Shown here one piece after another: positions 1 through 64,000 of a stretch of 64,000 nt of DNA. The first letter of the stretch is position 1; the number at the start of each line of letters is the position of its first letter. The stretch is taken from contig JAPEUD010000010.1 of the NCBI GenBank assembly GCA_026026165.1, positions 124,001 to 188,000 of the forward strand, read 5' to 3'. This DNA comes from Sarea resinae (Eukaryota). Position numbers and translations under genes: made by a program. The notes under the pieces were generated by a model. It searched no databases. It had not been told where the DNA came from and saw only the letters and a program-made list of their open reading frames with translations.

Positions 1-418
1 GGATCAGGATGTTAAGACTCTTCTTGACGAGCAATGCCGTGTCGAAGACGATGAGACGGAAACTGAGGGGGAGAACATCATAGCTCGTGCGGACCTTGAG
101 GAAAGCTCGAATCGTACGCTATGGAGAATGATCTGTTAGTTGAGTCTCCTCAAGACGATAGCAACAGAGCAGGTTCTTTAAGGAACAGCGGAAAGAACTG
201 GGCCGCGGAGCAGGAAGCCGATTGGGTTGTGTGCGTACCAGACCCTCAAGCTGTTCGCGATCCATGGCGCTCAGCGGCGGCGTCGAGCTGTCTGGTCGAG
301 AGTGTGGGCGAGGCCGAAGGTAGGAGGACGGCTGCACGAAGCCCTCGTGACTTGCAGTGGGCGGGCCAGGCACGGTCGAGGGCGCTCGAACTTTGTCATC
401 TCCCTCTGCTACAGACAT
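1..418 (-). CDS. SNF4: AMPK/Snf1 gamma subunit (CBS-domain protein), 5' part; gene runs off the window start
   Basis: Exon 1 418-239 (MSVAEGDD...[10 protein letters not shown]), GT-AG intron 238-119, then exon 2 118-1 reads [39 protein letters not shown], the conserved Snf4 N-terminal segment. Exon 2 is not in the ORF track. Confidence 0.93.
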
Positions 419-984
419 GGCAACTTCTTGCTGCCCCAGATGGCCGCAGCATGGAAGGTCAAGAGTCAGCGGTAACCTGCTCCTGCGCACAAGCAAGGTG
501 GGGAAAGATGGAAGGGATTGCAAGGAGCAAGATCGGGAATTGGGCGTATGCACTTGGTCGAGGTCGTCAAGCCCTGGTGCAGATCCAGGTCCGGCATCCA
601 GACATGTCGTGCGATGGAAGTTCACCCAAGGTCGTAATGCCGCTTAGTGGGTGACGTGGGGCGGAAGATGAGAATCAGAGCGGGCGAGGGAGAGGGAGGG
701 GTGCGGGAGGGAACGTGCGTCCGCTTCGGCGGCGCCGGGTAGGGGTATCTCATCACAACAATACTCATCGTAACGATCGAGGGATCTATCACAGGAAACG
801 CCCACGGCGGAGCGACGGGTGCAGCCAGACTTCGGAGTCGGAATCTACGCAACAACATTTGCACGTGTGTACTCTGCCGCGAATGATCTTGTATCGATTC
901 TAATTGAAGCTCCCTTCAATGAGCAGGCAAGAGGAGGCCCTTTACACGCGCAAAGTTACAAGTCGCAACTCGTCGAGCTGATAC

Positions 985-1020
985 GGTCATTCCTGGTCAT
1001 TCCTGGTCATTCCTGATCAT
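985..1020. repeat. 10-bp tandem repeat (GGTCATTCCT) x~3.6
   Basis: ggtcattcct ggtcattcct ggtcattcct gatcat read directly. Confidence 0.85.
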
Positions 1021-2083
1021 ATGGCTCTCTGACCAGGACAATCGACTCAGAATAATATCCTTGAAGAGACAAAGGTGCCCAGCGCATTTTCTCTATTTCT
1101 CTGTCTTCGAACAATAAAACCAACCATCCACAGACGGTAACGAGGAGGCTCTCCTAGCCCAGCCCTAGAGGCCCTCTTCCTGGCATTTGCAATCATGAAG
1201 CGCACGTGAAGATCGGGTGTGTCTCGCTTAGCTTATTGTGAAGAGTTAGTCAGCTGGACGTCCATGGCCAAGGCTCGATGCTCCGAGTCAACCCCAAAGT
1301 CGGCAGTACTAGAACAATCAGGCAATGCTCGCAGATATTCTTAATCTTCTAGCATCTCGTTCCTCATGCCAAAGACCTTCTGTTCAGAGCTCTGCTTTCG
1401 ACCGCATCGACATGTGTCCATGGATTAATGTCAAAGTCATCGCGGGTCCGAGGTCGTGATTGATGACTGTGGCATGATCCACAATGCCTAGAGCGGTAAC
1501 AATGGCTTGGGCACCTGAAAGGCTCAGAACAAGCTGACCGAGATACTGTTCAGCTCTCTGCCGCAATCTCTGCTATTTCAGAACATGTCAATGTCCTTTC
1601 AATAGCATTTCGAAAAGACAGTCACTTCCTGTAGATTCTCCCCACCCCCTCTTCCTCTACTTTGCTATTTCAATGCCTGGCATTTCATTTGATCTCTCTC
1701 CTAGTGATGTAAAGATATTTTGGGCATGAGGGAGCTTCGTTCACTTGTGTCGTCTCGTTCATGCAGCTCCATAAGCTGTCACTACGGCGACATGGCTGGC
1801 TTTGCCTCGCCCTATCATAGCGTCCGTCCAGGTTCGAGGCTGTCAATCTCCCTGTGCCAGAGCGTTTCCTTCGCCGTGTTGATTTACATGCATTCGAGCA
1901 GACACATACACATGATCCATCAGGTTTCTGCCTGATGATTTCATCCTTCCTCCCGGTCACCTCATTGTTGCATACAAACAGCCTTAGCTGTCCTCGGCGC
2001 TGTGACACTTACCCCCAACCCGCGTCTAAGCGCAGACATCTGCTTCTATCCACATAAACAACAATTCACAGACTCGATTCAAG

Positions 2084-2485
2084 ATGTGCAACCGCTATCT
2101 TGTAGCCTACGCATGCAAGCACTGCTTCTACCTCGACCGCGCGCCGATCCCTTGCATCTCCAACCCGATTACTACCTTGTTGCAGAACCCTCCTAAAACC
2201 TGCCACGAGCCAACGACCATCACCTTCTCCAGCGATGACATTTGCTTCTACTGTTCTTCCAGATTCGTAGGCCTCATTGCTCGCGCCTCAGAGCGGAAGA
2301 AGGGAAGACAACAAGGGGAAGCTGTAGAGGAATGGGACATCCAACCCACTGAGGACATGGCGCAACTATATGTTCTTTGGAGGCTGCGTGGGCAGAAGTA
2401 CACCGACTTGGAGCTACCGAGCTGGGCGCTGGAGAAAGTCACGAAAGGTGACCGGATGGAGATGGTACTCAATCATTCGGAGTAA
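2084..2485 (+). CDS. Small Cys/His-rich hypothetical protein (133 aa), possible Zn-binding N-terminus
   Basis: Intronless ORF with good start context (caagATG). The pattern MC-x8-C-K-H...C...C...CxxC resembles many small fungal proteins. Confidence 0.6.
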   Translation: MCNRYLVAYACKHCFYLDRAPIPCISNPITTLLQNPPKTCHEPTTITFSSDDICFYCSSRFVGLIARASERKKGRQQGEAVEEWDIQPTEDMAQLYVLWRLRGQKYTDLELPSWALEKVTKGDRMEMVLNHSE

Positions 2486-3889
2486 CTGCTCTGAATGGAC
2501 TGATGGACATAGAATCGGTTTCTTGAATCGTAGGTCTATCTCCGATCCATCCATTCCTTTCCGATGCTAATGAGGCCGGGGTTCAAGCCTTTCAACGATG
2601 TCATCTAAGACGAGAAGCCAGAGCAACTGAACTAAGCGGGCGATCTTTTTCAATGGGCCAAAGAAGGAATGACTGGGGGGAAGGGGACGAATAGCAAATC
2701 TTCGAAAACTCTCTATTCTCAATGTCTCCAAATGGCCGGTATCTGAGAGGTTGCTGGCTCCTCTCCGCTGTGCAAGGCCTCCCTCCTGGCCCCCCCACTG
2801 TCGCTACTCTGCCACCAGACTTCTGCCATGTAATCATATACGATGCTCCTGGGCCAACAATCGAGAGAGTATGGGATTCAAGTTATTCGATGTCCAAGCA
2901 ATCCTGGCTTCGCCTAGCTATTTCTACATTATAGAAGACCACTAGAGCTTTTACTGTAAGGCACTCTATATAGATGCTATGCTGCAAATGAAATATCGAC
3001 TGTTTTCATTGATGGTTGTAACGTCTGCTCGTATTAAATTATCACCGATGCATCTCGCGAACACTGAGAGGTTCAACGATAAACGTCAGAAACTAAGTAT
3101 CGTTGAACGTCTCAGTGTTCCCTAATATAGGTACTATAGGATATGATATAAAACTTTAGATAGACATTGATTGAAGCAGTCAAATATTGCCGTATAAGAT
3201 ATTGAATACGGAGTGAGAAAGGGGAGAGGCTAGATCTCTCTTCGATTTGCAACCAAGAAAGCCGTTCTAGGTTCTTCAAGGCTGATACCACCACCACCAT
3301 CACCATCATCATCACTACAGCGCACGAGGACTTCCAATTGCCGAAGGAAGAGGGTGAGATAACAATTTGTGAGAATATGTAAACGTCTCTTTTGTATGTA
3401 CAATACATGATAATTGAGGTATCTCTTAGCAGACGAGAAGAAAGATAGAGAAATGGTATATGCATATTTGAGACGAGAAAACAAGACAACACAGCCAAAG
3501 AAAGGGTATGAGATGGCAGAACGCCTAGACTTAGATGCCACCAGCATCAGTCCAGTCTAATGTCAACAAAAACTAAACTTGTCGATACAATAACATGTAG
3601 AAGCGGTATGGAGGAAAGCGCCCAAGCAAAGGAAATTTTTGGTGCATGTGGAGGAAAACTGTAAGAATTTGCAGATCAATTGTCTGACAACAAATTGCAG
3701 CCTTGACCAGATAAAGTGTAACATACGTAGACGCGGAAGTCGTAAGCTGGTCTCGGTATCAAAAAAATTCGTACACTCGTGACTTTCTCCACAAGTGTTT
3801 GAAAGTATGCGCTGAAGTGCCCGAGCAAGAGAAGTCAACGAAAAATAAAATCGAAACGAAGGAGAAAAGTCGAAGAACCAGAAGAAGTG

Positions 3890-5272
3890 TCATCGGGGTA
3901 AAGCACAAATAGGACCAGCAACCAAAAGGTTGCGATCAGCGCCATCCCGTTTAGCAAGCAAACTCTTAAGCCCGCCCAGCCAGTTTGCAAGGTCTTCTTC
4001 CTTCTCGACACAGAAGCGGTACGTCTTTGCTTCGGCGATGATCTGGAAGCAGAAACGCTTACTTTTGGATAAAGGATCGATCTCGACGGCATTAATGACT
4101 TTGTCGAGTGGGAGGATGTGGCGTGCGAGATATTCCTTTGCCTCTTGTCAGTACAATTGAAAAAGACAATACAGGATTCCTTACTTGGGTGTCCTTGTAA
4201 AAAGCTAATTGTTTAGGCCGCAAGACCGTCCAGAGCTTCTTCCACGATCGGACCCCTCCTTTCGACCGCAGGCATAGTAGCCAGCCTTGCCAGACGACGC
4301 GTTCTTCTGCTTTGAGGATATCTAATCCGCTCATTTGACTGTCATTACGCCCCATATCAGGTCTCCCTCCTCCGCTATGTGATGAACGTCCCGCATCTGG
4401 ACCACGAGACAACGATACCGAAGATCCTCTCAAATCCACGGGGCCAGCAGTATCAGAGAACTCCGAGCATGATCCGATCTCATTGCCAGAGTATTCCATG
4501 TTATGAGATGTATGTCGCTGTATACTTGGTAGTCCAGCCGATCGAGCCGCGCCGTCCACGAACGGTTCTGGAGAGCTTGACGCTAGTCGTTCTTCTCGCC
4601 AGTGGTGCGAGGGTCCGTGAACGCCGACGCCCATGTCGCGTTCAAAGCCTTGATATGAGCCATTCTGCCCGCCGGGACTCGCGAGGAACATTTCTTGTTC
4701 TTCTTCGTCGATCCGAGCTTCGCGCCGGATGAGCTCCACCCATTCTTGCGCTTGCTTCTTGTCGGCCGCTTGGAAGTGGTAATTGCGAGACGGAGTAAAG
4801 ACGCCAAAGATGAAATCGCGGCGTCGTTTTGGGTCCTCAAGGTAGGCTACTGCGGTAACGTCTGAGAGGATGATGTGTTTGTGGAGCTTTTCCTCCTTCT
4901 CGTCTTTGTAGAGATTCAGAAGGTTTGGCCGGAGAACAAGGTGAAAGGGCTTCCATGACTATTTTTCAGACCCATCAGAGAGGGACACATGGAACTTAGA
5001 TTCCTGACGTCCTTGCATACCTTTGTCTTGCGTGTCCGCTTCATGACCTTGCCGCTCTTGAGTACTCGATCGAATTCGAAGCTCCCATTCTGATTGACGG
5101 GCGAGAAGGTGTCGAGATTCAGATGGCCACTTCTGGTCTGATTGAAGGATTCCGGGTGTGAAGCGTGTGAGGCAGCAGGTAACGATGGAGTCTGCCTATT
5201 GGTCCGTTCTGGAATCTGTCGGGGACCTGCAGAGGTGGACGCATTAGGCAGTGGCGATATAACTTCGGCCAT
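3890..5272 (-). CDS. Tandem PH-domain protein (Opy1-like)
   Basis: ATG 5272 (MAEVISP). PH1 FDRVLKSGKVMKRTRKTK..., PH2 WQGWLLCLRSKGGVRSWKKLWTVLRPKQLAFYK...RFCVEKEEDLANWLGGLK. Two introns; TGA at 3890-3892. Confidence 0.88.
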
Positions 5273-8200
5273 GGCGAGGTCAACTTGGATGGAGGGATGA
5301 TTGTCAGAAAATCTGTTGATGAAGGCTCCGGGGTGATATTCGCATTCTATAGTCGGTACTGCGAAATAAGACAAATGCTGTCCTAATCGCGTAGCGTGAT
5401 GGGGGGTGGAATGCTCGTGGAGTTGATGCTTCAGATTGCCGCCGTACGGTTGCTTCACCCCCGTACTATCCACCTCCAGCTCCGCAATGCGGCTCGTCAT
5501 GGTGTACCGCCCGTTGTACCGTAGTGGCTCGACCGAGGGGAGTTAGTCTCGCGTCGTTAGAGGATTGAGTGCTGTACCGTAGGTGAAGTACTGAAGTACG
5601 ACGTACGAAGTACAGAGTTACACACGCAGTATAAGGTAATCGAGTTTGAGCTTAGTAATCGTTCAGCCGAAGTCGCCTGCAGTGGTCGGCGGATCAACAG
5701 CATTATTTATCATCCTTCGCCGAAGTTGTCATTACGAACTATTACCCTTTCGGCTCAGAAATACCCAGTCCAGACTACACTCTTGCATTCGTGTCTTTCC
5801 AATATCCGAACCACATTGGGATGTCTGGCTTCTCTGTGCATCTCACGCAGATCGGTCCGGACCGGATTCGATGTGCGGTGAAGTTGCTGTTTGAATTGAT
5901 ATGACCTGCTCGATTGGCGGTTATTAGATTGGTTTTGGATGGTGTGCGGCTGAAACTTGTGTGTCATCATTGCTTTAACCTTTAGCTCCTCTTGGCAACA
6001 CTTTCGGAGATATCTATGGCCGCTTCTCTTGCTTCAGAAGCGTCTCTCCAGCTCAGCAGAACGAGTCGCCGGTCCTATCAATATCGCCAGCGCTTCGTAT
6101 TTCATACAGGTTGTAATGTGTCTAGCGGAGCAGGTATCTGGGGCTAAGAGGCCCGAGTCCAAGGCGGGATGTCTGGCTACCTTACTTAGATGATTATTGA
6201 CTGGAATATTCTTGATAAGGCTACTTGGCCAGTACATGTCTGGCCTATTTCAGTATATACTCTCTGTCATAGTAAGTAGTGACAATAGCATAGAGGAGAC
6301 AGACTTCGTTGGCCAAGGTCCCTTCTTTGCCTAGGAGATTAAAATTGAGATCATTGCTACTGAGATCGGAGCACCGTCAGACCGCCAGGCTCCTACCTCG
6401 AGCGGTACCTTAGGACAAGGGCCTACAGAACATGTTCTGATGAAATTTCTTGAATGATTCAGCGACTTTAAAGAGCATGGAAATGAGAAGGCGGCTTCAA
6501 CGACTACTGATTGGCCGATCTTCCACCGTACTCACTTGGCTGAGCACTGCTCAGTGACAAGAAATTCTTTCTCGTTGCTTCTGGTCTTTTATCTCAGAAT
6601 TGTCAAGAGAAAGGGAGAGAGGGGGCCTATCCAGAGTGGATAGGTACAATTTCTTTGCAACGTCAATCTCCAGACGGGATCTAAAGATGCGAGCTACGAA
6701 GATGGGAGGGAGAGAGAAGGAAGCGTGAAGTGCAAGCACACCCAAAATCTCGAAATATCTTATCATGCAGAGCAAGGTCGTGAGGGGGAAAGCCCGACGG
6801 AAGCATTCCGAAAACTTGCCGCGCAAATCAAACGGCACATTTCAAGGGATGAGCGGCGATGAATCAGACATATATGAGATTGGGCTCTCACTGAATGTAG
6901 AAGAGCTTGGACGCACGAATGTAAGAGGGTCTAATCTTTACAACATCCTTTTTTTGCCAACCAGGGTCAACAACGAGAGAACTTGTCCCTTACTTCCTTG
7001 TAGACCCGATAAGTCCAATACAGCAGATCTGCGGACCTCAAATTGCGACTACTGATAAGGAGACTTGGGCTTCACCGGGGAACTCTGCGCCATGGAATTG
7101 CACTATAGGGCTATGGAATCGTACTGAAAGGAACATATAGTCTTTCAAGTGGAGCAAATTGTATTCAGAGCATATGATTTCTCGAGACAGCCGGGCATCC
7201 GAGGCCTGACGGCAACTGCAATGTTCCGCCTTGCTGGGAAAGCATCTACTGCCAGAGCCTGTAACTCAACGCTGCCCAGAGTACACATGCTGCCTACATG
7301 ATGCACGACTTTAGCAATACCTCCAAGAAGACGCTCTACGCCTTACTCTTCAATGGGACCTGCGAGGTTTGAGTAAATGTCCCTAACCCTCCATCCGCAA
7401 CGTCTAATTCGACAGATCGCGTTTATATGCACGGGCTCCGATCATCATGTCACTGCTATTCTCGGCAGAAGGACGAGTGGATGCGCACTCGGCATAGCAG
7501 TTATCTATAAGAGCTCAGCTTGTACCCCAGACTTGTTCGATAGGATGGGCAACATCAAGCAGCTCTTACCAGGGACTACAGGCGACCTCGACACAAAGAC
7601 CTGGGCACCTGCCTGGTAGAAGTAGTGACTTCAGAATTGCTATGGAGCTTGACCTAACAGTCTACCGGATTCTAAGGCGACAACGCAAATAGCCATAATT
7701 TCAGCTGATGGCTGCAAGACACCCAGTCTAAAGTAAGGTAGGTAAGTCACAATGAATTAGCCACTGACATACATGATACAGTGCTCTGACTGCCGTGATC
7801 GCCACCTCAGGTACCTTTCCCAAACAAGGCATTGTCCAGACGTTCGCGGCCTGCCGCGACAGGATCAATGCGTAATGGATGTTACTGTACCTGACTACTG
7901 GATCATAGCTTTTTCTAACGACGGGATTTGCGCCTTGCAGATAGTGTCACTAAAATACTCTAAAACCAACCACTGCGCATTGCGCGATCACAACCCAACA
8001 TACTAGCTAAGGTTGAATCTGTGGCTTTGCCCTTCAGCAAGTCGGAGGAAGCCAATGCGTGTTGCTGGTAAACGGGAAGATTATAATGCTATCATGTCAA
8101 GGGACTGTCCAGAACTCCTTCGCAACATTTCTGGCTCGTTATGAATGAGAGCGTCTACTCGTTGTAGTATCGACTCCACCATCGAAAATGGGATTTGCTC

Positions 8201-8943
8201 CACATATCCTCCGAGATATCCAGATACCCATCCCTGAGATATGTCATACGGGACAATTCAAGCATTTGAGCAAGGGAAGTCCCCGGGGCACATTGCTGTA
8301 GCTTACTGTCATCTCAAGCGATTTAGTCATAATTGATGTCATCCTTAGATGGATCTGCATCGCCACAGATACGAGAGAGTGGCTACCTCGGGTGGCTTCT
8401 CCCACTTGCCCCGGGGGACAGCGCCCCACTCCACTCTGTCCTAGAGTATGGAGTAAGTACTTCGTAATTCGTACATATCCACTGTGGCCACATGCTGACC
8501 GGTGCGCGCGCGCCCTTCGCGCTCTAGGACCGTTCTGGTCGCTCGCTAAGAGCTGAGAGAGGCGGCAAAATTGTGACCGAGGCTCAGGAGATTCTTACAA
8601 TATCTGATGTAGGCGGGAAGGCGGAGGGTCTGCTTTTAATTGACATTATTCGGAGAGTGTATGCGGTCCGCGGCCCGCGGCGGATGTTGGCCATTTCGAG
8701 TCTTGACAGTGAGCGCTCTCCCGCTGCCTGGGGTCTGTATCTGGGCTGCACCCTCGGCGTGCGAGGTGTGGAAAATCTCCGGTACACTAAAGTGCATGGG
8801 GGTCGATACTGAAGTACCTTCCATATGTACTTCCAGGTTGCTGCAGATCTACGTCTTTTTCTCGATCTCCATCCATCTCGCTATGTACCGTACTGTACCG
8901 GGTGCACTTCAGCATGCCCACGTGAACGTCAAGAACTTGTAGT

Positions 8944-8964
8944 GGGGTGGGGTTGGGGTTGGGG
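8944..8964 (+). repeat. G4-type repeat GGGGTGGGGTTGGGGTTGGGG
   Basis: Four G4 tracts separated by 1-2 T. Confidence 0.7.
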
Positions 8965-10289
8965 TTGGTGTTGGTCTGCTCGGCTTACTGCATATATCAT
9001 CACCGTGACCGCTCCGACTTTTTCATCGTGCTAATAATGGTCAATGGTCCAGGGAAAGAAGAAAATAATTGTTGAGTCCCGGGTGTGTGCTTGCTTTAGG
9101 CGGTGGGCTAAGAATAGCGTTTCAAAAGGGGGGCCCGCCAAAAGAAACTTTGATTATTATATCTCCAGTGGGCTCGGTGCTAAGAGAAAGTAGAGCAATA
9201 GGCGGTGGGAGAAGGGCGTGGGAGGCAGATGAGGTGGACGATCGTTCAACATTGTTGATTATCCAAGTATCGTGGTCTAGAAGGTTCAAGATATGAAAGC
9301 AGTCTAACGGACGGAGTACCGGGTCATGCAACTTCTTTGGTGGAATTATTTGAGATTCCTGCCATGATCTCGTGCATCCGGCTGGTGGCCAACTGTTCCT
9401 GGCCTACCGAACTAGTCGCTCCGAGAGGGAGTCACGGAGCCCAAGAAAAGGGGAGTGGGCAGTAGCACCGTGGCCTAGAGAGGAGTGGAGTGAAAAAGGG
9501 CGGTTCACGACGGTCAGGTTAGTAAGGCACTTGGCAACCATGATGTACGAAGTACTGGTACACCGTAGTAGCAGTACCTGCCCTGGGTACTACATACCTA
9601 GTAGTACGCCGATACAGGATGGGATTACGGCGCAAAACATCCATAGCAGATCTAAATCCCATCCCCAGGTCCCGGAATAACTGTCTGCAGTAACGTACAG
9701 TAGTCTTGGGTACCCCCCGGTTCCCTTCATGGCTCCTCCATGGCTTCAGGGGTGTCCTCCAAGGGGGCCATCCACAGCATCCAGAGGGCTAACCACTCGA
9801 GGGTACCGCTAAGCACAGCTAACGCCCGGGATAACGGGATAGACGGGTTACTCTATCGGTTCCCCGCCATGGATGGCTGGAGGCCACCGAGCCAGGAGCA
9901 AGGCCAACAATAGTGAAGCGACCTACCTACCTACCTGGTAAGCCGTCAAGCCGTCAAGTCCGCGAAGTCCGTCAACCGCGACAGAGTAGGTAGTAGAGTA
10001 TTCGAACAGCTCGACGATACACGTACCACCACCGCCCGGAAGTCCCAAATGGGTAGCTCGAGCAAGTCGGAACCCCACCACGACCGTGCTACGACTGTGC
10101 TACCATGATTCTTGTTGACGAACGTGACCAGCACTCCCCCACAAGGCCCAAAGGCCCGGAGGCCCAAAGGGTCATATAAGTCGTAGAAATATGCCACCCA
10201 CTCCCTCTCCATCCGTATGAGTGCCCTTTCATTCTGCAACATCTACAGACAATTAGAGAACCTGCCCATTCAATTGCACTGAATCAATC

Positions 10290-12463
10290 ATGTCTGGTAT
10301 GTGTGGAACTGCGCGCCGAACCGTGGCCGTTTCTACCTGAGTAAAGCAACCGGCTGACACTGCGTCCTTTTGCCACCCATACAGCCAAGCACTTCATCAA
10401 TGACCCTACCCATTTGGTCACCACCGCCCTCCGCTCACTGACCTACACCAATCCCTCTGTCGCCCTCGACGAAGAAAACAAGATCATCTACCGACGACCG
10501 GATAAGCATGGCCATCAAGTGGCGCTGATTTCCGGAGGCGGAAGTGGGCACGAGCCTTCTTTCTCGGCTTTCGTTGGGCCCGGTCTGCTGAGCGCGGCCA
10601 TCACTGGTACTATCTTTGCGAGTCCGAGTGCCGAGCAGGTGCGAAGAGCTATACAAGGCCGTGTGGATCCGAAGAGAGGTGTCTTGGTGATCGTCATGAA
10701 TTATACGGTAAGCCGCAAGAAACACGCATCTGATACAACAGACGATATGGACGATCTATTGGGCATCTGTTGACGTTCTTGGTTGGTATAGGGTGACGTT
10801 CTAAATTTCGGAATGGCCGTTGAGAAAGCCAAGGCGAGCGGTCTTAACGTCGAGATGGTGGTTGTCGGTGACGACGTTGGCGTTGGACGAAAAAAGGCCG
10901 GAAAGGTCGGAAGGAGAGGGATTGCTGGCACGGTTCTCGTGCAAAAGGTTGCCGGTGCTCTGGCAGCGACTGGGTACGTGAGCTCCAGGCAGAGGTTGAA
11001 CAGAATAGTGAAAAGCTGACTCAAGACTACCTATAATCAGTGCTCCGTTGGACGTGGTCTTCAAAGCTGCCCAGCTGACGTCAAAGAACCTGGCCTCCGT
11101 GGGTGCTTCGCTATCACATGTTCACGTCCCAGGACGCGAACAGCCAGATCCAAACTCCGAGGAGAATCTCGACCTAGAAGAGATTGAAATTGGAATGGGT
11201 ATCCACAACGAGCCCGGTTTTGCGCGGGTGAAGATGGAGCTTCCTGAGCTGGTCAAGACCATGCTATCACAACTTCTAGATACAGAAGATAATGATCGGG
11301 CTTTCTTACACCTGTCCCCGAAGGACGAGGTCGTTCTACTGATCAACAACCTGGGCGGCGTAAGCCCACTGGAACTGAGTGGAGTCACTGCAGAGGTTGT
11401 TGAGCAATTGCGGGACCATTACAAGGTTGATCCCGTTAGAATATTCTCGGGAACCTATATGACAAGTCTGAGTGGTCAGGGATTCAGCATCACCATACTG
11501 AAAGTGGCGGACCTAGGGCTAGGATCCGGAAAGTCGATGGTAGAGTTACTCGAAGCTCCATCTGAGGCTACTGGCTGGACACGGGGCGTTTCGGCAGAGG
11601 TTTGGGACAGGAGATCAGATGCCGTGAAGGAAGAAGACGCTGCACTGCAAGAGGAGACCAAGCCTAGCAATCTCACAGGTGGGTCATCGCGAGAACTTCA
11701 AGTCAGGCCTCGATACTGACAGCAAAACAGTCGATCCTGCAAAGATGAAGAAGGTTTTGACTTCCGGACTGGAAAGCCTTATCGAAGCGGAACCGGATGT
11801 GACAAAATATGATACCATTGTTGGCGACGGCGACTGTGGTATTGGATTAAAGCGAGGAGCTGAATGTGAGCCAATCCTATAGTCAAAAGGTCTTGTGAAT
11901 GTTGAAGCTGACGTCCCAAAGCCATTCTCGCACTTCTGGAAAAGACCAAATTGTCCGAGGATGCTTTGCTCAATATCTCCAGCATAATCTCGGTCATTGA
12001 ACTCAGCATGGACGGGACCTCGGGGGCTTTGTACGCGTAAGTCACCATTGCAACAGACATCCTGCGGTCTCATCGCATATTGACCAGATGATCTAGTATT
12101 TTCCTCAACGCACTTGCACATGGTCTTCGTGTACAATCACCTCCCTCGCCAAAGCCGGCCACGCCGGAGGTTTGGGCACGTGCGCTACAGATATCGCTTG
12201 AATCGCTCGGTCAATACACACCAGCGAAGCCGGGCGACCGTACCCTCATAGATGCCTTGGAGCCCTTCGTCAACACCCTCAGTGAGACCAATGATCCGAA
12301 GAAGGCGGCAGAGGCTGCGCGAAAAGGATCAGAGGGCACAAAGGGCATGAAGGCGAGCTTAGGACGGACGGTCTACGTTGGTGGTGAGGGTTGGCAGGGC
12401 GTTCCCGATCCAGGTGCGCACGGGCTTAGTGTGTTCTTGTCAGGGATTGCGGAGGCAATGTAA
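10290..12463 (+). CDS. DAK1: Dihydroxyacetone kinase
   Basis: Micro-exon ATGTCTG spliced to AKHFINDP. Motifs [23 protein letters not shown](V)[41 protein letters not shown]. Multi-exon. Confidence 0.97.
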
Positions 12464-12632
12464 GATTTGGTTTGCCGTGTTCTTTTAGCGTGGGGCTTTC
12501 GTGTTTCTCATGTGCATATAATGAATTAATAAAGTCAAAAACTTTTGAACGCCATTTTATTCCCCGTCATGAGTAACCAGTATATACAGAAGAATTTCGT
12601 AACCTCGGGATGCAGATAGAATCCATTTCGTT

Positions 12633-13219
12633 TCAGCTCAACAGAACCAGAATGACCGAATCGCCCCGCAGAAACCTAGTATGCACGTTTACAGTCAACC
12701 AAGAGCTCTCCAATTGGTGCGATGGGGGAAATTTCCTCTCCAAGCGCCTGAAAAGATAATAGAAAGTACTCACATTTTACTGATAAATCTATCCTTGTTG
12801 ACCGGCCTGCCCTTCTTCCCGTTTGCCAACCGTGGTGTCTCCGTCCACATCTCTTTGACATTCTCGAGGACCATGTTGCAGTGTCTATCGAAGGCCTTGG
12901 CGCGCGCCAGCAGCTTGCGGTTGTTGCGGCATGAGATGAGGATCTGGTTGTGTGTGCGCACGGCGGTCTGTAGGATCGAGAGGGGACCGGAAGTAAACTC
13001 GTGCTCTTCGATTTGCGCAATCTCGTACTCGCTGTATATGAGTGAAAAGGATCAGTCATCAGCGAATGATGGGAGGGTTCGTCATGGAGCAATAGTGGAT
13101 CATACGTGAGTTCGTTGCGCGGCTTGGCTAGAAGATCCCTGGTTTCGGTGATTAGCAGAGAACGACGATGTCTAGACTCAGCTCGAGGAGAGCACATACT
13201 GAATTTTGGCGTCGGCCAT
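12633..13219 (-). CDS. SMD2: Small nuclear ribonucleoprotein Sm D2
   Basis: MADAKIQ start. Exon [36 protein letters not shown]...KDRFISKM; last exon [13 protein letters not shown]. Confidence 0.96.
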
Positions 13220-13974
13220 GATGCGGGTAGAGCCTTCGTAGCTTTGGTGGGGTGGAAAGGATGAGATTGACTTCTTGCTGGCGTATAATCGTCGTCGTTC
13301 GATTGTCGGGGTCGAGAGAGGTGAAGTCAAAGGGCTCGTGGCATCTTGACCGGTGATTGGCTGAAGGGTTAGGATATAATCCGGGTGGCTGACTAAGGGG
13401 GGGATGTGGCAGATTGCGGGAAGTGCCGCGTTTTGTTTACTCGCGACTTGGGCGCGTTTCTCGACTCTCGCTCGACTCTCGACCGTTTCTCGCTATCAAA
13501 GTACCAAGCGCCCATGGCGTAACGCGCATCGCCCTCCGGTGCTGCTAACGAACTTCCTAGCCATCCCGAAAGACACGCTCCTACCTCGACTTTCACGATA
13601 CCTCCCATCTCTCCATTCGATTTACCTACCTACCTACCTTACGCATTGAAACATCGACTCCCTCGCACACTCCTTGTGGCTCCTCTTTCCAGCCTCTTAG
13701 CATGCCTGTATATTGAGCATTTACCAATAGACCAGCTTGACTCTACCGTACCACCTTCCCTCTCTTTCCCTTCTCTCCCCTTAGCTATCTACCCCCCTCA
13801 TACAGCAACGCGCGACACAAAGTCTCAACAGACATATGGGCCAATCATCTCGACCTAGTCTGCAATGAGGCTTTAGAAGCAGGTGTAGGGCTTGTTCATA
13901 TCATCTGATAACTTCGGTCTATTCGGCTTTTCCGCAAACCTGGACCTGCGACACGCGATCGGTGGAGACGTCCG

Positions 13975-16900
13975 ATGTCTTCACCAGCCATAGCTCCCGG
14001 GATTGCCTTCTCTGGATCAGTATCAGCACCGCCATCGGACGCGGACGCGGGCGCGGGAGGGAACTGTCGACATGAAGGGACTCCCGAGGGTGTCTCTATC
14101 CGTCCTATGCGGGGTTTGTCTGCCAGTCCACGATACTTCAGTCTATCTAACCGGTCACGGTGATCTACAGTCAAGGTCCTGTACACTTTCGATGATCTCA
14201 ATAAGACCAATTGCCTAGCTCGGTGGCCGCAGATTCTGAATATTCAGACGGCGTATCTGGACGAGACGACACGGGTCGGGGTCATCGAATTGAAAACCTG
14301 CATTCAAGCCATTGTATCTGCTAGGTAAGTCGAGTGACTCTGTCCAGCTTGACACTACGACTGGCCTTGCTTCGCAATTGCTAATACGCATGAATAGTCC
14401 TGAGCTAGTTGCGAAATTGGGCCAAGATTACACTGTCTATGCTTACGACTACTCCGAATATGATACTCCACTCGTCGGCCAAGGTATGCTGTCTTGGGTA
14501 CTTGCATCGGCATCTTCTACGCCTTCTGCTCCCGCTCATCAATCTCGTACGATGATCACTGGACGTGTGTGCAAGAACATACTGGGGCTTTTCTCCAATG
14601 GTGTACAAGAAACTCTCGAGGTCAAACTACGACTGGTACCGGTGCCGAACTGCCTTCAAAGCGAATATCTCAGCAGCATGGAGAAGTATAGGGAGCTGAG
14701 CAAGATCATACCGGAAGGATTCGATGCTAGCGCTTGGACCGCTTTCCTTCAGGCCAACCCCAACATCGGGCGACTTACAGAAGCGGCAGGAGGGCGACCG
14801 AATTTGGGCCAGAGGATTGGGACTGACCTAGAGGTGGTTCAGCAGCTCTTGAACCAAACCCGACCGGAGAGTCCAGGCTCTCGCTCTCGATCCTGCGGTG
14901 AGCATGGTCTCGGCGGCTCTAATGCTTTCGGTGCAGCAGACATAAGTGGGCAATTCAGCAGAACGGCCAGTCCAGTAGCGAGATCACCGTCAGCTGCTGC
15001 AGCCCAACCAATCGGTCAAGATTGGCTATCTCGTCCGTCTTCAAGAGCTTCAATCGCCAGCCAACTCCAACTTCCCGAGAAAGCCAGGCAGGACAACAAT
15101 CTAGCGGAAGATGGAGCCGATAACGGCACATTTGAAGAACCTGGGAAGAAGAGAGCTCGGCTTACCAAAGCGGACTGGAATGGCAAGGCCTGCTTTGGAA
15201 CTAATGGCGAGTCCCTACGAGTTGTAGCAAGTACAGCAGCTTCCATCCGCATGCATCGGCCAATAGCAGTCCATCCTTCTGCGACCAACCTGGGCGCTCT
15301 TGAACAGCCGCCACGAGCACCCACACCTCGTCCGCAAAAGCCCAAAGAAATGCAACAGGTCGGACGGAGTCACATTCCCGGCGCTCTTCGACGTGAGTCA
15401 CTCAACTCAGCAGCCCCGCCATATGTCTCGCCATTTAGTCCTCGACGCCCCTCTGTAGAAATATCCCAGGCTGAATCCATCATGTCTTCACCTGAAGATT
15501 CTCGGAATGATACACCAACCAACATCGCATCCTCTCCGCCTGTTATGAGAGATCCATCACCAATACCTTCGAGCCCTGGTCTCCCCCCTCTACCTCACGA
15601 CATAGACTCTGGTTTCATGAGCGGATCGATTGAAGACCTTTTCGAGGATAACAGCAACAAAAACTTTCCCACTGTGAATATGAATACCGCCGGTCAGACC
15701 CAAAAGCAGATCAAGCCTTTGATTAGAAAGGAATTTTCGATCCAAGAGGTCATCCCGGGTCCGCCTGAGCTGCTCCCCCAGAAGATCTTGCCGCGCACGT
15801 TTGATACGCAAAGAAAGAGAGCTCTGAAGACTCTCGCCTCCAGTGAGGCTGGCCCACCTCAAGAAGAGCTACCGCCTTCCAGGGTGTACAATCCTATACA
15901 ACCCAAGCCTGCACCAACTCCTAACCTCCCTTCTAGCTCTTTACCCGAGCCATCCACTATGTCTCTGCGATTGCCTCTGGTTCCAAGTAGCGACCCGACC
16001 AGACCTCAATCAAGCACTCTACAACGATCTCAAACATGGTCCGCGCCTCAAGCCAGGTATGCTGATTCTGATGCACCGACACCAGCTGCAGCTTCCGAAC
16101 TTGGCGACATGCCAAAACCACGCAGCGGTTCTGGTGCAAAGCGCAAGAAAGCTATCCAAGATCGTCTAGCTACGTCGATTGCGGCAGGTGAAATGCCACC
16201 ATATTGCGAAAATTGTGGAGCAATTGAGACACCGACATGGCGAAAAGCATGGACCAAAGTACACAGTGGCCCATCGGATCAAGTTGCTCTTTCCAATGAA
16301 GATGGAGCTGTCATCGCCTGCGAGACACTTAGAAAGGATGATGCAGGGAATGTTACTTTGTTCAAGATCACCAAAAAGTCATTATTGGAGGACGATACGG
16401 GGTTCACAGAGATCTTGCTCTGCAACCGTAAGTCCCAACTACCGAATGAAGAAGAATCAGGGTCTTACTGATTACATATAGCCTGTGGCCTTTGGTTGAA
16501 CAAGACAAACTGCATGCGGCCTTCTCATAAGTGGGACAAGGGAAAGAAGGCTTTGGGCGAGAAGAGGAAGAGGGCACCTAGAAAGAAGAAAAACAGTGCT
16601 ACAACAGAGACAGACAGTGACTCTGTTATGATTAAGACTCGAGTCTCGGCGAAATCCATCGACGATGTTACTCCTGTAGACAGAGAAGAAAGCTCTCAGG
16701 ATCGAGACGACGAAGAGGGCGACCAGCTTCCACCACCTAAGAGGCCAAGGGCATCCAGTTTGCAGCCTGATAGGGCTGTGGCTGGGAAGGATCGTTTAGG
16801 TGATACCGCAGCAGTGGTGGCCTTGCAAAGGGCGATCCAATCGAGTCCAGCTCGCCTCTTAGGTACAAAAATAAGCCCGATCGATCTCGAGGATACACCA

Positions 16901-17851
16901 AAGCCAACCAGAAGGCTCTTGTTTCCCTCCCCAAGAAAAGAGGGCGAGATGAAGACTCTACAGGACAGATCAGCGAAACTTGATACCCAAGCTCCACCAC
17001 CCCGGCCACTCTTTCATCACACAACAACCGACCAAAGTGATAAAGAGAATCGTCCACCTGAAGTCGTTACACCAGGCGATGATTTCAACGAACTTTTCGT
17101 GGAGGAAGAGGCTCCGCTTCGTCCGTCTACCCCTCCAGCAACTGCCACGTCGTCTTCAGCGGAGACTCTTCTGAAAACCCCAATCCGTGTCACGCCCGGC
17201 AAAAAGCCTTGCACACCAAGAGAGCTCTTATCCTCCGCGGCGCGCAACCTCCTAAACCTTCCCTCAACACCAACATGGTCACCATCTAAACTAGCTCAAC
17301 TGGGAACCGATATGACCCCTTTCTCCGTCCAGCTCAACCGTTTCTTCAACGAGGGCGGAACTGTCGATCTCGATTTTCCTGACCTACCTTCGCTGGATAA
17401 TACGCCTAGAGCAGGGGCTGATGGAAGCAACGCATTTAATCTAGATGATTTCGATCCGCAGGATTTGATATCGACAGATGTGCCTGTGCCTAGCTCGCCA
17501 CCTCCACCTTTCTTTGCGCTATACGAGGATCCCTTAACTGCTGCACCTACCTCGACGACCCTGTGGAGCGATTACAATTTCACATCGGACGATGGACTAT
17601 TATCTGATGGGCGCACAGGAGATGGAGAGGGTTTGAATGATATCTCGGGCGGTGGTGATGGTGCCGAGTCCTCGACGGCTGGCAGAATTGGCTCAGAGAG
17701 GGTTCCTATTTCTGAGTCCAAGAGTGCTGCTGCTACGACTACTGCGATGGCTACAATAGGCGTCGATTTCTCGGCTCTGATTGATGAATTTCCGGCTTCT
17801 GGTGGTGCTGCTCCTCGGGCCAGTACTACGTCTTCCGTTGTGACCGAATGA
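13975..17851 (+). CDS. Ams2/Spt21-like GATA-type transcription factor
   Basis: N-terminal RPMR|VKVLYTFD...NCLARWP...ELKTCIQAIVSAS|PELVAKLGQDYTVYAYDYSEYDTPLVGQG (Ams2/Spt21 N-domain). Zinc finger CENC-x68-CN|PC; S/P-rich C-terminus. Three introns. Confidence 0.85.
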
Positions 17852-18705
17852 TGTGCTTTGTACTCTTCTTGTGCTCGTTGTTCTCAGCGACGGCGTTGGC
17901 GGTTGATCCCTAGATTAGAGCCCCGGAATGTGGCTCTTCCTGGGCGGTGTTGGCAGTGTGCCTTTTCCCTCTTCGTTTGCTATTCCTCGGCATGGGATAG
18001 TCACAATTTTGCATCATCGCACATGCATAGCTTAAACTAGTTCGAGGTCTGGATCAGGGTAATTGGGCTCTTTTAGATGCCTCATTAGAGAGATGGCAGA
18101 AGCTCGGCGCTCTCGAATATCATCAGAACGTTCACTGCCTCCTAGAAGCATTGATGCATGGTCTTTTAGGTTTGGGGTGACTACCAATATTCCACTGCTT
18201 CATAAATGTGCTAGACCGAATCGGAAATATCTCTTTCGTGTAAATGATCGATGGCACACCCACTTCCTGACCAAGGAGGGAAGGAACTAGCCAATGTAAA
18301 CAAACCCTGAGACGGTCGACGAGAAAGGTCGAAAACTCGGATTCCTCCCGTCCCACACCATGTTTACATAAGCCCCATCCGTCAGATGACAATGTTAGGG
18401 GGCTGTAAAGACTCACCATAAAGTGAATGAGGTACTGGGTGGCTAAGGATGTGGGATATAATTACTTTTCGACTCTTTATGTGAGATAAATGGCTGGACG
18501 GAGAAATTGGAAGGTCGGATACGACCATGCGCTTCTCCAACTGCTATATATAATCGTGTCTGACTTTCCGTATACTCTATCTACTTATCTTATAACGACA
18601 CTCTAGCCTTACTAAAAATCGTACATCATATCGTTCCAGTCCCGTGTATTGCCCGGAGGTAACGCCGCCGATGCAAATAAAATGGTCCTTTCATGATTGT
18701 CGTTA

Positions 18706-20785
18706 TCAAGGGGCCTTGAGACCGCGACCTAGCAGCTCTTCCCCCACCTCTCTCGGAACCCACACATCCTCTTTCGCAGTAAGTTTAGACGCTATCCCTG
18801 AGACCGTCTCCGCGGCATCAAGAGCGCGACAGAGGTCGTAGATCTCTCCATCTTGTGGGGCGAGATACACGAGTCGACCTAGAGCCAATACCAGAACCTT
18901 CAGCGTCTCTGGCTTAGGTGCTTCTATGGTAGTCTCTGGGTCCGTCGATGCATAGGTGGCTAGCGCTTCGAGGATGGAGGCCACGAGCGGCAGTTGTGCT
19001 TCTTCTGTTGTTAATTGGTCTGCGTCTGTGGGGCTATGATCTGAGTCGGGGGACTCGAGACGGTGCTTGTGGACTGCGAGCGCAAGATTATATGCCAACG
19101 CCGCTGAAGCAGCGCGGACATGGGCAGTTGTGTCTGAGAGGAGACTCGATGTTGTGAGGTTGAGGATCGAGGACGAGAGGATGGTGTTGGTGAGGAGTTG
19201 GGAAGGGAAAAGAGGAGTGCTGAAGGTGTTGCAGAGGGACTGGAGGGTGAGCAGGTGGATTGCTTTGGTCCCACTCTGGCTACTATCATTGCATGCGTCC
19301 TTCTCCCGAGGCTTGAGGTCATCGGTGCTGCTGTTGATGAGAGCTAATAAGGTGCTGAAGTCTTGCTCTTCGGCAAAAAAGCCGCTGACGCGGGGATCTG
19401 CTAAACTGATGCGTAAAAGGTCGACTAGCGGGAAAGAAAGGGTGGAAGGGAGCCTGCTGAGTGAGGAGCGAAGGTGGCTTGCGAAACCGGGCAAGTCTGG
19501 GAGTGGGGATTCACGAGCACCACCAGCGGAACCAGAAGCGTGGAGAGTGCGCAGGAAGTGCAGCATACCCTGTATAGCCGGCTTTGTAGCGGAATCGCCC
19601 ATTTTGGCGGTGAGTTTATCGAGTGGGGGTAGTTTGGCGTATGTAATTGGCTGTAGGCTTGTATGGAGGAATTTTGGGAGCCGGAGCTGCGTGTGCGGGT
19701 GTGGGGGAAAGGCCATTTGCACGAGAAGTCGCACGTTACCGCGGAGTTGCGACTCGTTGGCCCCTGACCACTCGTTCTCTTTATTCCCCTTCAAGAATGT
19801 CATGAAAGTTGGAGTGGCCCGAATGCCATACTTGGAGGAGATCTCGTAGGCTTGGTTGATGTCGACTTTGATGAGGGTGGCTTTTGAACCATACTCTGCC
19901 GCCATCGATTCGTAAGCTGGATAGACGATCTTGCAGGGGGCGCAGGTCGATGAGGTGAAGAATACAACAGCACAGGAATTGCTAGCTGACTCGAGGAGGG
20001 TTTGGAGGGAAGGAAGGGAAGTGATATTATGGACTATGCCGGGTTTGGACTGGGACTGTGGACCGGAAGATTGAGCTAGCTTTGAGGTGGTGGTGGCTGC
20101 CGTTGTTCTGGAAGACCGAGCAGAGTGGCTGGCAGGAATGGCCTGGGGCGGCACGGGAGCTTGGGTAACGGATCTCATTGCGCTGTCTAATTGGGGCTTA
20201 AGCATCTGGCCGAACGGCGTGTTCAGGACCGTTTGTGGAAGGGAGGTGATGTGCTCTGGGATTCCTCGGCCGACCAGAAACATGGCGAAGTCATTGGAGA
20301 AATTGTTACAGTTGTGCAGGAAGAGGTCATACGCCTGAATTTGCTTGTCAGGATGAGAGAGATGTGAAAAGGCTGCCCAAGACTTACTTCCGGAGTATAT
20401 ATCACCTTCAACGATTCGAGATATTCTGAGATGACCTCCTCCGGCAGTGACGTTGTCCCCATCGGGATGATCTCCATGGGAGAGCCATGGTGACTGCCAC
20501 CGGGATAACACGCTTGCACACCTTGGCCGTAAAAGTATTCCACTCCCCCAAAGACGAGAGACGTATGATATACAGCATCTATCTGAATTCCAAGGAACGA
20601 AGCAGACATCTAGGAGGGGAGCAAAGTCGTTTTGTTAACCACGAAACGGCTTACATATATGGCCTTGCGCTTGAAGACATACCTGTCTGGCCACGCCCTA
20701 CAAGTATGTGTCAGTGATTCCGCATTACGCAGGCGGAGCCAAAGCCCACCTTTGAGAGATCATAGACATATAGTTCAACTTCCAT
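18706..20785 (-). CDS. PPPDE (DeSI) peptidase - thioredoxin - PUL domain protein
   Basis: [12 protein letters not shown] start; YHTSLVFGG and HNCNNFS catalytic His/Cys motifs; thioredoxin-like FTSSTCAPC...ATPTF; helical PUL-like C-terminus (FPLVDLLR). Confidence 0.9.
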
Positions 20786-21278
20786 GTTCTTGATCTGGCC
20801 ACGATGTTCGACAGGTGGCGTTCGAAGAGTGCGAGTATGGAAGTGAAGCATCAATCCATGTGCGTAATCGTACTGGTAAGGCTGCCAGCAATACCTCATG
20901 AGACTCGACAATGCGTGCTAGTCCGGCTGTCCTCACAAGTACTGCGGAGTAGATCTATTTCTGGACAGGGTCCGCATCCCCAACTCCAATCTAACCGGAT
21001 GCAGAGATCTATCATCGCTAAGTCTCATAACCTTCTCGACTCTACAGCCACTACTCACATTTCTCCTGCAATGATCGATTTGTTTTCTTCTCTCTCCATC
21101 GCATCCCTTTCCATACTGGTCTTGGGGATTTAATGACCCGACCCATTCGAGACGATTTCCCTCTGTCCGACGCAAGGAAGATTGGGGCTCCCTCGTTTCC
21201 CCTATCCTCTTAGTTGCCACATCTCACTAATTCCCCCCTCCGGTTCCATCCCCCTTACGCTTCGTCGTTTGTAATTTC

Positions 21279-23137
21279 ATGTCCGACTCGGTCCACGTCA
21301 GACGTCGTCCGAGTCTCTGGTCATATTTTAGCTTCAGCTCCTCCTCTCCGCGCAAACAGTCGGCGTCTCTGCCTACGCGCAGCAACGCGGCCGATCCCTT
21401 CGAGAAACCAGACAGACATATCGGCGAAGGCCACGCGAACGGTTCAGCCGATTTCATGAGTAACGTCAAAAGCGCGTGGATGGCGCAGAGCCAACGGTCG
21501 CGGTATTTCAAGACTGGGGGTGTAATCGGGCTGCTGGTGTTATTGTTTTTCTTCCTTGCGCCGAGTTCGAAGACTGGCTTCTCCGATGTCGTCAGTGGTA
21601 AGTCACACTCACGAAATGATAGATAGCATTGTGTATTGACGTAATCTTCTTCTTAGATCACACGACCGGCCAGGTGCCTTCAGACTCGGTATTAGGGACC
21701 GCGAAATGCACGAAGCCTTACTCTTCGTCGAAGCCTCTGATCCAATATGCCCTCATGATCGATGCCGGCAGCACGGGCTCCCGCATCCACGTCTACCGCT
21801 TCAATAACTGCGGTCCCACCCCGGAACTAGAGCATGAGGAATTCAAGATGACAGCAAAAGCCGAGGGCGGCTCCGGCTTGAGCTCTTACAAGTCCGACGC
21901 CGAGGGTGCAGCAAAGAGTCTCGATCCCCTGATGGAGGTGGCCATGAAGACGGTCCCCGAAAAGCTCAGAGCTTGCTCGCCCGTCGCCGTGAAAGCAACC
22001 GCAGGACTCCGACTCCTTGGCCCAGAAATGAGCACCAAGATCCTTCAAGCGGTCCGCCACCACCTCGAGACTGCCTATCCCTTCCCCGTCGTCTCCGAAG
22101 AGAAGGGCGGCGTGCAAATCATGGACGGCAAGGACGAGGGCGTCTACGCCTGGATCACAACAAACTACTTACTTGGCAAGATCGGCGGTCCCGACCTCAC
22201 CCCAACGGCTGCCATCTTCGACCTCGGCGGCGGCTCAACCCAAATTGTCTTCCAGCCCACCTTCAAGAGTCCGTCAGGAGGCATGCCCGAGACCCTCGCT
22301 GACGGCGACCATAAATATAACCTCACCTTCGGCGGCCGTGACTTTACGCTCTACCAACATTCACATTTGGGTTACGGACTCATGTCCGCGCGCGAAGCCA
22401 TGCACAAACTCGTCGTGACCACCCTCCACGCCGAATCGCCCAACGACTCCTCCTGGATATCCAAGCCAATTACGAACCCCTGCATCGCCCCCGGTATGAC
22501 GCGCGAAGTGAAGGTCAAGCTGGACGAGACCCACCCACTCGGCGCCATCGTCAAAGTGAACATGACGGGCCCGGCCACGCCGTCACCCGCCCAATGCCGC
22601 GGCCTCGCCGAGAAAATTCTCGTCAAAGACGCAGACTGCACACTTGCACCCTGTTCCTTCAACGGCGTACACCAACCTTCTCTCGAAAAGACCTTCGCCC
22701 GCGAAGACGTCTACGTCTTTTCCTACTTTTACGACCGCACTTCCCCGCTCGGGATGCCCGAGTCCTTCACGCTCCGCGAATTGAAAGACCTCACGGCGCA
22801 GGTGTGCGAGGGCGAGAGCGGGTGGGGCACCTTCAGCACGGTGGAGGGCGCGTTGGCCGAGCTACGGGATCGGCCCGAGTATTGCATGGATTTGAACTTC
22901 ATGCTCGCGCTGTTGCATACGGGATACGAGATGCCGATTGATCGCGAAGTCAAGATCGCGAAGAAGATCAAGGGCAATGAATTGGGTTGGTGTTTGGGTG
23001 CTAGGTATGTCTTGCTGGAGTCTCTTTGGTTCGCATTTACTTGGTGTTGCGGATCTTACTGACTTATTTCCTCTTCTAGTTTACCGCTCTTGAACCAGGA
23101 GTCCGGATGGACGTGCCGCGTCAAGGAGATTTCCTAG
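21279..23137 (+). CDS. GDA1: Golgi guanosine diphosphatase (GDA1/CD39 family)
   Basis: N-terminal TM segment; apyrase regions IDAGSTGSR, KATAGLRLL, MDGKDEG, DLGGGSTQ, LGWCLGA; last exon LPLLNQESGWTCRVKEIS*. Start codon uncertain. Confidence 0.94.
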
Positions 23138-23696
23138 AGTGAATTCTGAGGCGTTGTATCTCTATTCTACATGATGTCTCTACCTCTGCCTCCGTTTCCC
23201 CACTAGCCCACCTAAGATGGTCACTTACCTCACCACTAAGCCGAATGATAAGATCATGACGCCTTCGAGGAGGAAAAGAATAAGATTGGAATGCGTCGGC
23301 TAGTGCGCATGGGGACGAGAGTAGCCCCGGGCGGGGGGTTCTTGCTGTGAAGGGTTGTGCGCTTTCTGTCGAGCGAGCGGTCTTGGCTTGCTTCTGCGCC
23401 AACGTGTTTTCTCCTATCTGTACGAGACATAGGCATATCCGATATAGATGGTTGTCGAGTATAGGTAGCAAGACTATGTGCTCGAGATATTGCGTTGGTG
23501 AGCATTTGATGAGTTGGCAAGAAAGATTCTGGTGGCATGACATGACGTGTCCTGAAGGTGTGGTATTGCCGACATCGTAGATGGACGTCTGCTTTGGGCT
23601 TGTCTAAGTAACAAACAATTTCCAGATCCAGTGCATTGGTGATGGGACAATAATATGCGGGTAAATGAACCCTTTGGCGCATGACTTCGTGCCTGA

Positions 23697-24573
23697 TCAA
23701 CCCTCTTCGACTTCCTCGATGGCCGGCTTGGATTTTGATTTCGATGACTTGGTGCCCATCAAGCTGTCCATGACGGTCCTGTCTTTGGCTTTCGTTGCTT
23801 CGGCGCCATTGGTTTTGCTGTTTGACTTGTCGCTTTCATCGTCGTTTGAGTCGTCTGAGTCCGAGTCGCTGCTCGTGTCACTGTCGCTGCTGCTACTGCT
23901 GGCATTTGGGTCTTTCTCCTCTAAGACGCCCAAGCCAAGATTCTGTATTCACGGTCGTAGTTAGCTTGGCACGACAAGGAGAGAGTATTGATCAAAGAAA
24001 ACCTCCAAAGACTTTGTCCGTCAAAGGCCAAGTCCGGAAAAAGAGGTGGATGATGTTTAGACACAGATGGAAGCCTAAGAAAGACAAAAAAAGCAACAAT
24101 GGGGTATTGCTGTAATGAAAGTGCCTCCAAGGGAACCGACAGAGGAATCAGAATGCACAATGCAGGGGCAGATGAGAGTGGAACGGGCGTACCATCTCAA
24201 TATACTGTCCGCCATCCTCCTCATCCACATTCTCGATATTTCTTTCACCCAACCGGCCCGCGAGGCGGTCTTCCTCCAATGAGGCATTCGCCGCCGCCAG
24301 CTCGGGCAGAAAAGAGGAGAGTCGCGAGAGGAGAGCGGATGAGCCGGGTGCGAAGGCGGTACGGGAGATGTCTGGCTTTTGCCGACGGGGGAGGGTCGGG
24401 ATGCTGCTGACCGACGCGGGCATGGGCGTATCGTTGTTCTGGCCGTCGTCGCCGTCACTGTCGTTGGAGCTCGAAGGAGACGAGGACGACGATCTGCTTT
24501 GGCATGGAGGAGAGGGCGGGGTGTGTGGTTGGTGGGCAGAAGAGCGATCGGCGACGGGCTCTGTGGGGGCCAT
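23697..24573 (-). CDS. DUF4598 / NOPCHAP1-like protein
   Basis: SALLSRLSSFLPELAAANASL...QYIEM|NLGLGVLE across an intron, followed by an acidic Ser-rich stretch and a KPAIEEV tail typical of this family. Confidence 0.8.
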
Positions 24574-25914
24574 GCTGCTGAAGGGGGGAGGAAGAAGAGG
24601 TTTAAATTGTTTGATGATGGCTATCGTATCGTTCAAGTGAAGATAAAATCCCCCCGTAGGAGTAGTGACCAAGTGACGTTTGACTCGCCTACTGCAGTAG
24701 GTATTACTAGTACCTACCTACCTTAGGTACTGAGAAAATCACTTCGGCGCTTCCAGCACGGAAGAGGCCAAGCGTACGAAGTTACTCGGTGGTCATGCTG
24801 GTGAGCGGCAGGCGAAACGAAGCGAAACGAATAGTGCCGGACGGGGCGGTCGAGGACGGAGGGCGGAGGGCGAGAGGGAGGGCGAGAGGGAGGAAGGGCG
24901 CTCCCGGGCAAGGATCTTATACACCCTGGAACCCCTCGTCCCTGTTCGTGACCATGGCGGGGGGAGCAAGAGACCTCCTCCAACGGACTCATGTACGATG
25001 TAGTACGCAGTCGATGGAGTGATGTTGCCTGTACCTACTGGAGACTACCTTACCTTACAAAGAACGCACCGTCATCTCTTCTTTCTCTCCTCGATCCTTT
25101 CACCAGCGGAATAGAGACTGTATCTATATTCATACACCTCCTCGTTTCTCCTCTTCGTTCCTGTTTGGTCCTGTTTTCTTCATCCCAATCCATCTCTAGC
25201 AACGGCCGCGTGGAACATCAAAGCTGAGAGCTACCAGCACCGAGATCGATCGTGATCAGGACCCAGAGACGGCTTCAAGGACGTTCCTGAACCGGGTAAT
25301 CGTTAGTGAGATCGAGGTGCACTCGTGAATTGTCGATACGCTCTGCATCATTGGGCTGCCGGTAGAGAGTCATTTGATATCAGCGTCTGTCTTGTGCGAA
25401 GAGGTAAGGTGAACAGCTTTCCGGGGTAGTTGACTGCATTGTTGTCTTTGTTCGAATTTTGGTTCTTTGTATTGGCCTCCTTGTTGCCAGGCTCAGTGAT
25501 GCTCGTCGGCGAAGCAATACTATGTTTGCGCCTCACCTCCGCGTCACTGGCAGAAATATGTGGAAAGTTCCAATGCATTCACTCCGCGTGAGCTTCACTC
25601 TCAGCCTGCCCAATCCTTCGTTGTTCATGGGCTTCACGGATTTGAGGTTTTGGGAGCTGTTCATTCACCGTTCAGCTTCAATGGAAACAGTCCAGCCCCC
25701 CTCATTGCCAGCTCTTATACTCTCTTTCTACTCGTCCCTCTTCTGATTCCATACAACTCTCTACTTTCTTCCTGCTCATCTTCAAACTTTACATACTCGC
25801 AATCTTCAAAGACTTCTTCCTTTCCAATTTCAACCTTACGAAACACATTCGAAGGCCGTGCCTCATCTATTGCCAATCTTAACTTGACTACTTTTTACCT
25901 TTCAATTCCTCAAG

Positions 25915-27606
25915 ATGCCTTACTTATTCTCTCAAAAAGCAGGCAAGCGTCAGCCCATCAAGACTCTTGACATCGTCGAATACGTCGGCCGCCTCGACAA
26001 CGGTCTCTTGACTCCGACTACCAAGTCTCTTGGCTTCAAGACTTACGTCAAGGGAACGATCCCTCCTTTTCCTGGCGAAGAGGAGTATATCAACCAATTC
26101 TGCAAGCTCTGGGCTGCTGCCGTCGAAGAGGTAGCTCTTGAGTTCTCGGTCACCCCGGCTGAGGTCGACGACAAACTTGACTGCAAGGAGAAACTCGCTC
26201 CTACCAGCAACTTCACTTTCTCTGTCGAATCAGCTCTACGTGAGTCAAGCAAGACTAAATCCTACGTCGCTTTCGGAGACAAGTACCTGCCTTCCAAGCA
26301 CACTTCCACGCTCAATCGTGCCATCGACGCTGCCTTGCGCAAATCTGCTCAGACCCAAGACTTCGTCTCAATCGACTCTAAAATTCAAGCCCCGGCCCCG
26401 GCCCCGGCCCTAGCCCCAGCCCTAGCCACCGATATCACCTTTTCTATTGAGTCGGCCCTCCGCGAATCGAAGCGAACCGGTGAATTCACCCCTTTCAACT
26501 GCACAGCGGTGAATACCACTCAGACCACCAACCTTTCCACCATCCAAGAAGAACCTTCAGCCATCCCAATCTACAATCATCCTCACGCTATCATGTCGGC
26601 TCAGCGTCCTACCGTTCAAGTGTCCGGCCTTCCAGGTCCCTCCAAGTCTGACAGCACAGTGTCCCCTGCTCGTCAATCCATGCGTATGAACATGTTCAAG
26701 CGTATGCGCCCTGACACATTCCCTCTCCGCTACCACTGGGAGATCTGGCACGATAGGTTTGCAATCCATCGCACTCAATCCCAGAATCGAATGCTAAACC
26801 CCTCTCCCAGACAAGTGCAGACTGCTGCTGCAGCCGGCTCCACTCAACCCGGATACGAAGACCGTCTGACATCCCTCCACCAAGTCAGCGACGTCAAGAC
26901 GTTCTGGGAAGTCTTCAACAACATCCCCTTCGACGCCCTCCCACTCCGCGACTCCATCCACTTCTTCAAGCGCACCGTCAAGCCCGTATGGGAAGACCCC
27001 CGCAACGTCCGTGGTGGCGCATGGACTTTTCGCGTGCCGAAGAGCACGGGCAAGGATTTCTACCTTCAGATTCTGCTGATGGCCATTGGTGACGACACGT
27101 TCCAAGTTGAAAAAGGTATGCCTTTCTACTCTCTTTCTCTCTGTCATCCTCTCTCTCACTCTCAATCTCACTCTCACTCTCACCGCTTTTGCTTCTACGC
27201 TAACTCATGTGTGCTTTTATTAGGCGACGATATCTGTGGCGTTTCGCTCTCGATCCGCTTCACCAGCAACCTCATCACCGTCTGGAACCGCGACGGCTCC
27301 AACCTTTCCTCGATCAACGGGATCCGCGATGCCGTCCTCGCCAATCTGCCCAGCGAGCACATGCCCAAGGACGAGAAGGCGTATTACTACAAACGTCACG
27401 ACGAGCATGCCGGCTTCAGCGAGAGCGTGGCCAAGGCCAAGGAGATGGAGAAGCTGGCCAAGGGCACCAAAGACGAGGACGAGGTCACCGTTGCTGTCAA
27501 TGACGATGTGGTGGATGATCCTCGTGACCATGAGATGGAAGAAGGCGAGGTCGGCATTGATGGCATGCTTGCTGCTGCTGCTGCGGCGACGACGGACGAG
27601 AAATGA
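25915..27606 (+). CDS. eIF4E-family cap-binding protein (atypical class) with long N-terminal extension
   Basis: FPLRYHWEIWHD, DVKTFWEVFN, HFFKRTVKPVWEDPRNVRGGAW, DDICGVSLSIR, ITVWNRD, YYKRH motifs. Probable introns 26757-26810 and 27116-27223. Alternative start ATG 26593. Confidence 0.88.
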   Translation: MPYLFSQKAGKRQPIKTLDIVEYVGRLDNGLLTPTTKSLGFKTYVKGTIPPFPGEEEYINQFCKLWAAAVEEVALEFSVTPAEVDDKLDCKEKLAPTSNFTFSVESALRESSKTKSYVAFGDKYLPSKHTSTLNRAIDAALRKSAQTQDFVSIDSKIQAPAPAPALAPALATDITFSIESALRESKRTGEFTPFNCTAVNTTQTTNLSTIQEEPSAIPIYNHPHAIMSAQRPTVQVSGLPGPSKSDSTVSPARQSMRMNMFKRMRPDTFPLRYHWEIWHDRFAIHRTQSQNRMLNPSPRQVQTAAAAGSTQPGYEDRLTSLHQVSDVKTFWEVFNNIPFDALPLRDSIHFFKRTVKPVWEDPRNVRGGAWTFRVPKSTGKDFYLQILLMAIGDDTFQVEKGMPFYSLSLCHPLSHSQSHSHSHRFCFYANSCVLLLGDDICGVSLSIRFTSNLITVWNRDGSNLSSINGIRDAVLANLPSEHMPKDEKAYYYKRHDEHAGFSESVAKAKEMEKLAKGTKDEDEVTVAVNDDVVDDPRDHEMEEGEVGIDGMLAAAAAATTDEK

Positions 27607-28439
27607 GCTCCACGGTTGGTCTGATGGCTGGGAATGCGTGCACTGGTCCGATTCGATCGGGATTCTCCATCATCTTTGGCGTTTTGGGCTTTTCTCAACT
27701 GCTATCTCTACCTCTGCCTAGTCCAATGAGTTCCTCTACACTCGTATGACAGGCTCCGAGCAGCATTTTCTTTATTTGGGGTAACACCGATCTTTATCCC
27801 GATGGTTCCGTCAATCATGTACTCGGATCGGGTCAGGTCCAGGTCGGGTAATCATAGATTCAATTTGAAATCACGCGTTCGAATAATTAGCACTCTGATC
27901 TTGAGGTCTAATCAGTAATGACCCTCCATGCCAAGCATCCCCAGTTTCCCTGCTGAGAACAATCCATCGTCAGTAGCGGCGGATCATTTACTCGCCTGTA
28001 ACGCAGTTCTTGAAAGTGCCTGGATGGTGATTTAGAAATGAAGCGCGGAAATAAATTTTCATATCCTCCCATGCTAGAACAAGGTGCTGGAACCAAAGCA
28101 TGTAGACAGGATCGAGCAAGCAACGAAACGTTTTCCAGGAAATCGAAGCAAAGCAAGCCATCACCCCGACCAACCCCCCCCCCCCCTCTAGCAATAGTTC
28201 AACTCCTGCGTAGCTCCGCTCCCATGCTATCTCTCCAATCCTTCGCACTATCGAAACGCCGAGAGGAGACCTCAAGTTCAGTGGTACGCCCCGCAAAGCC
28301 GAGAGAGGCCGAGAAAAAATCGAAGAGAAACGAGTAAACGCAAAAGGCTTAAGCGTCCGCACTCCAGTAAAGTTAAGATTCCGGGAAAAGGAAATTAAGG
28401 CAAAGCCAAAGCCAAAGCCAAAGCCACCCCCGACGACCG

Positions 28440-29377
28440 TCAACCAAAGACGCCGGCCCTCCGCATGACGCCCTCGAACTCGTCCCTGCCGACGCCTCTG
28501 CCGACGCCCTCGCCGCCATTAGCCTCGAGGATCATATCCCTCAAGACGGCCTCGTCGACCTCCTCCCGCAACTCGCGCGCCACCCTCTTCAGCGTGCCGA
28601 GCGTGATCTTCTGCCGGCTCTCGGGACCCGTCTCGGCTGCTGGGCCGCCGCCGCCGCCGCTGCCACCGCCGCGCGCCGTGCTGCCGTGCGTGAAGAGCCT
28701 GAATGCGTCGTCGATTTCGCGGCGCTGCGCCTCGGAGTCGTGCGAGGCGTGCCGGGCGGCAAGCTTGAGGCCGCAGAGCTGGAGGAAGGGCGCATAGGGC
28801 ACGTGGCCGGTGGACAGCGGGTCGAGGGTGGATTGCAGGGAGCGCAGGTCTTGGGGCGACGTGGGTGGGATGCCGAGGGCGCTGTGGAATACGTTAGCTC
28901 TTGCCGTCGTCTGTTGGATGTGCGTGATGATCAGGGCTTGTGGGAAGTAGATGCCTCAGGATGGATGGAACGTCGTGTGCAGGCCAATGATGGGCGGGAG
29001 GTAGGGAAGGCAGCTTACACAAGCGCTCTTCTAACATCCCCAACACGCATGACCTCCTCCCCATCGCCGCGATAAGCGCCCTCGTCATCGTTATCCTCCT
29101 CTTCCTCCTCGTCATCCTCCTCTACTCCACTGGCCCTATTGGCAAACAAAGCCCATGCCTCCTTGATCTCCGCCTCCTCGTCGGCCGAGATGCCACATTC
29201 TCTTGCGAGTTTCGAGGCCCGCTTGGCTTTCGGCTCTGCCGCAGACGATGACGATGCGCCGGCTGCTGCGGGACGGCGGCGTTTGGGTGGCTTTCCGGGA
29301 GAAAGAGTCAGCTTCAATGTACGGACAGTGTAGAGATGGGAGAATGAAACGATGGATGAAGAGGACTATCATACCAT
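28440..29377 (-). CDS. EF-hand/centrin-like protein (possibly Rad33-like)
   Basis: ATG-only exon, intron, then PPKRRR...SKLARECGISADEEAEIKEAWALF; REIDDAFRLF; ITLGTLKRVARELRE...DMILEANGG...EFEGVMRRAGVF. Confidence 0.78.
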
Positions 29378-30410
29378 GATGACTTATATTTCTCGTGGCC
29401 GTATGGGCTGCCGATTTGGCTGCAGTCGTGCGGCTGGTTGCGATGCGATCATTGATCCACTATCTACTAACTGCGATATCCAGTGTCGGCACGGAGAAAG
29501 GTCTCGGTGTTGTATTGTTCCCCCCGGGCTCGCCAAGCCGGCGCTAATGGACACAAAAACTCCCTCCGCTTTCGACACACACACACTCTTCTTCTTTCTT
29601 GTCTTTCCTGATTCCTTCACTCTTCATGGATTCCATTGATATATTTGATTCGTGTGCGTCTTGCTATCAATGCTTATGCTCATGCTCTGCTCCACAGCGT
29701 GATCGCGATGCTTCATGATTGCAAGATCGTGCCGGGCTTATTTCTCTCGATCACCACTCGTTATCATTGCTAACACGATCCCACTCATTCCCTTTCGAGA
29801 TACGACACGAGGCTGGCTCTTCGTGCAGATCACGGAGCGCAATGAGCACGGTATCTTGCTCGGTTTCTCATAGCGGTCATCTACGAGCACATTGTTCTGC
29901 CATGGCGGGAGAAGAGGAAAGGAGGAGGGAAGTCGCTTCTAAAATTGCTAGAGCTCGCCGTCGTCAACCATCCAGGACGAGCGAGTGTGGACAGTGAAGC
30001 AAGATAAGACCCGAACCTGCCATCTCCGTCCCTTCAGACGAGGTGGTGGGTCCTCGACATGCCCGCTCGGCTCTTCATTGAGTTCGACGTCTGGTGTTGC
30101 CTTATCTGCTGGATAGAGGGCTGTTCGAGGAGACATTGTTGTTTCCTGTATATACTCTTGTTATGGGAGGGCTATATCCTTCTCAATCATCAACATCTTC
30201 TCATGCTAGATGTGAATGCGAGTTTAGTAGATCAGAGTCATCACAACCTCTCGCTTTTCACATCAAAAACCAAGCCATCAATTCATGGAGGCACTTTTTC
30301 GAGCGTATCAATACCTTTGTCTCGTGCTTCTACATGATTCAGTTCATGGCAAGCTTATCTTTCAAAAGATTCGCTCCATTTGCATCGACGGCTGCTCTCT
30401 CTTCTTGCTA

Positions 30411-31321
30411 TCATTGTTTCCCGCCCTTCCAAGCCATATCCGCATCTGTGCCAAGGTTAGCTCACTACCAAATCAGCATCCATTAAACTCACCAGGATGA
30501 ACTACCGGCTCCTCAATCCCCTCCCTAATTGCCTGCTTATGCTTATGATCAACCCCAAATCTCCTGTCCCTCTCGCCCACCACCCTCTCGAAGTCAAATT
30601 GTCCAGCATCAGTGAAACTCGTCATGAGCTGCGGCTGTCCCAGTGGTAGCTGATCGCCCCGATCGACCTGCCACAGATGGTACACCTTTCCATATAGCCC
30701 GACCACGTGTTCCATCTCTTTCGTTTCCGCCTGCTCCCAGACGGCATTGGGGAGCATCTCTGGGCCGGGCATGATTAGCATGCCGCTTTTCACCTCAAAG
30801 ACGTGGCTGTGCCATAGTTTGCGCTCTTCGGCGTCTAGCGTCTCGTACAATTTGGGCGAGATCATGTATTCGATGCCGATGAGGCGGGCATTGGGCGAGG
30901 GACTGTCGTATAGGACGCATTGCCGGACGTCTGCGCGTAGAGGTCAGTCAGCGCTGCCGATATGTGTACAGTTGTTCGTATGAGAGCATTCTCAAAGGGC
31001 GGAGATAGAGAAAGCCAATCATCGACCTTCATTCAGATGCGAGCAATAATGGTTCGCCTCGACACAGCGGCCCGGCTCGGAAGCATAGGCGTGAAAGGCA
31101 TTGAGATGGGCACAGATGTGTTTGGTGGGACCGAAGCTCTGCACAGGAATCATAGCATTGTCAGTGGAGGAGAAAAGACCGGTGAGTGAGCTCAAAAGAG
31201 CTCTAGAGAACCCGACCTGAGAGATAGAGGCTCCAGTATTCAAGACCGTGTTCTCGGTGGATATGGGCCCCCCGAGGGCGTCGTTGGTGACGGGCATGCT
31301 TTGTTTGTCGGGGACACTCAT
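30411..31321 (-). CDS. DUF1264 / oil-body-associated-protein-like
   Basis: [67 protein letters not shown]; last exon [11 protein letters not shown]. Confidence 0.88.
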
Positions 31322-32240
31322 GTTTGCGTCGAGATGAATGATAGCCTGTTTTTTTGCACAATCGGATTATATTTATCGCAGAACTTTAATTGAGAATTGT
31401 CTCTCGTTGTTCCAGCTAACAATACATTTGAACGTAGCAATTGCCCTGTGTTTTATGTTTGTTTTCGTTGGAGCATCCCGTCCTCAGTTGGAAAGCACCG
31501 ACGTCATGATGACCGAGGCCAGCAGGAACAGATCTCGGAACACCGTAAAATCCTTGTTACGTATCAGATGACACTTGATCCTCCAAGACAATCACACTTG
31601 CGAAGCTTTCAGTCTTTAATCGGGTTATATTGGGTGAAGTGTCTCTGGTACATAGATGGTTGGGAGTGCCATGTAGCTGTAATATGATTCCTTTCCGTAG
31701 GACTACTCGAAGTAATTTCCAAGGAAAATAGAAGAAAAGATCTATGCAAAATAAAAAAAGGAAATGCGAAAGATTTCTGTGAGCTTTGTACTAACGTGGG
31801 GATGAAATTACCTCTTTTGAACGTCGTGCACTCAAGTCTAGAATGAGAATCCATCTATCTATCTTGATAGGTACCCTGGGAGGTGAGTGCCGGATATCTG
31901 TCTCTTCGCCCCTTGGCTGTGATGAAATCACTAGGTTGGCAGGCTAGAGCTCTGCATACTCAACTACAAGGCACTTGTCTTAGAAGCACGACAACTTCAT
32001 TAGTACATACTGAATTTGAAGTGTTCGGTCGGATCCTTCGGAGTTCCAGAAACTCTGTCAACAATGGCTACGCTCGAGAGAAGCAAGAACGAGTGTCTTG
32101 TCCTCGACATCTGCAAATCGGTGAAATAAGAGATTATTTTTGACGGACTCGCTATCCCTTATCTCGTTATGAAAAACAGTTTGGGCCTATAAGTAAAAGA
32201 TTGGCTCCTAAAAGACTGGCTCATATTTCCTCTGCTCCGA

Positions 32241-33530
32241 CTAGGACTTGTTCTTCATTTCCCTCAGTGCGCCCATTATATCAATTGGATCAGTCTTGCC
32301 CGTCGCCTTTTGGATCAGTGGATCCTTGTACTGTCAGCATCTCAACACACTGACAGAGTAGGAACAGAAATGACTTACGTGCAGTCTCATAAAGACGTTA
32401 TGAAGCTGGGAGGACTAGTGTTAGCATTCTTGAATAGGAGCACAGCGTTTAAAGAGCCTCACCTTCTCATCGCCAATATTAAATTTGCCCTGCGTCTGCT
32501 TGTTGTTCTCGGCAAAAGCTTGAAGCTTCTTGATTGGATCACTCTGGAGGACAGATGCGGCAAATTTGACATTCCCTTTCGTATATTCGTGGCCAGGCTG
32601 CAGAATTGATTAGCCAACGAAATCCAAACCTCAAGCTGTGGCTATCTCACGTAGACTCTAGTATCATCTGGAAGGGCAGCGAGTGTTTTATTCAGTGCCA
32701 CATCCATCTCTGTTGCTGTCCCTTCAAAGAACCGGCCGCATCCTGCAGCAAGTTAAATCAGCCGGCCTTAGTCAACAATGAAAACAACCTGCTTACCTCC
32801 GATAAAGAGGGTATCTCCGGTGAACACGACTCGATCATCACCGTCCTCTAGGAAATAGCATATGCTATCTTGGGTATGACAAGGCGTATAGAGGGCCTTC
32901 ACAGATATCCCATCTCCAATCTTGAAGGTCTCCCCATCCTTTGGCGTTCTGGACACTAAATCGCAGTCTTTCCCACCAATGACTGGAATTCCAGGAAACG
33001 CTTTGAGCTATTAAGGTGCTGTCAGCTGCTGCTTTCACACAAAGCCTCCTGTCCGAGCTTACGATTTGTGAGTTCCCGCCTGCGTGATCATAATGGCTGC
33101 AGTGCTCAATTAGGCCCGGTAATGCATACAGTCCAGAGCACAGTAGGTCTTACTGGTGAGTGTTGACTATAGCGGTAAGCTTGATCTCCCCTGAATCCAC
33201 TTTTGATTTCAAGACGGGCGTAACTCTAGGGATGAAATGTAAGCTTATGAAAGAGCTTCCTGGTGGAACACACAGCAACTAACTCTGGAGGATTGGCCGG
33301 ATCAACGATAACAGCATCTTTGGACTTGTCATCCACGACTAGATAGGCGTAATTGTTCCCCGAGCCTGTCCACATGGGAATTGATTGGATATGCATGGCG
33401 CGCAATTGTGCAGGCTGCAGCTTTCTTAGTGTCCAAACGATGTCCAACTTATGCAGAGCCTTACATTTGGTCCTCTAATAGTCCGGAATGGCTGAATTAT
33501 AAACGGTCTGATTGAATTGAAACGGTTCAT
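32241..33530 (-). CDS. GLO2: Hydroxyacylglutathione hydrolase (glyoxalase II), with upstream presequence exon
   Basis: [55 protein letters not shown] motifs over many exons. Upstream ATG 33530 is in frame after intron 33464-33415; core ATG is 33396. Confidence 0.94.
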
Positions 33531-33821
33531 TTGAGTGTCGAGATCGGAAAGGCTGAGCTTCTACTTCGTTCAGCACTGTTGCCTTTGCCTCGCGGGAGCC
33601 CCTCCCGAAGGGTTGTGTACCAGATGACGTTTGCTCAGACCTTATCTTATCACCACGTGCTCTGTACCGAATTGGTCAGGTCTACATTTGTCTGAGAAGC
33701 TCAAAGTAAGAGTCCGTTTCATTGAAATGCAAACATCAAGCTAATGCGAGCGCCTAGCAAAGAAGACATCTGAATGGCAAAGGGAGAAGATGCTACATTC
33801 AACGCCTGAGATGTCTCCACT

Positions 33822-36124
33822 CTATACCCTCTTCTCCCGCTCCTTTTCCAACTCCTCTGTTAACTCATCTTCACGCTCCTTGAACGCTTTCTGCTTCTGT
33901 CGCGTATTCCAGTGGAGTGTCTTCGATATACTGTCGATCCAATCCTGGCTCCGGCGACCGCGCGGTACTACATTTGGGAAAGGGAACCTTGAAGCCGAGA
34001 TGGTCACATAATCACCAGGGCACAATTCGACCCTAGAATTGTCAGCAACCAAAAGAGCATAGTCAAGAGATAGCCTATTCAAACCTTTCACGTCCATCAA
34101 AGCTCGCCCAGGAGCTAGTACGACTATCGTAGGGAACCCCGAGCCTCAAGACAATCGTATCCGGTAGTATTATTGGTCTGAAGGACAGGGTATGTGCACA
34201 GATTGCCGTTAATAAAATGACAGGATTTTCAGGGTGTGAGAGAGAGCCTCCTGCGGCTAGATTATATGCTGTCGATCCCGTTGGAGTAGCTATGCAGACA
34301 CCATCCGCTTGAACGGTTGTGAAGTGCTCGTCGTCACCAAATATTTCGATCGAAGACATTGCTGTATATTGTCAGTAGACAATTATTAGGTTTCCATCCT
34401 GTGCTCAGACTGACTTGGATTCGGGCCCCTGTCCACAACAACATCGTTCAGAATCTCGTGATTTCCATCTGGCTTGTGTGTGCGGTTATCGTCACATTCC
34501 TCGCCAACCACCTCTTCCACAAGATCTCGTGGTTGTCCTCTCTTATGATTTTGTGATCTCATTATGGTGCACTCAAATCTGAGTCTTAGACTGACAGTGA
34601 TGCCATCACGAAATGCTCCTTGGAGAATATCTCTGAAATTTTTGTACTCAAATTTAGTCAAAAAACCCAGCGACCCGAGATTGAATGACAGCACTGGCGG
34701 AACAACGCGTTGGAAGAGCCAACTAGCATAGAGTACCGTTCCATCTCCTCCCAGCTGCCAGTTGTTAGCATTGAGCAGCGCTGATATTGCCGACTTACTG
34801 AAACGACGAAGTCAAACGTATGCGGGCGTTCTTGACATAATTTAACGGTCCAATACTTCAAACGGCCTTCGAAGGAAGGATTCTCAGCAAGTAGACCTTT
34901 TGCGTTGAAATGTGGATTGTTCTCCAGGTTACTCTCAACATATCTGCATGGAATTAGAGATAAGGAGTCTCCTCAACCGCCAAGGTAGCACTTACACTGT
35001 GTATGGCGCTTCTCTGTCGTTGGATAACAGCCATGCAGCAATCTCTCTAGTTTTTCCTATGAGAGATTGATCATGGGCCTTGGTCAAAAGAAAGACATTC
35101 TTCACGTGCATCTTCAATCTTATGCCTCCCAGCTTCTTTGAGAGTTCCCTGACGCCCCAAGCCATGTCGGACAGCTGCTTTTTGGTGAGCAACCGAGAAT
35201 GGATATCCTCGCGGTCTCCGGCGGACCTCTTGTCTGCAGGCCGGTTCGCAGCAAGTTCACTTTGACTGAATTCTTTCGTTGCGTTCTTCTTCTGCTGGTT
35301 TATGATAGAATGAACGAAGCAATCGGTCGCGTCATGTTCGAGTCTACGACGGCCTTCAACGAGAGACGATTTTCGACGATGAAGATTATCCCCATCAAAA
35401 ACAACCTTGCAGATTCAGCGGAAGTTTTGGACAGTCTCAACAAATTTCCCTACCTCAAGTGGCTCTTGATGCTCTGAATCGCTATGTGAGTCTCCAGAAA
35501 TATTCTGACCTGGTCATCAGCACAATCCCAAGTCTTCTAATTTGGTGAGGTAACAGACATCTTGGACATCTTCCCAGGAGACATGAGGTTCCGAACCAGA
35601 GGGACTGTTAGTAGCGATTTGAGGAACCTTGGCACTAGACATCTCGAAAACGGTCCCGCAGGAATGAGCTGAAAAGCAGCCGATATTGAATATTGATGAG
35701 GAGAAAGATTATGTTTGGAAATTCTGTGGGAGTAAATTCATGATTTCTGGCGGTAATAGCTATTGTGGCTTGAGACTTCATGCACCCAGATTGCCCCGAC
35801 TCCTCTTGAGCCGCATTTCGCCGAACCATAACGTCATCAACAATAAGTAGTAGGCAAGGTGAGGTAGGTACATCAAGATGCATAAAGTACATAGGTCGCT
35901 CTGTGCCAGACACTATCATCATCTTCTCTACTCGATGCGAAACAGCATTGATGGACTCACGACGTGCTTTCAATCATACCGAATGTTTGATGGAAACTCG
36001 AAGTTTAGATGTTTGTTTTTTCACGAAGGATGGGAGCTCAGCAGGCACGCCAAGTAAATACGTAACGGAGGTGGACCTGCCCCTCATCGATATCACCATT
36101 ATCGCTTCGGCTTGCGAGGGCCAT
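33822..36124 (-). CDS. NAD(H) kinase (Utr1/Yef1 type); 5' exons and start uncertain
   Basis: [80 protein letters not shown]. Confidence 0.9.
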
Positions 36125-39100
36125 CTCGGCACTCGCTACCGAGTGATATCCATGGATCCATGATGAATGCCATTTATCCGTACATGGATCAGACCTATCG
36201 TGCGAGCAAGCCCTGGAACTGCTGCCTTTTGCTTCTGTAGAGTCCTGCGCAGTACTTCGTACTACTGCGGTAGGCTGGCTGTCTGGCAGTTGAGGGATAT
36301 AGCGTAAATGGATCCGAGCGTCATTGTTCGTTATTTATTATCTGCATCCATCCATGGATATCATTACAGTATGAACAGCCGAATCCCTTTGTGTCTTCTC
36401 ACGTAAGGGAAGGAGCATGGATGCTTTGGCCCTCGTAGCAAATTAACACGAAGATTCCACAAGTTATCCAACCTCCGCTTCCATACCTCGGCAGACGTAG
36501 GCTATCACCTTACAACCTAGCCACCTCTATCTACTCACGTATGAGCGCCTCATTAATATTGCACGGAGATTGATGTCTCTAGTCAACAGCAAAGGAGGGA
36601 AAATTGACGTGAGCCAACGAAAGGACCGCTCGTTGCACACAGAATCCCGACGGCCCAGTCATAGACACAAGCCAGGTAATCTCGTAAGAGGCATTATTGG
36701 AGGTAAGGTTGTATCATGAGCCTGAGGTACGAAATACGCCCACCCTCCTACTCCACACTGCCCACTCCTTGCCCTACTCCGTACATATTACTGCATACTA
36801 CCTAGGTAGTAGAGTACTCTACTCCGAGTACTCCGAATCCCCTTGTTTGGCAGTCCAGCCTGCGCCGGACGCCACGCATATTGCTGCATCCTGCGTGTTG
36901 CCTCACCCTCAGCAATGCATGACTGGAGCCCATGAGTGGCTCTACGGGGCTGAGGAGGCCGTTACTAGATTGAGTATCCGGCATTCACAATGTGACATGG
37001 CTATCATGCATCCATGCGATCGACGACGCTTCAAGCTGGGCATCCTACATACATAGATCTGACCGCTGAATCGGGGCACCAGATCAAGGACTTCAATTTT
37101 GGTTTTCGCAATGATAACTTCCTGCGTTGCGCATTGTCGCTGTTATTAAGATAGACTGTTCCTCCAAGCTCGTGTGTGGATCGGCCACGCCTATACTGGG
37201 ATCGAGAGGACGTGACGGTGTCCAGCATGCATCGTAGTAGAGGCTGGAGCAACCTCCTGATCAGGATTCTCGGGTGGAGCCAGTAAGGGGTCAGAAGCAC
37301 AACTCTTTTCTTCTCTTTTTCTTTCCTCCGGTATTCCCTATGGCCAATGCTGGGGGTCACAAACGCAAAGGGGATCGCAACCATACGTGCATACTCCCTA
37401 AAAGTGGACATGTCATTGGGCAGCACCTGAGCGGCTGGGTGACGTGCCTGTCGATTCAAGTATGATTGATTGCAAGGGAGTCTATGAGCTTTGGGATCCT
37501 CCGCGTATATCACGTTGACCACATCCGACCAGCATATGTCCATCTCAGGCGTTCAAGCCGGCCGTCTTTACTCTTCGCTTCACCTCAGCGGTCATACGCA
37601 ATGAAAATCGGCTCTTCCACTGTCCGCTGCAGTCGATCATCGTCATGCAAGAATCAAATATGCTTTCTAGGAGCCAAGCAAATTTAGCCTATCGAAGAGG
37701 TTTGAAATAGTGCCACTTTTAGAGAGCCTCTCTTGGTAGGCGGGTTGGCCCATGGAATGACATCCGCCATACAGGGAGGCTTGGCCTTAGACGAGACATA
37801 GTTCGGTACATGATGTAGTGGAGCTAGGGTCGAAGGGCTCTAAGCCAATAACTCCTGGATTTTGCTGATCTTGCCGATCCTGCGGATCCTGTAATTGCCC
37901 TTGGACGAAACGGAAACACGAAAAATTGAGTCGAGTGGTTTCCGATAGTAACAAAAGGTGATAAGGAGGTGGAAGTTGTTTTTTGCTTGTCCTACGTGCT
38001 CTGTTGCCTTGCATACTCAGACAAGTCAAAATAAGGGCAGGTAGAAGATAGGCAGGTAGGCTCGCTTTCACGGAATTGAAAGGTTCACGATACCTTTAAA
38101 TACCGCAGTAGGTACATGATCATCATGAACGGAAACTTCCAGCTTACCATACCTCCCCAGCCGAACAAGCCCATGAATGGGTGCGTGCTTCCCTCGAGAA
38201 CGTAGACACAGGCTAGAAGGCATGACAAGGCACAAATCCTGCAGACCATCAGTGGCCCATGCAGGTATGCGAGCGGGGACTTTGGGTACTGGGCAAGCGT
38301 GGTGGCTAGGGAGGGGACCCCTTGCACGGCGAATCGTGCCTGTGGTGCTCTAAGGCTAGGCCAGGATCTCAGTATTTTCGAACCGTGGCGACGGACCCTG
38401 TCTCGATATGTTAGTGTTACCTACTCCGGAGTAGGGTAGGGGGACGTAGGGGAACAGACTCATGGGAAAGACGGAGTATCGCTAAACTCGATCGGTAGAA
38501 GCTCGTTCGAGCATATTTCTGCTGTCGCCGGACCCTTGTTGCAACGGACAGCGCCAGGCGCCACACACACTACTCCGAAGTATGGCACTTTGTATGGACT
38601 CAAATTCTAGAGCTGCTAGCCAGCTATCTCCTTCAATCTGCCAATAGATTGATGAGCTGCAAGTGATCACCTTACGGATCCATAGGCACCTACTCTACCA
38701 AGTACGAGTACCGACTGTACTCTAATTGCAACCACTCTCTAAAGATGCATCATGGATTCTTCACCCGAGGTACCTACCTACTAATCCTACCGTGTATCTC
38801 ATCAGAGAACACCGTACCTTTAATAAGGTAATGTAGGTAGGTACCTATGCTTCTGTAGATGCCTTAGGACGCTATGGAATAAGGTACTCAATAAGATCCA
38901 TAGCTGGAGATGGGATACGTTAGGTAAGGTACCTTATGGTTGGAGGAGTGCACACAGCTAGAGTCCAGATCCAACCCAGCGAATTTGCCATACCTACCTT
39001 ACTCATAGTACCGTTTCCGAGCTCTATTGCGTCAAAGCGGCTGACTTTGTCAGGTTCATGCGGCCCTCCACCACCTTACCTGTTTTGGTACCTACCGTGG

Positions 39101-40130
39101 GTACGTAGTAGGTGGGACGAGCCTAGGTAGGAGGTACTCCACCTTACTCTACTCTGCTTCAAATTATCCTCAGAGCGCTCCAACAACAATCGATCAACCC
39201 CACACGATAATGCTTCTGACGGCCCAGAAGTAGCGCCGGCGAGCTGCGCAATATCCCTCCGCTCTAGCTGATCATCGGCATCAATTTGCGCTCCAAGACT
39301 TCGGTACCAAGCGCTCTCCATGGCGTTTTAGCCAAATTTCACCGCTTTATCTCCGTACCGACTGCGCCCAACCTTGACGCCAACTAACATACAGCGTTCG
39401 ACGTGGGTAGGCGTCTACGAGCCGTGCATTCGTATTCTCTACTGGCTGTACACCGAGTTCAGTCCGCTACACATCTATCCTGGATCTGAGCCAAGCACAG
39501 GGAAATAGGAAATAGCCTCTCGACGACTGCTCTAGGCATCCGGGCTTGAGGATTCGGAACTCGTATATTTGTTACCATGTCCTACGGTCGAGCTTCGTCG
39601 TTGTTGCACTCCAGGCCAGAGGCGGGCCGGCATGCTGTGAAGCCCCTTATCTCACATCCTTGGCCGGGTTGTTAGAGTTCGATTTGTCGGGTACTCGCAT
39701 GCTTGAGCTGACCTCATCCTGTGTACTTCATAGAGATACAGTACTATGAGTAGATCTGCGACTGCAGGATCAGGCAGACAATTCAATCGATATGTCAGTA
39801 CATGGGACGTGTCTCATGCATCTACGGCGGATACTCGCGTGATCGTGTGTCAAATAACGTTCCGACTTGCTGTGTGGCCTAGCCGGAGCGATTGCCTGTG
39901 ATGGATTTTGAGAGGTTGAGTTGGAAGAGCCGTTACTACGTCGTATTGTACGGAGACATATCATCCTTATTGGTGGCTCGGTCATGTCCATTAGGTAGCT
40001 CGTGGAAAGCCCGTCCGTGATGAGATTATTGACGGAGAGCAGATACTTCCTTGGGAAGTTCAAACTTTGGATCGATGGGGTCGTTTTACGGCGCACTGCT
40101 ACTGCGTACGGTCCGGTATGGATGTTCGAG

Positions 40131-40158
40131 GTACGAAGTACGAAGTACGAAGTACGAA
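40131..40158. repeat. 7-bp tandem repeat (GTACGAA)x4
   Basis: gtacgaa gtacgaa gtacgaa gtacgaa read directly. Confidence 0.85.
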
Positions 40159-42199
40159 CAAGAGGTACAGCGTAGACTCCACTGCTTTTAATAATGGGCC
40201 CGTTTGGCGGCCACGTTTTTCGGTGTCGCTAAGGGACGCAGTGGTGCAGGACGAGGTGCTTTTACGGGTCCAATCTCCATCTGCCATCGGTCTCCATCCA
40301 TCGAGTAGTATCAGTATTATTACTGACCAGAGTGAGTTACGGAGTACTCCGTACACTCCGTACTACCAATTGCTTGCTCCATAAGGTCCCATCAGGTAAG
40401 GCATGGGATGCAGAGCGGAGTGACGGAGTTGCAGAGTGACACTGACACGGCAAGGGCAACCCCCAATGCGTTACGCAAGCGCGCAAAGAGACACTGCGAA
40501 CGAAGTATTCGCATCCGCCATGGCCCGATTCCACCACGGAGCACTCACCCACCATCCATTCCTTCTCCGGGACTGAGTCGAGTAGTATCTGGCCAAGTGC
40601 GAAGTATGAACGATCGTCGTGTCATCGTATCATCATTCTGCGACCATCTCCCTGGTCCCTGGAAGGCTGGAAGGGGGGCCCCATGAAGCCATGAAGGGGC
40701 CGAGGGCGCTTCAGACCCTCCCTCATGGAGTCTCGCAGCTTCTACTCTACGGCTCGTACGGGAGTCACTTACGGAGTACACAGTACTTACGGAGCACACA
40801 CTTACGATGTACGATGAGTAGGTACACACCTCACTACTCCGTACCTAAGTAGGCACTGCAGCGGCCCCTGCTCCCCGCTATTCTTGTCGTAGCCCCGGCC
40901 GGCAAGGCAAAGTCAGTCGCTCTGTACGGAGTATTCGTCCAGTCCCGCACTATTGGGTTGTCTGTCCCTCATGCTCTGCAGGGGCCATCTCGGTCATCTG
41001 TCGACGCGGATCTCCCTGGTCTTTCGTGTACTCCGTACTCCGTACTATGAGTACGTACTCCATCCCCCGTAGAGAGTACTCGTAGAGAGACCCAAACACA
41101 TGCATGGAATGCAGCCATGGTCGAGCGAAGTACTCCAGAGTACTGCGCAGTATCTGCGTCCACCAAGTAGGGTCGAGCACTGGCGGCGTTTCCTCGCATT
41201 GGGTTCCTGCCCGCCCAATCCGAGTCCTTCTTACATGCCGAAGTTCGGAAAGGTACCTTTTCCCTTGCTAGGAGTGATGATGTCGACTCCGGAGTACCTC
41301 TCTGTACCTTCCGGGTTGGCACTACTCCCGAGTACTAGGACGGCTACGACGACGACGACGACTCCAGGGCTACGACCACCTACTACTGGACGCCTCCACC
41401 CGACTCTCGTTGTCATTGACACACATGCTTGCGCAGGTTTGACCGCCTTCTCTTCCCCGAAAGGGGGCTTGAGACGGCGCATGGCCGCAACGCAACGCAA
41501 TGCGGTGCAGTGCCCTCGGATGTTTTGCCGCTGAAATCGGCTTCTACTCCATACATGCAATACCCTGCGCCGTTCTGCAGCAGGGCCACACCCTTGAACG
41601 ATTGGGGCGATTGCCCGTCAGCCCGCCTGCCCGTCTCATCTGCCCCCAAACCGGCCCATTGCTTGGCTTCCGCCAGCCATGTGCTCATCCTTTGACTTTT
41701 GCTGTCTGGCCGTCTTTCCTCGGACCCGCCATGCTGATCCCTGGCGTCAAACGGCATGCCATCCGGGATCAAGCTGGGGCACTACGCAGTAGATGCCATG
41801 TAGACGCTTGCTGACTTTGCGGCGCTTCGTGTTGCAGCTAGCTAGAGGGCTCGCCCGCTGCTGAGCATCTGCCAAGGAAGAATAAAACATCTTGGTCCCG
41901 CTAATTCTTGACTGATTGATATGAGTCTCACTCTCACGCTGAAGCATATGTCCTTCCTTGGACAGACTGATCACGATTGTCATTTTAAATCTTCACAACG
42001 GGCGTCAAAGCGGTCTTTGAAGGTATAACACCTGCTGTTGACGGCCTCTTACACCGCTAAACATCTACAGATTTTGAAATCTTGCTTTGATCTGGCCAGA
42101 TTCCTTGATTTCGCTATTACCCTCATCAGCTTGTCCTTGCGGCGTCGTTTCCGCGGGTTCCACCCTACATGAGCCAGAGCCTACCGAATCCCGAAGCAA

Positions 42200-43231
42200 A
42201 TGACACCTCTCCCATCGAGCCGAAAACATTCTCAAGCTTCTGGTAATATACTAGCCTGTCGTGGTGGAAAGAGAACACGCGTGTCCAAAGCAAATACAGC
42301 ACACAGCATTTCAAAGTCACAATACCTAAGGAACCTGGTATTGTCTGCATCCTCAGCAGTCCCACGAGACGCCATGCCGAGTTGGACAAACCAAAATCGA
42401 AGCGAGCAGGAACTGTATCCTTTGGGATCACATGGAATGGTTCAAGCTCCGATGGCGACCCACGTCACAGAAACCGACATCTCAGGATATCCCATGTACC
42501 AGCAGATGGGCCATATGCAAGAAGCATGTTCGCAGCCCTATCCATTGATAGACACCTCAAGAGCCGCGCAATTTCCATCAGACCTTCCCCAGAGCTACCA
42601 TGGTGGGGCTGTGACCATGCCATCGAATCCACCCACCGATCCAGAGTGTCAGGAGGCATACTATTGCTCAGGATACATGTTTCAGCCAGTACCTGAGCAG
42701 TACTCGGCAGCTTCACAAGATAGATGGACCGATGACACTCCTTATCACAATGCTTCGAATCCGTACTCTGGATACCAATATCAGACTACTCCTATGGGTT
42801 GCTATCCACAGAGCTCCTACCCTGCCGACGACATCTCTACGCTGTACGACCCACTCACCCCAATGGAACCAGAGACTCTCAAATGTCAGTACTCTCCAGA
42901 TATTGAAGAAGAGCCCTCGTACTACCGGGCGACGGAATTCAAAGAGTCGGGAAAAGAGCTAGTGGGAATGGGTTTATACGATGAACCGGAGAAGCCGACG
43001 CCTCGAACGTCATTGTTTAACTCTTATAACGCAGCATACACAGTTGCCCGGCCTGTCGTGCCCGCTCGCGAGAGGAAAGAACTGATGGGCAAGGGCCTGG
43101 TCCTGGAAGAAACGTGGCAGCCCCCTCTCGAGGACGCAGAAGCCGAGGACGATGACGAGTCGACGGAAGGGAGCGGAGAGGAGTTGCTGCCTTCGTTGGA
43201 CGGGTCTTTTGAGGATTTTGACCAATGGTGA
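42200..43231 (+). CDS. Fungal hypothetical protein (Y/P/Q/S-rich, acidic tail; possible regulator)
   Basis: Intronless 343-aa ORF. Basic RVSK segment near the N-terminus; motif-like GKELVGMGLYD and GKGLVLEETWQPP blocks that I recognise from uncharacterised Pezizomycotina proteins. Confidence 0.75.
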   Translation: MTPLPSSRKHSQASGNILACRGGKRTRVSKANTAHSISKSQYLRNLVLSASSAVPRDAMPSWTNQNRSEQELYPLGSHGMVQAPMATHVTETDISGYPMYQQMGHMQEACSQPYPLIDTSRAAQFPSDLPQSYHGGAVTMPSNPPTDPECQEAYYCSGYMFQPVPEQYSAASQDRWTDDTPYHNASNPYSGYQYQTTPMGCYPQSSYPADDISTLYDPLTPMEPETLKCQYSPDIEEEPSYYRATEFKESGKELVGMGLYDEPEKPTPRTSLFNSYNAAYTVARPVVPARERKELMGKGLVLEETWQPPLEDAEAEDDDESTEGSGEELLPSLDGSFEDFDQW

Positions 43232-44657
43232 CGGCGCCGAACCTGCTGGCCCGATACATATATATCTCTACTTCACAGTCAATCGGCATTTGCACCCACC
43301 GAAAGCAAAGCGACCTTTGTCTCGTTGCACATACGACCGGCGATACATCTGCATACGATTGGTTGAATCACATTCGTGTTCGCTAGACGAGCTACGGATT
43401 ACCAGATTCTTCAATCCAACTTCGTCTCGACCGGGTCTACAGATCTACTCGATTTCCAGGAGCTTCCTGGAGGCAGATGGGTCGAACCTCTTGATTCGTT
43501 CGCCCACGAAAAAAAAATCAACGGCTGCGGACGCGGACATTGGGGTCAGGGCAAGACGGGAGAGAAAGAAAGGTGGGCTCAGAGAGAGGGACGAAAGCTC
43601 TGCAGACATGCAACGGAGGAGGAGCTTAGATTGAAGATGGAATGGCATGGATTGGAGGCCCTGAGAGAGAGAGAGAGATCCTGAGGGCGGAACGGCGGAA
43701 CATGCATGCAATTGTATCTGTATCTGTATCTATCTGTATCTGACGGATGGGGAGAGAATGAGGATCGAGACCAAAGTGACGGATACCTGGAAATGAAACC
43801 GAGCGTGAGACTGGCCCCCTGAAATTGTGGCTGAAGCTGGCTATGAGATTGGACATGGGGGTCAAGTACTCTAGAGGGCCTGGGAGCAGCCCCAACAGGA
43901 GGCGCCACATGGGCCGCGTGGAGATGAAACTGGCTGGCTACCTACGGAGTAAATAGCATGGCTCCCTATACCGTGTTAGAGCTATATCAATTAAATCACT
44001 TCCATCCCCCTTCCTTCCTCTTGCTAGTGCTACCGTCTCCGTACTCTATTGATCTTGTCTACATCGTTCATATACGTCGCGAAATAGGTAAGATACCATG
44101 CATCTGGGTTGAATTTGAATTTGAGAGTGGAGATATGTGTGTAGATTAAAGCTCGGTATGAAATGCGACACCAGAACACGACAACTCACACCAAGCCATC
44201 GATCAGATGTCCGAATGCGCGTCTGCCGTGGACGGATAAATGGATGTATGGAGGACGTAGGTAAGGTAGGGTAGGTAAGGTCTAGTAGTACATTGTTTCG
44301 ATTTGGAAGTTTTTGGTAGTGTGGTTTCTTCGGCCGGCCCTCCCGACAATAATTGGCCCCCCACCAGAGAGATCAAAACAGAGAGTTTATACAAGCGGTG
44401 AAGATATCGAACCGGGCCTATTCCCCTTCTTACATACCAGAAGCAGAGAGATTCGAGGCCCTGCAATCCTGGATTTTCGTTTTGGCAGTTTCTTGTTTCC
44501 GATTCTCCATCCTGACATCTTCCTTTCTTCGCTCCGTTCTCCTTTTCCAAACACAGACGCGTAAGAGCGACTGTGTTCCACCAAGCGCCCACTCAGCCAG
44601 TTCCCACCAAGGTCGTCCCGACACCGATTCGAGCCGATCAGGTCAGAGCAGACTGGC

Positions 44658-46236
44658 TTACTTCAGAATGCGAGTGACGAGACCGGTGGCGACGGTGCGG
44701 CCACCCTCGCGGATGTTAAAGCGTTGACCGGTCTCCAGAGCGACGGGATTGTAGATGTCGCAGACCATCTCGACGTTGTCGCCGGGCATGACCATCTTGG
44801 AGTCGGCCTCTTCGGTGCCTTCGGGCCAGTTGAGGCAGGCAGCTTCATCTGCAGGACACAAGCAATGTAAGCGGGGCTATCCTCTTAGACAGAATGAGCA
44901 AAAGACCGGCTAGACTTACCAGCAGTGCGGATGAAGATTTGCGGTCGGTAGTTTCCGTGGAAGCCGGTGTGGCGACCGCCTTCCTCCTTCGTGAGCACGT
45001 ACATGGAGACCAAGAACTTCTGGTGAGCCTTGGCGCTTCCCGGGACGGCGATGATCATCCCACGCTTGACGTCCTCGCGGCGAACTCCACGGAGCAGCAG
45101 ACCGGAGTTGTCGCCGGCGCGCGACTCGTCACAGGACTTCTTGAAGGTTTCGATATCGGTGACCTTGGTCTTGATGGGGGTGGCGTTCTTGCCGACGAGC
45201 TCGACCTCGGAATCCTTCTTCAGGACACCACGCTCAACACGGCCAGAGGCCACGGTACCGCGACCGGGAATGGAGAAGACGTCCTCGACAGACATGAGGA
45301 AGGGCTTCTCAAGCTCACGCTGCGGCGTTGGAATCCACTCGTCCACGGCGTTCAAGAGCTCGTCAATCTTCTCAACACCGATCTCGGGTTGTCTATTCTC
45401 AAGAGCACAAAGGGCGGAGCCGAGGATGATGGGGGTCTCGTCGCCCTCGAAGCCGTAGGAGGAGAGGAGCTCGCGCATTTCCATTTCGACGAGTTCCAAC
45501 ATCTCCTTGTCCTCAATCGCATCAACCTTGTTGACGAAGACGACAATCTTCTGAACACCGACTTGGCGAGCGAGCAGAAGATGTTCCCGGGTTTGCGGCC
45601 TGCAAGACTGTCAGTCATCGAGACCTGGTTCACCAGGCAGCTAGAATCCATACATTTGACCATCGGAAGCAGCCACGACGATGATAGCACCATCCATGTT
45701 GGCAGCACCAGTAATCATGTTCTTAATGTAATCAGCGTGACCGGGGCAGTCGACGTGCGAGTAATGCCTCGCGTCGGTCGAGTATTCGATATGTGCTGTC
45801 GAGATGGTGATACCACGTTTCCGCTCCTCGGGGGCCTTGTCAATGGCTCCATACTCCAGGAAACTGGCGTAGCCCTTCTCCGCCTGTCTCTTGGTGATGG
45901 CCGCCGTCAAAGTAGTCTGCGAATATGATGAGTTTGAATCCCAATTGACTAGTTTGATGGATCCAATTCTTACCTTTCCGTGGTCGACGTGGCCAATGGT
46001 ACCTGATGATCCGTTAGTTCTCCACGTCTCGAGTATATCTCAGGACCCGGACGAGATGGCTTACCGATATTGACGTGAGGCTTGGACCGCTCGAAGGCCG
46101 TGGCCATCCCTCGGCATGCATCGATGACGCGGGCAGCATTTTGAGGTCTGCCCAGCGCATACTGCACGGGGTTTTGCCGCAGACCGGCACGGCTGCTGCG
46201 GAGAAAAGGAACAACGTACCGAGTGAAGGTCGACAT
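44658..46236 (-). CDS. TUF1: Mitochondrial elongation factor Tu
   Basis: Arg-rich presequence; [71 protein letters not shown]. Confidence 0.98.
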
Positions 46237-46923
46237 GATGAACAGCCTTCGAGGAGTGGAAAGGTGGGGGGGAAGAAGAAAAGGGAAATGGAGGGCGGAC
46301 GAGAACGGGAAGAGAGGTCTTCACAGCTGGAGTCGCCTCGAGTCTTGTCGCTCACGATAAAATTCTTAGCGTCGGCCGATGGCCTGCGCTGGTCACGTGC
46401 TCCCGCATCTTCCGAGCTTTCCCAGCCGGCGGTTCCCCCTTTCTCCGGACTAACAAACACGGGGAACCCCAATGATGCACGCACAGTGTACTTTTGTAGT
46501 CCTGTTGCGGGCCAACTAGATGAGATGAATTACTTTTCAGTGCTCCTACTGCGACGTATATGATCCAACCCTCTACCTACATTTTACATGAGTCTATAGT
46601 AGTGATACATTTGTGCCCGGAGTTTCGAAAAATGCCAAACACCCTCTAAAATAACATGAAGGAAGTAGAGATGACCAGATTACTCCGTGGATTCGTTTCA
46701 AAATTGGCCCAAGGAGAGTCTGCTCTGCTCGTGCTCACTGCAGGCCTTGTGAGATAACGGGTCCGTACAGCCAGCATCGTGATAACCAGACAGACTATCA
46801 GCGTCTGCTTGTCTGACTGTTATGTTGAGAAACCGAAGCGATAGCAATCCCCCTCATAGTTGCAAGGAATCCAGAGGTCGACCTCCGCAAGACCTCGGAT
46901 ATGCAGCCATGGCCATCAGCGCC

Positions 46924-47631
46924 CTACTTCTTCGATGGCCCTTCGAAATAAAGCGTGACCAGACCCAATATTTTCCCCTCCATGCTCTTCAATTCCTTGG
47001 TACCTTCCACTGCCATGGCCCGTTCTTTGATCTGTTTCAGCACGGCCTCAGCCTCCTCCGGCGAAGCTCTCCTGCCCTTGCCCTTTTTCTTCGATGCTAA
47101 GATGATCTCCACACGACGTCCCTGTTCGAGGAATTGCTGCATCTTGTCCAATCGGTGGCCCAGATCGTTCGGATCAATCGCCCAATTCAATTCAAGTTGC
47201 TTGCTTGAGCTTGACGGAGCCTTCGTTTTGGCCTTTGACTGCTTGCGTAATGACTCCCGAAATCTCGCTTTGCTAATGATCCTGCAAACGGGTGCTCGGT
47301 CTGCCTCTGGTGGGGCGACTTGAACGAGCTGGTAGGTCTTGTGATCAAAAGAGCGAAGAGCATCCTTGAGAGGCGTCACTGGATGAAAGGTGCCACTGTC
47401 GTCCACGATATGGATTTCCCTCGCCTCAATTTCATCGTTGACTGGCGGACGTTGGGGTTGAACGTAGTTTCGTCTTTGAGTGGACCTCGGAAAGTAAGAC
47501 TGAAAATTACTGCAAGGGTACTGTAGCGGTCGAGAAACGGAACAGATGGAAGGTCGAGGACGTTCAATTGAATGAACGACCACTTTATAGAGAGCTTCAG
47601 CGGCGCTGCTGATATGGCGCACCGAATGCAT
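46924..47631 (-). CDS. Mitochondrial translation initiation factor 3 (Aim23-like)
   Basis: First ATG 47631 with presequence-like N-terminus; IF3-N-like (NDEIEAREIHIVDD...PVCRII) and IF3-C-like (KQLELNWAIDPNDLGHRLDKMQQFLEQGRRVEI) segments. Confidence 0.85.
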   Translation of the reverse strand: MHSVRHISSAAEALYKVVVHSIERPRPSICSVSRPLQYPCSNFQSYFPRSTQRRNYVQPQRPPVNDEIEAREIHIVDDSGTFHPVTPLKDALRSFDHKTYQLVQVAPPEADRAPVCRIISKARFRESLRKQSKAKTKAPSSSSKQLELNWAIDPNDLGHRLDKMQQFLEQGRRVEIILASKKKGKGRRASPEEAEAVLKQIKERAMAVEGTKELKSMEGKILGLVTLYFEGPSKK

Positions 47632-47933
47632 GTCGCGAAGGCGGGGAGGCGGTTCGAGGGTGAGGGCGTCTCTAAGATTTTTGGTTCGGAAGGGTCGCGA
47701 TGAATGACGAAGCGGAGCTCTGTCAACACTTAGGACTGCGTCCGGTTGTGCACGGACCACATTATGGAACCAAGCACATCCAACCCTCCCTTCGAAATCT
47801 ACTGCGCACTTCGTAGTACTCTGGAATCATCCAGCCGTCTCGACATCTTCAGCAACGCAACATTGCTGGGCGTCAAATCTTTGCGACTTCCCCGCCCCTT
47901 GATGTATGCGCACACAATGACTTCACCCCCGAA

Positions 47934-48542
47934 ATGAGTCCTGCATTCACGGGCTTTGCGAAGCTCTTCTGGCCGTCTGGGCAATTCTTCGGGCATCCTT
48001 TTCGGACCCTCTGGACCACAGCACAGGTCCTATTTCTCGGGCACTTTATCAATCAATATGTCTTCACCATCTCTCCTACATTTGGGCCCAGCATGTTGCC
48101 CACGATAGCAGCTTCAAATGACTGGATCCTCACGTCGAGACTACACCGGAGAGGGAAAGGCATACGAGTGGGCGATGTTGTCAGCGTCAAACATCCGATC
48201 ATGTTGGGCGAAGGAGCTATTAAAAGAGTGATCGGGATGCCTGGCGACTTCGTCTATCGAGACTCCCCCGCTTCGGGGAACGATGTCATGCTTCAGGTGC
48301 GCCATCACTCTATCTACCACGGCCGCCCAGAGTCACCACCTCGTTGCCTGACTGATAACTCTTTCCAGGTCCCAGAAGGTCACTGCTGGGTAATCGGAGA
48401 TAACCTTCCTCATTCGAGAGATTCTCGGGTCTACGGACCTATCCCATTAGCTTTGATCAGAGGGAGAGTCGTTGCTCGAATAATCCCTTGGAATACTCGA
48501 AAATGGATGGAGAATGGATTGCAGTCACGTATGAGAGAGTAA
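47934..48542 (+). CDS. IMP1: Mitochondrial inner membrane peptidase subunit 1
   Basis: S26 peptidase motifs GPSMLPT, IKRVIGMPGD, QVPEGHCWVIGDN..SRDSRVYGPIPLALIRGRV. Intron 48297-48368. Confidence 0.92.
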   Translation: MSPAFTGFAKLFWPSGQFFGHPFRTLWTTAQVLFLGHFINQYVFTISPTFGPSMLPTIAASNDWILTSRLHRRGKGIRVGDVVSVKHPIMLGEGAIKRVIGMPGDFVYRDSPASGNDVMLQVRHHSIYHGRPESPPRCLTDNSFQVPEGHCWVIGDNLPHSRDSRVYGPIPLALIRGRVVARIIPWNTRKWMENGLQSRMRE

Positions 48543-48678
48543 TCAACGCCCTTTTTCGTGCGCCTGGAACCGCTGCGAGAACATCAACCCGTGGTTCCAA
48601 AGTTTCATTCAATGTACACCAAATGTACAGTAGATATAATACAAGTCTATTAGCGACCATTCAGATGTTGAACCTGCT

Positions 48679-49989
48679 TTAACGATATCGCGCGCCATCT
48701 TTCTTTTTGTATGGGAGAGGCTCAACCCGCTTCCTTCGGAACTCCACATCGGCGCCATCAACGCCTGCTCTTTCCATGACCCCTGCTGTTCCTTCATCCC
48801 ACTGCGAACGGAACATGTTCACGCCGACGGGACGCATTGAGTGCTTATCAACAAAACTTCGGAGATTGAAACCATCCCTCTGTAATTTCTCACGGACCGT
48901 CGTGACGTCGACAGTCTCTCCAGCTCTTTGTTGCAGCACGAAGACGGAGAGCCGGTGGTACGGGCTGCCCTTTTGAGCGAAGGGAGGTAACCACGGTAGC
49001 AGAATCTGAGTATCCTTGGATAATCTAGACAGCGGAAGTGAGGTCGAGGTAGGAGCGATTGGAATGTTCGCGGCAAGGAAATGACACCGATAATCAAACC
49101 CGTCCGTTGCAAGATTAGGAACGTCGGAGTCGACCACAGCGACACTGACCAGCCTTTCACCCTTGTCAAAGACTTGCACGTCAAGCTTCACCGGAACCTC
49201 ACTGACTCGAGAGTCGACGAATTGGCCAGGCTGCACATTGTGACGACGAAAAGCAAGGCGAACATCGGCAGTCGGGTCAATGTGAGGAAGGACATCTGGT
49301 ACGACGTTCATTTGGGAGATTCGTTGCACGATGAGATTCCGATGGTAAGAACGCCACTGCCGATCGGCAAGGTAACGGTATATTGGTCTGTTCATGTCGC
49401 CTGGAGCCAGAAGGTGAGCCATATGATCCTGTGTTCAATTAAGGTACGACTTACCTTGTCCGTCTTCAAATCTCTTTTTGATCATGGGGTCATTGATGTC
49501 TGCTAAGATCTTGAGCTCCTCCAGGTGCTTATGCATGCTCTTCAACCGCTGCTGCTTCTCCTTCTCTCCACCGCTCACTGCAGCATCCTGCGCCTGGACT
49601 TTTGCTATCCTGGCTCTTTGCACCGCAATCTGTTCCAGCTTCTCTTGTCGATCTGCCTGCAAAATCTTCCGCGCTTCTTGAAAACATTGGTAGGGTAGCT
49701 GCTCAAAGGGAATATTTGCAGAGTCCTGTAGGGCAGCCCGCCGTCTTCGAGACCCAATGGGCATTATGCCAGCTTTCATGAGCTTTTCTTCCTGGGTGCG
49801 CTTGATAACGAGAGAGGGATCAAGCTCAGCCGTGTTGGCTGGAGCGGGCTCTGGGGAGGCCTCATCGTAGGCAGTTGAAGCTGTTTGAAATTTGCGGATG
49901 GCGGCTTGACCGAACTGTCTTGACGGGGGTGCAAGGCCTTGTCGTAGATATGTGATCAAGGGCTGTACAGCTTTCTTGGTCCCTGCCAT
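48679..49989 (-). CDS. MRPL35: Mitochondrial ribosomal protein mL38 (YmL35, PEBP domain)
   Basis: [46 protein letters not shown]-like VDSDVP and QKGSPYHR. One intron. Confidence 0.93.
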
Positions 49990-50309
49990 TGTCGCTGTCG
50001 CTGAAAGCCTTGAAGGCGTACTGTTCTTTTATTTGTGCTGGTGTTGCTTTTCGGATTGCAAGCATTCGTCCATTTTCCACTGTACTCCGGAGTAGAAGTA
50101 ACCCCGTACTCAGTAGACGAGCTTGCTCGGGAAAGTTTTTGAGCCGCAGAAATTGCGCGCGCAGCTGCAAAGCCTTACCGTACCTACCATGTACCCACCT
50201 GTCTTCCATTCAAACGCTTCATGCCGTACAGAACGAAGCTGGCCCAATCTTTATAGCCACCACCACGAAAACACGTCCAATCGGCCTCGTAACAGCGAGC
50301 GCTTTCAGG

Positions 50310-51303
50310 ATGGCGTCAAGGGGGTTTTCGGGCTCTATTAAGAGCCTGAAGGAAGTCGCTTCAATGACCGGCGTGGCAAAGGATAGTCTCCGAGTATGCA
50401 AATCCAGTCGATTGATTATCATGTCGTTTTCTGACACCGGAAACAGCACCAATGCATAGCGCCACACATGTCGCGGACGATGGCCACCGAGACTCGTGTA
50501 CCGCAGGGCAAGGCCGCTCAATCTTCCTCTACTGCTCATGATCGAGGGTCGCCAATTGATCTCTCCCCTTCAGGTAAGAGGCTCTCACATAGCTTGCAAG
50601 CCTATCTCTGATGCTTAGTACCAAAGTCCTGACTACCATCTACAACTTCCCAACTATGGAGCCAATACGTTTTGAGCATTACCCTTCGAACCATCTGTTT
50701 CTCCCTCTTCGCCGGGACATCCTTCATAAAGCCGTCGTATTCGAGGGCGATAATACGCGGCAGGGCACAGCGAGCACAAAGTGGCGAGGAGACATCCACG
50801 GTAGTGGCCGGAAAATTCGACCGCAAAAGGGCACTGGAAGAGCTCGACTGGGAGACAGAAAATCTCCAATGCTCAGGGGTGGAGGTGTTGCTTTTGGCCC
50901 GCATCCAAGAGACTTTGGCACCGACCTACCCAGGAAAGTCTACGATTTGGCCTGGAGAACTGCTCTCAGCTACCGATACCGCAAAGGAGAACTCATTGTT
51001 GTCGAAGATGGAGCCGAGATTGAGTATCCGAAAACGAGATTTGTCAAGCAGATTTTCGAGAAGAACCACTGGGGCAACGCAGATGGACGGTCATTGGTGG
51101 TGACCCAGACTCCGCGAAAGAATCTATTTGCGGCGTTGCACGATGCAGGCGAAGACGGAAGGGTCCTGGAAGAATTGGATGTTGATGTAAAAGATTTGCT
51201 TGAATTAGGCAGAATCATTATTGAGAAGAGCGCTTTGGATGGGATATTGCAGGATCACCAGAGCGATCTGGTCAGAAGCGTCCCAACTGCTGCAAGTCTA
51301 TGA
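50310..51303 (+). CDS. YML6: Mitochondrial ribosomal protein uL4m
   Basis: MASRGF.. presequence; introns 50394-50446 and 50574-50626; L4 motifs RRDILHKAV, RQGTASTKWR, PQKGTGRARLG, RGGGVAFGPHPRD. Confidence 0.94.
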
Positions 51304-51711
51304 AGGTAGTCTGTATAAAATGTATCAATATAATCTTCTTTACCATCTGTCAATACTTTGTTCTTGTGCGTACTAGAAAGATGTTCTATGTGATACGTGC
51401 AATGGCCACCGATATGGGCAGTATCCTCCAGCTGCCCGCTATTACAATGACGCATCTCGGCGAATCGCTTTTCGACATTTTTGCTCTGCCGATACTGTAT
51501 GAAGTACGTAGTTGTTGGAGTCAAAAGTCTGGACACGCCCTTTTACCTCGCTCAGGCGTGGACGGGGTGCTCAACCTTTTGAATCGCACCCCACAAAATA
51601 CCTCGGGACGTCAATCCGGCAACCATCCATCACACTTCAGGGCTCCGCGCACCTACACCAACGCTTCCTATTCTCTGCTTGTTTTTGTATCATAGAGCGA
51701 TTCTTTCATTC

Positions 51712-53362
51712 ATGTTTCTCAGACCGTGCTGCGCCAGAGCAGCTGCGCCGCTGAGCAGAAGCTCGCTGGTCCGCCCAGCAGTGATGCCTCTGAGAGCTAA
51801 GATTCTCCACCCGGCCATTGCAGGGCGAGCACAGGTCAGGATTGCCCCAATCCCGTCAATTCAAAGACTGACTTATATTTTGAAGATGTCGACCTCTGCC
51901 GAAACTATCAAGGAGCTTCCCGGAGACGAGGCTGATGATGTGCTGTTCAACACGATATACGGCGTGCGAACGATCGAATTGAATCGGCCCAAGAAGCTCA
52001 ATTCCCTCAATGGATCTATGGCGCGCAAGATCGTTCCACGACTTCAGGTATGTCTCCAAGCAACATCACAACAGGCTTTCTCTTACACCTCAAAGGAATG
52101 GGAAAAATCCCAGCTTGCGAACGTCATCATCATAAGAGGTGCTGGTGAAAAGTCATTCTGTGCAGGTGGAGACGTGGCTGCCCTCGCAAAATCTAATACA
52201 GAAGGCCCCAAAGGGCAACAAACTTCGAAGGAATACTTCGGATTGGAATACAAGCTGGACCACCTAATAGCTACATACTCAAAACCCTATGTTGCTTTCA
52301 TGGATGGCATTACTATGGGAGGGGGCGTCGGACTTAGCGTGCATGCGCCGTTCAGGATAGCCACAGAGAGGACGCTCTTTGCTATGCCGGAATCAACCAT
52401 CGGATTCTTTCCGGATGTGGGAGGAAGCTTCTTTCTGCCCCGATTAGACGGCGAGGTGGGAACCTACCTGGCGCTAACGAGCGAGCGATTGAAGGGTGTA
52501 AATGCATTGTACGTTCCTTGCCTTGCCCCAGTCGATATCCGGCGAATCTGACAACCTGAACAGTTATTCCGGAGTCGCAACTCACTATATCCATTCCTCG
52601 TCTCTCCCCGACCTAGAAGCCCGTCTCTCCGAGCTGGTGTTCAAGGATTACGCTACACTTCAAGAACGTAACAAGGTCATCGACTCTACTATTGAGGAGT
52701 TCGTGACAGGCCTGCCCCACGACGAGCCAATCCATCTTGCAGGCGAGACCCGTGAGGCTATCGACAGGTGTTTCAAGTACTCAACCATCGAAGAGATCAT
52801 TGCGGCTCTCAAGAAGGAAGGCACCGAATGGGCCTCAAAGACCATCGAAACTCTCCATCAGCGCTCGCCTACCTCTGTCCGCGTCGCTCTTCGCCAAATG
52901 CGCCTAGGAAGCCGGTGGAACATTGCCGAAACCTTCCAGCGCGAATATCATATCGCGGCGAAGTTCATGGAGCACCCCGATTTTGTCGAGGGCGTTTCAG
53001 CCCGGCTGTTGCGCAAGCCAGCCGAGACGCCAAAGTGGCAGCCAGCCAGTATCGAAGAATCCGACGACAGTGTGACGGAGAAGTTCTTCACGGTCGAGGG
53101 GGACAAGCGGCTACAGCTTCTCAACGAAGGTGCCGGCACCGATTATGCGGAATACCCGCATGCTTGGATTGGCTTGCCGAGTGAGCGGGAGGTTGAGCGG
53201 GTGGTGCGTGAGGGAGACAAGACGCGCGCGCAGGTGTTGCAGCACTTTCTTCGGGCTCGCAACGGGAAAACGGGAGTGCGGGAGAAGGTGGAGGAGATCC
53301 TGCAGCGCAAGACCAGGGCCAGCGGGGCTGGCGATAAGGCAAGTTGGATTGCGGAGGATTAG
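51712..53362 (+). CDS. EHD3: Mitochondrial 3-hydroxyisobutyryl-CoA hydrolase (Ehd3/mS47)
   Basis: LNRPKKLNSL, FCAGGDV, MDGITMGGGVGLSVH, FAMPESTIGFFPDVG, SPTS, DFVEGV..L..K..PKW. Presequence; three introns. Confidence 0.95.
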
Positions 53363-54285
53363 TATATAGACTCTTAATCTGCACATCATAGTATTCCATT
53401 GTGACGAAAGCAGCCTTGTACCTTCTCCGAGATATGCATCTGATCTGTGCTCGGGCGAGCCTTTGACACGAGAAAAGTGTTGCATTGTGGACCTTGGAGC
53501 GATCTTGCTTCGAGGATATATAACGCATGCTCCACCAGAGTCCAAAAATACGTATAATCTGAAATGGCTATGACACGACCACGCGACTGATTTATGGCTC
53601 CGCTAGCTGTCCGACTTCGGATTGAAGGTATCTAGGTATTCGAGAGACATCAATTGCCTCTTCATCACTCGCAGGACGGTTCAACAGCTTCAATCCTGGC
53701 AATCTCTCTCCCCACTGTTTATTTGAACCATCTGTAAATTGATTCAGTCCGATGCATATTATGAGTAGAGACCAATCTGTGTGTAGATGTTCGCTTCTCA
53801 TCGGCCCGTCAGCCACGTCGATTGCTGAGCATTCAGCCGTACGGCGGTACAGGTGTCGGTCGGACTTACAGACGGCCTAAGCCCAAAGTGTCCTTTATAG
53901 TCCGGTTTCCCCAGACTCACAATTATTCAATCAACTCCGGTCCCGGCAACCCTAAGGTAGGTAAGCAAGCTGCCAATAATTCCTCAAATTTGTAGCCTCC
54001 TATAATTTTGTCTTGCGTCAACTATAGCTCTCTGTCGTGTGTGAATGCCCGTGCCTCTTTTGAAAGTCCTACCTGTCTCTCGCAATTGGGTTCCATCTCG
54101 TACCTATTTGCAGCTGGAAGACGTTTGGGCGGTGAGCGCGCGAACAGCTTAAGTCGCTGGAGCTTCCTCGTCATTGACCTCGTCATTGACAGCTCGCGCA
54201 ATACGACTGCCGCCTTGTTTCCTTTCTAGACCCTGAGTGTGGCTGCTGGGCACTTATTTTCGGCTGGACGGGAGGGTTTTGCAAT

Positions 54286-55501
54286 ATGGCTACGACTACT
54301 GGGTGAGAGCTTTGCTTGGTACTTGTTTCACTCTTGCTGACAGCTCCGATCAGCGCCTTCATTGCTGGGGGCATCGCGGCCTGCGGAGCTGTGACCGTGA
54401 CGCACAGTTTCGAGACGGTGAAGATTCGGTATGGGAAACCATAAGATGCGGTTCTAGGGAGCGTGGCTGATACGAATCAACCAACAGATTACAATTGCAG
54501 GGCGAGCTGCAGGCGAAGAAGGATGCTCCGCGCATGTATAAAGGTGTCTTGCACGGCGTTGGCACCATCATCAAGAATGACGGAGTGAGGGGACTGTATC
54601 GTGGACTCAGTTGCGCGGTTAGCAATTCTCTGGACCGCGTGGGACATCTCCAGGCTGATGCATTTGCCGTGTGATAGTATATCTACCAGATGATCCTCAA
54701 TGGCTGTCGATTAGGCTTCTATGAGCCCATACGAACCACTCTGACATCGGCCATCTTCAAGGATTCGCATGTGCAGTCCCTCGGCGTGAACATCTTTTCC
54801 GGAGCGACCTCCGGTATCCTCGGCGCCGCCGCCGGTTCTCCCTTCTTCCTGGTCAAGACTCGATTACAGTCATATTCACCATCTTTACCCGTGGGCACGC
54901 AACATCACTACCGGGGGGCTTGGGATGGGCTGCGAACGATACAACGGCAGGAAGGGATCAGAGGACTCTATCGGGGCGTGGAGGCGGCGATGATCAGGAC
55001 TGGTTTCGGGAGCTCCGTACAGCTCCCTACCTATTTCTTCGCGAAGAGAAGGATGATCAGGCACCTGGGGATGGATGAAGGTCCTCTTTTGCATCTTGCC
55101 AGTAGCACCGCGAGTGGCTTTGTGGTCTGCTGTGTCATGCACCCACCAGGTAAGAGATGCCGAAAAAAGTCGACGCATGAGGTATTGACCGACTGACCGC
55201 CGTCTTAGACACCGTGATGTCGCGCATGTATAACCAGACGGGCAATCTCTATCACGGCGCATTCGACTGCTTCTATAAAACTGTCAAGACGGAGGGGCTC
55301 CTTGCTGTCTACAAGGGATTCTTCGCTCATCTGGCGAGAATTCTACCACATACAGTATGCCAAGCCCTGCGACTCTCCGCGTCAGAAATATGAACTGACT
55401 CGCTTTAGATCTTGACTCTCAGCTTGGCAGAGCAGACGAATAAATTGATACGAAGAGCTGAGGATCGAATACTACCGTCATCCATCAAGGAAATAATATA
55501 A
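54286..55501 (+). CDS. OAC1: Mitochondrial oxaloacetate/sulfate carrier
   Basis: AFIAGGIAACGAVTVTH, ETVKIRLQLQGEL, NGCRLGFYEPIR, SPFFLVKTRLQS, GTQHHY, DTVMSRMYNQ, ARILPHT; ends IKEII* at 55501. Confidence 0.94.
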
Positions 55502-56551
55502 ATCGTGCATATCGGGCAATCCAAAAAGCAGGGAATCGAGGAAATCCAGAAGGCGCTTGGGAAATACTGCAGCGACTGCAGCGACTTCGAGGGATGCGAG
55601 CATTATGCGAATGGTGGTGTCATTGTATTGTATCAGTAGCATCTCAGGGCGTACGAGAAGCCGCTATTATTGTCGGCATGCTCCCAATTCGACGTCGTGA
55701 AAGTTTGTGATGCCCTCATAGAGCCTACATCATAAAGCTCCATCAGTAGTGCGGAATCTGCTCTGCAAACTGCCCAAGAAGAGGTTGGAAAGGATTGCTG
55801 CCTTGAGCAGTTCCTTGCGACTTGGCGACTGTTCTGAGACAGTGCGGAATGAAGAACAGACAACATCGCTCGGAGCCGGTCGTGAGGGTGGAAGCAAGAG
55901 CATGATTGCTAATCATCAGTAGACGATGCTCGATCAGATCTGCGCAAGCTGCCCTGATTGCCGAGTGTACATCACTACGGGATTCCGCCCCTGGCTCAAA
56001 GCATTACGTCTCTTTCGCTCCAAGTGTCCCTGCCAAGAGGACCGTCGATCCGCTCGGGGGTCGATGGTGGGCGGCGATAGGTAAACATGGGAAAAGTGAG
56101 GTGAAATCTCTCGCGGACAACGGGATCGAACAGTCGATGAGTCGACTGACCGAGTGAGGTTGTCGTCAAGAGGACGAGCCGTCCGTATCTGCCCGTCCTG
56201 TCTGGCAGAAGATATAATAGATGATTGGACATTGTCGGGAGTACTCTGTACGGTCCTTGGTACTCTCAGAGGAGTCGAGAGGGGTGAGTCAAGTGGGAGG
56301 AGGGGTCAAGTACTTTGGAGTACTATGAGTACGAATGACTCTAGGTATGATGACTACATACGGTAGTACTACGTAGTAGAGTCGTGTTCCCTAGAAGATC
56401 CTCGAGTCGAACGTCGGTGAGGAAGATGGCAATGGATGCAAGGAATGGCCGGGTGGTGCAGGAGAGCCGTGCAGGGACTGCAGCGAGTGCAGGGTCCACC
56501 GCGTGTTCCAATTATGTATTGTACGAAGTACTACGTAGTAGTACGCTGTCG

Positions 56552-57176
56552 TTTCGCGTGTGCGGGCGTGTTCAGGTACTCTCTGTCTCTCTCTCTCTGT
56601 CTCTCGCAGGCCAATTTGTCAACGAGCTTGACCCGACCATGACACGCTAAATCAGCCCTCGCGCTTCGGCTGAGAGCAGAGATGGTCGACGGCCGATTGC
56701 ATTAAAAGATCATGACATCCTCCATTCATCTCTGCACCGTGTATCTTTCACCATCCTCATCTCATTCATCTCATTCATCCTGCATCACGACCTCTATAGA
56801 CGCGTTCTTTCTCACTACTTGTGTCGCTGCAGCGTTGAACTGAATTGAAACGAACCATCCAAACCCATACAGCCCACTCTTTCTTTTTCACAAGGTACGG
56901 CTAAGTAAACACCAGGCTGCTGGGTGCAAGCGATACATTCGATACATCATAATCTGACATCCTGGGTGGCAACCAACACTGACCATCGTGCAACGATAGA
57001 CCACATCTGATCTCGAGAGTCTCAAGATGGGTGATGCAAAGGTCCTAGTTCCAGGTCAGCGACCGCTCAGGCCTGAGGAAGTCGACGAGCCCATTCTTCG
57101 AGAGAATCCTCACCGTTTCGTTCTCTTTCCGATCAAATACAATGAGGTTTGTTTCTCTCCCAGACGCGTCGCGCGT
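56552..57176. promoter_or_regulatory. MCB/SCB-like CGCG elements of RNR2
   Basis: TTTCGCGTG 56552-56560, ACGCGT 56800-56805, and ACGCGTCGCGCGT from 57164 inside the first coding-region intron. Confidence 0.5.
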
Positions 57177-58232
57177 AAAGTGCTTTCGTGCGATGCAGGC
57201 CAAGGCTGATCAGGCCTCGTTACACAGATCTGGCAGATGTACAAGCAAGCCGAGGCTTCCTTCTGGACCGCCGAGGAAATCGATCTCTCAAAGGATCTCC
57301 ACGACTGGCACAACAAATTGAATGATGATGAACGTCACTTCATCTCCTACGTCCTTGCATTCTTCGCCGCGTCCGATGGGATCGTCAATGAGAACCTCGT
57401 CGAGCGATTCAGCGGCGAGGTTCAAATCCCAGAGGCACGATGCTTCTACGGTTTCCAGATCATGACCGAGAACATCCACTCCGAGACGTATTCCCTCCTC
57501 ATCGACACATACATCGCCGAACCGACGCAGCGGACGTTCCTCTTCGAGGCCATCGACAACAGTAGGTCACCACTTCGTCACGAGTGTTTGAGACATCGAA
57601 GCTGACCTGAGAAAACAGTCCCTTGCATTCGCAAGAAGGCCGACTGGGCCATCAAGTGGATCCAAGATCCAAACTCGACATTTGCTTCTCGTCTAGTTGC
57701 ATTTGCCGCCGTTGAGGGTATCTTCTTCAGCGGATCCTTCGCCTCGATCTTCTGGCTGAAGAAGCGCGGTCTCATGCCCGGCCTGACCTTTTCAAATGAG
57801 CTGATCTCCCGTGACGAGGGTCTGCACACCGACTTTGGCTGCTTGCTTTTCTCTCACCTCAATAATCGGCCGAGCAAGGAATTAATCGAGTCGATCATCG
57901 TCGAGGCCGTTAGCATCGAACAAGAGTTCCTGACTGAAGCCCTACCCGTCGCTCTATTGGGCATGAATCAAGACTTGATGAAGCAATACATCGAGTTCGT
58001 CGCCGATCGCCTGTTACTCGTGCTCGGCAACAAGAAGTACTATGGCTCGACGAACCCCTTCGACTTCATGGAGAACATCTCGCTACCCGGTAAGACCAAC
58101 TTCTTCGAGAAGCGTGTCGGCGATTACCAGAAGGCGGGCGTCATGGCGAGCACTACGAAGAAGGACGGCACGGAGGACAGCGAAAAGAAGAACGAGAACG
58201 GCGGCAACTTTTCATTTGATGAAGATTTCTAG
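57027..58232 (+). CDS. RNR2: Ribonucleotide reductase small subunit
   Basis: [75 protein letters not shown]-terminal FSFDEDF*. Two coding introns. Confidence 0.98.
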
Positions 58233-58889
58233 GTCCCTCGCATCTCCTTTCTTTTCTAATGCCGTCTGATACGCCATCTCTGCCTCGATGTAGATCATGT
58301 GCTCTCTCCTCTCACGCAGCATCAGTCGTAATGATCATGTTTCCTTTTTCTGTCGAAGTCTGGCATATCATGCCGTTTCATGTACGCGCACAGACGACAC
58401 AGTTCTCCTCTCTGCCATTACACTGGACTACTCTTCACTTCTCTTTTCTTGGGCGTTGGGCCAAGACAAAGAGATCGACGACTCTACTTTTGTCTTTGGG
58501 GGCCGGCTGGAGGGCAAAGGGAGGTTTTAAGTGCATCCTCATCATCGTCATAGGGTAAGATTTAGATGAAGATCAGGCACGAAACCTCACTAGAGTCAAA
58601 TGAAAATCCCGAAACGGATTAGATCAAGCTGTATCAACTCTGTTCGTTGCGATGAGGCTAATGGTGAAGATTTTTGAATGCAGCTATGCACCTGATGGAT
58701 GACAAGGTAGACAGATGCGAAGCGCCTAACGCCCGTTTCCATGCCTAAAGAAAGAAAACCAAGCAAGCAATACAGACGACCAAGGGCTCCCGCAACTGAC
58801 TATCCTCGCACTTGCTGTCTGCTGCCACCCCACTAGCCCCGTACGAGGTCGGTTTTCTCCGTTCCTCGATCCACGAGTGAAAAGAGGGC

Positions 58890-59797
58890 TCATTTCTTCC
58901 CCTTCTTCTTCTTCTTTCCCCCTTGCGCTCCTCCCGTCTGCTTTGGTGCTTGTCCTTGTCCCTCGTTTTTTGTTGCCGCCGACTCTGGTACCGGCGTGCT
59001 TGCGCCTGGCGTCTCTGATGTGGCTGGGGGGGCGTCGGGCATTGCAGTATCTGTTTTACATAAAAGAGGGGAGCCTGTTAGTCGGACCTACTTCTTCACC
59101 TATCATCTTTCGAGACAGAGAGACAGGGGCCAAGGGACAGATGGGAAGGGGGCCAAAAAGCCAAAGAGCAGCTATCCCGCCAATAGGGATGGAATTTGAA
59201 AGACGGAAACTCACCAAGCGCATCTGCATCCTCTAGCTCCGACGCTCCGGCAACGCCGCTCATCCGCTTCCCCAGCCGGTGGAGAGAGCCAATCAGTCGG
59301 CCAACTTCGGCGGCTTTGTCCGTTTTGTACTTCAGACATGTCCCTGAGGCCGGGTCGTATGTTTTGAGCGTCAGCAGTGCTTTTGGTGCTGCTGGGGGCG
59401 CTCCGGGTGCTGCTGTTGGGGCTGGAGTTTTCGTGTTCGGTTTAGTGGTCGTGTTGGAGGTTGGAGGGCTGATGGTGTATTTCGTCGTGATGCGTGTCTG
59501 GATCGATGGCATTAGTCCAGGTAGCATTGGATGTATGGTCTATCGGTCTTCGGAGGAGCACTGTCAAGTATACGAATGCGACGCAGGTACAGGTAAGGAG
59601 CAACAACGAATGCGCTTCTCTAACGAATATGGATAGAAAGGCAAGGCAAGTTGCGGGACGAGCTGCCATCCGAGAGACACAAACGGGGAGGCACGCAAGA
59701 GAGCGAGGGCGCGGGAAATACGTACGGTCGTTGGCCGGGCTTGGAGCAGCTGTGCAGACTGGTGCAGCCATGCATGCGAGGTGGCTAGATATGGCAT
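58890..59797 (-). CDS. SRP21: Signal recognition particle subunit SRP9/SRP21
   Basis: MPYLATSHAWLHQSAQLLQARPTT|TRITTKY...LTLKTYDPASGTCLKYKTDKAAEVGRLI; last exon ends GGKKKKKGKK*. Confidence 0.9.
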
Positions 59798-60230
59798 TCT
59801 TCGTGGAGAGAGTCCGTTCGCAGGCAGAGAGGGAGGTCTGGCGGGTTCTATGTTCAGTTCGTGCGTTGGACTCTCTCTCTCTCTCTCTTGTGGACAGTAG
59901 GTTGGCTTGATATCAAGATTCAAGAGTGATCGAGGGTCGTGTGTGCGCGGCGGGAAGTCCCGCCGTCCTGCCCGCCGTCCCTTGCCAATATGTCCCGCCC
60001 ACCGCCCGCCGCCCGCCGCCCACCGCCTTTCACTCGCTTCTCTCGCTCCGCTGTCTGGAGCCGTTGGGTGACGACACCCCCACCATGGAGACCATACAGG
60101 TACCCGCCCCATATGAGGAATCGTAGGGCACCAGACAATATCACGCCCCTTTGTTTACGGCCCGTCCGCCTTGTCTCTCATCTCTTTACTCAAATTAGAT
60201 CATCCTCCTTTCTTATGCTGCACGGCAATA

Positions 60231-60785
60231 ATGTCCCCTTTCAATGGCTCGGAAAACAACAGTGGCGATGAAGCGGACCTATCTCCCAGCAGAAACGTGA
60301 CCGCTACGCCCTCCGCCGAAGGTCTGCTACAAGAATGCAAGACGCTGGTATCGGAGCTGAAAGAGTTTCACGCTCTACTAAAGGAGCGGAAGCAAGAGGG
60401 CCGCGTCGAGTTGAGGCAATTCCAGAGCTCCGTGCTCTCCGAGATGCGAGCATTGGAGAAGGTGTGTTCTGTATTTCGTGATTGCTTCACTCCTAATTAT
60501 GGATACTCTCAAAAGAGCTATCAATCAAGCACATATCATATTACGCTGCTGAACCCCATTCTGACTATGACTCTAGCTTGCACAAGCGGATCCATCCGAG
60601 GATAGAATTCAACACGCCCTCCGCTCGTCCAACCTGCCCTTCTACACCGCTGTCTGGGCAGCCGCCAAACGCTCCCAGGGCCTCGTCACCTTCCACAAGC
60701 GCTTCTATTGGGAAGTTCCAGCTCGACTCTCCCATAAGCATGACAAGGCCTCCACGGATCAAGCGAACGGCGACGCCCGAGCAGG

Positions 60786-60816
<31 letters not shown>

Positions 60817-62031
60817 CCGAAGCCCAAAAAGAAGAGCGCTTTGGTGGACATCGTAGCAGGCAACGGGCTAGAATGGATCAAAGTCTCGACGATCACGCCC
60901 GCACGCCTAGGGTTCGAGATGGCCAAAGCCGGCTGGGAAGGCCAGGACTCCGGCTCCGCTTCGGCAGCGTCGTCAACATCATCCACGCTCTCCGATTGCT
61001 CCGACGACGTCTCCCTCCTCAAGGCCGCCGACGACCTCAGCAAAGCAAGCCACGCCACCCGTATCTCCTACCAACATCCGCACATCCATTTCGTCCTGCC
61101 TAAAATCGCAGAGGGGACGCACCCAGCGATCGACGAGCTCCTAGAGACCATCCGGTCTTCCACGGGCGCCACCATCGAGTGCGCGCAGGACCTTCAACAA
61201 CAAGAAGAAGAAGAACAAACATCCTCACCGTCCATGCCCGAACTAGTCGACCGCCTAATCCTGAGCTCCTTCACCAGCCTCACCAAGACCCTAAACATCG
61301 ACTGCACGATCCTGCTCGCCCTCGTCTCCGACCTCTCCTACAACGCCTCCCTCACGCCCGCGCCCCATCTCCACCGCGCCATCCGCCGTCAAATCGAACT
61401 CGAAGCCCACGACCACCTCCTCCCGGACATCCTCTGGCCCGCCATGGGCGACAGGCAGCTCGTGTGCACGGCCGAGGCGGCGAAGCGCATGCGCGAGATC
61501 GTCGACACCATCGGCACCGACGACGAACGGACCCGCACCGACTTACTCTTATCCGACAGCAGCAGCAGCAGCAGCAGCAGCATCGACACGCCTGCCCAGA
61601 GCCCCCGAGAGCGCGTCCAAGGCTTTCAATCGCTGTCCTCCTATCCCGTTCCCAAGGAATGGAACCTTCCTGTTCTCGTCCGACCGTTTTCCGCCGCCTC
61701 GGCCCTCTCCAAACTGTCGCATTCACCACCACCATCATCACCGTCATCATCGCCATCACCATCAAAGCCATCACCATCAGCAGCAGCAGCAGCAAAAACA
61801 GTCTCCGACACCCTGTCCGACATCAACCGATCCGTGTTCCTGTACGGCTGGTCCGAGGGCCACACGACGCTGTCATCCAACCGCACCGTCGCCAAGGCCA
61901 TCGAGGCCGTCGTCGAGAAATGCAGCGCGGAGAGCGAAGCCGAGGGAAAAGGCGAGCTCAGCGGTCCCGACATCTGGCTCTGTCCCGTGGCTAGGAGTTT
62001 GGTGGGCAAGGAGAAGGACAGGAGGGAGTGA
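60231..62031 (+). CDS. DUF1308 / UPF0415 (C7orf25-like) protein
   Basis: HALRSSNLPFYTAVW, VDIVAGNGLEWIKVST, LNIDCTILLALVSDLS, VFLYGW...TLSSN. One intron (~60462-60576). Confidence 0.85.
60787..60815 (+). repeat. (GCA)n microsatellite encoding poly-Ala; further AGC/GCA tracts at ~61558 (poly-Ser) and ~61779 (poly-Ala)
   Basis: Read directly in the coding sequence. Confidence 0.85.
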
Positions 62032-62340
62032 ATGAGGGAGTGAATGAATGAATGAGTGAGTGCGTGGGTGTGCGGGTGGATTTATAATGAATGAAGCAAC
62101 CAATGTACGAATCTTGACTTTGTGTTGTTTGTACCCGAATGGCATTCTCGAGGCAAGAGAAAAGGCGTGATGATAATGACGATGACGACGTTGAATTGGC
62201 ATTTGACATGGGCATATCTGCATTAGCAACAGCAGCGGCATCAGAGACTCTTCTCGTTTCTTTCTCTCTTTTCTCCGAGAGAGCGGCGCTCCAGAACGAA
62301 TATTTTTCGATTTTTACACGTGCTCGACGCGGAAAGAGCC

Positions 62341-62373
62341 AAAAAAAAAAAAAAAAAAAAGAAAAAGAAAAAG
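62341..62373. repeat. Poly(A)/A-rich tract between convergent 3' ends
   Basis: A20 followed by GAAAAAGAAAAAG. Confidence 0.8.
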
Positions 62374-62713
62374 ATGAAAGATACCAGGAAGGAAAATTTA
62401 CCCAACGCCCCCACACACCGTTGTCAATGCAGGAGAGTTTGAAGGTAGTAGGTAGGTAGGTAGGTAGGGAGGAAAAGACTTCGTAGCAGAGGGGGCCCAA
62501 CAAAACAATGGAGAAAGCGCGCGTGTCTCTCGCTCGGGGAGAAGGGTTTGCCTCGTCCGAAAGAGCCGATCTAGATTAGAGAAGAAGAATGGCAAGGCGA
62601 GGGAAAGAGAAGTAATAGGAAAATGCGTTCCAGCCATCCATCCATCCTTCCTTCCGTCCTTCCATCCCTCCTCATACGGTAGTGAGTGATAGACCAGCTG
62701 GAAAATAGCCACA

Positions 62714-62767
62714 TCATGCGTCTTTACCCGTCAAGCGCTTCCGCTCCTCGTCGTCGCCGCCGGCCTT

Positions 62768-62803
<36 letters not shown>

Positions 62804-64000
62804 ATCGACGCCCCATTCCGCGTCCTCGCCGACGGCAAACAGCGTGTCGCCGTCCATGGACTCTCGCGGTCTTATGGGTGTCGGCTCCGCCATCACGGTC
62901 GCCCCTGGGCCCTGCTGCGGCTTTGGTGGTGGCGGCGGCGGGACGCCCTCTGGCGACAGGTCCCGAGTGTTCGCGACGCCCGGGTCGTAGGCGCGTTCGT
63001 TGGGCGGCGAGATGCCCTCTTCTTCGTCGAGGGAGCCGCCTATCGAGGCGATTTCGAAGCCCTCGTCGTCTTGTGCTAGCTGTTGCGGGGCCAAGGATTA
63101 GCAATTCATTCCTTCGTTTGATGACAGGGCCGTGGCGGTTGATAGCATGACTTACCTCGTCGCTCATGGCGAAGCGGCGATTATTTGCCGTCGGCCGCCA
63201 GAGATAGGCGATGAAGCACAGGTCGACCAGATAGACCAAGTTGAGCCAGCCGTCCAGCAGGAACCACCGCGTCTGCCAATGGTCCGGCACGTAGTCCGGA
63301 TTGCTGTGGCCGGCGAAGATGAACGAGTTCACGAAGAAGAAGCCCCAGATGACGAGGATGCTGGCGAGGATGCACCACCAGAGTTTCTTGTACATGCCTG
63401 CTTTGACGGTCTGTTTTCGCTCCATGAGGTCCTTCATCGTCGCATTCAGCGAGTTCAGCGTCCAGACGTAAAAGGCCGTTAGTGTGCCCGCGAGCGGTAG
63501 GATCACGAGGAGCACGATGGGGCCGGCGCTGTCCGGTGTGATGGTCAAGCTGGCCACGGCGTAGATGACGCCGAAGGTGAAGTGAGCGGTTGCGAGCCAG
63601 CGGACGATGATCATGGTCCGGCCAAGGCTTGGCTTGACGACACCATAGCCCATGCAGACGATGAGAAGGAGGAAGAATGAAAGCGAATTGCGGCCAGCGT
63701 TGAGTATGGAAACGACGACCATGAGGACCTTTGAACCAGCGTTGGCGCCGTGTCGGTTCTGGTAATCTGTTCACATTAGCGGAGCTAGGTCTGCTAAAAG
63801 GCAGCGGACTTACCATAGAAGCCCCAGGTCATCAACATCTCCACTATCAAGAAGCCAATCGTGAATGTGATATAGTTCTGCACCGGCACTGAAGATAGGT
63901 CAGTATTAACGGTCTATCGGAAAGGAGGCAGCATCTTACAGATGTCATGACGATGCTGGGCATAAAGAAAAGCCCAAAAGCTAGACAACGTTAGTCTACA
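62714..64000 (-). CDS. PTM1: Ptm1/GPR107-like seven-TM membrane protein, 3' part; gene starts beyond the window end
   Basis: ILNAGRNSLSFFLLLIVCMGYGVVKPSLG, WQTRWFLLDGWLNLVY, YLWRPTANNRRFAMSDE|LAQDD; acidic tail. Confidence 0.92.

What the first reader, a model, noticed from the sequence alone, without database searches (positions are those of the whole stretch)
44658..55501. Seven consecutive nuclear genes for mitochondrial proteins: candidate mitochondrial translation/biogenesis cluster
Seen: TUF1(-), mtIF3(-), IMP1(+), MRPL35(-), YML6(+), EHD3(+) and OAC1(+) lie back to back in 10.8 kb, with spacers of only 136-923 bp and no intervening non-mitochondrial gene. Established: EF-Tu, IF3, mL38 and uL4m belong to the mitochondrial translation apparatus; yeast Ehd3 is also mitoribosomal protein mS47; Imp1 processes mitochondrially translated pre-Cox2. 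Six of the seven therefore touch one process. Inference: such a run is unlikely by chance and may be a selected, co-regulated housekeeping cluster rather than a metabolic one. I cannot tell from the sequence whether it has been described before.
Basis: partly seen in the sequence, partly recalled or inferred. Interest (0 to 1): 0.85.

Follow-up and report, generated by a model that had tools for sequence, protein, structure and literature searches.

The report
Conserved mitochondrial-translation gene block in fungi
Seven neighbouring nuclear genes for mitochondrial proteins are really there, and six of them, mostly parts of the mitochondrial protein-synthesis machinery, form a compact block that has stayed together in several classes of ascomycete fungi, which is unusual for housekeeping genes, although whether it is kept for joint regulation is untested.

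Summary
Window 44658-55501 carries, back to back, genes for mitochondrial EF-Tu, IF3, an inner-membrane (S26) protease subunit, mL38, uL4m, the HIBCH/mS47 protein and a mitochondrial carrier. I found no other gene or RNA between them.

Related DNA shows three layers.
- The head-to-head pair uL4m/mL38 is adjacent in 27 of 35 testable lineages from five classes.
- HIBCH/mS47, the protease and IF3 are the other recurrent neighbours of mL38, in varying arrangements.
- The six-gene block from mS47 to EF-Tu is intact in two metagenomic lineages (one complete, one cut off at mL38) that look Lecanoromycetes-like. Accession or locus-tag spacing is consistent with it in Peltula, Pycnora and Lasallia.

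The carrier and both outer flanks are not shared, even with the closest long contig.

Leotiomycetes and Sordariomycetes keep only the pair. A non-mitochondrial bZIP gene is as persistent a neighbour as the mitochondrial ones. No shared promoter motif was found.

Best reading: an old, compact synteny block plus one chance neighbour. Selection for co-regulation is possible but not shown. The literature searches I ran found no description of it.

The parts
44658..46236 (-). Mitochondrial elongation factor Tu (TUF1-like). Five exons, 444 aa. One 57-nt intron (45917-45973) is in frame and hidden inside an ORF.
   Evidence: Pfam GTP_EFTU, D2 and D3. Spliced model. The best named homologue is a 444-aa 'translation elongation factor Tu' of a Sarea resinae MAG, 98% identical over the exon queried. 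The N-terminus is arginine-rich with no acidic residue in the first 37 residues (read).
46924..47631 (-). Mitochondrial translation initiation factor 3. Single exon, 235 aa.
   Evidence: IF3_N 50 bits, above its cut-off. IF3_C 26.3 bits and mIF3 23 bits are both below their cut-offs. PDB: bacterial IF3 at 2.8e-13, mammalian mitochondrial IF3 at 1.3e-5. A 235-aa protein identical to this model is on record.
47632..47933 (.). Head-to-head spacer of 302 bp between the start codons of IF3 and the protease gene. Candidate bidirectional promoter.
   Evidence: Coordinates. The same divergent arrangement occurs in L001-L003 and L008. Promoter activity is inferred, not shown.
47934..48542 (+). Mitochondrial inner-membrane protease subunit (S26 family; IMP1 or IMP2 not resolved). 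178 aa, with one in-frame 72-nt intron (48297-48368).
   Evidence: Peptidase_S26 1.3e-24. Atlas nearest clusters are named 'Mitochondrial inner membrane protease subunit'. PDB gives only bacterial signal peptidase I.
48679..49989 (-). Mitoribosomal protein mL38 (yeast MRPL35). 418 aa, one 54-nt intron (49401-49454). It lies tail to tail with the protease gene, 136 bp between the stop codons.
   Evidence: PBP domain. Neurospora mitoribosome chain 6ywe_1 at 7.9e-82 and yeast mL38 chain 5mrc_1 at 2.6e-28. Homologues are named YmL35/mL38.
49990..50309 (.). Head-to-head spacer of 320 bp between the start codons of mL38 and uL4m. Candidate bidirectional promoter and the most conserved junction of the block.
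   Evidence: uL4m lies head to head within 1 kb of mL38 in 27 of 35 testable lineages. The only enriched words in this spacer are start-codon contexts.
50310..51303 (+). Mitoribosomal protein uL4m (yeast YML6). 295 aa with two introns (50394-50446 and 50574-50626). The alternative start at 50468 gives 260 aa.
   Evidence: Ribosomal_L4 6e-48. Neurospora chain 6ywe_D at 5.2e-77 and yeast YmL6 chain 3j6b_D at 7.2e-35. Model. The first exon is uncertain.
51712..53362 (+). 3-hydroxyisobutyryl-CoA hydrolase / mitoribosomal protein mS47 (yeast EHD3). 498 aa, three introns (51835-51885, 52048-52095, 52509-52563).
   Evidence: ECH_2. The Neurospora mitochondrial small-subunit chain 6yw5_88 matches at 8.1e-74, and yeast mS47 chains 5mrc_88 and 8d8l_8 at about 1e-15. 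Model. The N-terminus looks like a presequence.
54286..55501 (+). Mitochondrial carrier family protein (reader: OAC1; subfamily not resolved). About 306 aa, five introns, last intron uncertain. A lineage-specific neighbour, not part of the conserved block.
   Evidence: Mito_carr. The nearest solved chains are UCP2 and UCP1. The Atlas gives only a generic carrier name. Model. No match in any of the 80 related loci.

Best explanation
The run is an old, compact block of six nuclear genes plus one recent neighbour.

The six genes serve mitochondrial gene expression and its products. In window order they are EF-Tu, IF3, an inner-membrane protease subunit, mL38, uL4m and HIBCH/mS47. The block predates the split of several classes of leotiomyceta. 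The mitochondrial carrier gene was brought alongside it by a rearrangement in this lineage.

The block is built from two head-to-head pairs whose start codons are only about 300 bp apart (IF3 with the protease; mL38 with uL4m). It also has a tail-to-tail pair 136 bp apart and two short tandem spacers.

I infer that each head-to-head pair is transcribed from a shared promoter region. I also infer that the tight spacing leaves few places where a breakpoint would be harmless. The block would then decay more slowly than its surroundings and break mainly at its longer spacers.

Shown here: gene identities, adjacency, and conservation in other lineages. Inferred: shared promoters, co-expression, and the reason for retention. 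How five mitochondrial-translation genes came together in the first place is not explained by this reading.
For: Gene identities.

Pair conservation: the metagenome scan with an mL38 alignment gave 80 loci, which reduce to 58 lineages at 95% nucleotide identity.
- uL4m is head to head with mL38, within 1 kb, in 27 of 35 lineages with at least 900 bp of 5' flank.
- These are Dothideomycetes-like 6/6, Leotiomycetes-like 11/11, Sordariomycetes-like 2/2, Eurotiomycetes-like 5/10 and Lecanoromycetes-like 3/6.
- Two more lineages have uL4m at 3.6-6.8 kb, and six have none.
- Class labels are my assignment from the best named mL38 hit.

Other recurrent neighbours:
- The protease is tail to tail with mL38 in 10 of 37 testable lineages (8 Eurotiomycetes-like, 2 Lecanoromycetes-like).
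- mS47 is beside uL4m in 6 of 29, and elsewhere within 10 kb in 2 more.
- IF3 is within 10 kb in 9 lineages (HMM search).
- In an unbiased clustering of all ORFs within 10 kb of mL38 in 26 representatives, these four were the most recurrent neighbour families.

Whole block: L002 and L003 carry mS47, uL4m, mL38, protease, IF3 and EF-Tu with the same order, strands and similar spacers. L008 carries mL38 to EF-Tu.

Flanks differ: L002's outer neighbours are bZIP, cytosolic RPS29, DNA polymerase alpha subunit B and CRAL/TRIO. None has a match anywhere in the 64-kb window. The window's outer genes (carrier, RNR small chain, SRP9/21 and the 42-kb ORF) have no match in L002 or in any other locus.

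Named genomes, by accession or locus-tag distance (taxonomy, except Lasallia and Kuettlingeria, whose class I recall):
- EF-Tu to mL38: 3 apart in Peltula sp. (Lichinomycetes), the same as in the window. 5 apart in Psora crenata, 8 in Blastenia crenularia and 10 in Kuettlingeria erythrocarpa (Lecanoromycetes).
- EF-Tu and IF3: adjacent in Pycnora praestabilis (Candelariomycetes). In Lasallia pustulata they are adjacent in one annotation and 4 apart in the other.
- IF3 to mL38: 2 apart in Oleoguttula mirabilis and in Dothideomycetes sp. NU459.

Context from papers:
- Conserved fungal gene pairs tend to have short intergenic distances, and conserved divergent pairs tend to be functionally related (abstract and passages of PMC2871058).
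- Only two blocks of at least 5 genes were conserved across 18 Dothideomycetes (section 9 of PMC3516569).
Against: - The block is not kept everywhere. No protease, IF3, mS47 (bar one copy at 8 kb) or EF-Tu lies within 10 kb of mL38 in 11 Leotiomycetes-like or 2 Sordariomycetes-like lineages.
- EF-Tu is far away or on another contig in the following. By tags or accessions: Dothideomycetes sp. NU459, Chlorociboria, Paecilomyces, Oleoguttula (89 apart) and Bathelium (210 apart). By different contig lengths: Sclerophora, Glonium, Lepidopterella, Diplodia corticola, Xylogone, Aplosporella, Seirophora scorigena and Gyalolechia fulgens.
- IF3 and mL38 are on different contigs in Geoglossum umbratile.
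- Even the head-to-head pair can be split. A KP4-like gene, and in one case also a DDE transposase, sits between uL4m and mL38 in two Lecanorales-like lineages. Five Eurotiomycetes-like lineages and one Lecanorales-like lineage (L053) lack uL4m upstream.
- Two annotated fusions suggest another 3' neighbour in Botryosphaeria (Mei4-like) and Ikaeria (FAD_binding_4).
- A non-mitochondrial bZIP gene persists beside the block in 5 of 26 representatives from two classes. Persistence is therefore not special to mitochondrial genes.
- The neighbours retained longest are also those closest to the anchor, as neutral decay would predict.
- In the named genomes only distances in accession or tag numbers were seen, not the genes in between.
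- No genome-wide background was available.
Confidence: 0.55

Rival explanations
1. A positively selected co-regulated cluster. The genes were brought together and are kept together because joint transcription balances the supply of mitochondrial translation components. The means would be shared promoters and a common chromatin domain. This would be a housekeeping counterpart of fungal metabolic gene clusters.
For: - Five of the six block genes act in mitochondrial translation and the sixth processes its products. Such a density is expected 6e-6 to 4.5e-5 times per genome by chance.
- IF3 stays within 1.2-4.8 kb of the uL4m/mL38 pair in all 6 Dothideomycetes-like lineages, although its side, strand and distance vary.
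- mS47 stays within 1.6 kb in a lineage where it has moved to the other side of mL38 (L006/L010/L077).
- Both flanks differ between the window and L002 while the block is intact.
Against:
- No word of 7 or 8 bases is shared by 4 of the 5 upstream regions.
- No conserved word other than start-codon context occurs in 27 uL4m/mL38 spacers.
- No Puf3-type motif lies in the block.
- Whole classes have dissolved the block without any visible replacement. Neighbours in those loci are unrelated genes: GMC oxidoreductase, CSN5, ATG16, Rox3, RhoGAP and CSL4.
- The bZIP neighbour persists equally well.
- After allowing for about 67 functional classes of similar size and the many genomes read by this scan, a chance origin is not excluded (my estimate).
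Confidence: 0.3
2. Pure coincidence and neutral history. An ancestral stretch happened to hold several mitochondrial genes and is simply decaying at the ordinary rate. Slowly rearranging (mostly lichen-forming) lineages still show most of it.
For: - Retention falls off with distance from the anchor gene. The order is uL4m, then protease and mS47, then IF3, then EF-Tu.
- Non-mitochondrial bZIP, importin-alpha-like and DUF1264 genes also recur across classes.
- Genes of filamentous ascomycetes are known to stay on the same chromosome while order and orientation are shuffled (abstract and passages of PMC3219968). This fits EF-Tu lying 89 and 210 genes from mL38 on the same contig in two Dothideomycetes.
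Against: - The functional density is improbable under random order.
- Both flanks of the block have been exchanged between the window and L002 while six genes kept their order, strands and spacing.
- The uL4m/mL38 pair is kept in 27 of 35 lineages of five classes. By contrast, within one class only two blocks of at least 5 genes survive (PMC3516569).
Confidence: 0.15

Closest known systems
Evolutionarily conserved divergently transcribed gene pairs in fungi (Davila Lopez et al. 2010, PMC2871058; abstract and passages including Table 1 seen)
   Same: These are head-to-head genes with short spacers, functionally related and conserved over long distances. The uL4m/mL38 and IF3/protease pairs fit this description.
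   Different: Here two such pairs are joined with two more genes into a six-gene block devoted to one organelle's translation. Neither pair appears in the parts of Table 1 that I saw. The full table and supplements were not read.
Adjacent co-regulated gene pairs of ribosome biogenesis and other families in yeasts (PMC3500266: search listing and abstract only; PMC6001612: passages)
   Same: Members of one housekeeping regulon sit side by side more often than chance allows.
   Different: Those are mostly pairs, and co-expression was measured. 'Mitochondri' does not occur in the main text of PMC6001612. Here there are six genes and no expression data.
Conserved syntenic blocks in Dothideomycetes (Ohm et al. 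2012, PMC3516569; section 9 read)
   Same: Blocks of five or more genes survive the reshuffling typical of filamentous ascomycetes and are proposed to be selected.
   Different: Those two blocks are class-specific. One is functionally unrelated and one is made of dehydrogenases and reductases. The present block crosses classes but is reduced to three genes in Dothideomycetes. Tables S4 and S5 were not read.
Fungal metabolic gene clusters (for example the DAL cluster mentioned in PMC2871058, and secondary-metabolite clusters)
   Same: Non-homologous genes of one process are clustered in a eukaryote.
   Different: There is no pathway of successive steps, no cluster-specific regulator or transporter in the window, and the genes are constitutive housekeeping genes. 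These clusters are named from the cited passage and from general knowledge. Nothing was tested here.
Bacterial str and S10 operons (tufA close to rplD) and the infC operon (recalled, from no call)
   Same: EF-Tu, L4 and IF3 genes are of bacterial descent, and tuf and rplD are close neighbours in many bacteria.
   Different: The fungal genes are separate, intron-bearing nuclear units on both strands, interleaved with eukaryote-specific mL38. By my recollection the yeast orthologues are unlinked. A relic of an operon is very unlikely and was not tested.

Membership tests
Mitochondrial EF-Tu (TUF1) | The three EF-Tu domains, with closest relatives being fungal mitochondrial EF-Tu | tested here: met
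   Pfam GTP_EFTU, D2 and D3. Top fungal hits are 83-98% identical, several named 'Elongation factor Tu, mitochondrial'.
Mitochondrial EF-Tu (TUF1) | N-terminal mitochondrial presequence | tested here: inconclusive
   The model's N-terminus is basic and free of acidic residues for 37 residues. No targeting predictor is available.
Mitochondrial IF3 | IF3 N- and C-terminal domains | tested here: inconclusive
   IF3_N is above its cut-off. IF3_C (26.3 against 34.8 bits) and mIF3 (23 against 33.8 bits) are below theirs. PDB alignments to bacterial IF3 cover both domains at 2.8e-13.
mL38 (MRPL35) | PEBP-fold protein matching the mL38 chain of solved mitoribosomes | tested here: met
   6ywe_1 at 7.9e-82, 5mrc_1 at 2.6e-28, human mL38 at about 1e-6.
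uL4m (YML6) | L4 domain, closer to mitoribosomal than to bacterial or cytosolic L4 | tested here: met
   6ywe_D at 5.2e-77 and yeast YmL6 at 7.2e-35. The best bacterial L4 scores 5.9e-28.
mS47 / HIBCH (EHD3) | ECH_2 hydrolase matching the mS47 chain of fungal mitoribosomes | tested here: met
   6yw5_88 at 8.1e-74, yeast mS47 at about 2e-15, human HIBCH at 7.2e-21. The dual role is stated in PMC7947838. Whether a second paralogue exists in this genome could not be tested.
IMP1 (as opposed to IMP2) | Orthology to inner-membrane protease subunit 1 | tested here: inconclusive
   S26 domain. The Atlas name does not give the subunit number. PDB holds only bacterial enzymes.
OAC1 (oxaloacetate carrier) | Orthology within the carrier family | tested here: inconclusive
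   Mito_carr. The nearest solved chains are UCP2 and UCP1. The Atlas name is generic.
Co-regulated functional gene cluster | Adjacent genes of one process | tested here: met
   Five of six block genes act in mitochondrial translation.
Co-regulated functional gene cluster | Arrangement conserved beyond the surrounding genes | tested here: inconclusive
   Met in the comparison with L002 and for the uL4m/mL38 pair. No genome-wide background was available, and the block is broken in several classes.
Co-regulated functional gene cluster | Correlated expression | not testable with these tools
Co-regulated functional gene cluster | Shared cis-regulatory element | tested here: not met
   No shared 7- or 8-mer in the five upstream regions. 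Only start-codon context is enriched across 27 pair spacers. No TGTAHATA in the block. These are crude word counts, so a degenerate motif could be missed.

The most novel reading that the evidence does not exclude
The six-gene block is a selectively maintained expression unit for mitochondrial protein synthesis. It would be a rare non-metabolic, housekeeping gene cluster of fungi, kept since before the split of Sareomycetes, Lichinomycetes, Candelariomycetes, Lecanoromycetes and Eurotiomycetes. Its sub-blocks are the parts that selection cannot let go. These are the uL4m/mL38 pair everywhere, IF3 held beside the pair in Dothideomycetes despite reshuffling, and mS47 and the protease in Eurotiales.
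Probability: 0.3. Interest if true: 0.7.

Novelty: new member of a known kind. Interest (0 to 1): 0.5.

Why it matters
Gene order in filamentous ascomycetes is shuffled quickly. Long-lived clusters are known almost only for metabolism, mating type and a few gene pairs.

A block of six housekeeping genes for one organelle's translation system, traceable across several classes, would be a convenient natural test of an old question. Do eukaryotes keep functionally related genes together for joint regulation, or do tight spacing and shared promoters alone explain it?

Nature has already supplied the controls:
- lineages with the whole block;
- lineages with only the pair;
- lineages where a KP4-like gene or a transposon has split the pair.

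The block is also a practical marker. The uL4m/mL38 head-to-head pair is a robust synteny anchor for fungal contigs in metagenomes.

Tried and rejected
- Whole genome of the window: none is held. Searching the records behind the loci is not possible either. No permutation test on the real gene order and no genome-wide synteny background could be run.
- RNA evidence: the look-up of sequencing runs listed one metatranscriptome (X2) holding 27% of the sampled words. No statement on expression, introns or co-expression rests on reads, and the unlaid share is no evidence.
- Earlier findings of the scan: five look-ups (one search was malformed) gave nothing that bears on this locus.
- Promoter and 3' motifs: TGTAHATA occurs 3 times in the window and never in the block. 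Word counts gave only start-codon context or nothing above shuffles.
- Subfamily names: IMP1 versus IMP2 and OAC1 versus other carriers stay unresolved after Atlas and PDB look-ups.
- A ribosomal S14 hit next to EF-Tu in L002 looked like a further mitoribosomal gene. Its sequence reads like cytosolic S29, as judged by eye and from recall, so it was dropped.
- First splice search with a strict donor pattern failed. It was replaced by a scored search and hand curation.
- Operon-relic idea (tuf near rplD in bacteria): considered and set aside as very unlikely. It was not tested.
- Literature: searches found no paper describing this block or a uL4m/mL38 pair. Supplementary tables of PMC2871058 and PMC3516569 were not read and could list it.

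Full report
WHAT IS THERE

The window is intron-bearing fungal nuclear DNA. No whole genome is held for it.
- EF-Tu (minus strand)
- IF3 (minus)
- S26 peptidase (plus)
- PEBP/mL38 (minus)
- L4 (plus)
- ECH_2 (plus)
- a mitochondrial carrier (plus)

Spliced models made by script give complete frames of 444, 235, 178, 418, 295 (or 260), 498 and about 306 residues. Four introns are in frame and hidden inside ORFs.

Coding regions are separated by 687, 302, 136, 320, 408 and 923 bp. No Pfam-bearing ORF, tRNA or Rfam family lies between them.

The neighbours outside are not recognisably mitochondrial. One is a low-complexity ORF without a family (42173-43631). The other is the small chain of ribonucleotide reductase (57210-58229).

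WHAT THE GENES ARE

Against solved structures:
- The PEBP protein matches the mL38 chain of the Neurospora mitoribosome (7.9e-82) and of the yeast mitoribosome (2.6e-28).
- The L4 protein matches uL4m (5.2e-77; yeast YmL6 7.2e-35).
- The ECH_2 protein matches the 3-hydroxyisobutyryl-CoA hydrolase chain of the Neurospora mitochondrial small subunit (8.1e-74) and yeast mS47.
- IF3 aligns over both domains with bacterial IF3 (2.8e-13) and weakly with mammalian mitochondrial IF3.

The statement that yeast Ehd3 is both a likely active hydrolase and mS47 stands in passages of PMC7947838.

Two names remain unverified. The protease is a 'mitochondrial inner membrane protease subunit', but subunit 1 or 2 is open. 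The carrier is nearest to UCP2 and UCP1 among solved chains, but its subfamily is open.

The closest named EF-Tu is from a Sarea resinae MAG, 98% identical over the exon. That species belongs to Sareomycetes.

CHANCE

With 10,000 genes in random order:
- A run of seven or more mitochondrial genes is expected 0.0002-0.015 times, for a mitochondrial share of 8-15%.
- Six consecutive genes with at least five from a class making up 1-1.5% of genes are expected 6e-6 to 4.5e-5 times.
- Six consecutive genes with at least four from such a class are expected 0.0015-0.007 times.

The shares are my assumptions. There are about 67 classes of that size, and this scan read many genomes. A chance origin of a four-of-six cluster is therefore not remote. 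A five-of-six cluster remains unlikely.

RELATED DNA

A search with the large mL38 exon found homologues named YmL35/mL38 in many classes, the best at 76% identity. An alignment of 25 of them was used to scan metagenome contigs.
- 226 stretches encoded a relative. The best 80 were kept, each with up to 10 kb on either side.
- tblastn with exon peptides of 17 window genes, given as 20 ORF pieces, mapped their neighbours.
- Loci were reduced to 58 lineages at 95% identity of the mL38 exon.
- Each was given a class label from its best named mL38 hit. The labels are my assignment and are approximate.

Results:

1. uL4m lies head to head with mL38, within 1 kb, in 27 of 35 lineages that have at least 900 bp of 5' flank.
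   - Dothideomycetes-like 6/6, Leotiomycetes-like 11/11, Sordariomycetes-like 2/2, Eurotiomycetes-like 5/10, Lecanoromycetes-like 3/6.
   - Two more lineages have it at 3.6 and 6.8 kb. There a KP4-like gene, and in one case also a DDE transposase, has been inserted.
   - Six lineages have none.

2. The protease lies tail to tail with mL38 in 10 of 37 testable lineages (8 Eurotiomycetes-like, 2 Lecanoromycetes-like). In one more it is 8 kb away.

3. mS47 lies beside uL4m in 6 of 29 testable lineages, and elsewhere within 10 kb in two. One of these has it on the other side of mL38.

4. IF3 was searched also with an HMM built from 88 homologues. It lies within 10 kb in nine lineages.
   - In three Lecanoromycetes-like lineages it is beside the protease. 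In two of these it is head to head within 0.3 kb of it. In the third the protease-IF3 pair lies about 8-9 kb from mL38, with both genes on one strand.
   - In all six Dothideomycetes-like lineages it lies 1.2-4.8 kb from the pair, with varying side and strand.

5. EF-Tu follows IF3 only in L002/L003 and L008.

6. The carrier, the reductase, SRP9/21, DUF1308, the GOST protein and the 42-kb ORF match no locus.

An unbiased clustering of all ORFs of 26 representatives, the window included, showed uL4m (24 of 26), mS47 (9), IF3 (8) and the protease (8) as the most recurrent neighbours of mL38. Next came a bZIP gene (5 representatives, two classes), an importin-alpha-like gene (3) and a large gene with a RhoGAP neighbour (3-4).

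Pfam on seven long loci found no further mitochondrial-translation genes.

THE SIX-GENE BLOCK

L002 is a 170-kb contig whose mL38 is 72% identical to the window's. Its EF-Tu and IF3 are closest to Pleopsidium among named proteins. It reads:

bZIP | mS47, uL4m, mL38, protease, IF3, EF-Tu | cytosolic S29, DNA polymerase alpha subunit B, CRAL/TRIO

The block has the window's order, strands and similar spacers. None of L002's outer genes has a match in the 64-kb window, and none of the window's outer genes occurs in L002. The six genes thus form a unit between two exchanged flanks. The carrier is a neighbour only in the window's lineage.

NAMED GENOMES

Locus tags and accession numbers of homologues give distances in gene numbers (taxonomy; Lasallia and Kuettlingeria placed from recall).

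EF-Tu to mL38:
- 3 in Peltula sp. (Lichinomycetes), as in the window
- 5 in Psora crenata
- 8 in Blastenia crenularia
- 10 in Kuettlingeria erythrocarpa
- 89 in Oleoguttula mirabilis
- 210 in Bathelium mastoideum
- over 1,000 in Dothideomycetes sp. NU459, Chlorociboria aeruginascens and Paecilomyces variotii
- on contigs of different length in eight further species

EF-Tu to IF3:
- adjacent in Pycnora praestabilis (Candelariomycetes)
- adjacent in Lasallia pustulata in one annotation, 4 apart in a second

IF3 to mL38:
- 2 in Oleoguttula and in Dothideomycetes sp. NU459, which fits the IF3-uL4m-mL38 form seen in the contigs
- on different contigs in Geoglossum umbratile

The genes in between were not seen. 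Two fused gene models point to other 3' neighbours of mL38 in Botryosphaeria and Ikaeria.

READING

The data fit an ancestral order bZIP, mS47, uL4m, mL38, protease, IF3, EF-Tu. This order is older than the split of several leotiomyceta classes.
- It is kept whole in some lineages: the window, two Lecanoromycetes-like metagenomic lineages, and probably Peltula.
- It is kept in part in Eurotiales (mS47 to protease) and in Dothideomycetes (IF3 with the pair).
- It is reduced to the uL4m/mL38 pair in Leotiomycetes and Sordariomycetes.

The architecture offers a simple mechanism for slow decay: two head-to-head pairs about 300 bp apart, one tail-to-tail pair 136 bp apart, and short tandem spacers. 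Conserved fungal pairs are known to have short spacers, and conserved divergent pairs tend to be functionally related (PMC2871058).

Against a special status:
- The best-kept neighbours are also the nearest ones.
- A non-mitochondrial bZIP gene persists too.
- Whole classes have lost the block.
- Even the pair has been split by insertions.

For a special status:
- The block is functionally dense.
- The flanks were exchanged around an intact block.
- Within Dothideomycetes only two blocks of five or more genes survive (PMC3516569, section 9), against a background of fast reshuffling (PMC3219968).

Co-regulation is untested.

NOVELTY

Five literature searches found no description of this block or of the uL4m/mL38 pair. 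The parts of Table 1 of PMC2871058 that I saw do not list it. Supplements were not read.

I file it as a new member of a known kind: conserved neighbourhoods of functionally related housekeeping genes. It is of moderate interest, and it would rise if a matched genome-wide background or expression data showed selection.

Noticed in passing
L015:7712-8260 (-) and L031:7697-8662 (-); L031:3634-4440 (-): In two Lecanorales-like lineages a KP4 killer-toxin-like gene sits between uL4m and mL38. In L031 there is also a DDE_1 transposase. Together they split the otherwise conserved head-to-head pair by 3.6 and 6.8 kb.
   Followed up: partly
L002:3529-4824 (+), L015:837-2048, L027:4511-5668, L016:2-1249, L029:682-2076: A bZIP transcription-factor gene is a recurrent neighbour of the block. 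It lies next to mS47 in three Lecanoromycetes-like lineages and near uL4m in two Leotiomycetes-like lineages. It is absent from the whole 64-kb window. Whether it regulates the neighbouring genes is unknown.
   Followed up: partly
window 30476-31366 (-); L040:12694-13434, L057:12357-12824, L062:12169-12627: A DUF1264 gene lies directly beyond the protease gene in three Eurotiales-like loci. In the window it lies about 13 kb beyond EF-Tu. The wider region may therefore be anciently linked.
   Followed up: no
window 45917-45973, 48297-48368, 51835-51885, 52048-52095: Four introns are in frame and free of stop codons. Plain ORF reading therefore runs through them and inserts 16-24 spurious residues into EF-Tu, the protease and HIBCH/mS47.
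   Followed up: yes
window 42173-43631 (+): The gene-sized ORF next to EF-Tu is rich in Ser, Pro, Gln and Tyr. It has no Pfam family and no match in any related locus. Its nature and its location in the cell are unknown.
   Followed up: no
L047, L049/L051, L019, L044, L072: One group of Eurotiomycetes-like lineages has no uL4m upstream of mL38 (up to 9.6 kb seen), so the pair was broken there. Their best mL38 hit is the unnamed P0052. L051 has a large ArAE_2_N/FUSC_2 membrane protein gene instead.
   Followed up: partly
P0018 (Botryosphaeria dothidea, 936 aa), P0106 (Ikaeria aurantiellina, 701 aa): These annotated mL38 proteins are fused to a Mei4-like part and to a FAD_binding_4 part. They are probably merged gene models that reveal a different 3' neighbour.
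   Followed up: partly
window 34389-35414 (-): An NAD kinase gene lies 9 kb beyond EF-Tu. Whether it is the mitochondrial (POS5-like) or the cytosolic form was not examined.
   Followed up: no
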